Below, piece by piece: positions 1 to 64,000 of a stretch of DNA of 64,000 nucleotides. The stretch lies in NCBI GenBank assembly GCA_043228905.1, contig JBHGNT010000022.1, positions 8,246,001 to 8,310,000 of the forward strand, given 5' to 3'. The notes below the pieces were generated by a model. The model saw only the letters and a program-made list of their open reading frames with translations, searched no databases and had not been told where the DNA came from. A program made the translations under genes and the position numbers. This DNA comes from Azolla caroliniana (taxonomy: Eukaryota > Plantae > Polypodiophyta). How positions within the stretch are numbered: the first letter of the stretch is position 1; every line of letters begins with the position of its first letter.

Positions 1-721
1 AAATTGTAGATCAGTTCCCATGGTGGCTCTTTCCCCGATTGTAAATCGATGGGGCAATCATATGGTCGATGGTGAGGAAGTGTATTGGCTCGTACTTTAT
101 CGAATACATCGGCATAATGATGATACTTCTTTGGAAGCTGAACAGGGGACTCCTCTTTAATGGTGTCGGAGGGTTTTAGTGATATTGCGAAGAGAAACAT
201 TTCTTCCTTGTGTCCTTCTTCCCGCAACTGATGTAGTGAAATGGTGGCAATCTTCTGAGCAGATCCTCGGGTTTGTCGACACTGGTTTTCTCTTGTTCTC
301 CAATCTGTGTCTGGGTTATGTAACTCGAACCATGGTAATCCCAAAACGGTGGAATGTTCTGGGATACTAATAATGTTAGATGATACTACACATGCTAAGT
401 TATCTAGGACAATATTAATGGGTTCTGATTCTTCTATGATATTTCCGGAAGCAATAGGACGACCATCAATGACAACTACAGAGGTTGGACATGGAAGTTT
501 TCTAAGAGATATCTGATGAGCTTGGGCAAAATTCCTATCCATAAAGCAAGAATTTGCTCCGGAGTCTAGAAGTGCTAAGACGTGTAGTGGAGGGGTACTT
601 TTAGTACTAACTATTACTTGGGCTACGAACACATTGCTAACTTGCTTAGAGGGAATGGAACCACTAATGGGCTGCACAGATCTAGGGCTGTCCAACCAAA
701 CAGCTCCTATTTTGGCTAGAC

Positions 722-1819
722 TTAGTCGTTTAACTCTTCTTCTAACTGACTAAGGACATCAAATTTGTTCGCTAGATCTAGGCTATTAGTACTATTAGTA
801 CTATCAAATATCCCTACTGTAATAGGCTCGGGTTTAGTACAATTAGAACTAGCAACTATTTGGTTTACCTGCCTTCTTGGCCTATGGGGACAATTTATTG
901 CAATGTGTCCTGGTCCACCGCAGTAGAGACATAGTCGATTTGTTCGGCGACGCTGCTTTTCTTCTTCGGATAATGGTCCTCGACGACGTGTAGTGTCAAT
1001 CTCCATCAGAGTCAGAGTATTCACTTGAGGCACATTATAGTACTCCTTGGGTAAAGGTTTTGCTACCATTGAGGCGTAGGTGGGCTCTGATCTTGCCCTC
1101 GGCATCTGTAGCTGTCGTTTTGAACGTCGCTCAAAGAGGCGGTTATCACATCTTACCGCGTGACTGATTGCTTCTGTTAAGGACTTTGGCTCTTCAAGGA
1201 AAGTCAAGAGTAAATCCTTGACATCATTACGTAAACCATAACGAAATTGCTCCATCAATGCTTGATCATCCCAAGGGATGTCTGCGGCGAGTAGACGGAA
1301 ATCTGCAGCGTATGCAGAGGCTGGACGGTCTCCTTGGCGTAATCGCCAGATTTTGTTGATTGCGGTCCTTATGCTGTCAGTATCCGCAAAGCATGCTTTA
1401 AACTCACCTATAAACTCTTCAAAGTTGTTGAGTAATGGAGACTCCTTTTCCAATAGTGGAGCGAACCATGCCAACGCTGAGCCACTTAACAGCGTCCCTA
1501 CTAAACCCACTCGTGATGCATCGGTAGGATATCGGGAAGGATGCATTTGAATAACTAATCATACCTGATTAAGGAACCCTCTAAACTGCAATTGTGTTCC
1601 ATCGAACTTCATGGGAAAGCCAATCTTGGGTTCCTTATGAATCCCTTGTGTTCCGGGCCCTTGTTGTTGCATCGCTACGATGGTTGCTTCGAGTTGTTGC
1701 ATGCGTAATGCAAGTTCCCCATGTTGTTGTTGCATTTGCTGCTTTTCTAATGAGATTTGTTGAAGATCCCCCAGCAACCGTTGATTTTCTTGTTCCAAAG
1801 CAAGGAACTTCTCTTTCAA
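722..1819 (-). pseudogene. gag: Chromovirus gag (PEG10/sushi-like capsid plus CCHC zinc knuckle), one in-frame stop
   Basis: ORFs 1559-1819 and 722-1546: KFDGTQLQFRGFLNQ, LRQG..YAADFR, MEID, CX2CX4HX4C. Confidence 0.9.
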
Positions 1820-1944
1820 GCATTGAAACTCCGAGCTAACAGATTGATATTCCTAAGCGCTAACTGTGGCCATGGGATGAAAAGAAAAGAGAAATAAGAG
1901 ATTAGTATGAAGGGAGAGAGACAGAAGGGAAAATTGGTTCAAAC

Positions 1945-2405
1945 TATCAGGAATAGTACTAAACAGAGATAGGATTAGTACTAAACAGAGAGAGAATTAG
2001 TACTAGAGAAGGGAAGTACTATTAGAACTAAGGGGACGGGACTACGTAAGACTCCCGAGAGAGGAAGAGAGAAGAGGAGAGAGAGAGAGAGATAGCGAGG
2101 ACGAGAGATGATGATAACAGATTATATATTATAAGAAGAGTAAGTACAAAAAGGGCTATGAGGCTAAAGACTGGCGTTGAACCAATTTGGTTCAACATAA
2201 TGCCTAGTGCCCTCTTTTATAGTGTTCTCAAGAGTAATCCTCAAGCTTCTAGAATGTTCCAGAGAAATCTGGAATATACATTAATTTCCTATAATAAAAT
2301 GTAAATGAAAATAATATCTTACGTATTACAATAGATGAAATAATGGTCAAGAGCTCGACCCATATAACCTAAGGTCATGGGTTCAAGTCTTGCCATATCA
2401 TGACA
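1945..2405 (-). repeat. 5' LTR of chromovirus copy 1
   Basis: On the minus strand starts TGTCATGATATGGCAAG and ends TATTCCTGATA; matches the LTRs at 19301 and 27443. Confidence 0.88.
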
Positions 2406-3417
2406 CTGTTTGTTTGGGCAACTCCACGCTTTGGGGATCATCAAGGTTAGCGGGATGTGATTCTAGTGTTATTGCGATGAGGTCCTCAGACTTCAGTCCA
2501 TCTCCTATTTGGAAGGAGAGGATGTGATTGTTGGGTGACAGGAGACATTCGCTTATGCGACACCAATCTAAACCAAGGAGGCATTGTGTGTACATCACTT
2601 TGGGCGGGAGTACCCGAACTAGGATTGAGTGCGCGTTGTATTCTGTCTTGATGCTACACACGAAAGCTCCTAGGCAACATGATGTGGACCCATCGAAGCC
2701 ACGGACGTTATCATTGCTCACTTCAAGGTCTGGGCAACCTAGACGTCTCCATGTTTCGATGGAGAAAAGGGTTAGTGATGCTCCTGTGTCGATTACCGCT
2801 GTCAAAGGTATGTCGTCGACGCAGCATCGTAGTTGTATTGTTCCGTCATTAGACTTGGCCGCCTTAGCCATGGCTATTGGATGGGTGTGTCCTTGTCCCT
2901 TCAATTTCTCTTGCGTATTGCGCAGGTCGGTTTCGAGCCGGGCCATTCGGCCTTCGGAGGCCTTAAGTTTGGCTTCTACCTCTCGTTGCGGAGCCGTGAG
3001 TAAAACCTCGAGTGTGAGGGGTCCATAGTAACGTTTGAGCTTGCTCCCATTGATGAATCCGGGGATGTCAAAACCTTCGAGCGTGCATAGGCGACATGCT
3101 CTTGTCTTGGTAATCTCTGAAACCACATACGGGCCTTCACCCTGTAACTTAAGCTTCTTTTTGTGTCGTTGAGAGGAGAACTTGAGGGCCATGTCGCCTT
3201 CAACGAGGTCTTTGTTCTTGACTTTATTGTCGTGCCACACCTTTCTATTGGCTTTCTCTGCCAAGAGTGCCTGGAATGCGAGAAGGCGAGTTTCTGTCAG
3301 CCGTTCTAGGCTCTCTAGACGTGACGGGAGGGGGTCCCTGTCCCATCGTTCTTGTACGGCAATCCTGAGGCTGGGAACCAGGAACTCGATGGGTAATGTT
3401 GCTTCTTGCCCGTGCAC
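2406..3417 (-). CDS. Integrase C-terminus, coiled coil and a second retropepsin-like aspartic protease in one frame
   Basis: ORF 2398-3417: GPYVV..NGSKLKRYY, then AVIDTGASLTLFS..VRGFDGS..CLLGLDW. Confidence 0.8.
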
Positions 3418-5523
3418 TAGTTTGAATGGTGTGTGGCGAGTTGCGATTTTGTAGGAAGTACGGAAAGCCCATAATGCTGCTTGGAGTTTGGTGCTCTAAT
3501 CAGACCGTGAGGTGGTGATTATCTTTGTGAGCACTACACATAACACCTTATTCGTGCTTTCCGCTTGTCCGTTGCATCGAGGGTAATAAGGAGAATTTTG
3601 CGGTGTGTCACCATAAATTCTCCTAGTAAATGTGCTATCACTTCATTGAGGAAATGTGAGCCTTGGTCACTAATGATTTCGAGCGGACATCCAAACCATA
3701 TAGGAATTTGGTGGTACTACGCGCGTCGGCGTTAACACAAGCTTTAGCTTCGACCCACTTGGTAGCGTAGTTGGTGGCGTAGTCGGTGGTGGTTATTATG
3801 TATCGGTTGAGGTTGGAAGCTGGGCTGATTGGGCCGATAAAGTCGATACCCCATTTCTCGAATGGTTGCCATGCCACCACCGAGCTTAACGTATTGAAAT
3901 CCGCTTTTAGTGGGTGTTTGAAACGTTGGCACTCGTCACAACGGCGTACATACCTTGAACATGGTCTTTTCCTTTTCTCACCATTACCTTGAAGTCGAAC
4001 TCGAGTAACGTTATGATCCATCGTGAGATGCGTCTGGTGGCATGAGTTTTGTTTACTAAGTAGAGTAGGGCTTGATGATCTACAAAAAACGAGAACCAGG
4101 ACGCCAAAAGGTAGTGGCAGAATTTCTTTACGTTGTAAACCATGGCCAAAGCCTCACGTTCCGTCATGGAGTAATTTCGTTCCGCCGCATTCAGTTTGCG
4201 ACTAGCGAAGGTGACCGGTAGGTCGAGTGCCCCTTCACCAGGTTGAGCTACCACTGCACCAATCGCGAAGACGGAAGCGTCGGTGTGAATGTGGAATTTT
4301 TTGGTCCAATCTGGGGGTCGGAGGATGGGGGCCTTAGTTAGGCACTCTTTCAAGAGCTTGAAGGAGTGTGTGCATTCTTCTGTCCACGCGAACTACTTTA
4401 ATAGGGTGTAGAGCAGTCTAGCCTTGTCTGCGAACTTCTTAATAAAGCGTCTATAGTAACCTGCGTATCCTATGAACCCTTGCAATTGTTTCTCATTCGT
4501 GGGGGGTGGCATGTCGAGGATGAGTTTTACCTTTGCCTCATCGGTCGAGATCCCATGCCGGGACACGACGTGCTCTAATATTAATCCGTGCTTGACCTAG
4601 AATTGACACTTGAGTGGGTTGAGAGAGAGTTGATAGGTCCTACATTTTTCGAATGTCAAACAGAGTAGTGTCAGGTGGTCATGCCATTTTGAATGGCAGC
4701 ATAAGTCATCAACATAAGACTCCACCCCTTGTCGTAACCTTGCTGCGAAGATATGGTCTGCCGCTCTTTGGTAGGTGCTCAAGGCACTCCGTGAGTCTAG
4801 AAGGCATCTGTTTATATGCGAACGTACCAAATTCGGTGGTGAAGGTTGTCTTATGTTGATCCTCAGGGACCACAGAGATTTGGTTGTACCCGGAGAACCC
4901 GTCGATGAAGCTATAAGATTCTGTTCCCGTGATTCTTTCGAGTAGATGCTCGATGTAGGGTACTAGGCAGTTGTCCTTGATAGTGGATTCGTTAACTTGG
5001 CGGTAGTCGACACATATGCGGATTTGGCCGTTTTCCTTCAGGACGACTACAATTGGGGAGAACCAAGTAGTTCGTTCGATCTGATAGATAATGCCTGCAG
5101 CCAACATTTTGTTGATTTCAGCTTTACTTGTTGGGCGTAGTTAGGGTTCATTGGGCGTGGCCTTTGCTGAATTGGGCGGGCATCGGCTCGCATGGGGATA
5201 CTATGGGTGATGACCTCGGCTGGGACTCCCTTCATGTCGATGTACGACCATGCAAACATGTCGCTAAATTCCGTGAGGAGAGTGATCAAGGACGTCTCCT
5301 CGTCGGACTCGATATCTGCGGCTATGAATACCGATTTGGAGTCTGTCCCTTTCCCGAGGTTGACTTCTTTCACCCTTGCCGGTCCATCATAGATTTCTCC
5401 TAGGCCTTGGGGGGTTGCGTTGTGGTCTTTTACAAGCCACGACCCTATTCTCTTGTTCATAGAGTTTGAAATTCTCTGGGAAGTCCACTTCCGTCGAAGT
5501 CTTCTAAGTGGTCGTGGCATCAC
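3418..5523 (-). pseudogene. pol: RT, RNase H and integrase core of the non-chromovirus gypsy, frameshifted
   Basis: Fragmented ORFs 5047-5523, 4709-5107, 4597-4830, 3907-4353 and 3638-4021 carrying RT/RH/INT motifs. Confidence 0.9.
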
Positions 5524-6766
5524 CTGGACGTGTGACTCGTTGTACCAGTTCTTCGTCCTTTATGTCTACTTCTTTCTGCCGGGGTCCGAGGGTGGTGATG
5601 TTGAAGAAAGATATTGTGTCTCCGTCCTCTCCGCAACACTTTGTACCGATAGGGTACATTGCGTTGGTAGTGACGAGACCGTGTGCCCAATTCATCTCTG
5701 ACGTCTCGGAAGCGACGGATTGGCCGTCTCTCTCACGTACGTTCCCCTCTTTGGAAGTGGCGAGTCTTTGGGGGAATGGTTGGCCTCTGGTCAAGAGTTG
5801 AACTGTCTTTGTGGGGTTGCACGCTAGGAGGTTGGTCTCGAACTTGGTTGTTTCTGACCAATCATTTACGAGAGGGCTGCCTTCTTGTTCATGCACTTTT
5901 TGTGTGTATGCTTTGATGCGGAAGGTTTTGTTGTCTTTACGCATATAGATTATATCATTCCCGAAATCCATTACTAGGAGGCTTATACGTAGGAATGGTC
6001 TTCCTAGTAAGCACTCGTAGGCCACATGGTTGGATGATCTTGTGACGACGAAGGTGAGATTGAACTCCACTCCGTGGATAGTGAAGTGATGTTCAGGGAT
6101 CATGCCTTCTAGCCTTTGGATGGACCCATCTGCCATTTGTAGTTTGACATCTGAAGGAAGCATTTTTGGGCTCCCCCAGTTACACCAACATTCGTAACTG
6201 ACGATACTTACCCCTGCTCTGGTGTCAATGATTGCGTCACACGTCTTACCATTGACGCAAACTGGTAAGGTGAAACTAGTATCGTCACTCTCGAAGTGAG
6301 CTTCGTGGACATCGACTGGCAGTCCTTCGGGTTGTTTGAGGACTGTGGACGTATGAGGAGTGTGGGTGTGTATCCTTTTGCCATACCCTGCCGATAGGCC
6401 ACCATTGAGGCGTCGGAGGATGTCATGCCATGGTTGAATGTCGAGTTTGAGTAGTTCTTCGAGCGTGAACTCTATTTCCTTGGCGAGTAGAGGTCGTAGT
6501 AGGGGGTTGTCCGCGACGAAGGTGCCAGTGTAGCTCTGCACTTCGCGTAATGTGAGTCGCAATCTTAAATTTAAGATTTTTTGGAGTAGGGTTGTGTTCA
6601 CCTCTTTGATCAGGGTAGGATGGCAAGTGGGGGTGTCGGTGTGTGTGACGACGTGGGGAGGTGAGGGGTTTAACCATTCTTCTAGTTGGTCGAAGTTTAA
6701 GCTTGGGAGTCTAAGTGATTTTTCGAACTGTTCGTGTCGTATGAGCTTGATGTATTCTTCTACCAA
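5504..6766 (-). pseudogene. Canonical gypsy aspartic protease region (active site DTG changed to DTR)
   Basis: CDAIIDTRAGVSIVS..LQMADGS..CLLGRPFL. Confidence 0.85.
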
Positions 6767-6961
6767 TTGTTTCTCAGCTACTAGGTATGCCGCAAGGTGT
6801 GCCGGTAGTTCTTGATTCGGATTGACAAGTAATGTTTCTATGTCTCCCTCCGGTTCTTGATCTTGTTTTGAGGTCTGCGTGGAATTATTCTTTCTATATT
6901 TTCATCTCTTACGTGTGGTCGCGGGGAAACCTTGATCTTGGTAGTTTAAATTGTGCGCTAC

Positions 6962-9045
6962 TCATTGGGCCCGTCTGATGACATTGGCACCGATCGTGGA
7001 TGGTACAATGGACAACAGATTTGTGCCGATCCTTTTCTTCTTTTCCGGGCAATCAGGTAGTAAGTGTTCTTTACCGCACCCTAGGCATGATGTTTCTCTT
7101 TGGAACCATTCAATAAGGTCCTGCGACTGTTGGGTGAGACCTTGCGCTGGTGGTTGTGGGTGCGTGTCGAGTGGGAGGCGTCGTGGTTGTTGGGCCATCT
7201 GATTGTAGTATTCATGTTTGGTTGGGCACTCACTAACCATATGTGGGCCTTGGCAGTTGAAACATTTCAATTCTGACCTTCTTAGACCATTGTTGTTGCG
7301 GTATCCCATTGAGGGTCCACGTTGTTCCCCTCTCAGGACGTACACTTGTATTTGGTCACCTTCGAAGTCCATGAAGTGGGACAACACCTCTTCTTCAATG
7401 CCATACTCCCGGTACGAGTTTTCATATTCGGGGGTGCTCGCCCCGACCTGGGTTTGGTTATTTGTGGTATATTCCAGTTCGGCCAGGCAAGCGCCGATGC
7501 GCGGTAGTTGGGGTTGTTGAGGGAGTATCGTTGGCAGTGGTGGGCGGCTAAGTGGTGGAGGTGAGCGTTGGTGTTCCACCATTGGCGTTTGGCCGTACCT
7601 TCCAGTGGGGGCTTGCCAGCAGTTCTCTTGCATATGCATCACAAAAGCTTTGCACCACTTACAATATTGCGGTCGTCGTTGATGGAGGAGGGGACACTCA
7701 TGTCCTGTGTGGTGGCTGTGGCATTCCGTGCACCTTACATTTTTTTGTTGGGCGTATGCTTGGGGTCTTTCTATATGGGGTGTTCGCGGTGGTGTGGGTA
7801 CAGTAGGGGTGGGTTCTGAAGATTTCTCGTGGTTGTTCGTAGGTGCTTGAGTGGGTATCTGTAACCCGCTCATTGAATCTTCAAAGGTCATCAATATTGT
7901 GCAGGCTTCAACGAACGATCGACACATCCTGGCAATCAAGAAATTTTGGAGTGTCGGATCGAACAACCCGTTAATGAAACGGCTCGTCAACTTGTCATCC
8001 GACATCTTGTCGCTCGGGGTCCAACGATGATGTAGGCTTTTCGTGCAACATACCTAGTCCCTGACCGTTTCGTTCGCTTCTTGCCTGAGGGTGAAAAGTT
8101 GGTCAATTGGGTTCCATTTATTCCCTCGGCGAGCAAAGTTTATCAAGAAATCTTCGATGACATACTCGAAATCGGCAGCGATGTCTTCATTCAAGGTTTG
8201 AAACTAAATTCCGGCTTGGTCATCAAGTGTAAGTCCAAACGCGGCTACCTTGGTGATCTTGATGAGGGGTTCATAAGCGCGACAAATCTGTTTGAACCTC
8301 TCGACATGAACATAGGCATCGCCGAAACCGAGGAAACGGGGTACTAGTTTAGAAATGGTAGCACTCTTCTCACTGTCATTTATGAGGTTTCTCAGATGGT
8401 TTGTGCGTGATCGCTCTTTTTCCATCAATGCTACAAGAGTTTGGATGGATTGTAGCGCTAGTGCGAGTTCGGCGTTTGGAGGTGTAGGGGTAGCTTGGTC
8501 AGGTGTGGGGTTGTGCCCATGCGTGGTGGTGTCGGGTGTCGTGTGTGGCCTTCGTTCGGGCTGTCGCCCGTTGTGCTCAAATGTGTTACGGGGCTATACT
8601 CTTGACCTCGGCGGGGCATGTGCGATGATGTTTCTAGGAGGTGAAGTTTTTGTTGCACTCGTGTGAATCTAACCTTCCTTTCTGCCAAAGCGGCTTCGAT
8701 ATCTCGAGTGATGCTTTCCGGTTGTCCTCCTTTCGCAAGTTGTACCGTCCATAGATTTATTTCGTGTTCTATCACCCGTAACTCTTGCTCTGCGTCTCGT
8801 ATGTGTTGCTCTACACTGAGTGGGTCTGCCATTGAGATCTCCTGTAGTGGGGGTGTGTTGAGAGGTGCTTTAGTTCCTGGGCTCAATGGGAGGTACATGT
8901 TTGGTAGCATCCCTCGAGTTAGCCACCCTCCGTGGTACCGAGTCGGGTTAGATGGGATGGCATCGTGGGTTTGGTTGGTTTGGGTGGACTCCTCCTGGCG
9001 TGCGGGGCGGGTTTTGAACATCTCTATCCATGAGGATTCGGCCAT
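6962..9045 (-). pseudogene. gag: Gag of the non-chromovirus gypsy with four zinc knuckles; the upstream 195-aa ORF is probably its frameshifted N-terminus
   Basis: PRFLGFGDAYVHVERF capsid motif; four CCHC-type motifs in ORF 6962-8005. Confidence 0.75.
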
Positions 9046-9067
9046 GTTTTCCAGTCAAGCTTTTATA

Positions 9068-9236
9068 GGTTCGTCGAAGGATGAATCTTCATCGAAGGTT
9101 GAATCTTCGTCGAAGGATGAATCTTCGTCAAAGGTTGAATCTTTGTCAAAGGATGAATCTTCGTCAAAGTTTGAATCTTCATCAAAGGAAGAATCTTTGT
9201 CGAAGGTTGAATCTTCATCGAAGGATGTTCTTTCGA
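9068..9236. repeat. 18-bp tandem repeat (about 9 units, TCGAAGGWTGAATCTTCR) in the gypsy 5' leader
   Basis: Visible periodicity; translates as SSKDES/SSKVES repeats. Confidence 0.9.
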
Positions 9237-9337
9237 CGAACGTTGTGTGGGAAATTCAAAGTTTTTGGCGCCAACGGTCGTTTCGTGACCCCTGGGATGA
9301 TCCTAAGCCGCGAGACTCGCAGTGGTTACGCTTGCCC

Positions 9338-9950
9338 TGTAACGGCTCAATCTCCACAATGTTTAGTGTTAACCGAACGAATAAACAAAAAATCGACTTA
9401 ATTAAACTATGAAATAGTGAGAAAAAACAGAAAATCGACTTAATTAAACTATGAAATAGTGAGGAAAAACAGAAAATCAACTTAATTGAACTATGAAATA
9501 ATGAGGAAAAACTTAACGATTAGTAAATGATTAAGCACGATATCTCTCTCACTCTCTCAAGCTTTCACTCATAAACAATAGGTTAATAGATATAGACAAT
9601 AAGAAGGAAGAGTATGTTTATTAACCCTCTTTGCTAAGTGGTCTAGCACCAACAAGGAGAGAGATTAGTGTTCTCTAACTAAACACCTCACTAATCTCTC
9701 TTAAGCTCAAAGGTTACAAGAAGGAGGAGAGGAAGCTCTAGCTCTAATCAATAGGAGATCTTTACAAATGGGAGAACCCCCACAAAACCACTACTATGTG
9801 GTTTATATAGCTTTCACGTTTAGGCTATGGGCCTTTCACACTTGGACGTCACTTTGCTTTCTTTTCCTCTTGTTGTTTCCTCTTCGTACTACGTCCTTGT
9901 TGATGCACTCTTATTCATGACTGGTTGTGTTGTTATCCCAACGCTTAACA
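9338..9950 (-). repeat. Probable 5' LTR of the non-chromovirus gypsy, containing three 42-bp tandem repeats (about 9389-9515)
   Basis: TG..CA ends (TGTAAC/CTTAACA), minus-strand TATA near 9805 and AATAAA near 9617; no clear tRNA PBS found. Confidence 0.55.
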
Positions 9951-12145
9951 CATATGCATACACACACACATACACACATACACATATGTACATTCATACA
10001 TGGACATACATACACATACATGACATATGCATATATGCATACACATATGTACATTCGTACATGAATGTTTGAATGTTATGTTTAGTATGTATGTATGTAT
10101 GTATGTATGTATGTATGTATGTATGTATGTATGTATGTGCATGTAATGTATGCATGTATGAATGAATGAATATATATATGTAATGTATGCATAAAATATG
10201 TATGCTTGCATGAATAAACATGAATGAATGGATATATGAATGTACATATGTGTATATATGTAATATGTAATGTATGTGTATGCATATATGTGTGTGGATC
10301 TTTGTTTGTAATATGTATGTATGTGTATGTAAAATATATATGTGAGGGGTATGAATGTTTAAGTTAAATTATAAAAGTGAAAACATTCTAAAGAAAAAAT
10401 TTAAAAAAATGTGGGAGAGGGGTATGAGTGAGAATAGGAAAAAATGGGTAAGGGGTAGGGCTAGAAATAGGAGAAAGTAGAGGAGGGGTAGGGCTGAAAA
10501 TAGGAGAAAGTTGGGGAAGGGTAGGGCTTAGAATATAAAGATTTTTACAAGGGTTGAGTACATAAGCCGGTGACAAATATAACACCCTGTTATGCGATAG
10601 AGTGTAGGTTTGGAGATACAACATGAATAAAAATGAAATACAAAATCCCGGCTACCATGTGCCATCTTGGACATATGAATTACAAGAGAGATAAAGAGAT
10701 ATAAAATGGAATGCATCGCTACTAAATGAAGTCTCATGCTTACGAACAATATATATTATACGTAGTACATACACATACATACATATGACAAACAAACATC
10801 CACACACACATATATGCATACACATACAAATATACATACATTACATATTACATATTACATATATACACATATGTACATTCATATATTCATTCATTCATGT
10901 TTATGTTGGGAGACAGGTCCCTCCGGATGGGAAGGGAGAAGAACAGTGCCAATGAACAAACTCGGCCGAGGCCGAAACCGTATGAGGTGGACCTGGCTAC
11001 GGAGAGCCGGAGGGTACAGACCCGGTTTGAACCGGATGAGGAGTACTCGGCTACGGAGAGCCGGATGATACAGACCCGGTATGAACCGGATGAGGAGTAC
11101 CCAGCTACGGAGAGCCGGATGATGCAGACCCGGTGAAGACCTGATGAGGAGTACCTGGCTACGGAGGGCCGGATTGTGCAGACCCGGTATGAACCGGATG
11201 AGGAGTACCCGGCTACGGAGAGCCGGATGATGAGACATATTCGTAAATATGTTTCTGATAGTCCATCGAGGCTATATTTGTAAATAGCCGAAAAGTCATA
11301 TTAGTATAAATATGACTTAGGGCAAACTTTTAGTTATGGTTGTTGTCATTTCTGTTTTGCACGAGATCAGTGTGTGTAACTGTACATAGAGAGAGAGAAA
11401 GAGAAAAAGAGGTCGTTGCCTCTGTTGTAACCGCCGCCTGTGGCAAAGATCTGTGAGAACGAGGTCGGTGCCTCAGTGAATTCACTGTTGTATATTCTTA
11501 CATAGTGACAGTTTGCAGCCTGTGGGCTGCTGTGGTTTTTCCCTTAGTTTGGGGTTTTCCACGTAAACCTCCTGAGTATCTTTCTCTTCTTCTTGTCCTG
11601 TTTTATTTCTCATTTTCTGTGTATCATTACAAGCTCGGTTGTGGCCGAGCATTGCGCATAAGGAACGATCAGTTCCCGTCAATTTATTCATGCAAGCATG
11701 CATATTTTATGCATACATTATATATATATATATATATACATGCATACATGCATACATTACATGCACATACATACATACATTCATACTAAACATAAGATTC
11801 AAACATTCATGTTCTTTTTTAAATTTAGATTTTTGCCTCCTCCTTTGCTCTACCACCTCTTCTCTCCTCATTGCTATCGTCGCCTCTTCTCCCCTTGTTG
11901 CTTTTGTCCTCGTTTTGCCGCCTCTATTCTCGTTTTGCTACCTCTGTTCTCGTTTTGCTTCCGATGCCGCTGCCGCCACCACTTGCCTTGTCGTGCCGCT
12001 TTTGCTCACCATTATTCTCTGTCGGGGCTGCCACCACTACTCTACAAATATTTTAGAGGTACACATAAGTACAAACATCATACATAAACCAACACATAAA
12101 TTATTAGACATACACACATTCACAGACATACATACATACATACAT

Positions 12146-12186
<41 letters not shown>

Positions 12187-12730
12187 CACATAACATATAC
12201 AATCATACACACATGCCATACATAAAATATATACAATAAACGAAATCAATACAATACAATACAATATGTACATACATACACACATACCTATATACACTTA
12301 CATACATACACATACATACAATACAATATGTACACACACACGTGTGTGTGTCTGTGTAGACGATACATACACACACACAAACATAACACACATCACACGT
12401 GTTATACATACAATAAATGCAATTAAATACAATACAATATAATATGTACATACATACACACATACCTATATACACATGCAATTCAATCCATACAATACCT
12501 ATATACACATACACATACACACACACACACAAACAAACAAACAAACATAACACACAACAAACATGCATACCACATACAAACATACATACGCACACACAAA
12601 CAAAACAAACAACAGACTTGCATACCACATACAAACATATATGATGTATGGAACATACATACACACAAATCACACATGAATACCACATTCACAATGCACA
12701 CATACACACATATATATGATGTATGCTTAT
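9951..12730. repeat. Low-complexity (TATG)n/(CA)n/(TA)n microsatellite-rich region
   Basis: Direct inspection; ORFs here are H/T/Y/I-rich artefacts. Confidence 0.9.
10904..11681 (+). mobile_element. Solo LTR, copia family A-related, with 54-bp CCGG-rich tandem repeats
   Basis: TGTTGGG..CCCGTCA; TSD GTTTA/ATTTA; close homolog at 47928-48677. Confidence 0.9.
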
Positions 12731-13165
12731 ATGAAAAGTGATGGGTGGGTCATTCTATTTGTAGATAATGGATAAATAATCTATTATTGAAGTGTTTGAG
12801 CATGAGAGGGATGATGAAGATAAACCTTTGGGCATTGTAAGTGTGTGAGGAACTCTTACATATGCAAAGATCCGAGTGGAAATAATTGAGGATGGTATAT
12901 TTTAATATTTTGAATGGGAAACAAGAAGAGAAAAAATAAGGTTATGGCTTCATATGAGTCTATCCATGAAACTAAACATAATAGTTAATTTGTTAGTAAT
13001 TTCATTATTGATATGCATTTTGGATTGTTCCACGTGTGCTTTTTGAGATATATATATAAAGTTCAAGATTGTTTTATTGTAAATTACATTGTTTTTTTAT
13101 CACTCTATATTCTTCATATGTCTCAATAAAATAAAATAAAAACTTATATGTAGCTTATATATGTT

Positions 13166-15820
13166 TTTTTTTTCCAAAAAAAACTACTTCCGTTAGTTAA
13201 GCAATGTACAAAGGATAATTTACAACTCATATCTTATAAGACATCTTGCATGTCAAAGGAAAACAATATGTGTAGATGAAACAACAAAAAAAACAACTCC
13301 AAAGCACCACATCATTCGATGTGTATAGCATTACTCGAACACATATTCTCCACATGAGCCTCATACTAGCAAAATTCAGCATAGATGTCCTCCATTCGCT
13401 CCTCATGGCAGCACCCATCTAGATGTTAGGTACACTTGGAGGGAACAACCACTGTGGTGGTTGATAATTCCACTTCACTTTACCATCCATTATCTGTAGC
13501 ATCGACGAACCGCTCCATTTCAGCAAGAAACGAGCTCTCGCTTTTTCACTTGCGTCAGATGGCCCTTGAAGACTTTCAAACTCACCTCGCAACATAGAAA
13601 TAAGATTGAACCAGATCATCATTAGATTCTCAACCGGTGGGGTTCATTTACCTGCAAAGGTCTCCTTGCACCTAGATACCCACACTTGCCAGACTGTAAG
13701 GCCAACCACTAATACCCATATGTCCACGCAGCGTTCCTATAAGAAGAATAAAGCTCCTTGCGCTGGTTGCACAGATCCTTGCATCACCTTTAAAGAATGA
13801 CTGTTTCCATTCCACCCTTGAAACCACGAGGCCGATTCAATGGCCAACCAAGTGATTGTTGCGCTCGATACATGAACCTCAACACCGAACCGAGCCAAGA
13901 TTCTTAAGCTCCTCAACCAAATTTCTTGCACTCGAGGGTAGCACCACAAACAATGAGCGATGTCCTCCAAGCTCACACTACAGGCCTTGCAACCACTCAT
14001 GCCGCCTTTATTCCCAAGCCACTCTCCCGTTGGAACAGCTTGATGGGTGATTAACCAGAAAAACACTTTGATCTGCTCGAGAAGGGATGAGTTCCATATG
14101 CTGCTCCTTGTTCTATCCACGAAGGCTGAATCGATAGCTGCATGGGACCACTTGTTGGCACACTTCTCACGATACGAACCTAACTTTCTCCCCAACCGCG
14201 TCGAGTATTTGAAGAAACCTAATGATTTATCTTGTTCTCCCTTCCACGTATATTCAACAAGATCCCATTCTACGCGCTCGAGAGGCTTGCCTTCAACCAC
14301 GTACAAGAGCCAATCCTCCTCAACCTCTTCGACTGGTGGATTCACCTTCCATTTCTTTCCGGCTCTTGCCATAATTCTAATCGGGTACCAGCCTACACTT
14401 CCATCTAATAATCCAATCTAGATGGTCTTCCCATTCTTTCCTAGACCCCTAACATTGATAATTTTTCCGGTATCATCACATTGTTCGGACCATTCACCCT
14501 CTTCCTCATTACCAATAGGAAGCGAGGAGACAACTGTATTGACTACGTCAAGCATCTTTCTACCATTTCTGACCTTTCCCAAGTCTTCATATAGTTGATC
14601 ACCATTATTGCCGGATAGCCGCATCCAATCAGCCACCGAGTGTATCCCTAGACAATACAATGTAGCCCACGGCATGTGCTTGCTTTGTCCAAGCATCATT
14701 CCTTCTGGCGATTGTACGATCTCGTTCCACAGTAGGGGTTGGCGCATCCATTCAGCACTAGTACTTGGACGATTCCGACTTAGATGCCCACAGAGCATAC
14801 TCCACGCCTACATCACTGACATACAAGTACAATCAGCCAACCGGTTAGATTTCCTCAACTTTAAGGCCATACAAAAAGGCCACGCTTTGTGTGACTTCCA
14901 ATGTCCACCCAGTCTTGAACTCCAGACAATGCTCCTATTATGCATCAATGTTTTCCATAACTCATTACCAGGTAGCAAGCTCCTTACCAATACCTTACAT
15001 AACAATGCTTGACTCTGCAATCCAGGGTCAATCAATCCTAAACCCCCCTTACTCTTGGGAAGAACCAACGTAGACCATGATACTTTGGCTGTCGCATTGT
15101 CTTTCCTCATCCCAGCCCAAAGGAATCCCCTAATACACGTTTTAACATTATGAATAGCTTGCTTGTCAAACATCCACACTGAAACTGCATGCCATAACAT
15201 ACACAAGAGCACATGGTTAGCTACTATGATCCTGCCAGCCAATGATAAGTTCATCCCTGACCAGTTGCGAATTTTGTCACAGATTTTGCTTTGAATTTGT
15301 TGCAACTGAATTCCTTTGTCGATGTCTACCCCAATCCACGTGCCCAGATACCTAGTGGTGTCCCCGTTTGCAATCCATTTGAATTTAGCATTTGGCTTCC
15401 AAACAGGCTCGGACTCCAAGCTGATCCAAAAACCCTTGGACTTCTTCCAATTGATGGACGCTCCCGATGCCTTGCAAAAGAGCTCAATAGCACTCTGTGC
15501 CCTCTCAAGATTCGCTTCATTTCCTTGGAGGTATAGCATCGTATCGTCCGCGAACTCCGAGTCCAGCAGGGACTTCCTTGAATTAGGGATCGAAAGACCA
15601 TGAAGATTTGCCCCTTGACTATTAAAAAGGGCAAACATTGCTTTAGTAATAAAAAGGAAAAGAAAGGGGGCAAGAGGACAACCCTGCCTGATGGATCGAG
15701 TTAGAAAGATTCGAGCTCCTTTCCTCCCTGCAATCAACACCTTACTCGAGCCATTCCTATATAAGGCTTGGGCAGCACATCTCCACTCCAAAGGTAGCTC
15801 AATGACCTTCATTATATAAG
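13166..15820 (-). mobile_element. 5'-truncated L1-type LINE (RT C-terminal half, zf-RVT, poly-A tail)
   Basis: IRQGCPLAPFLF, FADD, KSKGGLGL, CKAC..HCLWC; T-run at 13164-13173; 13-bp TSD GCTTATATATGTT at 13153-13165 and 15821-15833. Confidence 0.93.
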
Positions 15821-16148
15821 GCTTATATATGTTATACCTCTAGTGTTTTTGGGTAATGTTTCCTAATTATGTGTGCATTACTTTGTACTTTACACATTGT
15901 GTTTTCAATCTATGTGGCACTTGATGAAGCATTTCTAGGAATTGCATATGAAGTTCATAATTTTGCGACTCATTAATTGTAAAGGCAGTTATTGATCACT
16001 TCTAGGATTGGAAACTATGTATGCATATATATTTTATATGTAAGGGTATTTAAAATGGGTGGTTATCAAAAAATATATTGGTATTAAGGGGTATTTTTAT
16101 TAATCTTTTTTCTACAAAAGGGTCACTAAAATAGTAAAAACCATACGT

Positions 16149-16906
16149 TGTCGTAGTGTAATTCGCACACTACGTGAAAATCACATTTTTGTCCCTCTGG
16201 ATGGAACCGATGAGAACCGGATGAAGGATGGAATCGGCAAGTAGGAACCGATAAGGAGACCTGGTAAGAACCGGATCAAGCAGAACCTGCAAGAGCCGGA
16301 TAAAGAAGGCCGGTGAGAGTCTCTCACAAGATGAAGAGACAAATTTGTAAATAGAAGAAAAGATTGTTACATGCATAGGGCAAGATTCGAACCCTGTACC
16401 TCCATGTGAACGATTTTTAAGCCTTACCACTATATTAGCATATTATGAATTGTAAAGTTATACTAAACTTTATCCCATGTAAATATTCTAGATATGCATG
16501 GTACAAAAAATTATTCATGCATACACACTCGAGTTAAAAGAAAAGTTGGGATAGGAAGCTAATCATGCACATGCAGTGTGCATGAAAACTAAAGTTAGGA
16601 AAAGCATGATGCTTGCATGTGATAAACTTAGACTCTTCCAACACTATATAAGGAAGAGAGAAAGATGTATAGGTGTTGTTGATTTGTATAAGGTTGGAAT
16701 AAGATAAAACTATTCGTGGGATTCATGATTTTGCCATCTATTTCTCTCTTACATTCTAAGTATCAATTAATACACTATACTCGTGGGATTCATGAGTTTC
16801 ATATCTTCCTTCAAATATATCTCTTTCTTGCAATACTTTCCCCTAGTCCAAAACCCAGCGGTTCCCACCCAACTCACGTAACGATCTGACGCCGAAAGGC
16901 ACGACA
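16149..16906 (+). mobile_element. Solo LTR (TGTCGT..ACGACA family), 4-bp TSD ACGT
   Basis: Termini TGTCGTAG/CACGACA; homologous to 61018-61728. Confidence 0.88.
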
Positions 16907-16929
16907 ACGTATAAGGGGTTTATAAATGA

Positions 16930-17461
16930 TGTCATGAATGCACGTGATACAACCATCTTATATATAGTGGAGTCCCCGGGATAAATTAACTTACCACTAA
17001 AGCCACTACTGAGTGCTTTAGAATTTGTATATTTTCTTTTCATATTCAGTAATTTGTAGGAAGCAAACATATAGAAACCGTGGGCACAAAACCATGGTTT
17101 TAGCCCATGGTTTGAGCTCGTGGTTTTAGCCCATGGTTTTAGCCCGTGGGTTTAGCCCGTGGGTTTAGCCCATGGAGAGACCTATAAAAGCCTATAGTTG
17201 GGCTTGTGTAAGGGGGGAAGTGATGTAAGTAAAAAAGAAACTTTTAATCAAAGATTTGAGTTATCCTAATGGTGATGTATCTTGTCTCGAAAAACTAAAG
17301 CCAAGGGTTCAATCTCTATCTCCATCTCTCTCTCTCTCTCTCAATCCATCTATCTATCTTCAATACTTTCTCGCTTACGCTGCTAAAAACATCGAATCCT
17401 TCCGGTCTAGGACCCCAGTGATCCCGCTTAGTTTCGCGAACACGCGAGGATTTCCTCGACA
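16930..17461 (+). mobile_element. LTR of a related subfamily (TGTCATG..CCTCGACA); flanks do not match, so probably recombinant
   Basis: From about 16985 to its end it is near-identical to the solo LTR at 58733-59325; contains TTAGCCCRTGG repeats. Confidence 0.75.
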
Positions 17462-19612
17462 CCGGAACGATTCGGACCGGAAAGGGTCGAATCAGAAGGG
17501 AACGTCGGCGATCGCAACAAGTGAAGAAGAACTTATGCTCATTATTGAGGAGAATGAGTTAAACCTTGTCGGCGATGAGACAACGTGGGTTGTCAATTCC
17601 GGAGCATCGTTCCATTTGACACCGGACCGAAAATGCTTCTCATCCTACATAGCCAGAGATCATGGTTGTGTCCGGATGGGGAATGAAGGTACATGCCAAA
17701 TTGTCGGCATAGGAGATGTGTTGTTGACGACATCAACCGGATACAAATTGTTGTTGAAAGAAGTTTGACACGTTCTGGAGGTTTGGTTGAACCTGATATC
17801 AGCCGGTTGGCTAGATGATGAAGGCTACACGGGTAACATCCAGAACAGAGTCATGAAGTTCAGCAAGGGAAGCTTTATCGTGGCTCAAGTCTGGAAGATC
17901 AACACGTTGTACATGATGCATGCATGGATATGCTTGGAAGAAGTGAACGTAGCATCCAACACTGCCGGTGAGCTATGACACAAGAGACTATGTCACATGA
18001 GCCAAAAGGGGATGAGAAGACTTGCCAAAGACAACCTCATTCCGAAGATGAAAGACGTGCATCTTGAGAAATGCACCAATTGCTTAGCCGGCAAGCAAAA
18101 CCGAACATCCTTCCAGTCAAAAACACTGATGAGATGGAATGCACCACTGGAGCTACTACATACCAATGTGTGCACGTGGACATGAAGTCACATGCGGGAT
18201 TGCAGTACTTTGTGACGTTTAAGGATGACCACAGTCAGAAGTTGTGGGTCTCACCATTGAAGACGAAGGATCAGGTGTTGTCTGTCTTCAAGGAACTCCA
18301 CGCAAGAGTGGAAAGAGAAACTGGTTGGAAGCTGAAAGCGGTTCGAGTAGGTAATGGAGGAGAGTATTGGGGGCAGTTCGAAGAGTATTGTCGATCGAAG
18401 GGAATCTAGCTCGAATTCACCGTGCCGAAAACGCCAGAACTAAACGGGTTGGCCGAATGGATGAACCAGACCGTGATGGAGAGAGTCTAGAGCATGTTGG
18501 CACATGCAACACTGCCCAAGACATTTTGGGCTGAGGCACTGATGATGGCAACGTACGTGATTAACAGGTCACCCCGGCACCCTTGGAAGGAGACACACCA
18601 TAGAGAGCATGGACCGTTAAAGACGTGTCTTATCGGCATCTAAAGGTGTTCGGGTGTCTGACATATATGCATGTTGCAAACGACAAGAGAGCAAAACTAG
18701 ATCCAAAAGCCAGGCCATGCATATTCCTCGAATACGGTGATGATGAGTTCGGTTACCGGGTGTGGGATCTAGTCGACAAGAAGGTGTTCCGGAGTCAGGA
18801 CATAGTCTTCATGGAGGACAAGACCATTTCCAACTTGGAGTCGGAGAAGAAAGTGATGAACTCCGGATCATCCAATGAAAACCGGCTTGAGGACACAAGG
18901 ACTTACCCGGTTGAAAACCGGATGTTGGCCGGCAACTTGATGACACTCGACGAACTGGCCGGATATGGACAAGAAACCGAACCGACCGAAAATGATGATG
19001 AAGAAGAAGACACCGGAACTGGACAAGATGCTGAATCGGATTCGGATTTGGATTCGGATTCGGAACAAATGGAGGAACTGGTGGTCAGAAACCAAGGACG
19101 GAGATATCCAGAACAAGTGGGCTGAAACCAAGAGATGCCAAAAATCCACCAAGGTACAAAGCCCGAATCGTGGTGAAGGGGTTCTAGCAGAAGAAAGGAG
19201 TGGATTTCGACGAGATCTTCGTCCCGGTAGTAAAAATGACATCCATCCGGACCGCAAGCATGGACCTCGAGGTAGAGCAACTGGATGTCAAGACGGCATT
19301 TGTCATAATATGGCAAGACTCGAACCCATGAACTTATGTTACATGGCTCGAGCTCTTCACCATTACACTATCTATTGTAATACATAATATATTATTTTTA
19401 TTCAAGTTTTACTATAGAAAATTAATGTATATTCCAGATTTCTCTGGAACATTCTAGAAACTTCAGGACTACTCCCGAGAACACTATAAAAGGAGACACA
19501 AGGCATTATTTCAAACCAAATCGGTTCAACGCCAGTCTTAAGCCTCCTAGCCTTCCTTGTATATTCTTCTCACATAATATATCGTTGTCATTATCATTTT
19601 CTCTACCTCGAT

Positions 19613-20177
19613 TCCTCTGTAAATCAAGCCTTTTTGCAACGCCAATGTATCATGACATGGGACAAATGTGGAGGCTCGCGCTTCACACATTATACTACAC
19701 ATGTTGCACCTAACTACAAAACCATATTCTTTGCGAAACAGGGAAATTGTACACATTGATACATGCTAGAGCCCATACCGTTATTTTCCATTCGAACCAT
19801 TGCTTCCATGCGACTTAGCTCACATGCATTGCGATGTGAAACAGGGCGTTGGGGCACAAGTGATGAGAGTGGTCGGCAATGCACACTTTGCCCTAAACAA
19901 GTTCGCGAGTCTGAGTATCACACTTTGATACAATGCTCTACCTTTGATCATATTCGACCATGCTTTCCACATCTCTTCGACCGAGCCCAATCTTTGCATG
20001 AATTCCTCTCACAACCACAATCTGTACTCTCGATTGCAACATTCATTGGTAAAGTTCTTGAACATCTAGAGTCACTACTCACTTTGACATGTATCACGTG
20101 AAATGTAATATTTCTGGCCTCATAGGTCATATTTGACCTCCGAAGACGATAATATAATCTATCTATCTATCTATCTA
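19613..20177 (+). mobile_element. 3' fragment of a non-L1 LINE (RTEX/CR1-like) with (ATCT)n tail, inserted in the chromovirus 5' LTR
   Basis: RLSSHALRCETGRW..CTLC..ESEYHTLIQC C-terminal motif; absent from the 3' LTR. Confidence 0.75.
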
Positions 20178-22131
20178 TCTCTCCTTCTCTCGAGTGTTCT
20201 ACACCCTCTATTCCTCTTAGTACTAATATTCCTCTCTTAGTACTAATTTCTTCTCTATCTCGGTACTATTCCTGACAGTTTGAACTGATTTTTCTCCTTC
20301 CGTCTTCTCCTTTCCTCCTCTTCATTTTATCTTCTTACATAACAGTTTGATCGGTCTTCCTACAAAATTTGATGGGACCTGATCACAATTTAGAGGTTTC
20401 TGAATCAGGTATGTTCAATGATTCAAATGCATCCTTCTCGATATCCCACTGACGCATCACGAGTGGGACTAGTAGGCACTCTACTTAGTGGCTCAACATT
20501 GGCATGGTTCGCTCCGTTGTTAGAAAAGGAATCTCCATTACTAAACAATTTTGAAGAATTTATAAGTTAGTTTAAAACCTATTTTGGAGATACTGACAAC
20601 ATAAGGACAACAATCAACAAAATCCGACGACTACGCCAAGGTGATTGTCCAGCTTCCGCATACGCTATAGATTTCCGCCTCCTCGCATCCGATATCCCTT
20701 GGGATGATCAAGCATTGATGGAGGAATTTCGTTATGGTTTACGCAACGATGTCAAGGATGTACTCTTGACCTTCCTCGAGGGAGTCATATAATGCGTCTC
20801 CAGTGAATACTCCGACTCTGATGGAGATTGACAATACACGTCATTGCGGACCATTATCGGAAGAAGAAAAGCAACGACGTCGAGCAAATCGACTATGTCT
20901 TTATTGCAATGGACCAGGGCATATTGCAGTAAATTGTCCCCATAGGCCAAGAAGACAGGTAAACCAAATAGTTGCTAGTTCTAATTGTACTAAACCCGAG
21001 TCTATTTCAGTAGGAATATCTGATAGTCCTAATAGTACTAATAGCCCAAATCTAGCGAACAAATTTGATGTACTTAGTCAGTTAGAAGAAGAGTTAAATG
21101 AATAAGTCTAGCTAAAATAGGAATTGTTTGGTTGGACAACCCTAGATCTGTGCAGCCCATTAGTGGTTCCATTCCCTCTAAGCAAGTTAGCAATGTGTTC
21201 GTAGCCCAAGTAACAGTTAGTACTAAAAGTACCCCTCCAGTACTTGTGACTCTTAGCACTTCTAGATATCTCTAATTCTTGCTTCATGGATAGGAATTTT
21301 GCCCAAGCTCATCAAATATCTCTCAGAAAACTCCCGCGTCCAGCCTCTGTAGTAGCCATTGATGGTCATCCCATTGCTTCCGAAAATATCATAGAAGAGT
21401 CAGAGCCCGTTAATATTGTCCTAGATAATCTAGCGTGTGTAGTATCATTTAATATAACTAGTATCCCAGAACATCCCATTGTTTTAGGATTACCATGGTT
21501 CGAATTACATAACCCAGACATAGATTGGAGAACAAGAGAAATCTGGTATCGATAAGCTAGAGGATCTACTCATAAGATTGCAACCATTTCACTACATCAA
21601 TTGCGGGAAGAAAGACACAAGGAAGAAATGTTTCTCTTCGCAATATCAGTAAAACCCTCTGACACCACTAAAGAGGAGTCCACTGTTCAACTTCCAAAGA
21701 AGTATCATCATTATGCCGATGTGTTCGATAAAGTACAAGCTAATACGCTTCCTCACCATCGACCGTATGATTGCCCCATCGATTTACAACCGGGAAAAGA
21801 GCCACCGTGGGGACCGATCTACAATTTGTCAACAACCGAGCTAGAAGTCCTTTGAGCCTATATGGAGGAGAATTTGGAAAATGGTTTCATTTGGCATTCG
21901 AAATCTCCAGCCGACGCACCCATTTTCTGTGTCAAGAAAAAGGATGGATCACTTCGTCTCGTAGTAGATTATCGTTGCTTGAATAAGGTCACCATCAGAA
22001 ATAGGTATGCACTTCCTCTTATCTCAAGTCCTTTAGAATGGATCAATGGTGCAAGGTTCTTCACGAAGATCGACTTACGGGGGGGAGCATATAACCTCGT
22101 ACGGATCCGAGAGATGAATGGAAAATAACGT

Positions 22132-25090
22132 TGTCGTGGAGAAAACTGGCCATAGGAGAAAACGGGGGAAAAGACGCAGGAACCGACCCTTACGCGTGGC
22201 CAGACTATTTATTAAGGTGTACATAACCAGATCTGATTTAGCTGATGTAAATATACTAGGTAGTACACATTAATTGTCTAGGGAATCCAAGTGTATCTCT
22301 GTCCGATGGGACAGAGGATAAATGTATGTAACCGAGGATAAAAGGGAGGGGAGAAGACTGATACAAGGACCATGCATTTTTGAGAGGGAAGTGTTGTCGG
22401 ATTGGGAACCGAGCTCTCTCCTCCACTATCGTTGTTCCTTTTGCAGGGATTTGGGTTAGGTTGGTTGCCTCTATTGCATGAAAACCCGTGTGCTTTCGGT
22501 AGAGGCTCCACTGCGTATTTCAGTGCATGTGTTCATGTCACCAGCTTGTCGGTTGTAACATTGCAAGCTCGGTAATCTATACTGTTATTGGAATTGATTC
22601 GTTTGTTTCTGTCTCTCTGTGTTTCTGCGAGTCTCTCTCCCTCTTCTCTCTCACGCTCCTCGGTTCAGGGTCCCTGCGGTCCCGCCGTACTTCATACGCG
22701 AGTGCGTAACAACACGACATCAAATTGGTGAACCCGACGTGAAGAGGCAGCGAGGACGAAGATGGAAGACAAAGACTTCGACTTTGCGGAGATGATGGCG
22801 AAGATTGTGATGGATGCCCGACGGAAGAAGGCGAGGCAAGATGCGACTCAACAAGTCGTCGAGAGGGTGGTCGATCGAGTTGGCCGATTCAACGAGGACA
22901 ATGTCCCGAGGTTCTTGAAAGCGTACAATGTCGAGATGACGAAGAGGGGCGTGGACGAAGCGATGCGGCTAGAAAATTTTCGTCGAGTGGTAGCCGTATT
23001 AGTGCACAAAGAGGTCAAGGAGCTTCAAGAAGCTCACGAGTCATGGGATTCCTTTGAGGGAGCTCTATTGGAGGCATATGGATACGCGAAACTGGAGTGG
23101 GTATGCCGGCAACCCGATGGGGAGCGGTCGACAACAATGTGGTCTATGAGTGGCAGAGAAGAGAGGGCGGTGAGTGGCTATGCACTACCGCAAGAAGAGA
23201 GCTCGATGTACGATCAACCGGAGGAGTACGACCTAGAGGCGTTGGTATGGGAAGCGTGCGAGAGCATGAAGGCGAAGTTCGAAGCCAAAGAAGGGCTTAT
23301 TATGGAGTCGGGCCAGAGACGATCGGAGGATGCGGAGGAAGAAGCCTCCCTACGCGTGGACGATGGGGTCGATGCATAGGCCGGAAGAGCGTGCAACAAT
23401 GACGACGAGGGAGAGGGTGCGGAGCAAGAGACCCTCTCATCCTGTGGAAAAGGGACGGCCATGGATGAGGCCGGTGACTACGAAGCAGGGAGCGCCACTT
23501 CGAGAGTGGGCGGAGGATTCGGGACACGGTGGCCCGAAACATCAAGCGGGGAGGAGATGAGCGGTGGTGCCAGGACCTTACCCACACCGATTCTAGAGAC
23601 TCCAGTGTCCCGCCCGAGAGTCGGTGTGAGACCTAGAGTGACTAACGGTGGCGGCGGCAAGGCGGGCAACCAAGACGACGGCAAGGAGATCGAGGAAGAG
23701 GAGGCGGCAAGCGTAATCGAGGCTTCTACGATCGAAGACGGTGTAGCCACGGACAACGACGTCCGGATGGAGGTGGCTACGGTTCTAGAGACTCCGGCAT
23801 CCGGCCCGAGAGCCGGTATGAGACCTAGAGTGACGGACGGTGGCGGCGGCAAGGCGGGTGACCGAAACGAAGAGGAGGATGCAAACCGAAGAACGAGCGT
23901 GCATTCGGGGAACGATAACAACACATGGGAAGAGCCTACGAAAGGCGAGCTTGGAGCGGAGAGAGTTGGCATGCGGAGGTGTTCGGGGCGCGGACACGAT
24001 CGAACCGACGGAGGGGCATACGCGGCACACAAGGCGTGGAATCCGGCGTACAACCGATGTGACCGGGGGCCCAATTGAAGGGCATACATGGCGGACAAAG
24101 TCGGAGTGGCCGGATCGAGGAAGAGAAGGCGCGAACATCGAATATGGTGGATCGGATGGATTCGGTGGTTCGGGGACAAGCAGTGGACCTGGTGGATCAG
24201 ATGGAGCCGACAGATCGGGATTGGAAGCAGCCGGCAAGGCGGTCGGGTGCCGGGACGGCGGAGGACCCTAAACCCTAAACCGGTTTATCATCATCGCCAA
24301 AATCTCTCACCTTTTCCCTCTTGGCACGTACCAGTGGATGTGCGGTTTGGTGGGGGCAGATGTCGTGAAGATTTCCGGCTACGGTGAGAAAACCGGGAGG
24401 GACAAATAAAATGGAGATGTGCAACATTGCACATGCACTTGTAAATTTGTGTAATAAGAATAAGTAAACAAAATGTAGTGGGAAGGGTAATAATCTAAGG
24501 TGCTAAAGGTGCACCACGAAGTTCATAGAGGAATAATGTGATGTGCACTTTGTAGAGTAGAATGAGTAGTGAGCTCGTGTAAAAAAAGTAAGAGAGAGGA
24601 GAGGTAAAAAGTAGAGGGGAGACAAGCTAAGAATTTACAGAGATAGAATCATTATATAAGAGAGAGTTAATGGGCTAGTGGATAGTCACATTGACTTCTA
24701 GCTAGAGGTGCATGGTTTAAATCTAGTCTTATAGTGTAGCGTGATTTAAGGAATTTTATTCCTTTTTTGCATTAAAGACAAAATTGGCGACCCCCCCTTC
24801 CTTTTTTCCTATAAAAGGAGGTCGAGGGGGGTTCATTTGGGGTTTGTCTATTTTGGGTGAGAGAGGTATACCACTTAGGTCGAGGGGTTCTATTCGGTTT
24901 TAGGGTTTCTTCTAGGGTTTTCTTCTTGCGTTTCTTTTAGGGTTTCTATGCTTCTTTGCTTATTTATCCGGTTAGGGTTTTCTTGTAGTCGTTTTGGGTG
25001 CGGCCTATGCGGTCTTGGTTGTAATTTTGTTTGTGAACTCTTAATATAGAATGTTGATGTTTCTTGTTGTGTGGGTGTATCTTGCCTCCA
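22132..25090 (+). mobile_element. Non-autonomous gag-only LTR element inserted in the chromovirus RT; 5' LTR 22132-22719, tRNA-Trp PBS, truncated divergent 3' LTR from 24361
   Basis: TGTCGTG..CACGACA; PBS TGGTGAACCCGACGTGA at 22726-22742; purine tract TGGTGGGGGCAGA before TGTCGTG at 24361; no pol motifs. Confidence 0.8.
22762..23379 (+). CDS. Truncated gag-like capsid ORF (205 aa)
   Basis: ATG just after the PBS; GRFNEDNVPRFLKAYNVEM..SWDSFEGALLEAY resembles a retrotransposon capsid N-terminal domain. Confidence 0.6.
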   Translation: MEDKDFDFAEMMAKIVMDARRKKARQDATQQVVERVVDRVGRFNEDNVPRFLKAYNVEMTKRGVDEAMRLENFRRVVAVLVHKEVKELQEAHESWDSFEGALLEAYGYAKLEWVCRQPDGERSTTMWSMSGREERAVSGYALPQEESSMYDQPEEYDLEALVWEACESMKAKFEAKEGLIMESGQRRSEDAEEEASLRVDDGVDA

Positions 25091-27214
25091 TCTATTCTCA
25101 TGATTCTCATGTACTGTTAGTACTAAAACGATTTCGAGAACATGGTCTTTATGCAAAGTTGCAAAAATGTAGTTCGGGTGCAACCAGGTGGAATTTCTGG
25201 CCTATGTCATCTCCTCGGAAGGTATCTCCATGGATCCGCGTTCGTTGCGAGATGTGCAATGTTTTTTGGGCTTTGCCAATTTCTACCGCAAGTTTATATA
25301 GGATTGCTCAAAGCTTGTTTGGCCTCTCACACAACTTACTAAGAAGGGACAATCGTTCATTTGGTCTGAAGAAGCGGACATGGCTTTTGAGAATCTTAAG
25401 GAGGAATTTACATCAGCTCCTATTCTAGCTCACGTTGATCCGGAAAAACCATTCATCATGGAAGCGGACGTGTCCGATTTCACATTTGGTAGCATTCTGT
25501 TACAACAAGGTAATGATGAAAAGCTACATCCTGTGGCTTTCCACTCACGCAAGTGTAACACCGTCGAAATAAACTATGAAATTCATGATAAGGAGCTATT
25601 AGCAATAGTGGACTCTTTTACGCAATGGAGGAATTTTCTAGAGGGATCCTCTCATCAAGTCACCGTATTCAGTGATCACAAAAACCTTGCCTACTTTCAA
25701 AGTGCTCGTGTGTTAAATCGACGTCAAGCTCGGTGGGCCCAATTCCTCACGTGTTTCGACTTCAAAATTACATATCGTCCGAGGAAGCGCCAAGGGAAGG
25801 CATATGCATTATCATGACGTTCGTATCTAGCACTGCGTCCCGGCAAACCATCTTTCAATAACCAAAAGCAAGTAATCTTGGAACGGCACAACTGCAAGCA
25901 ACACAGGTCTTCGGCATGCCCTTGGATTCCCACGTTATCGATACCATACGTGAGGACTTGAAGACAGATGCTTTCGCCCAAGCCATTCTAGCACAAATTG
26001 ATCCCTCTCGAACATCTTGTTCACGGCTACAACAACCAGGTACGGACTATCGACAATTCGAATGTCATGATGGATTACTATTCTTTAAGAAACTCTTGTA
26101 TGTTCCTAATTGTTCTTGCCGCCTTCGAGTAGTCCAAAACTGTCATGACACATATACAGTTGGGCATTTTGGTAGTACTAAGACATTAGATTTAGTACAA
26201 CAATCATTCTGGTGGCCCCATATGTGACAATTTGTCGAAGATTTTGTCCGGACTTGTGATACATGTTGCAGAGCAAAAATGCTAAGGCATCATCCATATG
26301 GTTTATTAGAACCATTACCAATTCTAAGCAAGCTGTGGCAATCCATTGCTCTAGATTTCATCACAGATTTTCCAGTCTCTAAGGGATTCAATGCGATTTT
26401 AACAGTAGTAGATCAATATACGAAGATGGCTCATTTCTTGCCATGTACTAAGGAAATCTCTCTAGTGAAGAAACAACCGAAATTGTCATGCATGAAGTAT
26501 GTCGGCATCATGGCCTTCCTAATAATATCATCAGCGATCGTGGACCCCAGTTCGTCTCGAAATTCTAGAAGCACCTTTTTAAAATGCTCAAGGTCACTTG
26601 TAACCTCTCCTCCGGCTACCACCCGCAAACCGATGGCGAAGCAGAACGAACAAATCAAACGCTAGAGTAGTATCTTTGGTGCTTTCTAAGCTATCATCAG
26701 GATGACTAGGCGAATATTCTCCACTTCGCCGAATTTTCCTATTATAACTCTGTCCACTCATCAACTAAAGTTACGCGATTTTATGCTTATACGGGTTGTC
26801 ACCCCCGGTGGTGTGTATTTGAAACCCCATACTTACCCACAAATCCTTACGCAGAGGATCATTTGGAGCGGTTACGCAATATACAAGCAAATTTATCTAC
26901 TCATCTACAACAAGCTCAACAAACACACAAGGTTTACGTGGATCGTCATTGGCTTCCATACAATTTTAACATTGGACATCGGGTATGGCTACTACGACGA
27001 CACATCACGACTACTTGCCCATGCGAGAAGTTGGATTATCGGCGATTAGGTCCTTTCTGTATTATCGGAAAGATTAATGATGTCGCTTTTTGTCGCGATC
27101 TACCCCCGCAACTTCGCATACATTCGGTGTTTCATAGTTCTCTCCTCGAACCCTATCAAGACCACCATCTCAAGACGTATTCCACAACCTCCATCCCCGA
27201 TCGAACTTGAAGAT

Positions 27215-27400
27215 GGACCTGAGTACAAGGTTGCCGCCATCCTCGATTCCAAGAATGTTCGCAACAAGCTCTACTATTTAGTCGATTGGCTAGGATATAG
27301 TCCCAGCGAGCGTACTTGGGAACCAATAGAAAATGTGACCAATGCTCGTGCTCTTCCTGAAGACTTCCATTGTCAATATCCAGATAAACCGGGTCCTCAA
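27215..27400 (+). other. Chromodomain at the integrase C-terminus
   Basis: EYKVAAILDS..YYLVDWLGYSPSERTWEP. Confidence 0.92.
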
Positions 27401-28618
27401 TCCAAAACGACTCGTGACACTCGTCATTTAAAAGGGGGATAGTGTCATGATATGGCAAGACTCGAACCCATGACCTTATGTTACATGGGTCAATTTCTTG
27501 ACCATTACACTATCAATTGTAATATATTATATATTATTTTTATTTAAGTTTTACTATAGAAAATTAAGGTATATTCCAGATTTCTCTGGAACATTCTAGA
27601 AGCTTCAAGACTACTCCTGGGTACACTATAAAAGGAGGCACAAGGCATTATTTCGAACCAAATCGGTTCAACGCCAGTCTTAAGCCTCCTAACCTTCCTT
27701 GTATATTCTTCTCACATAATATATCGTTGTCATCATCATTTTCTCTCCCTCGATCTCTCACTCACTCACTCTCTCTCTCTCCCGAGTGTTCTACACCCTC
27801 TATTCCTCTTAGTACTAATATTCCTCTCTTAGTACTAATTTCTTCTCTATCTCAGTACTATTCCTGACAACATTCCTACATGATGACCTCGAAGAAGAGA
27901 TCTACATGCATCAACCGGAAGGATTTGAGACCAAGTCAAGATACAAATGTTGAAGAAAGCCCTAAACCAGACTTTCTCAATGAAAGATTTGGGTCCGGCA
28001 AAACAGATATTAGGGATGCACATAATCCGGAACCAGTCAGAGAAGCTGTTGTGGTTGTTATAGGAGAAGTACGAGACAAAGGTGCTTCAAAGGTTCAACA
28101 TGTCGGAGGCAAAACCGATCCGATCGACACTTCCGGCAAACTGCAAGTTGTCCGGAAAGCAGAGCCCGAAGACAAAGGCAGAGAAGTCGGATATGACGAA
28201 GATACCATTTGCCTCTGCCATCGGAAGCTTAATGTATGCAATGGTGTGCACCCGACCGAATATTGCATATGTTGTCAGTGTAATCAGCCGGCTCATGAGC
28301 AACCCACGAAGAGAGCACTAGAACGCAGTCAAGTGGATACTCCGGTATCTGAAAGGCACCTCGAGTATGTGCCTCCGGTTTGGCTCCGGTAAACCCCAAC
28401 TTGACGGGTTCACGGATTCGGATATGTCGGCTGATGTGGATACCAACCGGTCTCCATCAAGATATGTCATGACTTATGCAGGCAGAGCTGTATCATGGCA
28501 GTCAAGGCTGCAGAAGTTCGTTGCACTGTCGACAACGGAAGCGGAGTACATGGTAGCTATGGAAACCGGCAAGGCGATACTCTGGATGAAGGACTTCATC
28601 AGGGAGCTAGGGATCCGG

Positions 28619-28797
28619 TAGGAGGAATACGACTAAGTCCAGCCAAAGTAGGAGTCGTTTGGTTGGACAACCCTAGATCTGTGCAGCCCATTAGTGGTTC
28701 CATTCCCTCTAAGCAAGTTAGCAACGTGTTCGTAGCCCAAGTAACAGTTAGTACTAAAAGTACCCCTCCAGTACATGTCTTAGCACTTCTAGATTCC
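28619..28797 (+). mobile_element. Isolated fragment of the chromovirus gag/pol junction
   Basis: Near-identical to 21100-21265 and to the reverse complement of about 570-728. Confidence 0.9.
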
Positions 28798-28799
28798 CT

Positions 28800-29650
28800 C
28801 TTAACATTGAAGTCAAAGAAACATGCAAGCAATTAGATGCCCTTGTGAATCGGGTGGCTACACATTTCTCGAGGAGCTCAATGCGCCAAGGTGAATTAAC
28901 TAAGATGCAAGATGCATTAGAATACACACATTTGCATATTCTTGGGATTGTGAAGACACGATGGCTTAGTCGGCATGGTGCTATCATGAGGGTATGCGAT
29001 GTGTATGAACCCTTGAGCTTTCATTGATAGGATTAATTCAATGTTCTTCTACGACAGCATGTGAGAGAGGCTTTAGTTGCCTAAATCTAGTAAAAATAAG
29101 TTTAGAAATAGGTTAAAAAGCAATGTCGTTGATGCATTAATACGAATCTCTATTGAAGGACCTGAACTAGAAGAACATGACTTTAGTGCTAGCATTTTGT
29201 CGTGGTGAGAAAGCAAGGCATATCGTCATATTTTTACAGGAACTTCTCATGAGCATGATGATGACATCGAGGACTTCATAGAAGATATAGATTGAAACTT
29301 TATAAATTTGATCAATTTTGTTTTGGAACTTTCTATATACTAGATCTAATATGTTGTTAATGCTAGTTTACAAAGTTTTGAAAAGTGAAATTTGTTTAAA
29401 AAGTTAGAATGTTTTTTTGGTAAATATATATCTTTAGTTTTTGGGATCCAAATTTTTGTGATTGATTTGATTTGGTATTGCACTAGATTTTTTCTTTTGA
29501 TTTGGTATATGGCCAAAAAAATAAAATTAACATGTTCCGGTTGACATTGTCGCTGGTAGGAACATGGCCAGCTGAAATTTTAAAATTCCAGTTAGGTTTA
29601 TGAACAATAGGAAAATTTCCGGTATGGGCTAGAGACTTTGCCCAACACTG
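28800..29650 (+). mobile_element. hAT DNA transposon 3' remnant (transposase fragments and possible TIR)
   Basis: HFSRSSMRQ..KTRWLS; STTACERG..KNKFRNRL..RISIEGP hAT dimerisation motif; possible terminus CCCAACACTG at 29641-29650. Confidence 0.7.
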
Positions 29651-31005
29651 GTTGGGGTGCACGTAATGTATTAGCCATACATATATATATATGTGTGGTG
29701 ATTGGTCCATTCTACTCACAACACCATAGTAAACATGCCATTGTCCTTTACCCCAAACAATCTCTCATTTAATTAAAAATGGCTTTTAAAAGGGGAATAA
29801 AATTTGTATATGTACAATTACTAGTATAAATTCATTAGAGTACCTAGAGATTCTCACATTCAATGCCCATCACTTGTCTAACAAACCTATGTAATGTTCA
29901 TCTCTTTGTGAAAACATGGGTTATCATCTACGTCTATATTGATAAGCTTAATATAATTGTTTTGCCACACTTTGTATTAAGTAATACAAAACACAACAAA
30001 GATGTACAATTCAATCATCAAAGCTTTCACGAGGAGTAGAAGGTTAAGGTTTGAGTCTTGTCTATAATATGAGAGGTCAAACAGATGTCCTTAAGATTAA
30101 TAGGGGAATGCAAATGGATGGTTATGGATATGACATTTATGTTCACACCATGTGCTTGACAGCAAGGAATGCAAGGTGAAAAAGCGAGGAGCATGCTAAA
30201 AAAGACAGTTGCTAGTGGAATTATAGATCAAGGCGAAAGAGTTGATGAAATTTCAAACAACCTCAGAGTTGCGATGGAAGTTTGGATCAAAGGCGAAAGA
30301 GTTGTTAGAATTTCGAATAGCCTCAAAATTGCGGATCAAGGAGCATTTAAGAACGACAATGTCAAGATACAACGAAGTTGTCATCTATTGGGACATTGTA
30401 CCGAATCTCGAAGATCTCCCTTTGAAGCCTCTACCCACAAACTTATATTACTATCTTCTTTATCCACCTAACTTTCAAACTAGTCCATAAAACAAAGTTG
30501 AGATAATCTCGCTTGTATCTACTCAATTCATGAACTTTAGCACAATTTGTAATTTTGATAAATTTATATTCTATTATTTCTTGTAAATCTTTCATCTAAA
30601 ACTAATCATAATAGAACAAGGAGCATGCCAAACTATTCGGTTTAGAACTCCGAGTCACACTACCACGAGGAAGAATTTGTTTCAAGGTTTGTGCCAAATT
30701 TTTAGATAGTGATTCCGACCACTGGGTGAGAAGTTGGAACCTTCTCCTCTTCCAACCTTCTCTCTCTCCACCTTTTTCTTAATCTTTCACCCATTCATTT
30801 TTCTCCTTTTTTTTATTTACATCAACAAGAACATAGTTGATGCAAGTCGAAATGGGAATTGGCAAATTAAACACATAAGCTTCTTCTTGTAGTATAAGCA
30901 TACTAGAATTCATGAGTATGCTCTAAGATGGGGAGCTTTATAGGTTTCTATTAGCAAAGTGGAGGGATCATGTTGAGAGCATAGACAAACATGATGATGT
31001 TTCAC

Positions 31006-31405
31006 TTAGGTAGATGATGTATACACACCACACCAACTTATACATATTAGTTTGTTAGTTAGCTCCTATATTAGGTTTCATTATCCCAACTTTATATGCC
31101 ATTGTATTTCGAGTTGGACAATTGTGATTAAGCTCATTTTTTTCTCAAGCAATCTTCACCACTCAAAATAGAGAATCAACAAATAGCAACTAAGCTATCA
31201 CAAAGTTAGGTAGATGATGTATACACACCACACCAAGTTATACATATTAGTTTGTCAGTTAGCTCCTATATTAGGTTTCATTATCCCAACTTTATACGCC
31301 GTTGTATTTCGAGTTGGACAATTGTGATTAAGCTCATTTTTTTCTCAAGCAATCTTCACCACTCAAAATAGAGCATCAACGAATAGCAACTAAGCTATCA
31401 CCAAG
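31006..31405. repeat. 200-bp tandem duplication (two near-identical copies)
   Basis: TTAGGTAGATGATGTATACACACC at 31006 and 31206. Confidence 0.95.
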
Positions 31406-33135
31406 TAGATCCCCCACTAGTTAGTCAATGTAAAATTCAACAAGTCCTACTTTATGTTTGCAATCAAATGGCGTATATGAAATTGGGGACCTAATAGATG
31501 GAAATGGAAACTAAATCATTGTTGTCTTGTGATCAAACTAAAACTTTTAGACCTTCAATGCTCCTTTGACAAAATGAATGATTGACCAATACAAGAACAC
31601 ATGAGAGTCAAGATCACCTACAAAAACACCTATGCATACTATGATTGAAAATTGAAGTACTTTAACATTGATTCTACACTAATCCACAAAAAGGAAAGTG
31701 AGAGCAAGTGTCCAATTTGTCTACTTTTCAATTTCGAAGTTTACAATGCATAAATACCACAATCATATGAACAATTACATAAAATGATGAAATGCCTTCC
31801 AATTCTCATAGAAGGATATTGGAATGCTCATATTGATAAGAATTCAAAACTCATTTAAGTTCCTATTATTTGAAATAGAACATGCACGTTTATGCATGCA
31901 TTTGTTGAAAATGTTTCCATTGACTTTATAATATGACGAAGCCTGAAACTGGCGCATTCAAAGAGCAACAAATTGTATACGCATGATAAATTGAGTGTAG
32001 ATTTCAACTTGATTTTTTATGTGTCATTTTACTAAAAAACAAGAAAAGATTTGAGATGATAAGACTCCATGTTTCTTTCTACATAGCATGTAAAGCATTT
32101 GTATTGAACTTTATGCATGTCGAACTTCAAATAATGGTGACATAATTTGCCATTTCATTGAAAAAATATCTATGTGATAGAATCATGGTTTATTATTGAA
32201 AACCTTTTGAAAAGTAGAATTATTAAGAGCATGGAAGGAAATTTCACTTGAATTTGTTAGAAATATGTGAGGCCTAGAGAGAAGTATGGGATGGTGATTG
32301 GATATGAAATTATTCCATGTAATTAGAAGTGTATCAATCAATATTGTGTGTTGTGTGACATTCAAGGAGTGGGTGCATGTTGACAGAAATAAATGGATTT
32401 ATTTTTAACTTGAGAGACAGTGAGAGATGAGAGCGACTTAGTTTGTAGCTTTTATATAAGGCAAAAATTATATGCCTACTAAAAAGGGACAATAATACAA
32501 CACTTAAAACATTATGATTAGCAATTGGCCTTGCGTGGAAAGAGTTCTCTTTCCACGGAATATATGTCATCCACATGCAATACAAATGGGTGTTTATAGT
32601 AATCGATGATCCAAAGGGCTCCGTGTGCAACACGCACTGATGTTTCTTGTACCAGCTAAACTAGAAGGAAAAGAAAATGTGTGTAGGGGGAAGAAAATGT
32701 CAAAGATGAATGAGTCACCTCGAAGCTCGACGTACACACATGCGTAGATCTAGATGTACACGTACACGTATACACACACACACACACACACACACATGAT
32801 AAGTTGACCCACCTAATTTGTTGTGCAAGTTGTGCACATTCAAAGCAAAACAAACACATGCATGTAAAAACCCAATAAATAAAGTGTCGAGACAAATGGA
32901 CACACATATATATATATATACGTATGTATGTATAAAGAGAAAGAGAGAGAGAGAGAGAGAGACTTTTGTATGACTTAAGTAAGAAGCTCTTTTGCCTTGG
33001 AGGAAGAAGAGGAGGAGCCTTTGATCAACAACCAACCCCCCCCTCCACACCCCCAACCCTAACCCCAAAATTGGGTGTGAATAACCCCTTGCTGCTTTCT
33101 CCCTACCTTCTTCATCTTGCTGCTGACTTGGCACC

Positions 33136-33660
33136 CTGGCAGCCCTCGTGGCACTCCTCGTGCCCGCCACTTGGCTGGCATTGACGGCATGGCTCCCCGT
33201 AGCTTGCTTAGGAGCGGCCGCCATCGTCTCGTGCGCCCTACAAACAGAATGCCCAGAAGAAGAGTTCGACGAGGACGAGGACGAGGTATACGGCCGTGGC
33301 GGCCCGCTCACATGGCACAACCCATCCAGCCCTCGACCCCTCGATCCTGAGCTCGTTCGCGCCATCCCTTGCGTGCCTTACCACGAGCACCGTAACCGTG
33401 CTTGCGGGATGGATCAACGCACGTGCGTAGTGTGTCTCGATGCATTCGATTCCCATGCCAATGTCCGAGAATTGCCGCTTTGCCGACATGCCTTCCATGC
33501 CGAGTGTATCGACTCATGGTTCCTAGGTCATTCCACATGCCCGATTTGTCGCCACGACGTGGCTTCATATTCCCCGTCCATAACACATTCCAAGGACATT
33601 TTGGCTACATCCGATGTGAACAGATCTTCTTCGGTTTGCCGGCTAGGAGTAGCAGCTTAG
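33136..33660 (+). CDS. ATL-like RING-H2 E3 ubiquitin ligase (host gene); start codon uncertain (CTG)
   Basis: N-terminal hydrophobic segment, acidic patch, GLD-like PLDPELVRAIP, RING-H2 CVVC..LPLCRHAFHAECIDSWFLGHSTCPICR; TATA at about 32931 followed by a GA repeat. Confidence 0.85.
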   Translation: MAALVALLVPATWLALTAWLPVACLGAAAIVSCALQTECPEEEFDEDEDEVYGRGGPLTWHNPSSPRPLDPELVRAIPCVPYHEHRNRACGMDQRTCVVCLDAFDSHANVRELPLCRHAFHAECIDSWFLGHSTCPICRHDVASYSPSITHSKDILATSDVNRSSSVCRLGVAA

Positions 33661-33950
33661 ATCTTGGGGTGAATCTTTTTCCATGTTCCGGGACATAATA
33701 TCAACATCAACGAATCTCAGGTTTGGATCGGAAGAGGGACTTTTCTCCATGTGTTACATCATGTACTGTACACTTAACACAGCATGGACGTATCACTCAT
33801 TTAGATGGACCAACAAAGAGTCTTCCCACATGGCTATATGTTGCAATGTACACACAAATAATGGTAGCTCTCAGGATTGTTGGGTCATAGTAACAGTTCG
33901 GATCGACAGAGATTCAAGATTTGTACCGTGTAATATATACAATTTGTACT

Positions 33951-34101
33951 AATACCCAATTTGTACATGGGGGTGTGATACCTTAGAAATTCTCGGTCAT
34001 GTAATGGAGTCTATACATTGACTTGAAATTTGTTCAAATACCAAATTTGTACACGCAGCTGTGATACCTTAGAAATACTAAGTGATGTTATGGAGTCTAT
34101 A
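33951..34101. repeat. Diverged tandem duplication of about 86 bp downstream of the RING gene
   Basis: AATTTGTACA..TGTGATACCTTAGAAAT..ATGGAGTCTATA occurs twice. Confidence 0.7.
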
Positions 34102-35169
34102 GATCGACACCAAAAGGACTTTTATAACTTCCAAGTAATGAAAACAAGATTTGACATACCTTTATAACTCGTCTCTCTAGAAAGAATGCTTAACTTTACA
34201 ATCATGGTCTCGAGAACAAAACTCAAGAGGGTGTTCTATATATGCTTTGCAACCATACAATGGAGAAAGGAAACTCAAGTAAAGGCTCGTTGATGTGCTA
34301 TAAAAATTTTAAGTGTGTTGACAAGGTACACTTAATCAAAAGATTTCTCTGTATTGTTAAGATGTTGTGGAATGGCCACTACAGTTTATTCTATCATCCA
34401 AAGGAAGGATGGAAATATCTCAAGCACTAAAGCATACATCTAGTTTTTCATGCCACGATCACATTCTAATTCACAACATTTAATAAATATCTATCTAATT
34501 CACCAACACAAATGTGAGGTCAAGATGGATTCAAGATACATATTGGACCAAGTTGGGAAGCCCCAATTATAACACTAGAACTTCATTTCCCCACATTTTT
34601 ATCCATCATGATATATCGCTATCTATACCTCTTTTCAATGTATTCAAATTTTCAATTCTTATTTAAGAAGCTCCACACACCATAAAAAAAGATTGTCTTT
34701 GGTATCTCGTATATCATATTTGATAGTAGAGGATTAAATTGAATTATTATCTAGATTTTCAAATTCATAGTCAATTCACTATTTTTATATAGTTAGTTCC
34801 CTCTCACCATAGTGATAAGTTATAACACTATTAGCACTAGGTCTTGATTTCAAAACCTAATTTTCTCACCTTTTTATTACTCTGGTTCATAATCAGTGGA
34901 ATTTTGTTTTTGTAACTATTCAGTAATTGGGCCAATAAATCCACAGACATTTTGGGTAAGATATATAATTATTTTTGTTTACCAAGATGCCTCAGTGGTA
35001 TGTTCTTATACTACTAGCCTTAGCTCTTGGGTTCAAAACCTAATTTTCTCACGTCTCTATTGCTTATACATATCCTCTTAATTAAAAACATCCATGTCTT
35101 TGGGCATTGGTTTATCCAATAGGATCGAAGTCATAAAATCGAGAAAAGTATACATGAGGGAAGGGGTCA

Positions 35170-36305
35170 CTAATGAGTTGAAAAGCCACCCCCTAGTTCA
35201 TGGCTTTTGAAAGTATGCTTGGTGGCATTGTCTCTCTAAGAGTGAGAGGAATGCATATCCTCTTGTTAGGCTATCTTTGGTTGCTTGTGTCATTGAAAAT
35301 TTACTTGAGTGAGCACGGAAAGTGACTCCAAGATATATATATGATCCAACTACCTCAAATGGTCTATGAAAGACTGTTATGAGACATTTAGGAACTAACA
35401 TGAGCATATGTGTGGAAGATAAGGACTTAAGTTTAGTTTTCCTTAGATTCACTACCAAATCTCTTTGTATGCAAAAGTCATTTAAGGCATTAAGGTGCCT
35501 TTGTTGGTCATGTTCAGACCTAGAAAGTAAAACTATGTCCTTTGGCTTATGTACCCCCTACCCTAGGTCTACTCCGTTGCCTCCCTTATGAGCAATAAAA
35601 TCAGTAATATCATCAATGTAAATCCCGAAAAGTGTCAATGAAAGGGGAAACCCTTGTTTTACACCAATGGTGCTAGTAAAGCAATTGAATAGGCCACCTA
35701 GACATTATATGCACCTAGAGACTTGCTCATATAACGCATAAATTACCCAAATCATGGTATCTGGTATCTCCAAGCTTTTAAGACGATCAAACAACCATTC
35801 TCAAGGAATTGTGTCAAATGCTTTGTGAAAGTCCACAAAACAACAATATAATTTCCTCTTCTAAGTGTGAAAATATGGTAAATAATAGAGAAGACTTGTC
35901 TAAACCTGACCTGTTTGGGTGCTCGAAAACTTAATGTTTCTATATATTTTCTCGAACATCGTACACGTCCAAAGACTTGCTCATATAAAGCATAGATGCC
36001 CCAAATCATGTCATCTAGTATCTTCAAGCTTTTAAGCCTATCATGTTGGGAAACATCAATTCCTAACATATCAAACAACTGCTCTCTAGGGACTGTGTCA
36101 AAGGCTTTGCAAAAGTCCATAAAACCACAATATAATTTTCTCTTGTGAGCCTTGATCTAGTCAATTAACCATCTATGCGTGAAGATATGGTCAACAGTAG
36201 AGAAGGCTCGTCTATCCCCAACCTATTTGGGTGCTTCCATAACTGCAACATATAGTTTCGTGAGCATAAGACCAATCATAAGGTCTTATATGTATTTGGG
36301 TCCAT
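35170..36305 (-). mobile_element. Degenerate non-L1 LINE RT fragments with an internal duplication
   Basis: DFCKAFDTVPR (a second copy at about 35810-35850), GVKQGFPLSLTLFGIYIDD, VNLRKTK, YIYLGVTF. Confidence 0.8.
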
Positions 36306-36519
36306 CGGGTTCCTTCCTTTATTGTTGAGAAACAGGTCCCTCTAGATGGGAAGAGGATCGCAAGTCGAAGAAAGGACCGAATCAGTTGAGATAAACTCGG
36401 CCGAGGCCGAAAAATCAAACCCATTGCTCAATTCGGTCGTGGACAAAAATTGAATCCGAATCAATTAAGCTAATAATCGAATCGGTCGAAGCCGACTCGA
36501 CGCTATATCTAAAAATAGT

Positions 36520-38390
36520 GTTAATGTGCCCTTGTTAGCCACATGCACGTAGGCAAGACAACCGAACACCCTTAGGTGTTGGTACCACACGTCTTTGTCG
36601 GTCCACACTCTCTGTGGAACATCTCAATCCAGGGGTGGTGAGGGTGATCTATTTATCACATACACTGCCGTCATTAGTGCCTCATCCTAGAATGTCTTGG
36701 ACAACTTGCATATGCTAGCATGCTTCAGACCCTCTCCATAATGGTTCGATTCATCCTCTCATCCATCCCATTGAGCTCAGGCATTTTCAGTACTGTGTAC
36801 TCGAGCCAATTCCCTTCGATTGGCATTACTCTTCGAATTGCCTGCGGTATTCATTGCCATTGTTCGCTCGGGCTACTTTCAGTTTTCGGCCAATTTCCCT
36901 CTCGACTCTCCCTTGGAACTCCTTGAAGACCAACACCTAGTCTTTAGTCTTCAATACAGAAGTCCACGACTTCCAACTACAGTCATCTATGAAGGTCATG
37001 AAACACTGTGAACCAACATGAGACTTTGTGTCTATGTAGCATACGTTAGTATGCACGAGTTCCAATGACATTCTCTTCCTTGTGGGGGGCCTAGTTCGGA
37101 AGGAGGTTCGGTTGTGCTTGCTAGCCAAGCAATTGATGCACTTCTCAAGTTGCATGTTTTTTACCTCCGAAATGAGGTTTTCATCAGCAAGTCTCTGCAT
37201 CCCCTACTCGCTCATGTGGCCCAACCTCTTGTGCCATAGCTCACCCACATTGTCAGCTGTCACATTCGCTTCATCTCGACATATCCGCGCATGCATCAGC
37301 TACAGTGTGTTGGTTTTCCGAGCTTGAGCCACAATCAGGCTCCCTTTGTAGAACTTCATGACGCCGTTCCAGATGCTACCTGTGTAGCCTTCATCATCCA
37401 GTCGACCGGCTGATATCATATTCAATCGAACTTCCAGAACATGTCGGACATCCTTCAGCACTAGTTGACACCCGGTCGATGTCACCAAACACACATCTCC
37501 TATGTTGACAATTCGGCATGATCCTTTATTTCCCATCTTTACAAAATCGTGGTCTCTAACCTTGTACGATGAGAAGCACTTTTGGTCGGGTTTAGGTGAA
37601 ATGCCGCACCCGAATTGACCACACATGTCAATTCTTTGCCGGCGAGATTAACTTCATTTTGTTCGCTAATGAACAACAACTCTTCACTCACGGCGATTGC
37701 TGAGGTGTTCTATGTGTCTAGGATTTTCTTCGGCTCTACACCATCAGCTCCCCCTTTCTCCTTTTGAAGTTGTTGTATAGACTCATGTCTAAAATACCTC
37801 ATATACGCCGCCGCCTTCAGATGCATAACTTCCCAAGTCGATGCATTGATTTTATCTGGCTTGGTCTTGCCATATTGCATCGGCAACCACAAGTCTTTTG
37901 GACACGACCATATCCTGCACTAAATAGTTGGAGCCGGTAAGTTTGAACATTTTGCCAAATGTGTGTTTCATCGCTCGGATAGTAGTTTGTTGAGAATCAA
38001 CTAGCCACAACCGGTTAATACACTTGCGTATGCGGGTGCAAAGATTGAGAATGGTAGCGCTCAGACAGAAAGAAAACAAAAGTGCACAAAACGAGAAAAA
38101 AACTCAAAGAGACGGGATGTTTTATGTGGAAAACTTGAAAGGGAAAAACCACGGGGGTCAAGAAACCCCAAGAAATGAATCACTATACATAGAGAGAGGA
38201 ATATATGGAGACTTGGAGGCAACGACCTCGAGCTCATCTTCGTCTAACAAATGGTGGCAGAGTTACGACCCTCACTCTCTCTCACTCTCACTCTCTTACT
38301 AGTTACAACGACAACTACTCATTGTAACTTGTTACAACTATAATGATCATCAACACATATCTAACTACTTGCCCTAAGTATATATACACT
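36520..38390 (-). mobile_element. Copia family A-like 5' half (partial LTR from 37988, gag, protease, integrase fragments), heavily deleted
   Basis: FKLTGSNY, VKMGNKGSCRIV, LELVHTNVC; degenerate iMet PBS near 37972-37984; a related LTR fragment also lies at about 36322-36500. Confidence 0.8.
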
Positions 38391-39805
38391 TAGCCAAGAA
38401 GAAGGTGATCCGAAGCCGAGATATTTTCTTTATGGAAGAGAAGACAATAGCCGACTGAGAGTTGGAGAAGAGTGTCAACATCAATTCAACCGTGAATAGG
38501 CCTCCAATTATCGATTCGAGCCGAGTTGATGATCGCCTGAATTGAATATCAGTCGATTCGACCAAAATCGGATACGAACTAGTCGACCGAACAGATAATC
38601 GACAAAGTCGAAAGTCGACTGAGGAATGAGGGAACCGGCTGAACAAGGATCTGAATCCAACTCGGATGAAGAGCCGATTGAAGAAATCGAACAAGAGTCG
38701 ATTACGGGGAATGAAGGTCGAAGCAAGCTCCCCAGCAATGGTACCGAAAGTTTGAATCCTTCATGGTGGATCACGGCTTCAACAAGACATAAGATGATCA
38801 TTGTGTGTTGTATGTTGATGATATGCTAATTGTCGGACAGGACCCGAAGAAAATCGGAAGTTTGAAGAAGGCCCTAAGAAAATCATTTGCAATGAAGGAT
38901 ATGGGTTCGGCAAAGCAAATCCTGGGGATGCACATTGTTCGGGATCGAACAAAGAAGTTGCTACGGTTGTCACGGGAGAAATATGTGACAAGGGTGATCT
39001 AGAGATTCAACATGCAAGATGCGAAACCAATCGGTTCGACACTACCGACAACTGGCAAGCTATCCGGAAGTCAATGTCTGAAGATGAAAGCGGGGAAAGC
39101 TAAGATGATGAAGGTCCCCTATGCCTCAGCAATCAGAAGCCTGATGTACGTGATGGTATGTACCAGGCTGGACATTGGATACGTTGTTGGAGTAGTCAGC
39201 CGATATATGAGCAATCCCAGAAGACAACATTGGGCAACGATCAAATGGCTACTTCGGTACCTAAGAGGCACCTCGAATGTGTGCCTCCAATTTGGTTCAA
39301 GTAATCCCACATAGGAAGGTTATACTAATTCAGACATGTCGGCTTATGCGGATACCAGTCGGTCCACGTCCGAATACGTAAGGACTTATGCAAGGGGAGT
39401 CATCTCATGGCAGTGGAGGCTGTAGAAGGTCGTAGCATTGTCGACCATGGAATCCGAGTACATGGCCGCTCGTCGAAGCTGGCAAGGAAGTCGTATGGAT
39501 GAAGGAGTTTATTGGTGAGTTGGGATTTTGGCAAGACGAATTCTGACTCTATTGTGACAACTAGAATGCCATCCACCTTGTGAAGAATGCCACCTACCAC
39601 TCAAGAAAAAAGCACATCCAGAGCAGATATCATTGGCTCTGAGAGCGAGTAGAAGAAAAGGACTTTCCTTTGATGAAGATCCACCTAGCAAAAAATGTAT
39701 TAGAAATGCTGACGAAGGTGCTACCAGCAGAAAAGTTGAACGTGTGCCAACAAAGGGTCGGATTAATGAAGTACCCCATGCCGGAATGAAGGGAGATTTT
39801 GTTGC
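38391..39805 (+). mobile_element. Copia family A-like 3' half (integrase end, RT, RNase H, PPT), inverted relative to the neighbouring 5' half
   Basis: LYVDDMLI, FAMKDMG, VPYASA, PPT-like GAATGAAGGGAGA followed by TGTTG. Confidence 0.82.
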
Positions 39806-39809
39806 GTAT

Positions 39810-42800
39810 CTACTTTTGAACTTCGAAGGGACCGATCCATCGATGCATGAGCGACTCGCTGAGGCCGCGACGACGGATGGGGAAATAGACGAGGACTTTG
39901 TCGTCGACGGGTATTGATGGTCGGCGCAGCCTACATCGTGTTGTCGTTTTTGGCGTAGCTGTGCTTGGTGTAGGTTGCTCGTGATGGCTTTGCGGAGGAG
40001 GGGCTGGAGTTGTTGCAGGTGGAACCACTAGGACACTTCATCAGAGTGGAGTCATGTGATTGGTTGCGGGACTGCCACTTCTGCGGGTAAGCGCGGGTCC
40101 CTTCCGTAAAGGGCCTGAAATGGGCTAATGCAAGTGGAGGCTTGCACAGTTGTGTTGTAGGCATGCATAATGAAGGGCAAGATCCAGTCCCAAGTCGAGT
40201 GCAGCAGATCGATGTAGGCCGAGATTTGTTGTTTTAAGGTTCGATTGAGGCGCTCCATCAATCCATTCGTCTACGGATGGTAGGGTGACGTGAATAATTG
40301 TTGGATTCCTAATTGTGTAGAAACTAGGTGTAGGAGCTCGATGTTGAACTAGGGTCCTCGATCGGACAAGATTTGGAGTGGGAAACCATGGGGGAAGATG
40401 ATTTTCTCCAATAGTTTGGAGGCGATGGTCATAGCCTTGGCATCTGGGATAGCAGCCGTCTCAGCCCAACACGTCAAGTACTCGGTTATGACGATGATGA
40501 ATTTGTTCCCTTCTTGTGACTCAGGAAAGGGGCCCATAATGTCCCATCTCACAATTTCAAATGGAGCTTGAACTTGTATCGGATGTAAGAGGCCTTGAGC
40601 CACTTGAGGTGATTTGATGGCCTGACATAAGTTGCATGATTTGATGTAGGAGGCGACCTCGTGGTGTAGCCCCGGCCAATAGAATTTGCAACGGATTTTG
40701 TCTAGCACCTTATGAAAACCCAAGTGGCCAGACAACGGGTGATCGTGGAAGAAACGAAGGTAAGACAAGCGCAGTTGCTCAGGCACGTAGACCCGGGGTT
40801 CCTTGCCTACTTAGCAAAAAAGCAGGACATTATCCTGGATCATGAATTGCTTGGTGAGGGATGATGTGGGCTCGGCTCGTAGGCGGTGGCAGATGTCTTG
40901 GATTTTTTTGTCGTGTTGTTGCATGTTGGCTATTTGGGACGAGGATATGGGGAAATCGATTGTGTAAGAGGCGATCTAGGTCGCCTGAAAGGATATGCGG
41001 GATAATTCATCAACGACGATGTTCTGGGGACCACAGCGATAGCGCAACATGAATGTGTAATCCTGTAGCGCCAAAACCCAACGGAGTAAGCGACCGGGTG
41101 GATGAGCCTTCTTTATGAGGGAGAGCAATGGCTGATGGTCGGTTTCGACTGATGTATTTGATCCGTGTAGGTATGGGTGGAAATGATGGAATGCCCAGAC
41201 GATGGTGAGCAACTCTTTTTCGGTTGTCAAGTAATTTTGTTCGGCTTTGGTAAGTGATCGACTTATGTAGGAATCGGGCATAGTTGGTCATTGTTATCGG
41301 ATTGGAGCAGGACCGCACCAAGGCCGACATTGGAGGCATCCGTCTGCAGACGGAAAGGCTTCGTGAAATCAAGGTGGGCGAGGAGGTCAGAGGCTTGGAG
41401 TGTTCACTTGAGCTGCAAGAAGCTGGATTCGCAGGCTTCGGTCCATAGGAAGGGTGTGTCTTTTTTCAAGAGCGCGCGTAGTGGGGCTGACAGGTCGGCT
41501 AACAGTGGGATGAAGCGGAGAGAGAACATGAGGAGGCCGAGTAAGCGTTGAAGCTGCTTGACAGTGGTGGGGCGGGGGAATTTTTTGACTGCTTCCGTCT
41601 TCTCTAGGTCCATCTGTACTCCATCGGAGGAGATGACGTACCCAAGGAAGCGGAGGCGCGTACTACCCCATCGACACTTCTTCCATTGCAGCTGCAATCG
41701 ATAGCGTTGAACACAAGTGAGGACCTCCCGAAGGACTTGAAGGTGTTCCACCCAAGTGCTTGTATGTATCAGAATATCATCTAGATAGACAATGACGACA
41801 CGACGGGTGATGAGATCATAGAAGATGGCGTTAGCCATTCGCTGGAATGTGCTCCCAACATCGGATAGGCCAAAGGGCATCCGTGTGAACTGAAAAATGT
41901 CTTTCCTAGTGCGGAATGCAGTTTTGTGGGCATCTTTAGGATTCATAGGGATCTGCTAATATCCCGAGGCCAGATTGAGGGAGGTGAAGTACTTTGATTT
42001 GCCGAGCTGGTCAAGGAGGTCGTCATTACGAGGGAGAGGATATCGATCATGGGTGGTGACATGGTTTAGTTGTCGGAAGTCGACACAAAAATGGTAAGAG
42101 CCATTCCCTTTCTTTACCATGTGTGGCTCCGAGATCCACTCACTCTTGGAAGGTGTGATAATCCCTTGTTGTAGCATAGTTTTGACGTTGTTGTCAATGC
42201 GCTCGTGGTCGAGAGGCGAGCGACGTCGAGGAGCTGCGTGGATGGGGCGGGCGTTGCCTGTAGGAATCGTGTGGCGGATCGGAAAACGGACCGAGGGAGG
42301 TTTTGCAAGTGGTGTAGACAACGAGGGAAAGGTGGCTAGGAGCCGTCGGATGTCGTGGATGCGCTCTGTCGGTGATACCAGGTACTGTGTGTTGCTGATG
42401 TGGGTGGTATCTTGCGGAGTAGTGAAGAGCGCGATCGGAAGGTGATTGGGGAGGATGAGATGTTGTGAGGAGAAATCGAGACAGGCTCGACTATGGAGGA
42501 ACCAATCACAACCTAGGGTGATTGCAAACAACTGGCACGAGAGGACGTAGAAACGATGTTGGATCTGGGCGGAACTGATGGTGAACATGCACATGACTTG
42601 CGTATGTGAGTGGTACACCCGTTGTTGGTCGCCGAAGAGGATTTTAATGGGCGGTGCGTGGCTCGTGGGAAGTTGTAATTGGGTGACTAAATCTGCGCTG
42701 ATGGAAGAGATGTTGTTGCCGAAGTCGAGGAGAACTTCTTGGGTTGTGTGTTGGAGGCGGGCGAAGTTGATGACGTGGAGGCGTGGAAATCCAGGGTCGG

Positions 42801-43869
42801 CTCGATTGTGGTATAAATGGGAGAAGTTGATTACGTGGAGGCGTGGACGTGTGGGAGCGGCTCTCCCTGCGGCACCCCGCGCATTAGTTTTCCAGGAGCT
42901 CAGAGAGGGAGGCAGCGTCTGCAGCTTTGATGCGTTGGACGGTGAGGATGGCTTCGTGTAGTGTCGTCGGGCCTTGATCACGTACACGGCGGTGGAGGTC
43001 ATGTCGGATACGCGGCGAGAAGAAAAACAACTTCATGTCTTCTGACATGTTGGCGTCAGCTCGGCGTAGGATCTGCACAAACCGAACCACGAACTGGGTG
43101 ATGGGTTCGCGCGGCTGTTGGGAAATTGACTCGAGTTGTTGTAGGGCCGTCTAGCGGGAGTCTTGATGAGCAAAATTCCGAATCATGGCTGCACGTAACA
43201 GATCCCAGTCGTTGCGTGTCTCTTCGGGTTGTTGTATGAGTCATGTTGCTGCGATATTCTCGAGGAGTGTCTTCATTTCCATTGCCTTCCAGGGGTGTGG
43301 CCACTAGTGGTAACTGGCCACCATTTCGAAATGATCCAACCAAGAGAGGACGTCTTCCAATGGTAGGCCGGAGAATGGTTTTGGGCGAACTCGAGGGTCC
43401 GGGAGATTCTGTTGTGGCTCGGATCGTGCTGAAAGAAATGACAACATGGCTTGGTTAGTATGGTTAACTTGTAAAATAATGTTGGACATGGCTTGAACCA
43501 GTTGGTCGATTGGCGATGTGGGTTGATGGTCTTGAATTTGTTGTTGGAGGAATTCCGGATTCATTGAGTTTGCGTTGCCGCCGTTGTTGTCGTGTTGCAT
43601 CGTGGTGTGTGTTGTTGGGGTCGTGAATTGGGGTTGCTTTTCCTGTCTTCTCCACCAAGATGTGAAATGCTCAAGATGTGAAATGCTCTCAAGAATAGCC
43701 TCCCATCCATTATGTTCTAAGTTACATTTTATAGACTACTCTTAGCATGGAGGGTGTTCTCCCGCTCCAATTAGCTCTTCTAATTATGGGGCTCGGTAGG
43801 GGCCTAATTTGGGTGTGGTTCATGTGGCGGTAGGGGCCTAATTTGGGTGTGGTCCATGTGACCACCACA
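39810..43869 (-). mobile_element. Short-LTR Ty3/gypsy (LTR 43661-43869, tRNA-Ala-like PBS), decayed, 3' end lost
   Basis: PBS TGGTGGAGAAG on the minus strand; FCVDFRQLN, YLDDILI, TDASNVGLGAVL, HDHPLSGHLG..CNLC, WDIMGPF. Confidence 0.9.
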
Positions 43870-43872
43870 ATA

Positions 43873-44082
43873 TGTCAAAGGCTTTGCAAAAGTCCATAAA
43901 ACCACAATATAATTTCCTCTTGTGAGCCTTGATCGAGTTAATTAACCATCTATGTTTGAAGATATGGTCAATAGTAGAGAAGGCTTGTCTATACCCAAAC
44001 TATTTGGGTGCTTCCATTACTGTACCATATAGTTTCGTGAGCATACGACCAATCATAAGGTCTTATATGTATTTGGGTCCAT
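43873..44082 (-). repeat. Second copy of the LINE RT segment 36096-36305
   Basis: Direct repeat of about 210 bp. Confidence 0.9.
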
Positions 44083-47000
44083 GGATGTGCCGAGTAGCGT
44101 GTGGAAGCTTGTACAAACAACTGCTTACAACCAGATAGCAAAAGAAAGTAAACAAAGGTTTAATAGAAACTTTGATAACACGCAAAGAACTCAGGAGAAA
44201 CACAGAGAGAAAAACACACAAATACTCTATTTCAAAATAATACTCTATCTGTGTATCTACAAGTGTGCTTTGTGAGTCCTTAAAAGGACTGACATAAGTA
44301 TTGACATATATTTCAATGCTCATGACTAAGCTACTGACACTAACTCCCAAACATATGCATATCTGCTAGGCTAGGCTTGTAGGCCTCTAACGGCCTGCCG
44401 GTTCTTGTGGATCCGGCTCACCGATTTGGCTCTTCGATAGGTCTTTACCCGATCCGGCTCTCGGCTTGTTCAACCAATCCTTCTGCTCTGCCGGTTTCTT
44501 GCCTCGGCTTCTCCTAGCGTCTTCACGCCTTGTTCATGCCTCTCGTCCAACTCGTTCTTGCATTCCATGACCCCTTTGGTCCAACGCTTCTCGACCCATC
44601 CGTGTCCGCGCATCTCGACTCCTACGGTCGGCTTGTGTGCTCATAAGGCCCATCTCAGCTCCTTCATTGTCCTGGTATTGGCTCCCCTTGACCCGTCGGT
44701 TCGGTGTCGGCTTTGGTTGCCTTCTCTTCCAAATGGCCGTGATGTGATTCGACTCGTCCAAATCAAGCTGCTCAACCAAATCAGTTTTCTCTGATTCGTC
44801 ATCTGTCTATAGACCTTTGACCACATCCAACGATGTCTTGGTCTTGTCTTTCATCTTCCAGTCGGCTCTGTCCTTCTTGACCTTACCACAATAACCGCTT
44901 GTTCTGACTCTATTAGATGTGCCGACTTCTTTAGTCGACTCGGGTCCATTTTTCTTGGATGCTCCCCCTGTTTCGCTCTCCTTCTCCTTCTCTCCGGTTG
45001 CTTCTCCTATGCTTTTACCTGTTTTTCCTGTTCCTGTTCTCCCCCTCAAGTATGGCACATTGAGATGTTGTAGCCCAAGCATCTCCCAAAAGTGTTGCAA
45101 CTTGTCCGATCCGAGCGCCTTGGTGAAGATGTCAGCAACCTGCCGATCGGTTCAAACATACTGGAGTTCAACTTCACCGCTCAAGACCGGCTCGCACACA
45201 AAGTGATAATGTGAGCATGGAACGCGAGGTTCTTGGCCAACTACATGCTACTGATGTTGTCGAAGTAGATCGGGATCAAAGTCGGTACTTCAATCTAGAG
45301 GTCTTACAACAGCCGCCGAAGCCAAATGGCTTCACAGGTCACGACAATAGCTCCTTTGAATTCAGCCTGAATGCTTGACAGAGCCAATGTTGGTCGCTTC
45401 TTACTGCTCCACACAACAACTCGCGTCCGAGAGAAAACATGAATCCAGATGTTGACTGACGATCTAATGCATCACCGGCCTAGTTGGCATAAGTTCAACT
45501 CGTTGTTCGGCTATACCGTGTTGGTACAACAATCCCCAATCCTTAGTGCTACTCACGTATCACAATAGTCGATGCAAGAAATGAAGGTGCTCAGCGCTCA
45601 GTCACTGCATGAATAGGCAAATCACTCCGACTGGAAAGCTGATGTTGGGTCGGGTGATAGTCATGTATATGAGGCTTCCGACAATTTGTCAGAACCATTT
45701 CTCGCTGCAGGCCATTCTGGAGTCGGGACGTAACTTTAGATTACGGTCAAGGGGTGGCGAGACGGGTCGGCAATCCATCATATCGATCTTGAACTGCATA
45801 TTCAGAACATAATGTCTCTGGACAACAATATGTCATCGGGGGTGTGGATCACTTCGATCTCGAGGAAGGAGTGAAGGTCCCCTAGGTCCTTTATTTCACA
45901 TGCGTCAGACAACTAGGACTTGACTCGGTCGATTTCAGCAAGTTCAGGTTCGATAACAACCAAGTCGTCAACATATAGCATAATGCACATTGGACCATTC
46001 CGAATGAACAACAAAGAGTCAGACTTGGACGCCGCAAACCCCATCTTATGGAACCGATGCGTGATCTTCGAATTCCAAGCACACGGGGGCTCACTTCAGG
46101 CCGTAAAGTGACTTCTTCAGTCGGCACACTGCCGACTTGTTCAATTCTAATTGAAATCCGGGGGGTTGGACCATGTACACTTGTTCTTCAAGGTCATCTT
46201 GAAGAAACGTGTTCTTCACATCCATTTGGTGGAGATGCAACTGCCTTGCCGTTGTGACTGCCAACACCGCACAGACTTTTGTCATCTTCACTACCGGCAT
46301 GAAGGTCTCTGTAAAGAATATGTGGAATAATGCTCGGCCACAACCAAATCTTCAATCACTTAGTTGAGAATTACAATCACAGAAATGGGAATGTAGAGAT
46401 AGATACACGTATACACAAAAACTGAAAAAAGAGTACACAGTATGTTTTCGTGGAAAACCCTAAATGGGAAAAACCACGGGACTCCACAAACTCCAACTAT
46501 CACTATGTAAGGAGAATACAATAGAGGAACACAGAGGCCACGACCTCTTGCTCTCAATCTTTTCCTAACGGCAGTTACAACAGAGACACACTCTGTATCG
46601 CTCTCTCTCCCTCTCTCTGTTACGCTCTGTACAATACTTACACCAATAACTCTATACAATCATCCACTACGACTTCACCTCTATTTGCCCTAGGTCATAT
46701 TTATACTAATATGACTTTCGGGCTATTTACAAATGTAACCACAATGGGCTAACAAAGACATATTTACATATATGTCCCTTCATTCGGTGAGAGGTTCTCA
46801 CCGGGCCTGCGTCATCCAGTTCTAACCAGGTCTTCCTTGCCGGGTACTCATCATCCCATCCGGAGGGACCGAAATCCTAACAAACTCCCCCTTCACTCCG
46901 GCATGGGATTCCTCGTCAGTCTGATCCGCTTCTGGCATGCGTCCATCTTGTCTAGTGTCAGCACCTTGTTCAGCATATCCAACCCGTTCTCCTCCATGTG

Positions 47001-47927
47001 GATTTTCGTCAGCACGAACTCTCGATCTTCTACTCGCTCCCAGATCCAGTGGTACCTGCGTTCGATGTGCTTCGTCCGAGAATGGTAGGCCGCATTCTTT
47101 GCAAGGTGGATGGCACTCTCACTATCGCAGTAGAGCTAGAATTCGTCTTGCCGGATCCCTAGCTCTCCGATGAAGTACGTCATCCATAATATTTTCTTGC
47201 CGGCTTCCACAACCGCCATGTACTCCGCCTTCGTGGTTGACAATGCAACCATCTTTTGCAGCCTCGACTGCCACGAAACAGCTCCCCCTGCATATGTCAT
47301 AACATATCCCGATGTTGACCAGCTGATATCCGCATCAGCCGACATATCCGAAACGATGAAACCGTCAAGTTGGGGTTTACTGGAGCTGAATTGGAGACAC
47401 ATACTTGAGGTGCCTTTCAAGTATCTGAGTATCCATTTTACCGCATTCCAGTGCTCCTTGCCAGGATTGCTCATAAACCAGCTCACCACTCTGATTGCGT
47501 ATCCGATATCCGGTCGAGTACACACCATTGCGTACCGTTGCCGGGGAGCTTGTTTTAAACCGTAAAGGCCCTTCTTCTATCGGCAAACCAGGTGCTCCTT
47601 CCTTTTATTCACAAATCCCTCCGGTTGCTGCATTTAGATCTCCTCATCGAGGTCGCCGTGGAGGAACGTCGTCTTCACGTGTAACTGCTCTACCTCGAGG
47701 TCCATGCTTGCCTCTATGCTCAGCACCGTCCGGATGGAAATCATCTTTACTACCGAGGCACATATCTCGTCGAAGTCCACGCCCTTCTTCTATTGGAACC
47801 CCTTCACCATGATCCTGGCTTTGTATCTTGGGGGGTTGTCGGCATTTCCCAGTTTCAGCTTGTACACCCACTTGTTTCAGAGTGCCCTCTTTCCTTTTGG
47901 CAACTCCACCAATTTATACGTGTGGTT

Positions 47928-48677
47928 TGTTGGGAGACAGGTCCCTCCGGATGAGAAGGGAGAAGAACAGTGCTCATGAACAATCTCGGCCGAGGCCGAT
48001 AGGCCGAGGTCGAAACCGGATGAGGAGTACCCGGCTACGGAGAGCCGCATGGTGTAGACCCGGTATGAACCGGATGAGGAGTACCCGGCTACGGAGAGCC
48101 GGATGGTGCAGACCCGGTATGAACCGGATGAGGAGTACCCGGCTACGGAGAGCCGGATGGTGCAGCCCCGGTATGAACTGAATGAGGAGTACCCGGCTAC
48201 GGAGAGCTGGATGGTGCAGACCCGGTATGAACCGGATGAAGAGACATATTCGTAAATATGTTTCTGAGAGTCCATCGAGGCTATATTTGTAAATAGCCGA
48301 AAAGTCATATTAGTATAAATATGACTTAGGGCAAACTTTTAGTTGTTGGTTGCTCTTATTATTTCTTGTCTACGTGAGATCAGAGCGCGCAACAGTGTGC
48401 AGAGAGAGAGAGAGAGAAAGAGGTCGTTGCCTCTGTTGTAACTGCCGCGTGTGGCGAAGATCTGTGAGCACTAGGTTGTTGCCTCAGTGAACTCACTGTT
48501 GTACATACTAATCTAGTGATAGTTTGCAGCCTGTGGGCTGCCGTGGTTTTTTCCTAGTTTGGGGTTTTCCACGTTAAACATCCTGCGTGCTCTTCTCTCC
48601 CATTGTGTCGTTCTTTATTTCCCGTTTTCTGTGTATGATCCTAAGCTCGGTTGTGGCCGAGCGTTGAGTTCCCGTCA
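47928..48677 (+). mobile_element. Solo LTR (same family as 10904-11681)
   Basis: Perfect TSD TGGTT; TG..CA ends; 54-bp repeats. Confidence 0.95.
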
Positions 48678-49603
48678 TGGTTCTCATGCAAGGAATCCAT
48701 CTCGTCCTGCATGGAATCCATCTTCGAAGCTTTCCAACTCCCGCTCATCGGTTAGCAACACGCGCTCTGCATCTGGAAATCTCTAGGGGGCCCTTCTCTC
48801 TCTGAGAGGATATTTGTGTCTTTGATTTCCGGCAACTGGCTCCTCTATTTGTTCTTCATCCGAATCTGATTCAGGATCTTGGCCGGTTCCGGTTCCTGCT
48901 TCCTCTTCTTCTTCTGCTGGTTCGGTGTCCTCTCTAGAACCGGCCGGTTCTTCAAGTGTCAACCGGCTCTTAGCCGGGTAGGTCCGTATCTCATCGAACC
49001 GATCCTTACCAGTCGACTCAGATTTCATTATCTTCTTCTCCGACTCCCAGTCGGCAAGGGTCTTGTCCTCCATGAAGATAATATCTCGACTCTGAAACAC
49101 CTTCTTCTTGACGGGGTCCCACACTCGGTAACCAAACTCATCATCGCCGTATCCGAGGAATATGCAAGGCCGGGACTTTGGATCCAACTTTGCTCTCCGG
49201 TCCTTTGCAACATGCACATAAGCGAGACACCCGAACACCTTCAAGTGCCGGTAAGACACTTCCTTACCGGTCCATACTCTCTGTGGCATGTCTCCGTCCA
49301 AGGGCACTGAGGGTGATCTGTTTATCACATACGTCATTGTCAACAACGCCTCAGCCCAAAACGTCTTGGGTAGCTTAGCATGTGCTAGCATACTCCGGAC
49401 CCTCTCCATTATGGTCTGGTTCATCCTCTCGACCAGCCCATTTAGTTCCGGTGTCTTCGGCATGGTAAATAGGAGCCGGATTCTTTCGAGTAGCAATACT
49501 CCTCAAACTGCCCCCTGTATTCTCCTCCGTTATCTGCTCGAACCGCCTTCAGCTTCCGGCCAGTTTCTCTTTCCACTCTCGTGTGGAGCTCCTTGAAGAC
49601 AGA

Positions 49604-52600
49604 TGTTGAGTGACAAGCTCAACCGGATCCGGATCCGCTAAATAAGCCTGAGCCGGATCGGTGACCCGGTGAGCTGGGCAGCCAGTTAGCCAGATCCATC
49701 AGTAACCGGAAGCCTAGTAGCAACTAGACTACTAGGGAGTTAATAGTCTCGTAGTCAGTGCCAGACGCTCGAGTGAGCATTGAAGTACATGGTACTTCTG
49801 TCAGTCCTCTCAGGACTTGTATAAATAGTGCTGTTGAGCACATTTCATGTATAGAGGATTATTATTGTTTTGAAAAAATAGCTTTTATGTTCTACTCATT
49901 CTCTGTCTCTCCCGCGTATTGTAAAGCTCTCCATTAAACCTATTTTCTATTGCTTCCGCACGCTATTTGTTTCTACATGGTATCAGAGCGTGAGGGTTGA
50001 GAACCTCTGCAGCCGACATTCGCTTTCGCAAGAAGAAAACCTAACCCTTGCAAAGAACAAAAAAAAAAACAAATGGATAGAGGAATGACTAGCTCGCTCC
50101 CGGTGGAGAAGCTCGACAAATCCAACTACGCATCTTGGTCATACAAGATGCACCAGTACCTGCTTGGGCATGGTTACTAGAGCTATGTCGACGGAGCTAA
50201 CGACACAACACCTGATGCGGCACACAAGGACTTCCCAGTGTGGGAACAAGCGGCAAGCAGAGTGATGTATTCCTTCGCGTCCAGTCTCAGAGACTAGTTG
50301 CTAAGCCATATCCGAGATGCCAAGACGCCAAAAGAAGCTTGGGGAAACCTGAAGAAGGTTTTCTCTGCAAGCACAACGGCCAAGAAGCTGCAGCTCAGGC
50401 AGGAGCTCAACAATGTCCAACAGAAAAATCTGTCTGTGGCTGATTATACAGCCCGAATCAAGGAAATTTATGACTCTCTCGCCTCCGTCAATGTAAACGT
50501 TCAGGAAGACGAGATGGTGCAAGGGTGCCTTGGTGGGTTAGCGTCCAGGTTCGGAGCTCTCCGAACGGCAGTCTGTACGAGGGAGAATACGCCGTCATTT
50601 TTCGACTTACAATCGATGCTCCTTGTAGAGGAGAATCACGCCGGTGCGTCAACAGGTCCACCCACCGACAGTTGGATGTTGTACATGGAGGCGGATCGAT
50701 CCCGTGGGCGTGGTGGACGAGGCAGGTCGGCTCGCAATGGTAGCAGCCGGCAAGAGCAGGACCGAAGGCACAAAGAGCGTGTCCACAGCAGGGGGAGTCA
50801 AGGTGGCGCCGGAAGCCGGCAATCAAAGGCTGACACGAAATGCTGGTACTGTAGTAAAAAGGGCCACCGAGAAAGTGAGTGTTGGAAGAAGCGCGATGAT
50901 TCGGACAGATCCGGATCCGGCAAGGCCGGCAGAGAGAACCGACAATACTCGCACTACGCAGAAGGATCGAGAGGATCCAAAACCGGAAAAACCGGTAAAG
51001 GGCCAACCTTGATGATGAAACACAAGGCTAACTCGATGAAGAAGACCACTTCCAAGTCGGAGGAAGTGTGGTATGTTAATTCCAGTGCGTCGAATCACAT
51101 GACGAGCCACAAAGAGTGGTTCTCTGAAATGGAACAACTAGGAGTCGTCGAAACCGGAGACGACACTCCACACCCAATCGTACATATCAGAGAAGTCCCT
51201 TTGAGACATGTCGGACAAAGGGGGAAGCTGATGAATGTATTACACGTTCTGACTATCACGAAGAACTTCGTGTCGGTCGGACAGATCGTCGACCAGGGAA
51301 TGTAGGCGCGGTTTACGCACCTCGAGTGCTTCATCGAGGAGGAGGGCCAGATCATTGCGCAAGGGCACAGAGACGAGAGGAGGTTCATCCTCGACACCAA
51401 TAACGTCGGCATCGCTTTGTTTGCCAAAGGACAGAAGATCGAATCAGATATTGATCTCTAGCACAAGCGGATCGGCCACGTCAATTACCGGAGGCTTCAA
51501 GGCCTACAAACGAAACAAGTTATTTTCGGTTTGCCGACATTCAGTGGCAGGAAGGCCCCCAAGTGTGTGAAGCCTGCCAACTCCGGAAGCAACACCGGCT
51601 TCCATTCCCCACTGAACGAAACCGGAGCTGTAACAAGCTCGACCTAATCCATTCGAAAGTATGGGGACCGGCATTAAGCGTTAGTCTTGGCGGGAGTCGA
51701 TATTTCCTCTCCTTCATCGACGACTATAGCCAGCACACATGGATCTACCTGATTGAGCGGAAGAGTGAAGTCTTTGAGTGTTTCTGAAAAATACAAAGCC
51801 TAGTTGAACGGTAAACTGAGAGGAAGATCAAGTGCCTGCAGTCGGATGGCGGAAAAGAATATTTTTCTGGCCAATTCAACAGGAATTCGGCGAGAGTTCA
51901 GCTGCAGATACACACCAAAACAGAACTGTGTGGCCGAGAGGAAGAACCGGTCGCTTATCGACGCGGCAAGGGCGATGCTAGAGGAGAAGAGCATGCCCAA
52001 ATTCTACTAGGCGGAGGCGGTCTGGACGGCCGTCTATATCCAAAACCGGATCGGTGACAAGGTGTCCGCGCATGAGCATATGTGCATGTGTCGGATGAGA
52101 AGCGAAGGAAGTTGGATGCAAACTCGGTCTATACGAGGGAGAATTCGGATATTCGGCAGCGTAGCATATGTGCATGTGTAGAATGAAAATCGGAGGAAGT
52201 TGGATGCAAACTCGGAGAAATGCATCCTAGTCGGTTACTCGCATGAGCAAAAGGGGTATAAATGTTATAACCTCCAGACGAAGCAGGTCCGAGTTAGCCG
52301 GGATGTTGAGTTTGATGAGACGGCATCATGGTATGCCTTACTGGCTCCGACTTCCGACCCCTACCCGATACCGGAGGATGAGGCTAGCGAGCCTGAACCG
52401 GTCTAGTTAGAAGATGAAGACGTCGGCACTCTAGAAGAGAGTCCGATCTCATTTCGGTTAAGTGGACCGAATGAGCGGCTAAGTCGAGATGACCAATCAG
52501 ATGAGGAACCGGCGAGTAGTGGAGATTCTGCCGTGCTCTCCCCACGCAAGGAGAAGGGGAAGAAGAAGATGTCGGAATACGAAACCGGCAACGCTGAGTT

Positions 52601-55390
52601 GGATCGGTGCGAATCCAACTCCGGAAAAGATAAAGGCGGATCTTCGGGAACGAAGTCCGACCTGGCCAAGAAGGGCCCCAAACCGGATAATACCAAGTTA
52701 TGCTGGTCTTCCTGCCAGAAGAACCCTGTGATGCGGTATGGGTACAATGAGTCCATGGCGCATCACTATGCGTACATGACCAAGGTGGCGGAAGTGCGTG
52801 AGCCGGAGAGCTACGCAGAAGCGGCAAAGGACGCACATTGGCGTGCCGCTATGGAGGAAGAGATGTGGGCACTTGATGCCAATGACACATGGGACCTAGT
52901 TGACCCTCCCCGACACTGTAAACCGATCGGATGTAAGTGGGTGTACAAGGTAAAGTACAATATTGACGGTTTGGTTAACCATTACAAGGCTCGGCTAGTG
53001 GCAAAGGGATACGCGTAGACCCACGGAATCAACTACGACGAGACATTCGCTTCGGTAGCGAAGATTACGACGGTTCGTGTGGTGCTAGCGGTTGTTGCGG
53101 CAAGGGGGTGGCATCTTCACCAAATGGACATGAAGAATGCATTTCTTCAAGGCAATCTTGAAAAAGAGGTCTTTATGACCCAACCCCCCGGTTTTCAATC
53201 GGAGATAAACAAGTAAGCGGTATGCCGGCTGAAGAAGTCATTTTATGGCCTGAAGCAAGCCCCCCGAGCTTGGAATGCGAAGATTACGCACCGGTTGCGT
53301 AAGATGGAGTTTGCAGCCTCCAAGTCCGACTCTTCGTTGTTCATTCGGCAAGGTCTGGATGGTCTGGTTTGCATCTTGTTGTATGTTGATGATCTAGTCA
53401 TCACCGAACCCAGACTCGATGAAATCAGTCGAGTCAAGTCCCAGTTTTCGGACGCATTTGAGATGAAGGACCAGGGGGACCTTCACTATTTCCTCGGGAT
53501 CGAGGTGATCCGAACCCCCGACGGCATATTGCTCTCACAAAGACACTATGTGTTGAATATGTTGTACAAGTTCGGCATGATGGCATGCCGACCAATCTTC
53601 ACACCCTTGGATCGGAACCAGAAGCTCCGTCCCGACTCCAGACCGGCTTGCGATGAGAAGCGGTTCCGACAAATCGTCGAAAGCCTCATATATTTGACAA
53701 TCACCCAACCCGATATCAGTTATTCGGTCGGCGTGATCAGCCAATATATGCAGAAGCCGACCGTGGAGCACCTTCTGTGCGCGCATCGAATTTTGCGATA
53801 TGTGAGCGGCGCGAAGGACCGGGGACTGTTATACTGGCGAGGTATAACCGAAGAGCTAGTCGGTTACACGTATGCCGACTGGGCCGGCGATGCATCAGAT
53901 CACCGATCAACTTCCGGTTACATGTTTTCCCTAGGTAGCGCGGTTGTTGCGTGGAGCAACAAAAAGCAGCCAACAGTGGCTCTGTCGAGCACTGAGGCTG
54001 AGTATCGGGGCACTACCGTCGCCACCTGTGAAGCCATTTGGCTTCGTCGACTGCTGCAAGACCTACGGATCAAGGTACCGACCCCAATCCTGAACTACTG
54101 CAACAATATGAGCAGCATGCAGCTCGCCAAGAACCCAATATTCCATGCTTGCACAAAGCACATAGAAGTGCACTACCATTTCGTGCTTGAGCGTGTCCTG
54201 AGTGGTGAAGTCGAACTTCGGTATGTTCATACAGATCAGCAAGTTGCCGACATCTTCACCAAACCGCTCGTATCGGACAAGTTGCAGCACTTCACCGAAA
54301 TGCTTGGTGTTCAACATATTGACGTGCCACACTTGAGGGGCAGAACAGGCAAAGGCAAAGAGACTATCAATTGCGCCGGTGTGGGAAGAATCAACAAAGG
54401 GGGAGACAAGGAGAAGAAAGGAGCCGAGTCGACAAAGGAAGTTGACACATCCAAACAAGTCGGAACAAGCGGCAGCGGAGGCAGAGTCAAGAAGGACAGA
54501 GCTGACCAAAAGAAGAAGGCAAGGACCCAGACATGGTCCGATGTGGTGAAGGGCTTGGAACCAGAAGACGAATCGGGAGCGACCGATTCAGAAAAGAGAC
54601 GGAATGAATCGGAGACAACCGATTCGGTTCTACATAAGGATTCGGAAGAACTGAATCAATTCAAGGCCAAGAGGACAAGAAGGCAGCGAAAGTCGACGCC
54701 AACACGAAGGAATCGGCGAATCGGCGAATCGGCAAGAGCCGAAGTCACAGCATCGAGGGAGCTGAATTGGGCCTATTGAGCAGACAAGCCAACCAAGGAG
54801 GTCGAGGTGCGCAGAAACAGAAGGGTCGTGGTAAACGGGACCGGACCGGACCGGAGGAGCGCGAGTGAGGCGGAGTGACGCCAGAAGGAGCTAGGTGGAA
54901 GGACCGGCTACCATGGAGACTAACACTACGATCCAACCTCAAGTTGAGCTTAAGGGGGAGTGTTGAGTGGCAAGCTCAACCTGATCCGGATCGGCTAAAT
55001 AAGCCTGAGCCGGATCAGCATCCGGAAGGATGAGCCAGATCGGTGACCCGGTGAGCAAGTGAGACGGTGACCTGGGGAGCCGGTTAGCCGGATCCATCAG
55101 TAACCGGAAGCCTAGTAGCAGCTAGACTACTAGGGAGTTAATAGTCTCGTAGTAAGTGCCAAACGCTCGAGTGAGCATTGAAGTACGCAGTACTTCTGTC
55201 AGTCCTCTCAGGACTTGTATAAATAGTGCTGTTGAGCACGTTTCATGTATAGAGAATTATTATTGTTTTGAAAAAATAGCTTTTATGTTCTACTCATTCT
55301 CTGTCTCTCCCACGTACTGTAAAAGCTCTCCATTAAACTTGTTTTCTGTTTCCTATTTTCTATTGCTTCTGCATGCTATTTGCTTCTACA
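49604..55390 (+). mobile_element. Full-length decayed copia family B element; LTRs 49604-49977 and 54961-55390
   Basis: PBS TGGTATCAGAGC at 49978, PPT TAAGGGGGAG at 54951-54960, gag CWYCSKKGHRESEC, RT LYVDDL, RH ADIFTK; no clean TSD. Confidence 0.95.
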
Positions 55391-57312
55391 GGATAACACG
55401 TGATCCTTCGCCTTCAACGGTGTGGCCCACAGCTTCCGGTTGTGGTCTTCTATGAATGTCACGAAGTACTACGATCCGGCATGTGACTTCGTGTCCACTT
55501 GACACACATCTGTATGCACCAGCTCCAATGGTGCATTACGTCTCATCGGTGGCCTTGAGCGGAAGGAGGTCCGGTTTTGCTTACCGGCCAGGCAGTCGGT
55601 GCACTACTCAGGATGCACTTCTTTCACCGGAATGAGGTTGTCATCAGCAAGCCTCTTCATCCCCTTCTCGCTCATGTGACACAGTCTCTTGTTCCACAGC
55701 TCACCGGTAGTGTCGGATGCAACATTCACTTCTTCCTGGCATAACCGGGCATTCATTAGGTACAGAGTGTTGAATTTCCGAGCCCGAGCCACTATTAGGC
55801 TCCCTTTGTTGAACTTCATGACTCCGCTCCGGATGCTACCCGTGTAGCCTTCATCGTCTAGCCGACCGACTGATATTAGGTTCAGTCTAACCTCTGGAAC
55901 GTGTCGGACATCCTTTAGCAGTAGCTTGCATCCGGTTGGTGTTGTCAACCACATGTCTCCTATGCCGACAATTCGGCATGTACCTTCATTCCCCATCCGG
56001 ACACAGCCATGCTCACCGGCTGTGTAGCATGAGAAGCATTTCCGGTTCGGGGTCAAGTGGAACGACGCTCCGGAATCGACAACCCACGTTGTCTCATCGC
56101 CGGCAAGGTTCAACTCACTCTCCTCGGTGATGAGCATCAACTCTTCTTCACTTGCCAGTTCGGTCCCCTCCGGTTCAGTCCCCTTCGGTCTTTACCGTTC
56201 CGGTCTGATGTCCGCTTCGAATCGGTACTGTCGATTTCCTTGTCTTTCCGGAAATTTCGACAATTTTTCTGGAAGTGTCTTGGCTTGCCGCAATAGAAGC
56301 AAGTCAGCCTCCCCCTTGACTTTGACCGTGTCCCCGACTTTTCCCGATTCTGGGGACTACGGTTCCTTTGTCTTCCACGTTCCGATTCGATAAGGAGTGC
56401 TTTGGAGCTGGAGATCGTATCCATGTCTTTCCGACGCACCTCCTCATCTAGCAAGCTTGACTTGACTCTAGCTAGGGATAGTTGTTTTCCTTCCGGCCCG
56501 CCGTTGCCCAAAGTGACAACTAACGTCTCCCAACTATCCGGGATGGAACCGAGCAGGAGTAATGCTAGTACCTCATCGGCGAGAGGTACTTCCAACGATG
56601 TTGCCTGGTGTATCAGCCCCTTGAAGGCATTCATGTGCTCCGCCATACTAGAACCATCTTGGTATTCGAGTCTTACTAGCTTCCGGAATACCGAAACCCG
56701 ATTAACAACATTTTTGTTCTGAAACATAATGTTGATCTTCTCCTAGAGCTCATGAGCCTTGCTCTCTTCATTGAAGTTGTTGTACAGGCTCATGTCGATG
56801 AAGCACCGGATGTATGTCGTTGTCTTCATGTGCATTACCTCCCATATCGTGGCATCGATCTTGTCCGGTCTCTTGTCCTCGAACTAAACTGGCAACCAAA
56901 GATCTTTAACCACGAACATGTCCCTCATCTTCGACTTCCACACTGAGTAGTTGGAGCCGGTGAGCTTGAACATGCCTCCCAACAAATCTTCCATTTTCTA
57001 TGTCGTTTCACTCTGATACCAAATTGTCAAGAATATGCGGAATGATGCTCGACCACAACCGAGTCTTCAATCACTTAGTTGAGAATTACAATCACAGAAA
57101 TGGGAATGTAGAGATAGATACACGTATACACAAAAACTGAAAAAAGAGTACATAGTATGTTTTTGTGGAAAACCCTAAATGGGAAAAACCACGGGAGTCC
57201 ACAAACTCCAACTATCACTATGTAAGGAGAATACAATAGAGGAACACAGAGGCCACGACCTCTTGCTCTCAATCTTTTCCTGACGGCAATTACAACAGAG
57301 ACACACTCTTTA

Positions 57313-57436
<124 letters not shown>

Positions 57437-58732
57437 GCTTTGTACAGTAGTTACACCAATAACTTTATACAATCATCAACTACGACTTCACCTCTGTTTG
57501 CCCTAGGTCATATTTATACTAATATGACTTTCAGGCTATTTACAAATGTAGCCACAATGGGCTAACAGAGACATATTTACATATATGTCCCTTCATCCGG
57601 TGAGAGGTTCTCACCGGGCCTATGTCATCCGGTTCTCACCGGGTTTTCCTTGCCGGGTACTCATCATCCCATCTGGAGGGACCGAAATCCTAACAATCTC
57701 GACATAGTCAATTCCCTGGTTCTACGGGTATCCCATGGCCATCAATCGGGCCTTGTACCCGTTGACCAAACCATCAGCGTTGTATTTCACCTTATACACC
57801 CACTTACATCTTATTGGCTTACAATTCTGGGGAGGGTCAACCAAGTCCCATGTGTCGTTGGCATTGAGTGCCCGCATTTCTTCCTCCATACCGAAACGCC
57901 AATTCGCGTCTTTTGTCGTTTCTACGTAGTTGTCTAGGTCACGCACTTCCACCACCTTTTTCATCTACGCATAATGGTGCGCCATGTACTCATTATATCC
58001 ATACCACAGCACGGGGGTCTTCTAGTAGGTGGATCGGCATAACTTCTGATTCGTCGATTTTAGGGCCCTCTTGGTCAACTTGGACTTCATTTCCAAAGGT
58101 CTGTCTTCATTGTTTTGGGTGTCGGATTCGCTCTGATCCGACTCTTCCTTGTCAGTGTTGTACTCTAGCATCTTCTTCTCTTCCTTTTCCTTGTGTGTGT
58201 ACCGTCTTCTTGGTTCCTTGCGTGGGGAGTGCACACCCGAGTCTCCACTACTCACCGGCTCATCATCTGACTGGTCGTTTCGACGTAGTCTCTCATTTGG
58301 CTTGCTTAGCTTAAATGAGATCAGACTCTCCTCCAAAGTGTCAATATCCTCTTCCTCTTCTTCCCGAATCATGTCGGGTTCAGTGGCCTCATCTTCAGTG
58401 ATCAAGTGGTCGGAGTTGTCAAGAGATGGAGTCGGAGTCGGTAAGGAGTACCATGATGTCGACTCATCGAATTCGACATCTCGGCTCAATAGAACTTGTT
58501 TGGTCTGGGGGTTATAACACTTATACAGCTTCTATTCATGTGAGTAGCCGACCAATATGCACTTCTCCGACTTCGGGTCCAACTTTCTCCTCTTCTCACC
58601 GGGCACATGCACATAGGCTATGTTGTCGAATACCCTCAGGTGTCTTAAGTTCGGCTTCCATCCGAAATACATGTCATGTGTTGACACCTTTTCCCCAATC
58701 TGGTTTTGGATGTAGACCGTTGTCCGAACCAC

Positions 58733-59325
58733 TATCATGAAGATTTTCGGCAACGGTGTGAAAATCGTGTGGAACAAACAAAACCGAGAAAGTGTAATGA
58801 GCACTCAAACATTTGTAAATAAAATAAGTCTAAAGCCTAGTAACCTTTGAGTTCATACAAAGGGGTGCAAGCAAGGCTTGAACCTTGCACCTCCATGATA
58901 AGAGACGAATTAACTTACCACTAAAGCCACTACTAAGTGATTTAGATTTTGTATATTTTCTTTTCATATTCAATATTTCGTAGGAAGCAAACATATAAAA
59001 ACCATGGGCACAAAACCATGGTTTTAGCCCGTGGGTTTAGCCCATGGTTTTTACATCGAGAGACCTATAAAAGCCTATAGTGGCGCTTGTGTAAAGAGAG
59101 AAGTGATGTAAGTAAAACTTTTAATCAAAGATCTGAGTTATCCTAATGGTGATGTATCTTGTCTCGTAAAACTAAAGTCAAGGGTTCAATCTCTCTCTCT
59201 CTCTCTTCATCCATCTATCTATCTGCAATACTTTCTCGCTTACGTTGTTAAAACATCTAATCCTTCCAGTCCAGGACCCCAGTGGTCCCACTTCATTTCG
59301 CGAACACGTGAGGATTTCCTTGACA
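58733..59325 (+). mobile_element. Solo LTR of the 4-bp-TSD family
   Basis: TATCATG..CCTTGACA (decayed TGTCGTG..TCGACA); flanks CCAC/CTGC both derive from CCGC, which restores the host integrase. Confidence 0.85.
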
Positions 59326-61017
59326 CTGCTTCGGCCCAGTAAAATTTGGGCATGCGCTTCTTTTCTAGCATTGCCCTTGCTGCTTCCACATTTGACCAGT
59401 TCTTCCTTTCAGCAATGTCGTTCTATTCCGGCGTATATCTACAGCTAAACTCTATGAATTACCATTTGCCGTAGATAACAATTGAATTGGCCAGAAAAGT
59501 ATTCCTTTCCGCCATCCGATCGTAGGCACGTAATCTTTCTCTCTGTTTCCCTCTCGACTCAGCTTTGTAAATTCCAGAAACAATCGAAGACTTCGATTTT
59601 CTTCTCAATGAGGTAGATCCATGTGTGTCGGTTGTAGTTGTCGATGAATGAGATGAAGTATCAATTCTCAGCTAGACTTACATTCTGTGTTGGTCTCCAA
59701 ACATCCGAATGGATCAAATCAAGCTTGTTGCGGCTCCGATTACGCTCGTTGGGGAATGAAAGTCGGTGTTCCTTCCCAAGCTGGTAGGCTTCATAAATTT
59801 GGACCTTCCGGTCACTGAATTTCAGTAAGCTGAATACTACTTGTTTCGACTGTAGATCATGAAGCCTTTGTGTTGAGAGACAAGCTCAACATCGGTCGGA
59901 TCGGCTGAGCAAGACGAGGACCGGATCGGTTGGGACCGATCAGTTAGGCTGGATCAGTTGGAAACCGGTACGCAGACCGGTGCATAGGAAGGCCGGATCG
60001 GTGCAGAAACTAGGAAGCCATCAGAAAGATATTCCGCAAGGAATATATTTGGGAGTCAGTGTCGAAGCTCATTTATGAGCAGTCAAGTACCATCAGTACT
60101 TGTGTCAGCCCGATTGTCAGGGCTTATATAAAGGTGCTCACTGAGCACATCCTATGTATAAATTGAGTATTATTTCGAATATAGTTCTGTTTTTTTACTC
60201 TCTCTGTCTCTCCCGTGCGTACTGTGCAAACCTAAGCTTTCCATTAAACCTACGTTTTCTGTTGTTCATTTTCCTATATTGCTTCCGCACGCCATTCTTT
60301 TCATGGTATCAAAGCGCGAGGGTTGAGAACCTCTGCAGTCGACTTTGCTTGAAGGAAAAACCAACGAAGAAGAACAAGAAAACCAATGGACAGAGGAATG
60401 GCTAGCTCGCTTCCGACGGAGAAGCTCGACAAAACCAACTACGCATCTTGGTCCTACAACATGCACCAGTACCTACTTGGGCACGGTTATTGGAGCTATA
60501 TCGAATGAGTGAATGACACGGCACCCGAATTGACACACAAAGACTTCCCGGCATGGGAACAATCGGTGAGCAGAGTGTTGTACTGTTTCGAGTCTTGTGT
60601 GGGCGAACAGCTATTAAGCTACATTCGAGATGCAAAAATGCCGAAGGGTGCGTGGGAAAATCTAAAGAAGATCTTCGCCACGAGCACCACAACCAAGAAG
60701 CTTCAGCTCCGACGGGAGTTGAGCAACCTACGACAACGCGATTTGTCGGTGGCTGACTATACCTCGAAGATCAAGGACATATGTGACTCCTTAGCTTCCA
60801 TTGATGTAAACATTGAGGAAAGCGAGATAGTCTAGGTCTATCTCGGGGTTTGGCATCGAAGTTCGGGGCGTTCCGAACTGTTGTGTGTACCCGAGAGAAT
60901 ACGACATCCATTTTTGACTTACAGTCGATGCTCCTAGTAGAGGAGAACCATGCGGGTGCATCAACGAGCACGCACACCGACAGCAAGATGTTGTACACGG
61001 AGGGAGATAGGCCCCGT

Positions 61018-61728
61018 TGTCGTAGGGTATTTCATACACTACATGAAAAACTTATAAAGTAACGTTTTAGTAAATATGAAGAGATAGAAGAAAATCTCAA
61101 AATAAATAATACATGCATAGGGCAAGATTCGAACCTTGCACCTCCATGTTAATAATGTAATGTCTTACCATTACACTAGCATTTCATTCCTGTTAAAAAG
61201 TAGATGTCCCGCATAAAAAAAGGTAAGTTCACGTAGGATAAACTTTAGTTAAAAGAAAAAGCTACGCATGCACATCTAGCGTGCATGAACGCTATAGTTG
61301 ATAAAAAAACGCACAAGTTAGAAAAAGCATAATCACTTTAGATAAAGTATATAGTCTATCTATAGGAAAAGCATGGAGTCTATAGTTAGAGAAAAAAAAA
61401 CATGGATTCCTAAGACTCCCTCATCACTACATAAGGATGGGGAGCACAATGTAATAGGGGTGTGAAAAATATTTGGGAAATTGGATATATTTCCTAAAAC
61501 ACCAATTAATATAATCGTGGGATTCACAAAGTTTTATATAATCTATCTCTTTCAATCTAAATTCATATTCTTACATAAATATTGATTAATGTAATCCTTG
61601 TGGGATTCACAAGCTTCTAATAATCTATACATAATTAAAATCGCCTCAAATTCTTCCTCTTCCTAGTCCATAACCCCAGTGGTTCCCACCCGACTCACGC
61701 AAATGATCCGGAGCTGAAAGGCACGACA
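61018..61728 (+). mobile_element. Solo LTR (TGTCGT..ACGACA family), 4-bp TSD CCGT
   Basis: Removing the LTR and one CCGT restores the gag sequence seen at about 50695-50725. Confidence 0.92.
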
Positions 61729-62599
61729 CCGTGGATGTGGAGGACGAGGCGAGTCAGTGCGCAATGGAGGCGGCCGACGAGATCAAGGAAGGAGGCACTG
61801 AAATGATGCCGACAGCAATTCCGGACCCTCCGGAAACAGGGGGAGTCGAGGCGATGAGAACCGCCAAGGGAAACCCGCCACGGAATGCTAGTATTGTGGC
61901 AAGAAAGGCCACAGGGAGAGCGAGTGCTGGAAAAAGCGCGCCGAGTCGGAGAGGACTGGTTCCGGATCTGGTTCCGGACATACCGACAAAGGAAACCGGC
62001 AGCTATCGCACTACGCCGAAGGATCTGGAAAAGCCGGAAAAGGGTTTGCCTTCGTGACGAGACACGAAGCAAACTCAATGAAGCATACTACCCCGAAATC
62101 GGACGAGGTGTTGTACGTCGACTCCGGCGCGTCAAATCACATGACGAGCCATAAGGAGTGGTTCATGTACCTAGAAAAACCAATGCAACCGGGAGTAGTC
62201 ACAACCGGAGATGACACTCCGCATCCGATCGCGAGTGTCGGAGAAGTTCCCCTGAGCCATGTCGGGCAGAAAGGGAAATTCATGAACGTGCTACACGTTC
62301 TGACAATCACGAAGAACTTGGTGTTGGTCGGACAGATCGTCGACCAAGGGATGGAGGTCCGCTTTACACACCTCAGGTGCTTCATTGAGGAAGAAGGCCA
62401 TGTTATTGCGCAAGGGCGCAGAGATGGGAGGATGTTCATCCTCGAATCTACTGACGGTGGCACCGCAATGTTCGCGAAGGGACAAAAAGTCGAGTCGGAC
62501 ATCGACTTATGGCACAAGCGGATAGGCCACGTCAATTACCAGCGGCTTCAAGACCTGCAATCGAAACAAGTGGTGTTCGGATTGCCCAAATTTAGTGGC

Positions 62600-63110
62600 T
62601 GGAAGGCACAAATTTGTGAAGCCTGCTAGCTTGGAAAGCAACACCGACTTCCTTTCCCCAACCAGCGTAACCGGAGCCGGAACAAGCTCGACTTGATACA
62701 CTCCTATGTGTGGGGGCCGGCACAAAACATTAGTCTTGGCGGGAGCCGATATTTCGTCTCCTTCATCGACGACTACACGCGGCACACGTAGATCTACCTC
62801 ATTGAGAGGAAGAGCGAAGTCTTCAACTGTTTCCGGGACCTCAAAGGGTTCGTGGAAGGCACAAATTTGTGAAGCCTGCTAGCTTGGAAAGCAACACCGA
62901 CTTCCTTTCCCCAACTAGCGTAACCGGAGCCGTAACAAGCTCGACTTGATACACTCCTATGTGTGGGGACCGGCACAAAACATTAGTCTTGGCGGGAGCC
63001 GATATTTCGTCTCCTTCATCGACGACTACACGCGGCACACGTAGATCTACCTCATTGAGAGGAAGAGCGAAGTCTTCAACTGTTTCCGGGACCTCAAAGG
63101 GTTCGTGGAA
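62600..63110. repeat. 253-bp tandem duplication in copia integrase
   Basis: TGGAAGGCACAAATTTG at 62600 and 62853; TGGAA microhomology at the junctions. Confidence 0.95.
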
Positions 63111-64000
63111 ACGGAAACAGGAAGAAAGATTAGGTGATTGCGGTCGGATGGCGGAAAAGAATACTTTTCCAGTCAATTCAACAGTTATCTACAACATATG
63201 GGAATTTGGCGCGAATTCAGTTGTAGATACACGCCGGAGCAAAACGGCGTGGCCGAGAGGAAAAATCAGTCGATTGTGGAAGCGGTACGGGCAATGCTAG
63301 AGGAGAAGAGCTTGCCCAAGTTCTACTGGGCCAAGGTGGTAAGGACCGCAGTATACATCCAGAATCGGATCGGAGACAAAGTGTCGACGCACGAGCTATA
63401 TTTCGGAATGAAGCTGAACTTGCGACACTTACGAGTTTTCGGTAGCATTGTGTATGTGCATGTGTCGAAGGAGAAACGGAGGAAGCTGGATGCAAAGGCC
63501 GAGAAATGTATCTTGGTCGGTTACTCGAACGAGCAGAAGGGTTATAAGTGTTATAACCCGCGCACCAAACAAGCACACGTGAACCGCGACATTGTGTTTG
63601 ATGAGTCCGCGTCCTGGTACTTGCCTCCGACTCCGGACCTCGCCTCCAATCCGAGTTCTGATGATGAGGTCAATGAGGCCGAGATGCCTCCAGATGAGCC
63701 TGAAATCGGGACACCGCGAAGAAAGTCTGATTTCGTTTCAGTTAAGTGGACCGAATGGACGACTGAGTCGGTTCGACCAGTCTGATGAAGAGCCGGCGAG
63801 TAGTGGAGACTCGACCGTGCATTCCCCGCGCAGGAAGCCGAGGAGACGGCTTATGCGCAAAGAGAAAGGGAAGAAGGTGTCGGATTCCGACATGGATAGG
63901 AACGAGTCAAACCAACGCGAGTCCGACTCCGAGGGAAGCGGTGACGGGTCTTCAAGAGCGAAGTCCGCGTCGGCCGAGAAGACCTCGACATTGGCTAATG

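Follow-up and report, generated by a model that had tools for sequence, protein, structure and literature searches.

A second retropepsin downstream of the integrase in a Ty3/gypsy retrotransposon family of Azolla caroliniana

A Ty3/gypsy retrotransposon family in the genome of Azolla caroliniana encodes a second retropepsin (PR2) behind its integrase, in the same reading frame and separated from the integrase by a coiled-coil-like stretch. Gypsy elements and retroviruses normally have one protease, which precedes the reverse transcriptase (RT). From the single copy in the window, the whole 64,000-nt stretch of DNA analysed here, a sequence-only reading had proposed a two-protease lineage. Our analysis bears this out: PR2 accompanies 73 of 79 family integrases, it is under purifying selection, and the layout recurs in distant elements, in which the triad of PR2 is kept.

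In the window copy the integrase end, the coiled coil and PR2 share one stop-free stretch of 365 codons (2398-3495, minus strand), as the in-frame fusion noticed earlier implied. On the same strand the stretch contains the end of the integrase (GPY at 3127-3135, NGSKLKRYY at 3025-3051) and the motifs of PR2, namely the DTG (2782-2790), the flap (2686-2706) and LLGLDW (2563-2580). Neither an LTR nor gag was found between integrase and PR2 by six-frame translation and comparison of copies, in agreement with the sequence-only reading. The features of the window copy are the following.

9511-9951, minus strand: 5' LTR of the host element, the first 441 of approx. 605 nt, 91-94% identical to both LTRs of other copies
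6950-9050 (approximate), minus strand: gag region with stops and frameshifts, from six-frame translation; Retrotrans_gag is present in the matching ORF of copy L037
5927-6280, minus strand: PR1, the canonical protease before RT; DTR here, DTG in 18 of 29 aligned copies
3950-5300 (approximate), minus strand: RT and RNase H (RH), broken, assigned by Pfam on the RT-RH-INT ORF of copy L039; no additional RNase H
3025-3940, minus strand: integrase (INT) core and C-terminal part with GPY; the N-terminal part is deleted in the window copy
2899-3024, minus strand: coiled-coil-like helix between INT and PR2, helix 2-38 in the model of copy L016 with a pLDDT of approx. 90; net dN/dS 0.05
2485-2844, minus strand: PR2, the second retropepsin, supported by Pfam, fold match and a net dN/dS of 0.28
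2406-2484, minus strand: first part of the neutral linker that leads to the AQG[WY] motif, interrupted here by the nested insertion, with the target duplication at 2406-2410
1-2405, minus strand: chromovirus nested in the host element, with its 5' LTR (from 2405), gag and a protease; it has no relation to PR2 and displaces the rest of the host element beyond the window

The suggested HMM comparison identified PR2 as a protease of the expected type. Residues 224-312 matched Pfam gag-asp_proteas with 32.8 bits (cut-off 28.2) and Asp_protease_2 with 25.4 bits (cut-off 24.3). According to Pfam, models and fold searches PR2 has the hallmarks of a retropepsin, that is the D[TS]G triad, the flap, the hydrophobic-hydrophobic-Gly motif and a single-lobe fold. 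PR1 was located upstream of RT with its DTR at 6218-6226, as had been described, and passed the same two Pfam cut-offs. The window copy itself is dead: gag, RT and INT hold stops and frameshifts, approx. 410 nt between RH and INT are lost, and the 5' LTR end and the primer site are also absent. The host element's 5' leader contains an 18-nt tandem array (window 9052-9249). The INT-PR2 frame is terminated by the LTR of the nested chromovirus, from 2405. The second LTR of this complete chromovirus was found outside the window, in L048, with 96.7% identity over 457 nt, and a 5-bp duplication borders the insertion. Thus the continuation could be recovered, as had been proposed; the host element resumes directly behind the insertion.

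The part that the window copy has lost, read in other copies, consists of the neutral linker and one or two AQG[WY] motifs. A further downstream domain had been predicted beyond the chromovirus. A tail does exist there. It is mostly disordered and carries a short unnamed motif, apparently no further enzyme or folded domain. The motif was found in 29 of 30 close copies, twice in 27 of them. Pfam names nothing for it, and an atlas search with the motif gave no usable match. Its pLDDT was approx. 70-80 in the model of L016 and below 50 in that of the distant homologue P0012, the motif being part of a longer modelled chain in both. Constraint on the motif was weak, with a net dN/dS of 0.38 [0.14-0.99], and 0.45 [0.14-1.45] on a matched set. 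We discarded the idea of an Argonaute-binding GW motif in the tail, since the sequence is AQGY in distant members.

Independent copies were detected with a DNA query spanning the INT-PR2 junction: the best 40 of 130 candidates were scored, and all 40 matched over essentially the whole query with 86-92% identity. As the window itself is among them, 39 other copies span the junction. This query selects for PR2, and we therefore also ran a query with the integrase core only. The best 150 of 18,563 candidates were scored, and integrases with at least 65% identity were assigned to the family; beyond these the identity dropped to 52-53%. The sequence-only reading had stated that the lineage would fall if other members ended after the integrase. 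They do not: the 73 integrases with PR2 downstream comprise 28 of 30 fetched loci, in which PR2 was aligned, and 45 of the 49 others, for which coordinates were compared with PR2 matches. The six integrases without PR2 belong to damaged copies, shortened or internally deleted, whose break points all differ. The region from GPY to PR2 was in one frame in 23 of 30 close copies and free of stops in 7. Two of the six copies without PR2, L181 and L182, have different deletions that join integrase or coil to the tail motif, and in one other copy (L111) the segment from the coil to the middle of PR2 is duplicated in tandem.

The host element has the Ty3/gypsy order PR-RT-RH-INT. LTRs of full-length copies are approx. 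605 nt long with TG..CA ends; five pairs showed 96-98% identity, and four of the five had 5-bp target duplications. The primer site, present in other copies, is complementary to the 3' end of tRNA-Asp genes of the same genome, a primer type linked to Athila. Large tandem arrays also match this tRNA-Asp 3' end (155 pattern matches; C3:15.32 Mb, C8:16.32 Mb, C10:5.15 Mb, C11:6.9 and 14.8 Mb, C15:10.2 Mb), and at L146 seven tRNA-Asp genes and one tRNA-Thr gene lie within 3 kb. Pfam detected no chromodomain family after the integrase in family copies, in P0002 or in the distant elements P0076 and P0081, which sets the family apart from chromoviruses. An additional RNase H (aRH) was not found either, as L039, P0076 and P0081 matched RT_RNaseH families only (Pfam). 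The acidic residues of the native RNase H are visible, unlike in the aRH-bearing Tat elements, which combine aRH with a decayed native RNase H. The long 3' region of full-length copies holds extra ORFs in sense orientation, for which Pfam gave no convincing match. In L038 (2065-5163) a product of approx. 700 aa, partly proline-rich and with a long coil, is followed by one of approx. 270 aa; matching parts are conserved in L032, L040, L044, L045 and L050.

These features fit a Ty3/gypsy element of the OTA superclade, of Athila or Tat Z1/Z2 type. As described in the portions of PMC6317226 and PMC10508981 that we drew on, Athila and the Tat 'zero' elements Z1/Z2 share with our family the layout LTR-gag-PR-RT-RH-INT without chromodomain or aRH, the intact native RNase H, the 5-bp target duplication and an extended 3' region that carries an extra ORF in sense orientation. 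The tRNA-Asp primer site, of non-Met type as in the OTA superclade, is a further feature in common. To the layout given there the A. caroliniana family adds PR2 and the AQG[WY] tail in frame after the integrase.

To obtain predicted structures, the distant homologue P0012 and the copy L016 were folded as stand-ins for the window copy. Both models showed a retropepsin lobe that is preceded by a long helix and followed by a tail, most of it disordered. The PR2 lobe of L016 matched the Ddi1 protease best (Z 15.2, rmsd 2.5 over 117 residues), and EIAV protease with Z 12.4; the fold search with the P0012 model likewise gave Ddi1 and retroviral proteases as best matches. The likeness to the retroviral-like protease of Ddi1 is one of structure, as the two share only 17% identity, and P0041, which we take to be a Ddi1-like protein from its domain layout, fell outside the PR2 grouping in the tree. 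A dimer model of two copies of coil and PR2 reached a score of 0.60, compared to 0.03 for the best of three controls. Its confident contacts centre on the DTG loop and also involve the C-terminal strands, with a run agreement of at least 48% and a pLDDT of at least 69; the coil made no confident dimer contacts. In the benchmark set 21 of 30 solved homodimers from microbes attained the pass mark, compared to 0 of 23 single chains; for eukaryotes the counts were 17 of 29 and 0 of 30. PR2 is thus predicted to adopt the retropepsin fold and the canonical homodimer, and its pass in the dimer model may reflect mere likeness to retropepsin dimers already solved.

Selection on PR2 was estimated as net dN/dS, the divergence between subfamilies minus that within groups, which removes decay after insertion. 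Rows were counted if one alignment in ungapped frame covered over 80% of the domain; D137 (near-identical to D134), D087 and D129 were left out of the groups. The dN/dS comparison, also suggested by the sequence-only reading, gave a net value for PR2 of 0.28 [0.14-0.52] (26 vs 36 copies), that is purifying selection. Against the 7 most diverged copies it was 0.20 [0.14-0.32], and on a matched set of 17 vs 10 copies 0.29. The linker, with 1.05, served as internal control. Values for the other parts were 0.02 for gag, 0.04 for PR1, 0.03 for RT, 0.05 for INT and 0.05 for the coil. In PR2 47 of 82 rows have the DTG triad, in PR1 18 of 29; of the 35 PR2 rows that depart from it, 25 differ by G>A or C>T changes only. 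From the dN/dS values and the triad pattern we concluded that PR2 is constrained as a protein, several times less than PR1. Selection on the triad speaks indirectly for a putative proteolytic activity of PR2. This faster evolution fits relaxed constraint and a shifting target equally well. The dS between young copies and the NA1 subfamily described below was 0.49 for PR2 and 0.59 for PR1.

With PR2 as query the best 150 of 296 candidates were scored, down to approx. 35% identity. Among 60 diverged loci that were fetched, 40 had the integrase end or the coil upstream of PR2, in 12 PR1 and a spacer led straight to PR2, and 8 were shortened. Two deletion subfamilies without RT, RH and integrase core were recognised, with 12 and 9 copies. 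Their deletions of 2,961 and 2,742 nt are both multiples of three, PR2 is kept in frame, and microhomology is found at both junctions. Splicing as their source was rejected in view of this microhomology and the lack of a GT donor at the NA1 junction. In NA1 (approx. 6-6.8 kb; L081-L084, L087, L121-L124, L126, L128, L129) RT, RH, INT and coil are gone and LTR-gag-PR1-spacer is joined in frame to PR2 and tail. The region of the 3' extra ORFs is missing from most NA1 copies; LTR pairs of NA1 are 97-99% identical, and all 3 copies with both LTR ends aligned have target duplications of their own. In NA2 (L089, L105, L108, L110, L115, L118, L132, L133, L136) the spacer is joined to the last integrase part at an 18-nt microhomology, with coil and PR2 retained. 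The triad of PR2 was intact in only 4 of 12 NA1 copies, compared to 9 of 10 for the same codons of PR1, and G>A changes in CHG context were commoner in the PR2 region of NA1 (0.33 vs 0.06). Because the triad is often lost there, retention of PR2 in NA1 does not prove that it is needed. Selection within NA1 was estimated with an interval of -0.16 to 3.24 and thus no power. Two in-frame deletions would occur by luck in approx. 1 of 9 cases, and the microhomology at the NA2 junction is codon-phased.

The integrase matches of 52-53% identity belong to a sister family in the same genome (L114, L118, L129, L134, L047), which ends after the integrase and has no PR2. It is larger, with open frames of up to approx. 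1,980 aa, and has a 3' extra ORF region of its own. As this family manages such a region without PR2, we regard PR2 as an add-on rather than a core need.

The two-protease layout was also found in distant elements. A HMMER search with the coil-PR2-tail region against 1.84 billion representatives gave 46 matches, some of which read through integrase end, coil, protease and AQGY motif. A word-index protein search with the same region confirmed 0 of 3,827 candidates, and an atlas search with the distant module gave generic protease clusters only, under 0.9. P0076 (3,189 aa) and P0081 (3,185 aa), both of the P0050 cluster, encode Gag-PR1-RT-RH-INT-coil-PR2-AQGY in a single ORF; P0050 covers INT-coil-PR2-tail, and P0051 reads Gag-PR1-PR2-tail without RT, RH and INT. 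The identity of this lineage to the A. caroliniana family is 58% in RT, 55% in INT, 35% in PR1 and 28% in PR2. Between P0076 and P0081 it is 96% in PR1 and 77% in PR2, which is thus the faster-diverging protease there too. All 15 PR2-type rows listed have D[TS]G; across the lineages the flaps of PR1 agree and those of PR2 differ. The zinc-binding (H2C2) region of the integrase is duplicated in P0076, P0081 and P0050 and single in the A. caroliniana family. Queries with P0012 and P0013 on the A. caroliniana genome gave matches of 22-36% identity only, and those recognised in the subset inspected were PR1 or PR2 of the family. Pattern matches were confirmed in 0 of 120 cases in viral contigs and in 2 of 328 in metagenome contigs.

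A phylogeny of both proteases, called for by the sequence-only reading, bears on the origin of PR2. AU tests rejected a clade of the element's own PR1 and PR2 (p 0.029) and a clade of P0076-type PR1 and PR2 (p 0.001); as judged from these alignments, PR2 did not arise by recent duplication of the PR1 of the same element. A weakly supported branch (54/81) of the protease trees separates all PR2-type rows from the rest. In an integrase tree, built without L093 and L100 (rows crossing frameshifts), L033 and L047, the PR2-bearing integrases grouped at 65/80 against the PR2-less sister family, and the rival grouping was not rejected (p 0.18). A single old gain of PR2 would be the simplest reading, though a weakly supported one.

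Among the papers listed in searches of the open-access full-text literature, none was seen to describe an LTR retrotransposon that carries a second aspartic protease behind its integrase; elements of this kind may stand unremarked in the supplements of PMC6317226 and PMC10508981. The additions named for plant gypsy elements in the sections consulted of Neumann et al. 2019 (PMC6317226) and Biryukov and Ustyantsev 2023 (PMC10508981) are aRH, chromodomains and separate extra ORFs only. Wendovirus, an endogenous member of the Caulimoviridae, likewise belongs to the reverse-transcribing elements of plants and has two aspartic proteases that differ from each other, and in the part of the source used here the function of the second is stated to be unknown (PMC9794742). 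It is, however, a pararetrovirus without integrase, and its proteases adjoin in two ORFs before RT (PMC9794742), whereas those of the A. caroliniana family stand on either side of RT-RH-INT in one ORF. Ginger1 DNA transposons, as presented in the excerpts of PMC2836005 that we used, resemble our family in that the GPY/F motif of a gypsy-type integrase is followed C-terminally by a fused protease, for which a role in a host pathway was proposed; unlike it they are animal DNA transposons with OTU or Ulp1 cysteine proteases, and no RT, LTRs or retropepsin. Plant gypsy elements with an extra domain after the integrase include Tat with aRH and chromoviruses with integrase-fused chromodomains, but in the accounts consulted that domain is a nuclease or a chromatin reader and not a protease (PMC13468544, PMC6317226). 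Measured against these sources, the family presents a new architecture inside a known superfamily, with Wendovirus and Ginger1 as nearest analogues.

We consider the chances evenly balanced that PR2 is an accessory enzyme which would be released from the integrase and act on a less fixed target, of the host or associated with the particle. Whatever is encoded within Gag-Pol enters the particle, and it is there that retropepsins form dimers and cleave. Here the single Gag-Pol frame continues past the integrase into coiled coil, PR2 and AQG[WY] tail, which are inherited together; PR2 would probably dimerise and be cut free from the integrase. Ordinary processing appears to be covered by PR1, which is intact and strongly conserved in both lineages, and the target of PR2 is thus likely to be other than the conserved junctions cut by PR1. 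A host or particle-associated protein seems most plausible, to which the tail motif would guide PR2. An accessory role is suggested by the triad kept across deep divergence, the different and variable flap, the faster evolution, the tail motif alongside and the successful sister family without PR2. A bolder form of this proposal, which we hold to be rather unlikely, is that of an old land-plant retrotransposon clade whose dedicated, fast-evolving accessory protease is set free from Gag-Pol and cuts host defence or silencing proteins, as some viruses do, with AQG[WY] as a targeting tag.

PR2 might instead share the processing with PR1, trimming the integrase from its long tail or cutting C-terminal junctions that are poor for PR1. 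Its position in the same frame, adjoining the junction to be cut, the conserved coil and triad and the different flaps of PR1 and PR2 agree with this. Yet self-release alone would be of benefit only with a useful tail, the sister family manages without PR2, and derivatives lacking RT, RH and the INT core have retained PR2 in frame. Fixed internal junctions also predict a constraint like that on PR1, several times stronger than the one found, and we rate this sharing of work as unlikely, though it deserves serious consideration. That PR2 has no target of its own and regulates or backs up PR1, for example as its binding partner or by setting when particles mature, appears improbable to us. Two independent in-frame deletions and P0051 do place PR1 and PR2 in one frame, and NA1 copies carry their own target duplications; but the luck needed for such an in-frame pair is not great, the NA2 deletion lies at codon-phased microhomology, P0051 was detected because it is an ORF, and the triad of PR2 is often lost in NA1.

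A functionless captured protease fragment, or a region kept for an RNA signal, would account for the relaxed rate, the loss of the triad in NA1 and the single copies from which PR2 is deleted. It is hard to reconcile with a dN/dS well below 1, a dS similar to that of the neighbouring parts and a triad kept across lineages at 28% identity; we judge it very improbable, and for the autonomous lineages it is largely refuted already. The window is a nest of retroelements, in which a one-off fusion with the protease of another element could have been suspected. This explanation can practically be dismissed, as it is refuted by the other copies spanning the junction, by PR2 behind nearly all family integrases and by the same layout in unrelated records. 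An accessory enzyme with a role outside standard polyprotein processing is our preferred reading.

A second, differently evolving retropepsin kept behind the integrase offers a natural pair of enzymes in one polyprotein, in which a split in substrate choice can be tested. PR2 is also a concrete candidate for enzymatic counter-defence in plant retrotransposons. Furthermore it can serve as a marker of the clade, in which annotation based on domains would mistake PR2 for a nested insertion.

What the first reader, a model, noticed from the sequence alone, without database searches (positions are those of the whole stretch)
16145..16910. LTR family that inserts into CpG-centred 4-bp targets (NCGN)
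Seen: TSD ACGT/ACGT (16149-16906), CCGT/CCGT (61018-61728), CCAC/CTGC from an original CCGC (58733-59325), left flank ACGT (22132), right flank CCGG (17461) and left flank ATGA, which could be decayed ACGA (16930). All junctions fit NCGN, while the copia and chromovirus insertions with resolvable TSDs show the 5-bp duplication usual for plant LTR elements. The LTR termini (TGTCGT/ACGACA) also contain CpG. Inference: an integrase with a 4-bp stagger and CpG, possibly methyl-CpG, specificity that would steer insertions into other TEs.
Basis: partly seen in the sequence, partly recalled or inferred. Interest (0 to 1): 0.72.

Follow-up and report, generated by a model that had tools for sequence, protein, structure and literature searches.

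The report
Phygy-type retrotransposons inserting at CG sites
Several related plant jumping-gene families here insert almost only into four-letter sites with CG in the middle, mostly ACGT; this matches a habit already published for the Phygy group of moss retrotransposons, to which they likely belong, and nothing tested here points to recognition of methylated DNA.

Summary
Five of six cited junctions hold; 16930 is not an LTR end. In 99 loci picked without regard to flanks, the 4-mer next to the LTR has central CG in 47 of 60 left and 39 of 48 right host junctions; most others are TG/CA decay (background CpG 0.045 per base). Of 23 solo LTRs, 22 have a 4-bp duplication with at most one mismatch and none a 5-bp one. 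The window holds three to four LTR families, not one. Full-length partners (about 7 kb, all examined broken) are Ty3/gypsy elements with a tRNA-Trp primer site and no chromodomain. Neumann et al. 2019 list exactly this for Phygy: 4 bp, NCGN, tRNA-Trp. REXdb references could not be read, so placement is indirect. Added here: ACGT is preferred, TCGA avoided, and the integrase clade conserves unusual residues at inferred target-contact positions. Flanks are no more repetitive than random CpG sites, so CG choice alone can explain the lean towards other TEs; methyl-CpG reading is unsupported, not excluded. An earlier scan note named Phygy as closest for nested elements elsewhere in this genome.

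The parts
16145..16148 (.). Left copy of 4-bp target site duplication, ACGT
   Evidence: Sequence; single ACGT in 9 of 9 empty paralogs
16149..16906 (+). Solo LTR, family A (758 bp, TG...CA)
   Evidence: At least 40 genomic matches at 83-92%; 235 exact copies of its first 28 nt; family copies flanked by PBS and PPT
16907..16910 (.). Right copy of TSD, ACGT
15812..16976 (.). Unrelated multicopy host repeat interrupted by the family A solo LTR; contains 16930, which is therefore not an LTR end
16980..17461 (+). 5'-truncated LTR of family B; right flank CCGG (17462-17465) in a copia protease region; left junction lost
22128..22131 (.). Left target 4-mer ACGT inside the RT of a chromodomain-bearing gypsy element; partner copy not found
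22132..22719 (+). 5' LTR of family D
22726..22743 (+). Primer binding site, 18 nt complementary to the 3' end of host tRNA-Trp(CCA)
22732..24075 (+). Two open stretches (215 and 232 codons); the first is gag-like by DNA similarity to internal regions of related elements; no pol; likely a short non-autonomous element
   Evidence: no Pfam hit
24349..24360 (+). Polypurine tract, followed at 24361 by the first 60-85 nt of a family B-like LTR; the rest of that LTR was not found
58729..58732 (.). Left TSD copy CCAC (CpG-decayed CCGC)
58733..59325 (+). Solo LTR, family B, inside a copia integrase gene
59326..59329 (.). Right TSD copy CTGC (CpG-decayed CCGC)
61014..61017 (.). Left TSD copy CCGT
61018..61728 (+). 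Solo LTR, family C (related to A), inside another copia-like element
61729..61732 (.). Right TSD copy CCGT

Best explanation
These are LTRs of several non-chromoviral Ty3/gypsy retrotransposon families that duplicate a 4-bp target centred on CG, likely members of the Phygy clade, and their integrase likely picks the CG by DNA sequence and shape rather than by methylation. Shown: the 4-bp duplication, the CG centre, the preference for A first and T last, the avoidance of T first and A last, an 18-nt tRNA-Trp primer site, gag-protease-RT-RNase H-integrase order, and no chromodomain, archaeal RNase H or methyl-binding domain hit. Inferred from retroviral intasomes (PFV): two active sites cut 4 bp apart, which needs a sharp kink at the central pyrimidine-purine step. 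Base contacts, probably from the conserved loop of the integrase SH3-type C-terminal domain, would narrow that step to CG. Solo LTRs likely arose by LTR-LTR recombination. After insertion the TSD CpG decays to TG/CA at the same rate as CpGs of the LTR end, likely through methylation. Because repeats in this genome are CpG-rich, CG choice alone sends most insertions into other TEs.
For: TSD length: of 23 solo LTRs, 11 exact and 22 within one mismatch at 4 bp, 0 at 3, 5 or 6 bp. Empty-site overlap was 4 bp in 15 of the 16 solos that had paralogs, of 22 tested. CG or decayed CG centre in 58 of 60 left and 47 of 48 right host junctions; families B, C and D show CG in 16 of 20, 17 of 19 and 11 of 18 left junctions. 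Edge rule: T first 1 of 58 against a local share of 0.35; A last 2 of 58 against 0.32. Serrao 2015 reports the same edge rule and a central YR step for retroviruses with 4-bp TSDs (PMC4422553 passages). PBS matches host tRNA-Trp(CCA) genes over 18 nt. Phygy row of Neumann 2019 Additional file 5: 4 bp 100% (NCGN), tRNA-Trp 81%, no extra domain. 17 of the 120 listed homologs of the gag-protease region are Physcomitrium patens predicted proteins (best E 5e-46). The RT tree puts six own-genome rows in a 100/100 clade with Riccia and Adiantum RTs. The integrase model (pLDDT 78.5) matches PFV intasome chains best. The position aligned with PFV Ala188 is Glu or Asp in 70 of 70 close relatives and in 0 of 9 distant ones; the C-terminal loop has Gln 67, His 65 and Lys 70 of 70. 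Against a methylation signal: flank CpG o/e 0.96 equals random CpG sites; repeat content equals random CpG sites; TCGA decays as often as ACGT in these elements (0.26 of 476 cells, 0.23 of 137) yet was the target in 0 of 60 and 0 of 48 junctions.
Against: No named Phygy RT or integrase was in the tree: REXdb's sequence file was too large to read, and the P. patens hits are unlabelled gag-protease fragments at 33-46% identity. Elements here are 6.8-7.3 kb, below the published Phygy range of 7.7-10.0 kb. The role of the conserved residues is by analogy only; the SH3 loop was not aligned residue by residue to PFV Arg329, and TSD preference is known only for the own-genome members of the clade. 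Flank CpG density (0.049) is lower than around random CpG sites (0.060, p 0.005), though equal to random ACGT sites (0.051, p 0.33), and repeat content is somewhat higher than at random ACGT sites (48 of 60 against 102 of 150, p 0.09). The background rests on 13 segments of 10 kb, so its sites are not independent. One solo (L219) has ATGT on both sides and one full-length copy ACAT on both sides, so rare non-CG targets may occur.
Confidence: 0.75

Rival explanations
1. The integrase, or a host reader protein tethering it, recognises methylated CpG and so aims at silenced TE DNA.
For: The target dinucleotide is the main methylation context; 48 of 60 flanks hit repeats against 94 of 150 random positions (p 0.015); at least five window insertions lie in other repeats; TSD CpGs decay like LTR CpGs (19 of 105 against 15 of 78), so they were likely methylated at some time.
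Against: Enrichment in repeats vanishes against random CpG sites (124 of 150, p 0.69). Flank CpG o/e is not depleted (0.96 against 0.96). No chromodomain or MBD hit in two own-genome integrase pieces or two intact relatives, while the neighbouring chromovirus gives a Chromo hit at 1e-12. TSD decay is explained by methylation after insertion.
Confidence: 0.12
2. The families form a separate, unnamed non-chromovirus lineage of non-seed plants that shares 4-bp NCGN targets and tRNA-Trp priming with Phygy but is not Phygy proper.
For: Shorter than published Phygy; Phygy was defined as specific to P. patens in 2019; closest named RT and integrase hits are Adiantum (66-69%) and Riccia (about 60%), with no P. 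patens RT or integrase among the listed hits.
Against: All diagnostic features tested match the Phygy row; P. patens holds a multi-copy relative and Phygy is the only non-chromovirus gypsy clade that paper names from P. patens; a later paper reports Phygy in a liverwort (PMC12885004 passages).
Confidence: 0.1
3. The NCGN pattern is an artefact of misplaced LTR ends or of choosing CpG-rich copies.
For: LTR termini contain CpG, and the search pattern favours copies with intact CpGs.
Against: The pattern held no flank bases; LTR ends are fixed by PBS and PPT junctions in other copies; empty paralogous sites give a 4-bp overlap; the control family treated similarly gives 1 CG in 31 junctions.
Confidence: 0.02

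Closest known systems
Phygy clade of non-chromovirus Ty3/gypsy elements (Neumann et al. 2019, PMC6317226; passages, section 9 and Additional file 5 read)
   Same: 4-bp TSD with NCGN preference, tRNA-Trp PBS, no extra polyprotein domain, coding region filling nearly the whole interior
   Different: Here 6.8-7.3 kb against 7.7-10.0 kb; at least three to four LTR families plus short gag-only derivatives; the motif is resolved further to ACGT preference with T-first and A-last avoidance; placement against named references not run
TatI and Selgy clades (same paper, Additional file 5)
   Same: 4-bp TSDs; TatI also uses tRNA-Trp
   Different: TatI carries an archaeal RNase H (100%), not found here; Selgy uses tRNA-Ala; neither is listed with a target motif
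Retroviral intasomes with 4-bp TSDs, PFV as model (PMC4422553 abstract and passages; PMC4005685 passages)
   Same: 4-bp stagger, central pyrimidine-purine step, T and A disfavoured at the first and last TSD positions; closest solved folds to the integrase model
   Different: Retroviral preferences are weak; here the central step is nearly always CG; an acidic residue stands where PFV has Ala188
Tcn1 chromoviruses of non-seed plants (PMC6317226; PMC2864245 passages)
   Same: Co-occur in the window and serve as targets; Phygy nested in Tcn1 is reported for P. patens (PMC6911290 passages)
   Different: Tcn1 has a chromodomain, 5-bp TSDs and mostly self-priming
TR-GAG non-autonomous elements (PMC4350172; search listing only)
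   Same: Short (3.2-3.5 kb) family C copies with LTRs, PBS, PPT and one long gag-like ORF
   Different: Described from flowering plants in the listing; here the ORF has no tested Pfam gag hit and the copies keep the NCGN target

Membership tests
Phygy | Ty3/gypsy domain order gag-PR-RT-RH-INT | tested here: met
   Open stretches in four full-length copies run in this order; Pfam RT_RNaseH, rve and SH3_Tf2-1 on own pieces, some below cut-off; RVT_1, RT_RNaseH, H2C2, rve on intact relatives
Phygy | 4-bp TSD | tested here: met
   22 of 23 solos within one mismatch at 4 bp, 0 at 5 bp; empty sites
Phygy | NCGN target preference | tested here: met
   CG in 47 of 60 and 39 of 48 junctions, plus 11 and 8 TG/CA
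Phygy | tRNA-Trp primer binding site | tested here: met
   18-nt match to host tRNA-Trp(CCA) in 2 of 2 PBS compared; same motif after LTRs of all four families
Phygy | No chromodomain, no archaeal RNase H, no extra ORF | tested here: met
   No such Pfam hit in 9 own pieces or 2 intact relatives; positive control Chromo hit in the window chromovirus; integrase frame ends at the PPT
Phygy | Monophyly with REXdb Phygy references in RT-RH-INT trees | not testable with these tools
   Reference file too large. Indirect: P. patens gag-protease homologs; clade with Riccia and Adiantum RTs
TatI | Archaeal RNase H in the polyprotein | tested here: not met
   No such Pfam hit in intact relatives or own pieces
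Selgy | tRNA-Ala PBS | tested here: not met
   PBS matches tRNA-Trp
Tcn1 chromovirus | Chromodomain and 5-bp TSD | tested here: not met
TR-GAG (short family C copies) | Under 4 kb, LTRs, single gag ORF, no pol | tested here: inconclusive
   3.2-3.5 kb with one ORF of about 500 codons whose start resembles the family's gag by eye; not scanned against Pfam
Methyl-CpG-targeting integrase (hypothetical) | Preference for methylated over unmethylated CpG | not testable with these tools
   No methylation data; indirect proxies gave no signal

The most novel reading that the evidence does not exclude
A retrotransposon integrase of early land plants reads CpG directly through clade-specific residues (an acidic residue at the PFV Ala188 position and a conserved Gln-His/Lys loop in the C-terminal domain) and prefers the methylated form, so that it targets silenced DNA without any chromodomain.
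Probability: 0.12. Interest if true: 0.7.

Novelty: new member of a known kind. Interest (0 to 1): 0.2.

Why it matters
As a discovery of CpG-centred 4-bp targeting it is not new: this is the published signature of Phygy. It still gives a large quantified set of target sites, a finer motif (ACGT favoured, TCGA avoided) and candidate integrase residues. Neumann et al. name Phygy as the one exception among plant LTR lineages in having a target motif, so how it does so is a fair open question. My searches found no paper on its mechanism or on a methylation dependence. If methyl-CpG were read directly, it would be a new route for heterochromatin targeting.

Tried and rejected
Orientation bias of the target (NCGT only): rejected, since first-position counts (A39 C11 G9 T1) mirror the complement of the last (44, 8, 6, 2). 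A longer palindrome around the TSD: only weak A/T bias two and three bases out on the left, not mirrored on the right. 16930 as an LTR end: rejected. Flank preference as a mirror of methylation context: CpG loss is 0.19-0.26 in all ten contexts (cells are not independent). Copia TSDs in the window: unresolved. A pattern meant to find tRNA-Trp genes returned six non-tRNA places, four examined; the genes were found. Atlas search uninformative. Metagenome relatives were short contigs, mostly the element alone; four carry the same PBS motif and none gave a TSD. A recalled report of context-dependent CG methylation in moss could not be found and is not used. DUF4100 paper search: 0 papers. PMC7466625 passages do not mention Phygy or TSDs. 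Recurrent use of one site was not tested statistically.

Full report
Observation. The window (G000:C22:8246001-8310000 of a 523-Mb assembly) is a nest of retroelements. The LTR at 16149-16906 is flanked by ACGT on both sides, the one at 61018-61728 by CCGT, and the one at 58733-59325 by CCAC and CTGC; ACGT lies left of 22132 and CCGG right of 17461. The sixth junction fails. The LTR ending at 17461 matches its family only from about 16980, and 16907-16976 belongs to another multicopy repeat that continues to the left of 16149. That repeat gives a clean empty-site test for the focal insertion: 9 of 9 copies examined carry one ACGT where the window has two. The LTRs are not one family. A and C are 76% alike over aligned columns; B and D are 60-66% alike to the rest.

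Genome-wide test. A 28-nt pattern from the start of LTR A, holding no flank bases, has 235 exact matches. I examined the 100 listed (contigs C1-C7 only) and dropped one tandem duplicate. After reading the output I reclassified by hand three left flanks as PPT and four right flanks as PBS, and accepted four right ends with a mutated terminal CA. Of 99 loci, 60 had a host left flank and 39 a PPT; 48 had a host right flank, the rest a PBS or no locatable end. Central CG was seen in 47 of 60 left and 39 of 48 right 4-mers, TG or CA in 11 and 8, anything else in 2 and 1. Background CpG is 0.045 per base in 13 segments of 10 kb and 0.048 in local flanks. Of 23 solo LTRs, 11 match exactly at 4 bp and 22 within one mismatch; none match at 3, 5 or 6 bp. 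Of 22 solos tested, 16 had paralogous empty sites and 15 of these gave a 4-bp overlap. Families B, C and D (30 best-matching loci each, identical flanks merged) show CG in 16 of 20, 17 of 19 and 11 of 18 left and 11 of 13, 15 of 17 and 9 of 11 right junctions; one PPT in B and one in D slipped into those left counts. The window's chromovirus LTR family, as control, gives 0 of 16 and 1 of 15, and its window copy has a 5-bp duplication. The pattern favours copies with intact CpGs, so decay is underestimated.

The motif. First position A39 C11 G9 T1, last position T44 G8 C6 A2: symmetric, ACGT preferred, with TCG and CGA avoided although TCGA is the commonest CG context in the flanks (0.108). A second pattern (LTR end plus NCG, 197 matches) gave A80 G9 C7 T4 for the first base in the 100 rows listed (my hand count).

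What the element is. Four full-length family A copies were fetched; three could be measured at 7.0-7.3 kb and one family D copy at 6.8 kb. They have a PBS 4-6 nt after the 5' LTR, a G-rich PPT and gag-protease-RT-RNase H-integrase order. All seven copies checked are broken by stops or frameshifts (longest open stretch 240-574 codons). LTR pairs are 95-97% identical in A (3 pairs) and 93-95% in B and D (3 pairs). The PBS matches host tRNA-Trp(CCA) genes over 18 nt. Four other places carry 25-39 nt of the tRNA-Trp 3' end joined to an inverted LTR-like end, which likely records reverse transcription running into the primer. Pfam finds no chromodomain, archaeal RNase H or methyl-binding domain in own pieces or in two intact relatives, while the neighbouring chromovirus gives a Chromo hit. 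Named relatives are Riccia, Adiantum and Physcomitrium patens proteins. An RT tree of 54 rows (two of 56 dropped: a duplicate and a second piece of one copy) places six own-genome rows with Riccia and Adiantum at 100/100, apart from six other own-genome RTs (midpoint root, no named Phygy row). The host is likely a non-seed land plant (inference from these relatives).

Comparison with what is known. Neumann et al. 2019 (PMC6317226; passages, section 9, Additional file 5) state that Phygy elements are the exception among plant LTR lineages in preferring NCGN, with 4-bp TSDs in 100% of 186 elements, tRNA-Trp PBS in 81% and no extra domain. Every such feature tested here is met; size is slightly below their range, which the paper treats as a weak classifier. 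Additional files 1 and 3 (element table, sequences) could not be read and would bear on membership and on whether the ACGT bias is already tabulated. Jedlicka et al. 2019 (PMC6911290 passages) report GC-rich centres in 4-bp TSDs and Phygy nested in Tcn1. Phygy is also reported in a liverwort (PMC12885004 passages).

How it likely works. Retroviruses with 4-bp TSDs select a flexible pyrimidine-purine step at the centre and disfavour T first and A last; PFV Ala188 and Arg329 make base contacts, the latter from the loop between the first two strands of the C-terminal domain (PMC4422553 abstract and passages, PMC4005685 passages). The integrase model here (pLDDT 78.5) matches PFV intasome chains best. 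The position aligned with Ala188 is Glu in 65 and Asp in 5 of 70 close relatives and neither in 9 distant ones; the C-terminal loop holds Gln (67 of 70), His (65) and Lys (70). I infer that the general kink rule is sharpened to CG by such contacts. This step is analogy, not a test.

Methylation and TE targeting. Flanks of 48 of 60 insertions hit repeats in a 1-Mb library of fetched DNA, against 124 of 150 random CpG sites (p 0.69), 102 of 150 random ACGT sites (p 0.09), 94 of 150 random positions (p 0.015) and 19 of 30 control chromovirus flanks (p 0.12). Flank CpG o/e is 0.96, as at random CpG sites; CpG density is lower than at random CpG sites (p 0.005) but equal to random ACGT sites (p 0.33). 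TSD CpGs are lost as often as the CpG at the LTR end (19 of 105, 15 of 78). TCGA decays as often as ACGT inside these elements yet is not used. So CG choice alone can account for the lean towards TEs, and the edge preference does not follow methylation. These proxies are weak: 13 background segments, a library enriched for TE DNA, and selection after insertion. Direct reading of methyl-CpG stays possible. Searches for a paper on it found none.

Verdict. A real, strong target preference, carried by new families of a described kind. Interest 0.2; the methyl-CpG reading has probability about 0.12.

Noticed in passing
L300, L301, L302 (and pair L068/L069): Short family C elements of 3.2-3.5 kb with LTR pairs 99.7-100% identical, matching NCGN TSDs and one gag-like ORF of about 500 codons: likely very recent non-autonomous insertions, although every full-length copy examined is broken.
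   Followed up: partly
L296-L299: 25-39 nt of the host tRNA-Trp 3' end, with CCA, sit in genomic DNA joined to an inverted LTR-like end: likely aberrant cDNA in which reverse transcriptase copied part of its primer.
   Followed up: partly
window 22128-22131 and L010: A family D element in the window and a family A solo LTR elsewhere sit at the same position of paralogous chromovirus RT genes, in opposite orientations. Chance not assessed.
   Followed up: no
window 22132-24445: A family D 5' LTR and PBS lead through gag-like DNA to a PPT followed by the start of a family B-like LTR: a possible recombinant or template-switch product.
   Followed up: partly
window 15812-16976; L349-L357: An AT-rich multicopy repeat, 94-99% identical between copies at its end, that stops sharply at a CCCGGG-containing terminus with unrelated flanks; class not determined.
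   Followed up: partly
L229, L218: Two solo LTRs have ACGT TSDs where the paralogous empty sites found read otherwise (AAGT in all 11 shown for L229), so the target CG may have arisen by mutation before insertion.
   Followed up: no
window 33127-33657: Open stretch with a RING-type zinc finger (Pfam zf-RING_2, E 2e-14), probably a host gene exon inside the TE nest.
   Followed up: no
L306, L313, L314, L341, L344-L347: Tandem arrays of tRNA genes: tRNA-Lys/Asn at about 0.3-0.4 kb spacing, and tRNA-Trp at about 1.2 kb spacing on contig C8.
   Followed up: no
L048-L050, L053, L054: Several family B LTR copies in tandem on contig C18, each after GCGT and lacking the normal 3' end.
   Followed up: no

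Follow-up and report, generated by a model that had tools for sequence, protein, structure and literature searches.

tRNA-derived A and B boxes have been described inside long terminal repeats (LTRs) belonging to the retrotransposon Helenus (TRIMp3), together with Cassandra and Ajax, in which the boxes are conserved with no functional tRNA fold (PMC10886601), and in these respects the elements of Azolla caroliniana described herein are alike. One Helenus family is reported for Selaginella, and according to the same source Pol II promoters and little shared LTR sequence are to be expected of autonomous elements (PMC10886601). It also remarks on 'not a few' Repbase LTRs with a likeness to part of a tRNA, and leaves these without description, so that cases of an antisense module may already be on file there. 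The foamy viruses carry Pol III miRNA cassettes, likewise with A box, B box and hairpin in the LTR of an autonomous element (PMC3993851). As to the sites of Pol III factors, tRNA genes, ETC sites and B2 SINEs are barriers in yeast and mammals (PMC12409998, PMC8136502), and TFIIIC tolerates a box spacing of 32-93 bp in yeast (PMC12409998).

In a 64,000-nt stretch of A. caroliniana DNA (hereafter the window), an earlier note had pointed to an antisense tRNA-like sequence at the edge of a chromovirus LTR. The reverse complement of 19311-19370 indeed reads as claimed and ends 10 nt inside the LTR starting at 19301, in which the module occupies nt 11-70, antisense at the start of U3 and about 115 nt upstream of the TATA box at 19485. 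Since a polypurine tract precedes 27443 and the gag-pol domain pieces are on the plus strand, the element lies on the plus strand and the module is antisense to it. The features of this element are as follows.

19301..20277, plus strand: 5' LTR of a decayed Tcn1-type chromovirus, with an insert of roughly 550 bp (about 19613-20160) splitting it
19310..19363, no strand assigned: predicted long hairpin across the module (z -4.3 antisense, -3.7 sense)
19311..19313, minus strand: CCA (tRNA positions 65-67), at the hairpin base, not a tRNA 3' end
19317..19326, minus strand: B box, equivalent to tRNA positions 52-61 and spaced 44 nt, start-to-start, from the A box
19331..19334, minus strand: RGGT site (tRNA positions 44-47), mutated in this copy and kept across families
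19360..19370, minus strand: A box (tRNA positions 8-19), matching the consensus exactly
19380..19415, minus strand: predicted TFIIIB site, an AT-rich sequence (89% A+T) located upstream of the A box
19485..19491, plus strand: predicted TATA box for Pol II transcription from the LTR, facing the module head to head
19518..19530, plus strand: predicted self-primer, complementary (11/12) to 20278-20291
20770..27439, plus strand: broken gag-pol with zinc knuckle, RT, RNase H, integrase, SH3 and chromodomain
27430..27442, plus strand: polypurine tract, fixing the element orientation as plus
27443..27869, plus strand: 3' LTR, antisense module 27453-27512 with B box 27459-27468

The two LTRs are 93% identical over the first 312 nt, and 4/5 target-site letters agree at the flanks of the element (19301-27869). 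No tRNA primer site was found in this chromovirus, and the 14 nt after the 5' LTR pair with the LTR just past the TATA box. The predicted self-primer region also includes a sense match to the B-box consensus at 19524-19533 (plus), with no A box and probably by chance. An AT-rich stretch upstream is required for a TFIIIB site (PMC13578239); such stretches were 77-94% A+T in four of the five window copies and 63% in the fifth, against 55% for the window, and are weak evidence for a type 2 Pol III promoter because U3 is AT-rich generally.

Besides this element, the window includes the following LTRs.

1945..2405, minus strand: second Tcn1-type copy, its 5' LTR, which carries the module on the plus strand (about 2336-2395) with the A box eroded and the B box at 2380-2389
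16149..16906, plus strand: solo LTR of a second Phygy-type subfamily, antisense module 16384-16437, 4-bp NCGN target duplication
16930..17461, plus strand: relative of the 58721 LTR, with the A-box half kept and the B-box half lost
58721..59325, plus strand: third Phygy-type family, an LTR with the module antisense at 58875-58929 and, past TATA, a module-like stretch in sense at 59139-59192
61018..61728, plus strand: solo LTR of a Phygy-type gypsy element inside a Copia gag, antisense module 61126-61178, 4-bp NCGN target duplication

The same box pair is present in all three chromovirus LTRs as had been noted, the other two being at 27459-27512 (minus) and about 2336-2389 (plus, in the minus-strand LTR with the eroded A box), and the AGGT variable-loop motif is carried by two of the three, being mutated at 19331-19334. 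An identical 12-nt A box was confirmed at 19359, 27501 and 61167, but this identity is nothing special, since A boxes differ among subfamilies. When two mismatches are allowed, the A box alone is not beyond chance in the window (7 seen versus 4.84 expected), while the B-box pattern was seen 7 times versus 1.37 expected, a number reached in 0/100 shuffles. The Phygy-type LTR at 16930-17461 represents a natural mutant for the B-box half. A weak A/B-box pair at 34988-35039 (plus), with a repeat at 34811-34881/34994-35064, lies outside assignable LTRs and is possibly a decayed SINE head; a similar stretch sits beside the module in L313. The Gypsy element at 36097-44082, with 210-bp LTRs, is without the module, and a tRNA-end-like stretch adjoins its LTR at 43873.

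For estimation of the frequency of this module, Tcn1-type elements were selected by protein (chromodomain or integrase) and not by motif. The 110 loci gave 57 tract-anchored LTR starts, from which 10 were dropped, either for a mis-set or doubtful start, where the end is unclear or a module-like stretch is seen (L171, L175, L202, L229), or as distant matches (26-44% identity) without a module-like stretch (L188, L195, L205, L213, L233, L235), leaving 47 starts or 36 distinct ones, which represent about eight families and not 36 independent cases. The A- and B-box consensus patterns were checked against the host tRNAs. An exact B box with an A box (at most two mismatches) was detected in antisense in 23/36 and in sense in 0/36, compared with 0/33 for nt 151-300 and a mean of 0.04 in shuffles, and if one B-box mismatch is allowed, the number rises to 35/36 versus 2.0 in shuffles. 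The earlier note had named as refuting results motif pairs no more frequent than in shuffled LTRs or a family consensus lacking an intact B box; instead, the pairs are far commoner than in shuffled LTR starts (23/36 vs 0.04), and young copies have their B box intact. As for Phygy-type elements, 29/30 integrase-selected loci gave an LTR start, and the strict pair was found in 22/29 (3' LTRs) and the relaxed pair in 28/29; the box spacing is always 43 nt, and the module lies 186 to 354 nt from the LTR start in the 29 loci. In both lineages the module is located upstream of the TATA box wherever one was called.

All Copia LTR pairs recovered in 20 RT-selected stretches (17 pairs, about four families) were without the module, as were six non-tandem LTR pairs of the hand-placed stretches, while one Phygy pair of the same set carries it. 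When 11 host tRNA isotypes alone were used to build a profile, it matched 14/25 Tcn1 and Phygy LTRs, all in antisense, and 0/12 control LTRs. In the 523-Mb genome, the extended B-box pattern gave 4,212 matches and the full exact A+RGGT+B pattern 5,273 modules, each with 0 in the control. On the other hand, when 60 hand-placed stretches (600 kb) were scanned strictly, 9 pairs were obtained versus 0-5 in shuffled and 4 in reversed sequence, indicating that at genome scale the signal of box pairs by themselves is weak, even though 7 of these 9 resemble known module types. The Pol III-type module with A and B boxes is far more general than the earlier note had described. The moss family RLG1 we take to be Tcn1, although the RLG1 paper does not say so. 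No antisense B box was seen by eye in Selaginella SM-Tcn1 (PMC2864245 file S3) or in the moss RLG1 transcript over its first 400 nt (PMC7466625 supplement). Viral contigs contained no relatives, and prokaryote genomes gave 4 pattern matches, of which the one inspected (L396) is not an LTR.

The carriers belong to two unrelated lineages, Tcn1-type and Phygy-type, with only 26% identity in RT-RNase H, in agreement with the proposal that one kind of antisense Pol III-type module is common to different LTR lineages. The intact Tcn1-type relative L121 is about 5.6 kb in length, its LTRs being 98.5% alike and its gag of 392 aa overlapping with a pol of 1203 aa. Gag overlapping pol, the RT-RH-INT-chromodomain arrangement, the lack of a tRNA primer site with an 11/12 self-complement within the LTR, and a 5-bp target duplication at L126 are all found, and Tcn1 elements self-prime (PMC6317226). 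Named close matches include fungal (56-57%) and fish and frog (51-56%) elements, but also Tanacetum proteins (41-52%). The other carriers, some with 1241-aa open frames, show a tRNA-Trp primer site, a 4-bp NCGN duplication and no chromodomain, and a tRNA-Trp primer, a 4-bp target duplication and chromodomain absence are the marks of Phygy (PMC6317226). TatI is also Trp-primed with a 4-bp duplication, but is longer and carries aRH. The names Tcn1 and Phygy were thus assigned from domains, priming type and target duplication. In a tree of 41 of the 44 integrase-chromodomain pieces (L181, L205 and L228 were omitted as too short), families A and A2 were not separated.

With respect to mobility of the Phygy type, a very large burst of near-identical elements with the 1241-aa frame was observed (L337-L364), in which the U3 length before the module varies widely. 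Short elements of about 3.2-3.6 kb with identical or nearly identical LTRs were also noticed (L123, L125, L412), and two of these (L123, L125) carry a single long ORF without Pfam match. The three are likely gag-only non-autonomous derivatives that were recently mobile.

The description of the 19301 module as a tRNA mimic ending in CCA did not hold, because the CCA is located at tRNA positions 65-67, about 9 nt too early for 74-76, and pairs with TGG of the A box. Among 17 anchored modules, CCA was found at 65-67 only in 4 family-A copies and at 74-76 in none. The acceptor pairing is 4/7 at 19301 and 2/7 at 27443, and the module folds as one hairpin; in accordance with the earlier remark that no full cloverleaf can be folded, ARAGORN gave 0 tRNAs and Rfam none in the window. 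A tRNA gene or mimic was rejected on these grounds, that is, no cloverleaf, a misplaced and family-specific CCA, and a single-hairpin fold. The order of A box and B box at the tRNA-like spacing of 43-44 nt agrees with a type 2 Pol III promoter.

The hairpin was analyzed using 23 rows of family A and its relatives, in which the 11 core pairs are 84.5% paired and doubly changed cells number 15 versus 6.9 after shuffling, a control that ignores relatedness, while the number of pairs with double changes (5) was not beyond shuffles (42/500). Together with the conservation of the A box along with the B box at a fixed spacing and of RGGT and the tertiary-core positions, the covariation in this long hairpin is in favor of an active Pol III gene, of which the short structured antisense RNA might function as a small-RNA precursor or silencing decoy, and the Pol III hairpins of the foamy virus LTR provide a precedent (PMC3993851). 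Stems flanking the B box are also visible in other families, and family D (L152) keeps a 7/7 acceptor stem. In 7/9 distinct A2-type relatives, at least four T in a row directly adjoin the B box where the hairpin has its base, as in the foamy virus cassettes (PMC3993851), and a T-run is present some 20-35 nt after the B box in most Phygy copies shown. The terminator distance is, however, not conserved: among 30 position-ordered modules the first T4 lies from 2 nt to more than 400 nt away or is missing, and family A has none inside the LTR, the first T4 being 81 nt past the B box at 19317. The structures differ between families, with no consensus structure given by RNAalifold on alignment A1 and with z values of -4.4, -0.9 and -1.4 for the window Phygy copies, and wobble pairs favor the opposite strand (26 versus 5). 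On balance, a functional Pol III transcript appears unlikely, though with some weight in its favor. The outward transcription into flanking DNA that had been proposed may thus take place for the 19301 family, for which no T4 is in the LTR, but is not general, since the three window Phygy copies carry T4 inside the LTR, 23-51 nt past the B box.

The strand preference of the wobble pairs points to the element-sense RNA instead, because 26 of the 44 non-Watson-Crick cells in family A and its relatives are G-U on that strand and only 5 on the antisense strand, the mean z is -3.4 in sense and -2.7 in antisense, and the loop is more variable than the inner stem. The selected thing might then be a hairpin, immediately 3' of the polypurine tract in the genomic RNA or cDNA, that serves plus-strand priming, strand transfer or packaging, and the boxes would be leftover. 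The strand bias is, however, partly forced by keeping C56 of the B box; the 5' half of the A box and the 43-44 nt spacing are outside the stem and persist in families with other stems or none; and the Phygy module is located 100-690 nt from the polypurine tract. We consider this explanation decidedly improbable. An integrase attachment site was also rejected as the general cause of conservation, since the Phygy module is 100-690 nt inside the LTR.

Conservation of the module was then compared by anchoring 15 family representatives at the B box. Positions 52-56, 58 and 44-47 (RGGT) hold in 12-15/15, while the anticodon-arm positions hold in 4-12/15, and the module is the best-aligned block among the Phygy LTRs, 7/8 other LTRs aligning there with the 61018 LTR. 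In L454, L451 and L456, two antisense modules are in tandem, with the middles diverged and the boxes kept in both copies. From the kept boxes and RGGT, the drifting middles, the best-aligned block and the tandem copies, we infer purifying selection on the module, acting on its boxes. The insertion of a SINE head into U3 once, followed by neutral hitch-hiking, would be an origin as proposed for Helenus and Cassandra by SINE insertion into the LTR (PMC10886601), and losses of module parts are in fact known (LTR 16930, L145, L159). Against such a relic, the boxes persist where the sequence between and around them is saturated, with indication of lower substitution in the boxes than in neighboring U3; the module is kept across families with integrases 47-97% identical to that of L121; and it is present in a second lineage too, always in one orientation, with the boxes kept in both tandem copies. 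Its chance is accordingly rated as small.

Other arrangements of the boxes were also observed. A sense module with A- and B-box-like sequences follows TATA in some Phygy LTRs (59139-59192 (plus), L454, L455), and with the antisense module this leaves the Pol II promoter bracketed by two outward-facing modules. In the young Tcn1 family G (L133-L150), the B box is fused with the LTR terminus and the A box is poor, and within the first 23 nt the B box makes up the loop of a perfect 8-bp inverted repeat.

As to the origin, family A can be aligned with 5/9 Phygy LTRs in a common block at the B box and the following nucleotides, for instance 17/19 nt in three LTRs and 68% over 69 nt with the 61018 LTR, and none of the control LTRs align at this block, while beyond the B box A2 and the active Phygy family are dissimilar. 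In our judgement, one shared donor, either a SINE head or an exchange between LTRs, is somewhat more likely than two independent captures. We infer descent of the module from a tRNA gene or a SINE head, as supported by the 7/7 acceptor stem in L152. Among 90 pattern-selected loci no clear family of a free donor SINE was found, but a few copies stayed unassigned (L241, L246, L313, L425, L450), and no clear best source was found among the 11 host tRNA isotypes. Tandem arrays were also noticed, one of 133-137 bp in L460, with an AGGTC/B-box stretch in the unit, and the other at G000 C8:17.80-17.82 Mb, with about 15 tRNA-Trp-type matches at a spacing of about 1.2 kb.

Host tRNA is known to bridge the genome ends of Ty3 and HIV-1. 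The antisense module makes the genomic RNA complementary to a tRNA and the Phygy elements are primed by tRNA-Trp, so that a host tRNA could be imagined to bridge the two genome ends through its complement in U3. The longest exact word shared with any of the 11 host isotypes is, however, only 8-13 nt and mostly within the boxes, the Phygy modules share 6-7 nt with tRNA-Trp, which is outside their top three among the 11 isotypes, and the Tcn1 elements are self-primed; bridging by tRNA is thus very hard to credit.

The boxes, their spacing, the orientation and the place upstream of TATA are found in young intact elements of both lineages, and the module lies between the flank and TATA, faces away, has an AT-rich stretch upstream and no conserved terminator. 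This arrangement suggests, at close to but short of an even chance, that the module is a selected TFIIIC/TFIIIB site, which would serve the Pol II promoter of the element as a chromatin barrier or a seed of open chromatin. TFIIIC and TFIIIB would bind the A and B boxes at the outer edge of U3, with TFIIIB predicted to occupy the AT-rich sequence that separates the module from TATA, in a head-to-head arrangement with the Pol II promoter. The outward facing would keep Pol III off the Pol II promoter of the LTR, the bound complex would stop silent chromatin from spreading in from the insertion site, and outward transcripts, if any, would be by-products differing in length. The absence of a conserved terminator distance favors such a DNA site over a defined RNA.

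Some observations count against the barrier. RGGT is, to our knowledge, not a known TFIIIC element, and together with the spacing fixed at 43-44 nt it hints at a constraint at the RNA level. The compensatory changes in the family A hairpin point in the same direction, since a DNA site needs none. The module is dispensable somewhere, as judged from the loss in the 16930 LTR, the poor A box of L133, and, as read by eye, SM-Tcn1 and the first 400 nt of RLG1 without antisense B box, and the Copia elements of the same genome thrive without it. In the parts of the review PMC9540200 consulted, no barrier role of plant TFIIIC is described. A wider proposal, which we hold to be doubtful, is that two unrelated autonomous lineages each domesticated a tRNA-gene promoter as an anti-silencing device, with thousands of mobile TFIIIC/Pol III sites shielding the LTR promoter, short antisense hairpin RNAs in some families, and chromatin boundaries seeded genome-wide.

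A literature description of antisense A and B boxes in autonomous plant LTRs was not found, the coverage being outside subscription journals and Repbase entries. Compared with the known systems, the carriers fit Tcn1 and Phygy by domains, priming type and target duplication (PMC6317226, PMC2864245), and the descriptions of the two in the consulted parts of these papers include no tRNA-like U3 segment. Helenus is non-autonomous and 311-1263 bp in length, whereas the Azolla carriers encode gag-pol (L121, about 5.6 kb) and have a Pol II TATA box; its tRNA part is in sense in the supplement entries and is proposed to drive the element RNA, whereas the Azolla module is antisense (PMC10886601). Membership in Helenus/TRIMp3 was rejected for size, non-autonomy and the sense orientation, with only the boxes in the LTR being common. 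The foamy virus cassettes are demonstrably transcribed and processed, whereas transcription of the module, in a plant host, is putative and its terminator is not conserved (PMC3993851). The barriers formed by tRNA genes, ETC sites and B2 SINEs resemble the module in having TFIIIC-type boxes at the edge of a promoter region, but are known from yeast and mammals and not as parts built into LTRs (PMC12409998, PMC8136502). The module is real and likely under selection. LTR promoters for small RNA have been described for tiny non-coding elements, where these drive the element RNA, and backward, conserved promoters in two distant coding lineages point to another use. If TFIIIC is bound, plant retrotransposons would carry their own chromatin barrier, and more than 5,000 sites would shape the genome; the young intact copies offer a ready test of TFIIIC sites as barriers in plants.

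What the first reader, a model, noticed from the sequence alone, without database searches (positions are those of the whole stretch)
61120..61180. tRNA-like Pol III A-box/B-box cassette inside the LTRs of the 4-bp-TSD family
Seen: the minus strand reads GCTAGTGTAATGGTAAG..29 nt..GGTTCGAATCTTGCC, an A-box and B-box at tRNA spacing. The same module is at 16379-16440 (TAATATAGTGGT..GGTTCGAATC) and 58870-58930 (TGGCTTTAGTGG..GGTTCAAGCC), each antisense and upstream of the LTR TATA box. A degenerate sense copy is at about 24672-24727 and an A-box half at about 16990-17006. The boxes are kept while most of the spacer and the surrounding LTR have diverged. Established: A/B boxes bind TFIIIC, tRNA genes can act as chromatin barriers, and Cassandra elements carry 5S-type Pol III promoters in their LTRs. 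Inference: these LTRs carry a selected tRNA-mimic promoter or insulator that may shield the LTR from silencing or make an antisense RNA.
Basis: partly seen in the sequence, partly recalled or inferred. Interest (0 to 1): 0.8.

Follow-up and report, generated by a model that had tools for sequence, protein, structure and literature searches.

The report
tRNA promoter boxes shared by retrotransposons
Two unrelated lineages of protein-coding jumping genes in a non-flowering plant carry the same backwards tRNA-gene promoter motif in their end repeats, conserved much better than the DNA around it, and it likely recruits the host's tRNA-gene transcription factor to help keep the element's own promoter open.

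Summary
An A-box/B-box pair at tRNA spacing lies antisense in U3, upstream of the TATA box, in solo LTRs with 4-bp NCGN TSDs and a Trp-type PBS (Phygy-type gypsy; an intact RT-RH-INT copy carries it). The two lineages' modules are homologous beyond the boxes (0 of 1000 box-kept shuffles), so it was swapped or co-captured. In 7 aligned LTRs the A-box core and B-box differ from the column majority at 8% and 6% of cells, against 23-25% for spacer and flanks. But 15 nt on each side of the B-box are equally conserved, and the B-box CpG decays like other CpGs. It is no tRNA (no cloverleaf covariation), no TSD-flanked SINE and no copy of the primer tRNA. Most likely it is a DNA-level TFIIIC site serving the Pol II promoter; binding and transcription are untested. 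Closest known: Helenus/Cassandra (sense, non-autonomous TRIMs). This scan noted similar tRNA-like LTR cassettes before in fungal and other genomes.

The parts
61018..61728 (+). Solo LTR, Phygy-type family F1 (TGTCGT...ACGACA), 4-bp TSD CCGT, inserted in a copia gag
   Evidence: orientation from PBS and PPT in L016, L006, L009
61111..61178 (-). tRNA-type module: A-box 61168-61178, variable spacer 61151-61165, conserved 61136-61150, B-box 61126-61135, conserved tail 61111-61125
61427..61434 (+). TATA-like box of the LTR, about 250 nt from the A-box
   Evidence: conserved in the 7-copy alignment and depth peak
16149..16906 (+). Solo LTR, family F1 (66% identical to 61018-61728), TSD ACGT
16384..16437 (-). 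A/B module in this LTR
58733..59325 (+). Solo LTR, second Phygy-type family F2; flanks CCAC/CTGC, read as a CpG-decayed CCGC TSD (inference)
58875..58929 (-). A/B module in the F2 LTR
   Evidence: homology to the F1 module, 0 of 1000 box-kept shuffles
16981..17461 (+). 5'-truncated F2 LTR cut inside the module spacer; A-box half at about 16990-17006; followed by CCGG
   Evidence: missing 5' part not found in 8000-16984
24361..25050 (+). 3' LTR (after a purine tract) of a third Phygy-like family; 5' end similar to F2; 3' end uncertain, apparently lost by deletion
24671..24723 (+). Degenerate SENSE A/B module upstream of the TATA at 24809
   Evidence: similarity to the F1 module beyond the boxes 2 of 1000
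19301..20277 (+). 5' LTR of a Tcn1-type chromovirus (split by an insertion at 19613-20177), followed by a self-priming-type PBS
19317..19370 (-).
27443..27869 (+). 3' LTR of the same chromovirus, after the chromodomain and PPT; 5-bp TSD GCATT/ACATT
27459..27512 (-).
2336..2389 (+). A/B module in a third Tcn1-type LTR (about 1971-2405, minus strand); A-box with 2 mismatches
59139..59192 (+). Possible second, sense, decayed module downstream of the TATA in F2 (partner at 17262-17315)
   Evidence: nhmmer E 0.014 and 0.44; weak
22726..22743 (+). PBS after a Phygy-type LTR that lacks the module; same PBS as in F1 loci L016 and L002; used to read the primer's 3' end

Best explanation
The module is a tRNA-type A-box/B-box cassette in U3 of coding-type Phygy and Tcn1 gypsy LTRs, shared between the two lineages and conserved better than its flanks, which likely binds host TFIIIC as DNA and would keep the region upstream of the LTR's Pol II TATA box open. 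Shown: position, orientation, spacing, homology across lineages, excess conservation, lack of a conserved cloverleaf. Inferred: tRNA or SINE-head ancestry; transfer between lineages by recombination or capture of an LTR end; purifying selection in the active master elements; TFIIIC binding with little or no productive Pol III transcription (like 'extra TFIIIC' sites); benefit to Pol II transcription of the element.
For: A-to-B start distance is 43-45 nt in all 6 window copies that passed the box scan at tRNA-like spacing in U3 and 43 nt in L006, L009, L010, L016, while the flanks are indel-rich (gapped identity 0.24 and 0.47). Differences from the column majority in 7 LTRs: A-box constrained positions 5/63, A-box free positions 4/14, B-box 4/70, spacer 24/105, flanks 82/325 and 80/350, TATA region 28/217; Fisher p = 0.003 (A) and 0.0001 (B), and 0.01 and 0.004 with 4 divergent copies. 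Contigs of 4 runs with 4 organism labels pile on the B-box block as high as on TATA and U5 in F1 (X1: 141,488-196,878 against 6,062-17,396 in flanks) and in Tcn1 (668,918 against 3,545). The three listed Tcn1 A-box variants fall at box positions 9, 11 and 12 and keep the consensus (40 of 60 rows shown). Cloverleaf D and T stems pair in 52.5% of cells, no better than shuffles (469/500); RNAalifold -1.03 kcal/mol with 0 compensatory pairs, which points to recognition as DNA rather than as a fold. The module occurs in both orientations (24671 sense), as a DNA-bound factor would allow. The 50 nt upstream of the A-box, where TFIIIB would sit, are not conserved (80/350), although an upstream TATA-like element matters in plants (PMC11346459, passages).
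Against: No binding, chromatin or RNA data. The 15 nt on each side of the B-box are as conserved as the box (10/105 and 4/105), which A/B recognition alone does not explain. The B-box CpG is not protected from decay (2 of 7 against 23 of 98), and TFIIIC is reported to be excluded by CpG methylation (PMC11346459). Depth over the Tcn1 A-box is low (11,291-33,646 in X1), so that part varies among subfamilies. 3 of the 5 changes at constrained A-box positions are transitions, the commonest mutation anyway. The copies are related, so the p-values are optimistic. One Phygy-type LTR (22132-22719) and the copia LTRs lack the module, and L004 has lost it, so it is dispensable for at least some copies. 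Rfam tRNA scores only 13.4 bits (E 2.3) and nothing for three other copies.
Confidence: 0.45

Rival explanations
1. A working Pol III gene: the module makes a short antisense RNA of about 100 nt running toward the LTR 5' end, which tunes the element's own promoter by interference or small-RNA production.
For: Both boxes and their spacing are kept. Runs of four or more T follow the B-box on that strand in most F1 copies. Some copies fold better than shuffles (z -2 to -3.6). Opposite-strand Pol II and Pol III transcription is anti-correlated in Arabidopsis (PMC11346459, passage).
Against: U3 is A-rich throughout, so the T-runs are uninformative. The upstream region is not conserved. The folds differ between copies and do not covary. 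In Tcn1 5' LTRs the transcript would run out into host DNA 16 nt after the B-box.
Confidence: 0.2
2. A captured tRNA/SINE relic whose conservation comes from overlapping Pol II enhancer sites (the F1 tail holds CATGCA, an RY-like motif, recalled) and, in Tcn1, from the adjacent integrase attachment end; the A/B look is ancestry only.
For: The conserved block is wider than the B-box. CATGCA recurs in other conserved U3 blocks. In Tcn1 the tail is the LTR terminus. The CpG decays normally.
Against: A-box core positions are conserved while the free positions and the adjacent spacer are not. Spacing is kept across families whose LTRs otherwise do not align. F2 keeps both boxes but has lost the CATGCA tail.
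Confidence: 0.22
3. An RNA-level tRNA-pairing element in the 3' U3 of the genomic RNA, like the Ty3 bipartite PBS, which anneals to the D and T arms of the primer tRNA and aids initiation or strand transfer.
For: Antisense orientation in U3 is what Ty3 shows (PMC5371799, passages). The boxes are by nature complementary to the D and T loops of any tRNA.
Against: The primer's 3' end read from the PBS gives positions 61-72 as CACGTCGGGTTC, whereas the module reads CTTGCCCTATGC. The Phygy-type PBS is already full length. Tcn1 is self-priming (83% in PMC6317226 supplement; 11 of 12 complementarity in the window) yet carries the module. One family has it in sense. I could not compare the D arm with the host's tRNA-Trp (no reference held).
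Confidence: 0.08
4. A landing pad or targeting decoy: the boxes attract Pol III-targeting retroelements, or tether the element to tRNA-gene compartments.
For: Lead from e1-10420520 (another genome, unchecked). One F2 LTR is cut inside the module (16981).
Against: No insertion sits at a fixed distance upstream of any A-box in the window copies or in L006, L009, L010, L016, L017. The one insertion in a Tcn1 LTR is about 240 nt away (19613).
Confidence: 0.05

Closest known systems
Helenus / TRIMp3 (Kojima 2024, PMC10886601; abstract, parts 1-3 of 6, discussion, searched passages and one supplement passage read)
   Same: tRNA-derived sequence in LTRs, conserved around boxes A and B, not a functional tRNA; proposed origin by SINE insertion into an LTR; one plant family known (Selaginella).
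   Different: Helenus are non-coding TRIMs of 311-1263 bp; the three LTRs I saw read A to B in sense, as the element's proposed promoter. Here the LTRs are 430-875 bp, belong to coding-type elements, keep a Pol II TATA, and carry the module mostly antisense in U3. The paper argues autonomous partners are unlikely to share a long LTR stretch with TRIMp3. It also says 'not a few LTRs' in Repbase hold tRNA-like sequence and analyses only the TRIMs, so autonomous cases may be known but undescribed.
Cassandra (as summarised in PMC10886601; primary paper not read)
   Same: Pol III internal promoter inside an LTR, in land plants.
   Different: 5S-derived (type 1) promoter, non-autonomous, transcribes the element itself.
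Phygy (non-chromovirus Ty3/gypsy; Neumann 2019, PMC6317226; passages, section 9 and supplement rows read)
   Same: 4-bp NCGN TSD (100%) and tRNA-Trp PBS (81%) match the F1 family; RT-RH-INT order.
   Different: No tRNA-like LTR module in the passages seen ('tRNA-like' occurs 0 times in that paper).
Tcn1 chromovirus (same paper)
   Same: 5-bp TSD, self-priming, chromodomain after the integrase.
   Different: LTR begins with the A/B module; not described in what I read.
Ty3 bipartite PBS (PMC5371799, passages read)
   Same: tRNA-complementary sequence in U3.
   Different: In Ty3 it complements the primer tRNA and completes a split PBS; here positions 61-72 do not match the primer and one carrier is self-priming.
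ETC (extra TFIIIC) sites (PMC11346459, passages read)
   Same: TFIIIC-type boxes without clear signs of a Pol III product; proposed chromatin role.
   Different: ETC sites are defined by occupancy data, which are missing here; these boxes are carried by mobile elements.

Membership tests
Helenus/TRIMp3 | tRNA-derived A and B boxes in the LTR | tested here: met
   tRNA ancestry itself is inferred (Rfam 13.4 bits)
Helenus/TRIMp3 | non-autonomous, no coding capacity, about 1.3 kb or less | tested here: not met
   L009: 916-aa open RT-RH-INT frame, then PPT and LTR with the module; L016: LTR, PBS, gag start; Tcn1 element 19301-27869 with RNase H and chromodomain remnants
Helenus/TRIMp3 | boxes in sense, able to transcribe the element | tested here: not met
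   antisense in F1, F2 and Tcn1; sense only at 24671 and in the weak R-region copies
Helenus/TRIMp3 | Pol III transcription | not testable with these tools
   only assembled contigs were served
Phygy | 4-bp NCGN TSD | tested here: met
   CCGT and ACGT exact on both sides; F2 flanks CCAC/CTGC and CCGG fit; one-sided ACGC, ACGT in L006, L009; reference
Phygy | tRNA-Trp PBS | tested here: met
   one PBS after the LTR in L016, L002 and at 22726; its assignment to Trp is recalled, not checked against a tRNA set; 81% Trp
Phygy | RT-RH-INT order without chromodomain or extra RNase H | tested here: met
   Pfam on L009
Phygy | RT phylogeny within the Phygy clade | not testable with these tools
   no REXdb reference held; named homologs are liverwort and fern proteins at about 49-69% identity
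Tcn1 chromovirus | 5-bp TSD, chromodomain, self-priming PBS | tested here: met
   GCATT/ACATT; PF00385 E 1e-12; 11 of 12 complementarity between R and PBS for 19301 (the script window for the 2405 copy was misplaced and gave no valid test); reference
Tcn1 chromovirus | RT phylogeny within Tcn1 | not tested
   no reference set
tRNA gene | cloverleaf with acceptor, D, anticodon and T stems | tested here: not met
   ARAGORN 0 in the window and in 16 of 16 metagenome loci; Rfam match covers model 8-63 only
SINE insertion | own TSD, 3' tail, clean presence/absence, free-standing copies | tested here: not met
   no flanking repeat or A-tail in alignments; L004 lacks ~350 bp, not the module alone; all 12 strong profile hits lie in LTRs; search space small (window plus 26 loci)
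Ty3-type bipartite PBS | U3 segment complementary to the primer tRNA | tested here: not met
   positions 61-72 differ from the PBS-derived primer end; D arm not testable

The most novel reading that the evidence does not exclude
Autonomous LTR retrotransposons of non-seed plants use a mobile, TFIIIC-binding tRNA-promoter cassette as a U3 regulatory module and have passed it between chromovirus and non-chromovirus lineages: a Pol III factor co-opted to license a Pol II retroelement promoter, and a possible source of TRIMp3 promoters inside autonomous elements.
Probability: 0.35. Interest if true: 0.75.

Novelty: new variant of a known kind. Interest (0 to 1): 0.5.

Why it matters
tRNA-type promoters in LTRs are described for small non-coding TRIMs, where they are thought to transcribe the element. 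Here the cassette sits in coding-type, abundant elements, mostly backwards and beside a retained Pol II TATA, so it needs another job. If TFIIIC binds, very many dispersed TFIIIC sites would be seeded by the dominant retrotransposons of this plant group, with effects on chromatin organisation, and a defined 70-bp element becomes available to test whether TFIIIC opens or insulates chromatin in plants. The sharing between two distant gypsy lineages is also direct evidence of LTR module exchange.

Tried and rejected
No whole genome is held for this window, so no genome-wide copy set. ARAGORN found nothing. Rfam on the whole window gave no tRNA match among 36 matches at E up to 10; on four single modules only one weak partial match, so the tRNA isotype could not be named. 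Viral contigs: 0 for the U5 motif, 1 unrelated hit for the module motif, 0 relatives of the Phygy-type polyprotein, 10 distant (40-45%) relatives of the Tcn1 RNase H with no module hit. Prokaryotic genomes: 13 hits, taken as chance; one lies in a bacterial tRNA-like stretch. No RNA holder listed; only contigs were laid, so nothing on expression. I first took the 17-nt array in L002 for an alternative U3; it belongs to a second, head-to-head LTR, so L002 was dropped from the presence count. Of 16 metagenome loci, 10 were left out of that count because they do not cover the module's position (L002, L003, L005, L007, L008, L011-L015). One search had the T stem out of register and was redone. Extension of Tcn1-Phygy homology past the A-box is weak and inconsistent (2-256 of 300 shuffles over 12 pairs), so capture of a whole Tcn1 LTR end is not established. 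The A/B-like hit at 34988 is not similar to the modules beyond the boxes and was rejected. Literature: 10 searches showed no paper on this module in Phygy or Tcn1; the library lacks most subscription papers, and Repbase entries were not seen.

Full report
Setting. The window is a nest of decayed plant retroelements: copia, gypsy and L1 domains plus one RING-finger frame. No whole genome is held. The element types and the named protein homologs (liverwort, fern) point to a non-seed land plant; I did not identify it further.

Observation. A scan with the recalled consensus boxes TRGYNNARYGG and GGTTCRANYC finds 4 perfect pairs in the window against 0 in each of 40 block-wise shuffles, and 5 against 0 at a spacer of 30-36 nt with one A-box mismatch. 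With looser limits 13 hits are seen against 2.5 expected. The hits are homologous, so this shows a real, tRNA-spaced motif with one or two origins, not many independent ones. It is not a tRNA: ARAGORN finds none, Rfam's tRNA model gives 13.4 bits over positions 8-63 only for 61122-61178 and nothing for three other copies.

The carriers. 61018-61728 and 16149-16906 are solo LTRs with exact TSDs CCGT and ACGT. 58733-59325 and 16981-17461 form a second family with a related U5. Neumann et al. 2019 (PMC6317226; passages, section 9, supplement rows) give Phygy a 4-bp NCGN TSD in 100% and a tRNA-Trp PBS in 81% of 186 elements. A metagenome scan with a U5 motif, chosen so as not to select for the module, returned 16 loci. 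L016 shows LTR, PBS and gag start; L006 and L009 show integrase end, PPT and LTR. This fixes the LTR as plus-oriented and the module as antisense in U3, about 250 nt upstream of the TATA. L009 has an open 916-aa RT-RH-INT frame without chromodomain; it is an assembly contig of high coverage and may be a collapse of many copies. Six of the 16 loci cover the module's position: five have it (L006, L009, L010, L016, L017), and L004 has a ~350-bp U3 deletion. The other ten are too short or 5'-truncated.

The same module forms the first ~75 bp of three LTRs of a different element (19301, 27443, 2405). This element has a chromodomain, a 5-bp TSD and an 11-of-12 match between R and PBS, the Tcn1 profile (5 bp, self-priming 83%). 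The Tcn1 and Phygy-type LTRs align essentially only over this module (56 of 71 bases at 61112-61185; 0 of 200 shuffles). With both boxes held fixed and the rest shuffled, 0 of 1000 trials reach the observed score for F1 against Tcn1 and for F1 against F2; F2 against Tcn1 is weaker (42 of 1000), and the sense copy at 24671 scores 2 of 1000 against F1 and 29 of 1000 against Tcn1. So the similarity is by descent and not only convergence on a consensus. Homology past the A-box is inconsistent, so the route and direction are open. A Phygy-type LTR at 22132-22719 and the copia LTRs have no module.

Conservation. In 7 F1 LTRs (62-86% pairwise identity), cells differing from the column majority are: constrained A-box positions 5/63, free A-box positions 4/14, spacer 24/105, the 15 nt before the B-box 10/105, B-box 4/70, the 15 nt after it 4/105, flanks 82/325 and 80/350, TATA region 28/217. 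Against spacer plus flanks, Fisher p is 0.003 for A and 0.0001 for B (0.01 and 0.004 with the 4 most divergent copies); relatedness makes these optimistic. Among all 11-nt windows of the LTR the B-box is only in the top 16% and the A-box in the top 34%, so they are two of several conserved blocks. Contigs from 4 of the 21 listed runs were laid. On F1 the depth peaks at 61104-61155 equal those at TATA and U5 (X1: 141,488-196,878 against 6,062-17,396 in the flanks; A-box bin 65,200); no variant among the 40 of 92 rows shown lies in either box. On Tcn1 the B-box block peaks likewise (668,918 against 3,545), but the A-box bins are low (11,291-33,646); the three A-box variants among 40 of 60 rows shown keep the consensus. 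This depth reflects sequence sharing among copies and the closeness of the laid copy to the majority; it is no copy number.

DNA or RNA. Cloverleaf D and T stems pair in 52.5% of cells across 11 modules, no better than shuffles (469 of 500), and the alignment fold is -1.03 kcal/mol with no compensatory pair. Single copies fold (z from +0.2 to -3.6) but into different shapes. The primer's 3' end, read from the PBS, does not match the module at positions 61-72, and a self-priming element needs no tRNA, which argues against a Ty3-like bipartite PBS (PMC5371799, passages). No TSD, tail or free copy marks it as a recent SINE insertion: all 12 strong profile hits in the window and 26 loci lie in LTRs, 11 of them being the profile's own training copies.

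Mechanism. I commit to a DNA-level TFIIIC site that serves the Pol II promoter (0.45). Shown: anatomy, sharing, conservation, no conserved fold. Inferred: binding and benefit. tRNA genes lie in nucleosome-poor DNA and TFIIIC also binds sites without Pol III (PMC11346459, passages). The region where TFIIIB would sit is not conserved here, which favours binding over transcription. Against a shield from methylation, the B-box CpG has decayed in 2 of 7 copies, as have 23 of 98 cells at all shared CpG columns; any benefit would act in active or young copies. The rivals are an enhancer-bearing relic (0.22), a true antisense Pol III gene (0.20), a tRNA-pairing element (0.08) and a landing pad (0.05).

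Comparison. Helenus (PMC10886601; abstract, parts 1-3 of 6, discussion, passages, one supplement passage) is the closest: tRNA-derived A/B boxes in LTRs. It is defined as non-autonomous, and the three LTRs seen read in sense; both features fail here, so this works partly like Helenus but is not a member. That paper notes that 'not a few' Repbase LTRs hold tRNA-like sequence, so autonomous carriers may already be on file. Ten literature searches listed no description for Phygy or Tcn1; PMC13570524 (passages) only cites Helenus. Earlier notes of this scan report tRNA-like LTR cassettes in other genomes (unchecked); none of the notes shown for this genome covers this module (8 of 45 and 8 of 17 notes were shown).

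Verdict. Real, selected-looking and shared across two gypsy lineages; a new variant of a known kind, function untested. Interest 0.5.

Noticed in passing
window 59139-59192 and 17262-17315 (+): A second, sense, decayed A/B-like module downstream of the TATA in both F2 LTRs, with the same 44-nt spacing; closer to the Tcn1 module (1 of 1000 box-kept shuffles; nhmmer E 0.014 and 0.44).
   Followed up: partly
L002 about 400-780 (minus strand): A Phygy-type LTR lying head to head with an F1 LTR carries about a dozen ~17-nt tandem units in its 3' part, some with B-box-like cores (GTTCGAGTC, GTTCAAGTC); may be chance or a second route to TFIIIC sites.
   Followed up: partly
window 22132-25100: Phygy-type element nested in the Tcn1 RT whose 5' LTR (22132-22719, no module) and 3' LTR (from 24361, sense module) do not resemble each other; chimeric or a nested deletion. 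Its GC-rich interior has no Pfam hit.
   Followed up: partly
window 24685-24705 (+): The sense module's middle reads TGACTTCTAG, which would place TCT at the anticodon (Arg-like); stems are decayed and I had no tRNA set to test it.
   Followed up: no
window 61111-61118 and 61255-61290: CATGCA motifs and a GCATGCAC...GTGCATG palindrome recur in conserved U3 blocks of F1; RY-like B3-factor sites are a recalled lead.
   Followed up: no
window 61500-61615; L003-L017: Two or three copies of a near-palindromic GTGGGATTCAC motif are conserved downstream of the TATA in F1 LTRs.
   Followed up: no
window 2401-3495 and 5507-6901 (-): A non-chromovirus gypsy element appears to carry two aspartic-protease domains, one after the integrase end.
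   Followed up: no
window 33127-33660 (+): RING-H2 zinc-finger frame, likely a host gene amid the retroelement nest.
   Followed up: no
L002 3018-6431 (-): Open 1137-aa frame unlike the retroelement proteins, possibly a DNA transposase; not scanned.
   Followed up: no
window 9052-9267; 10910-11313; 47948-48297: 18-nt and 54-nt tandem arrays in or near LTRs of other families.
   Followed up: no
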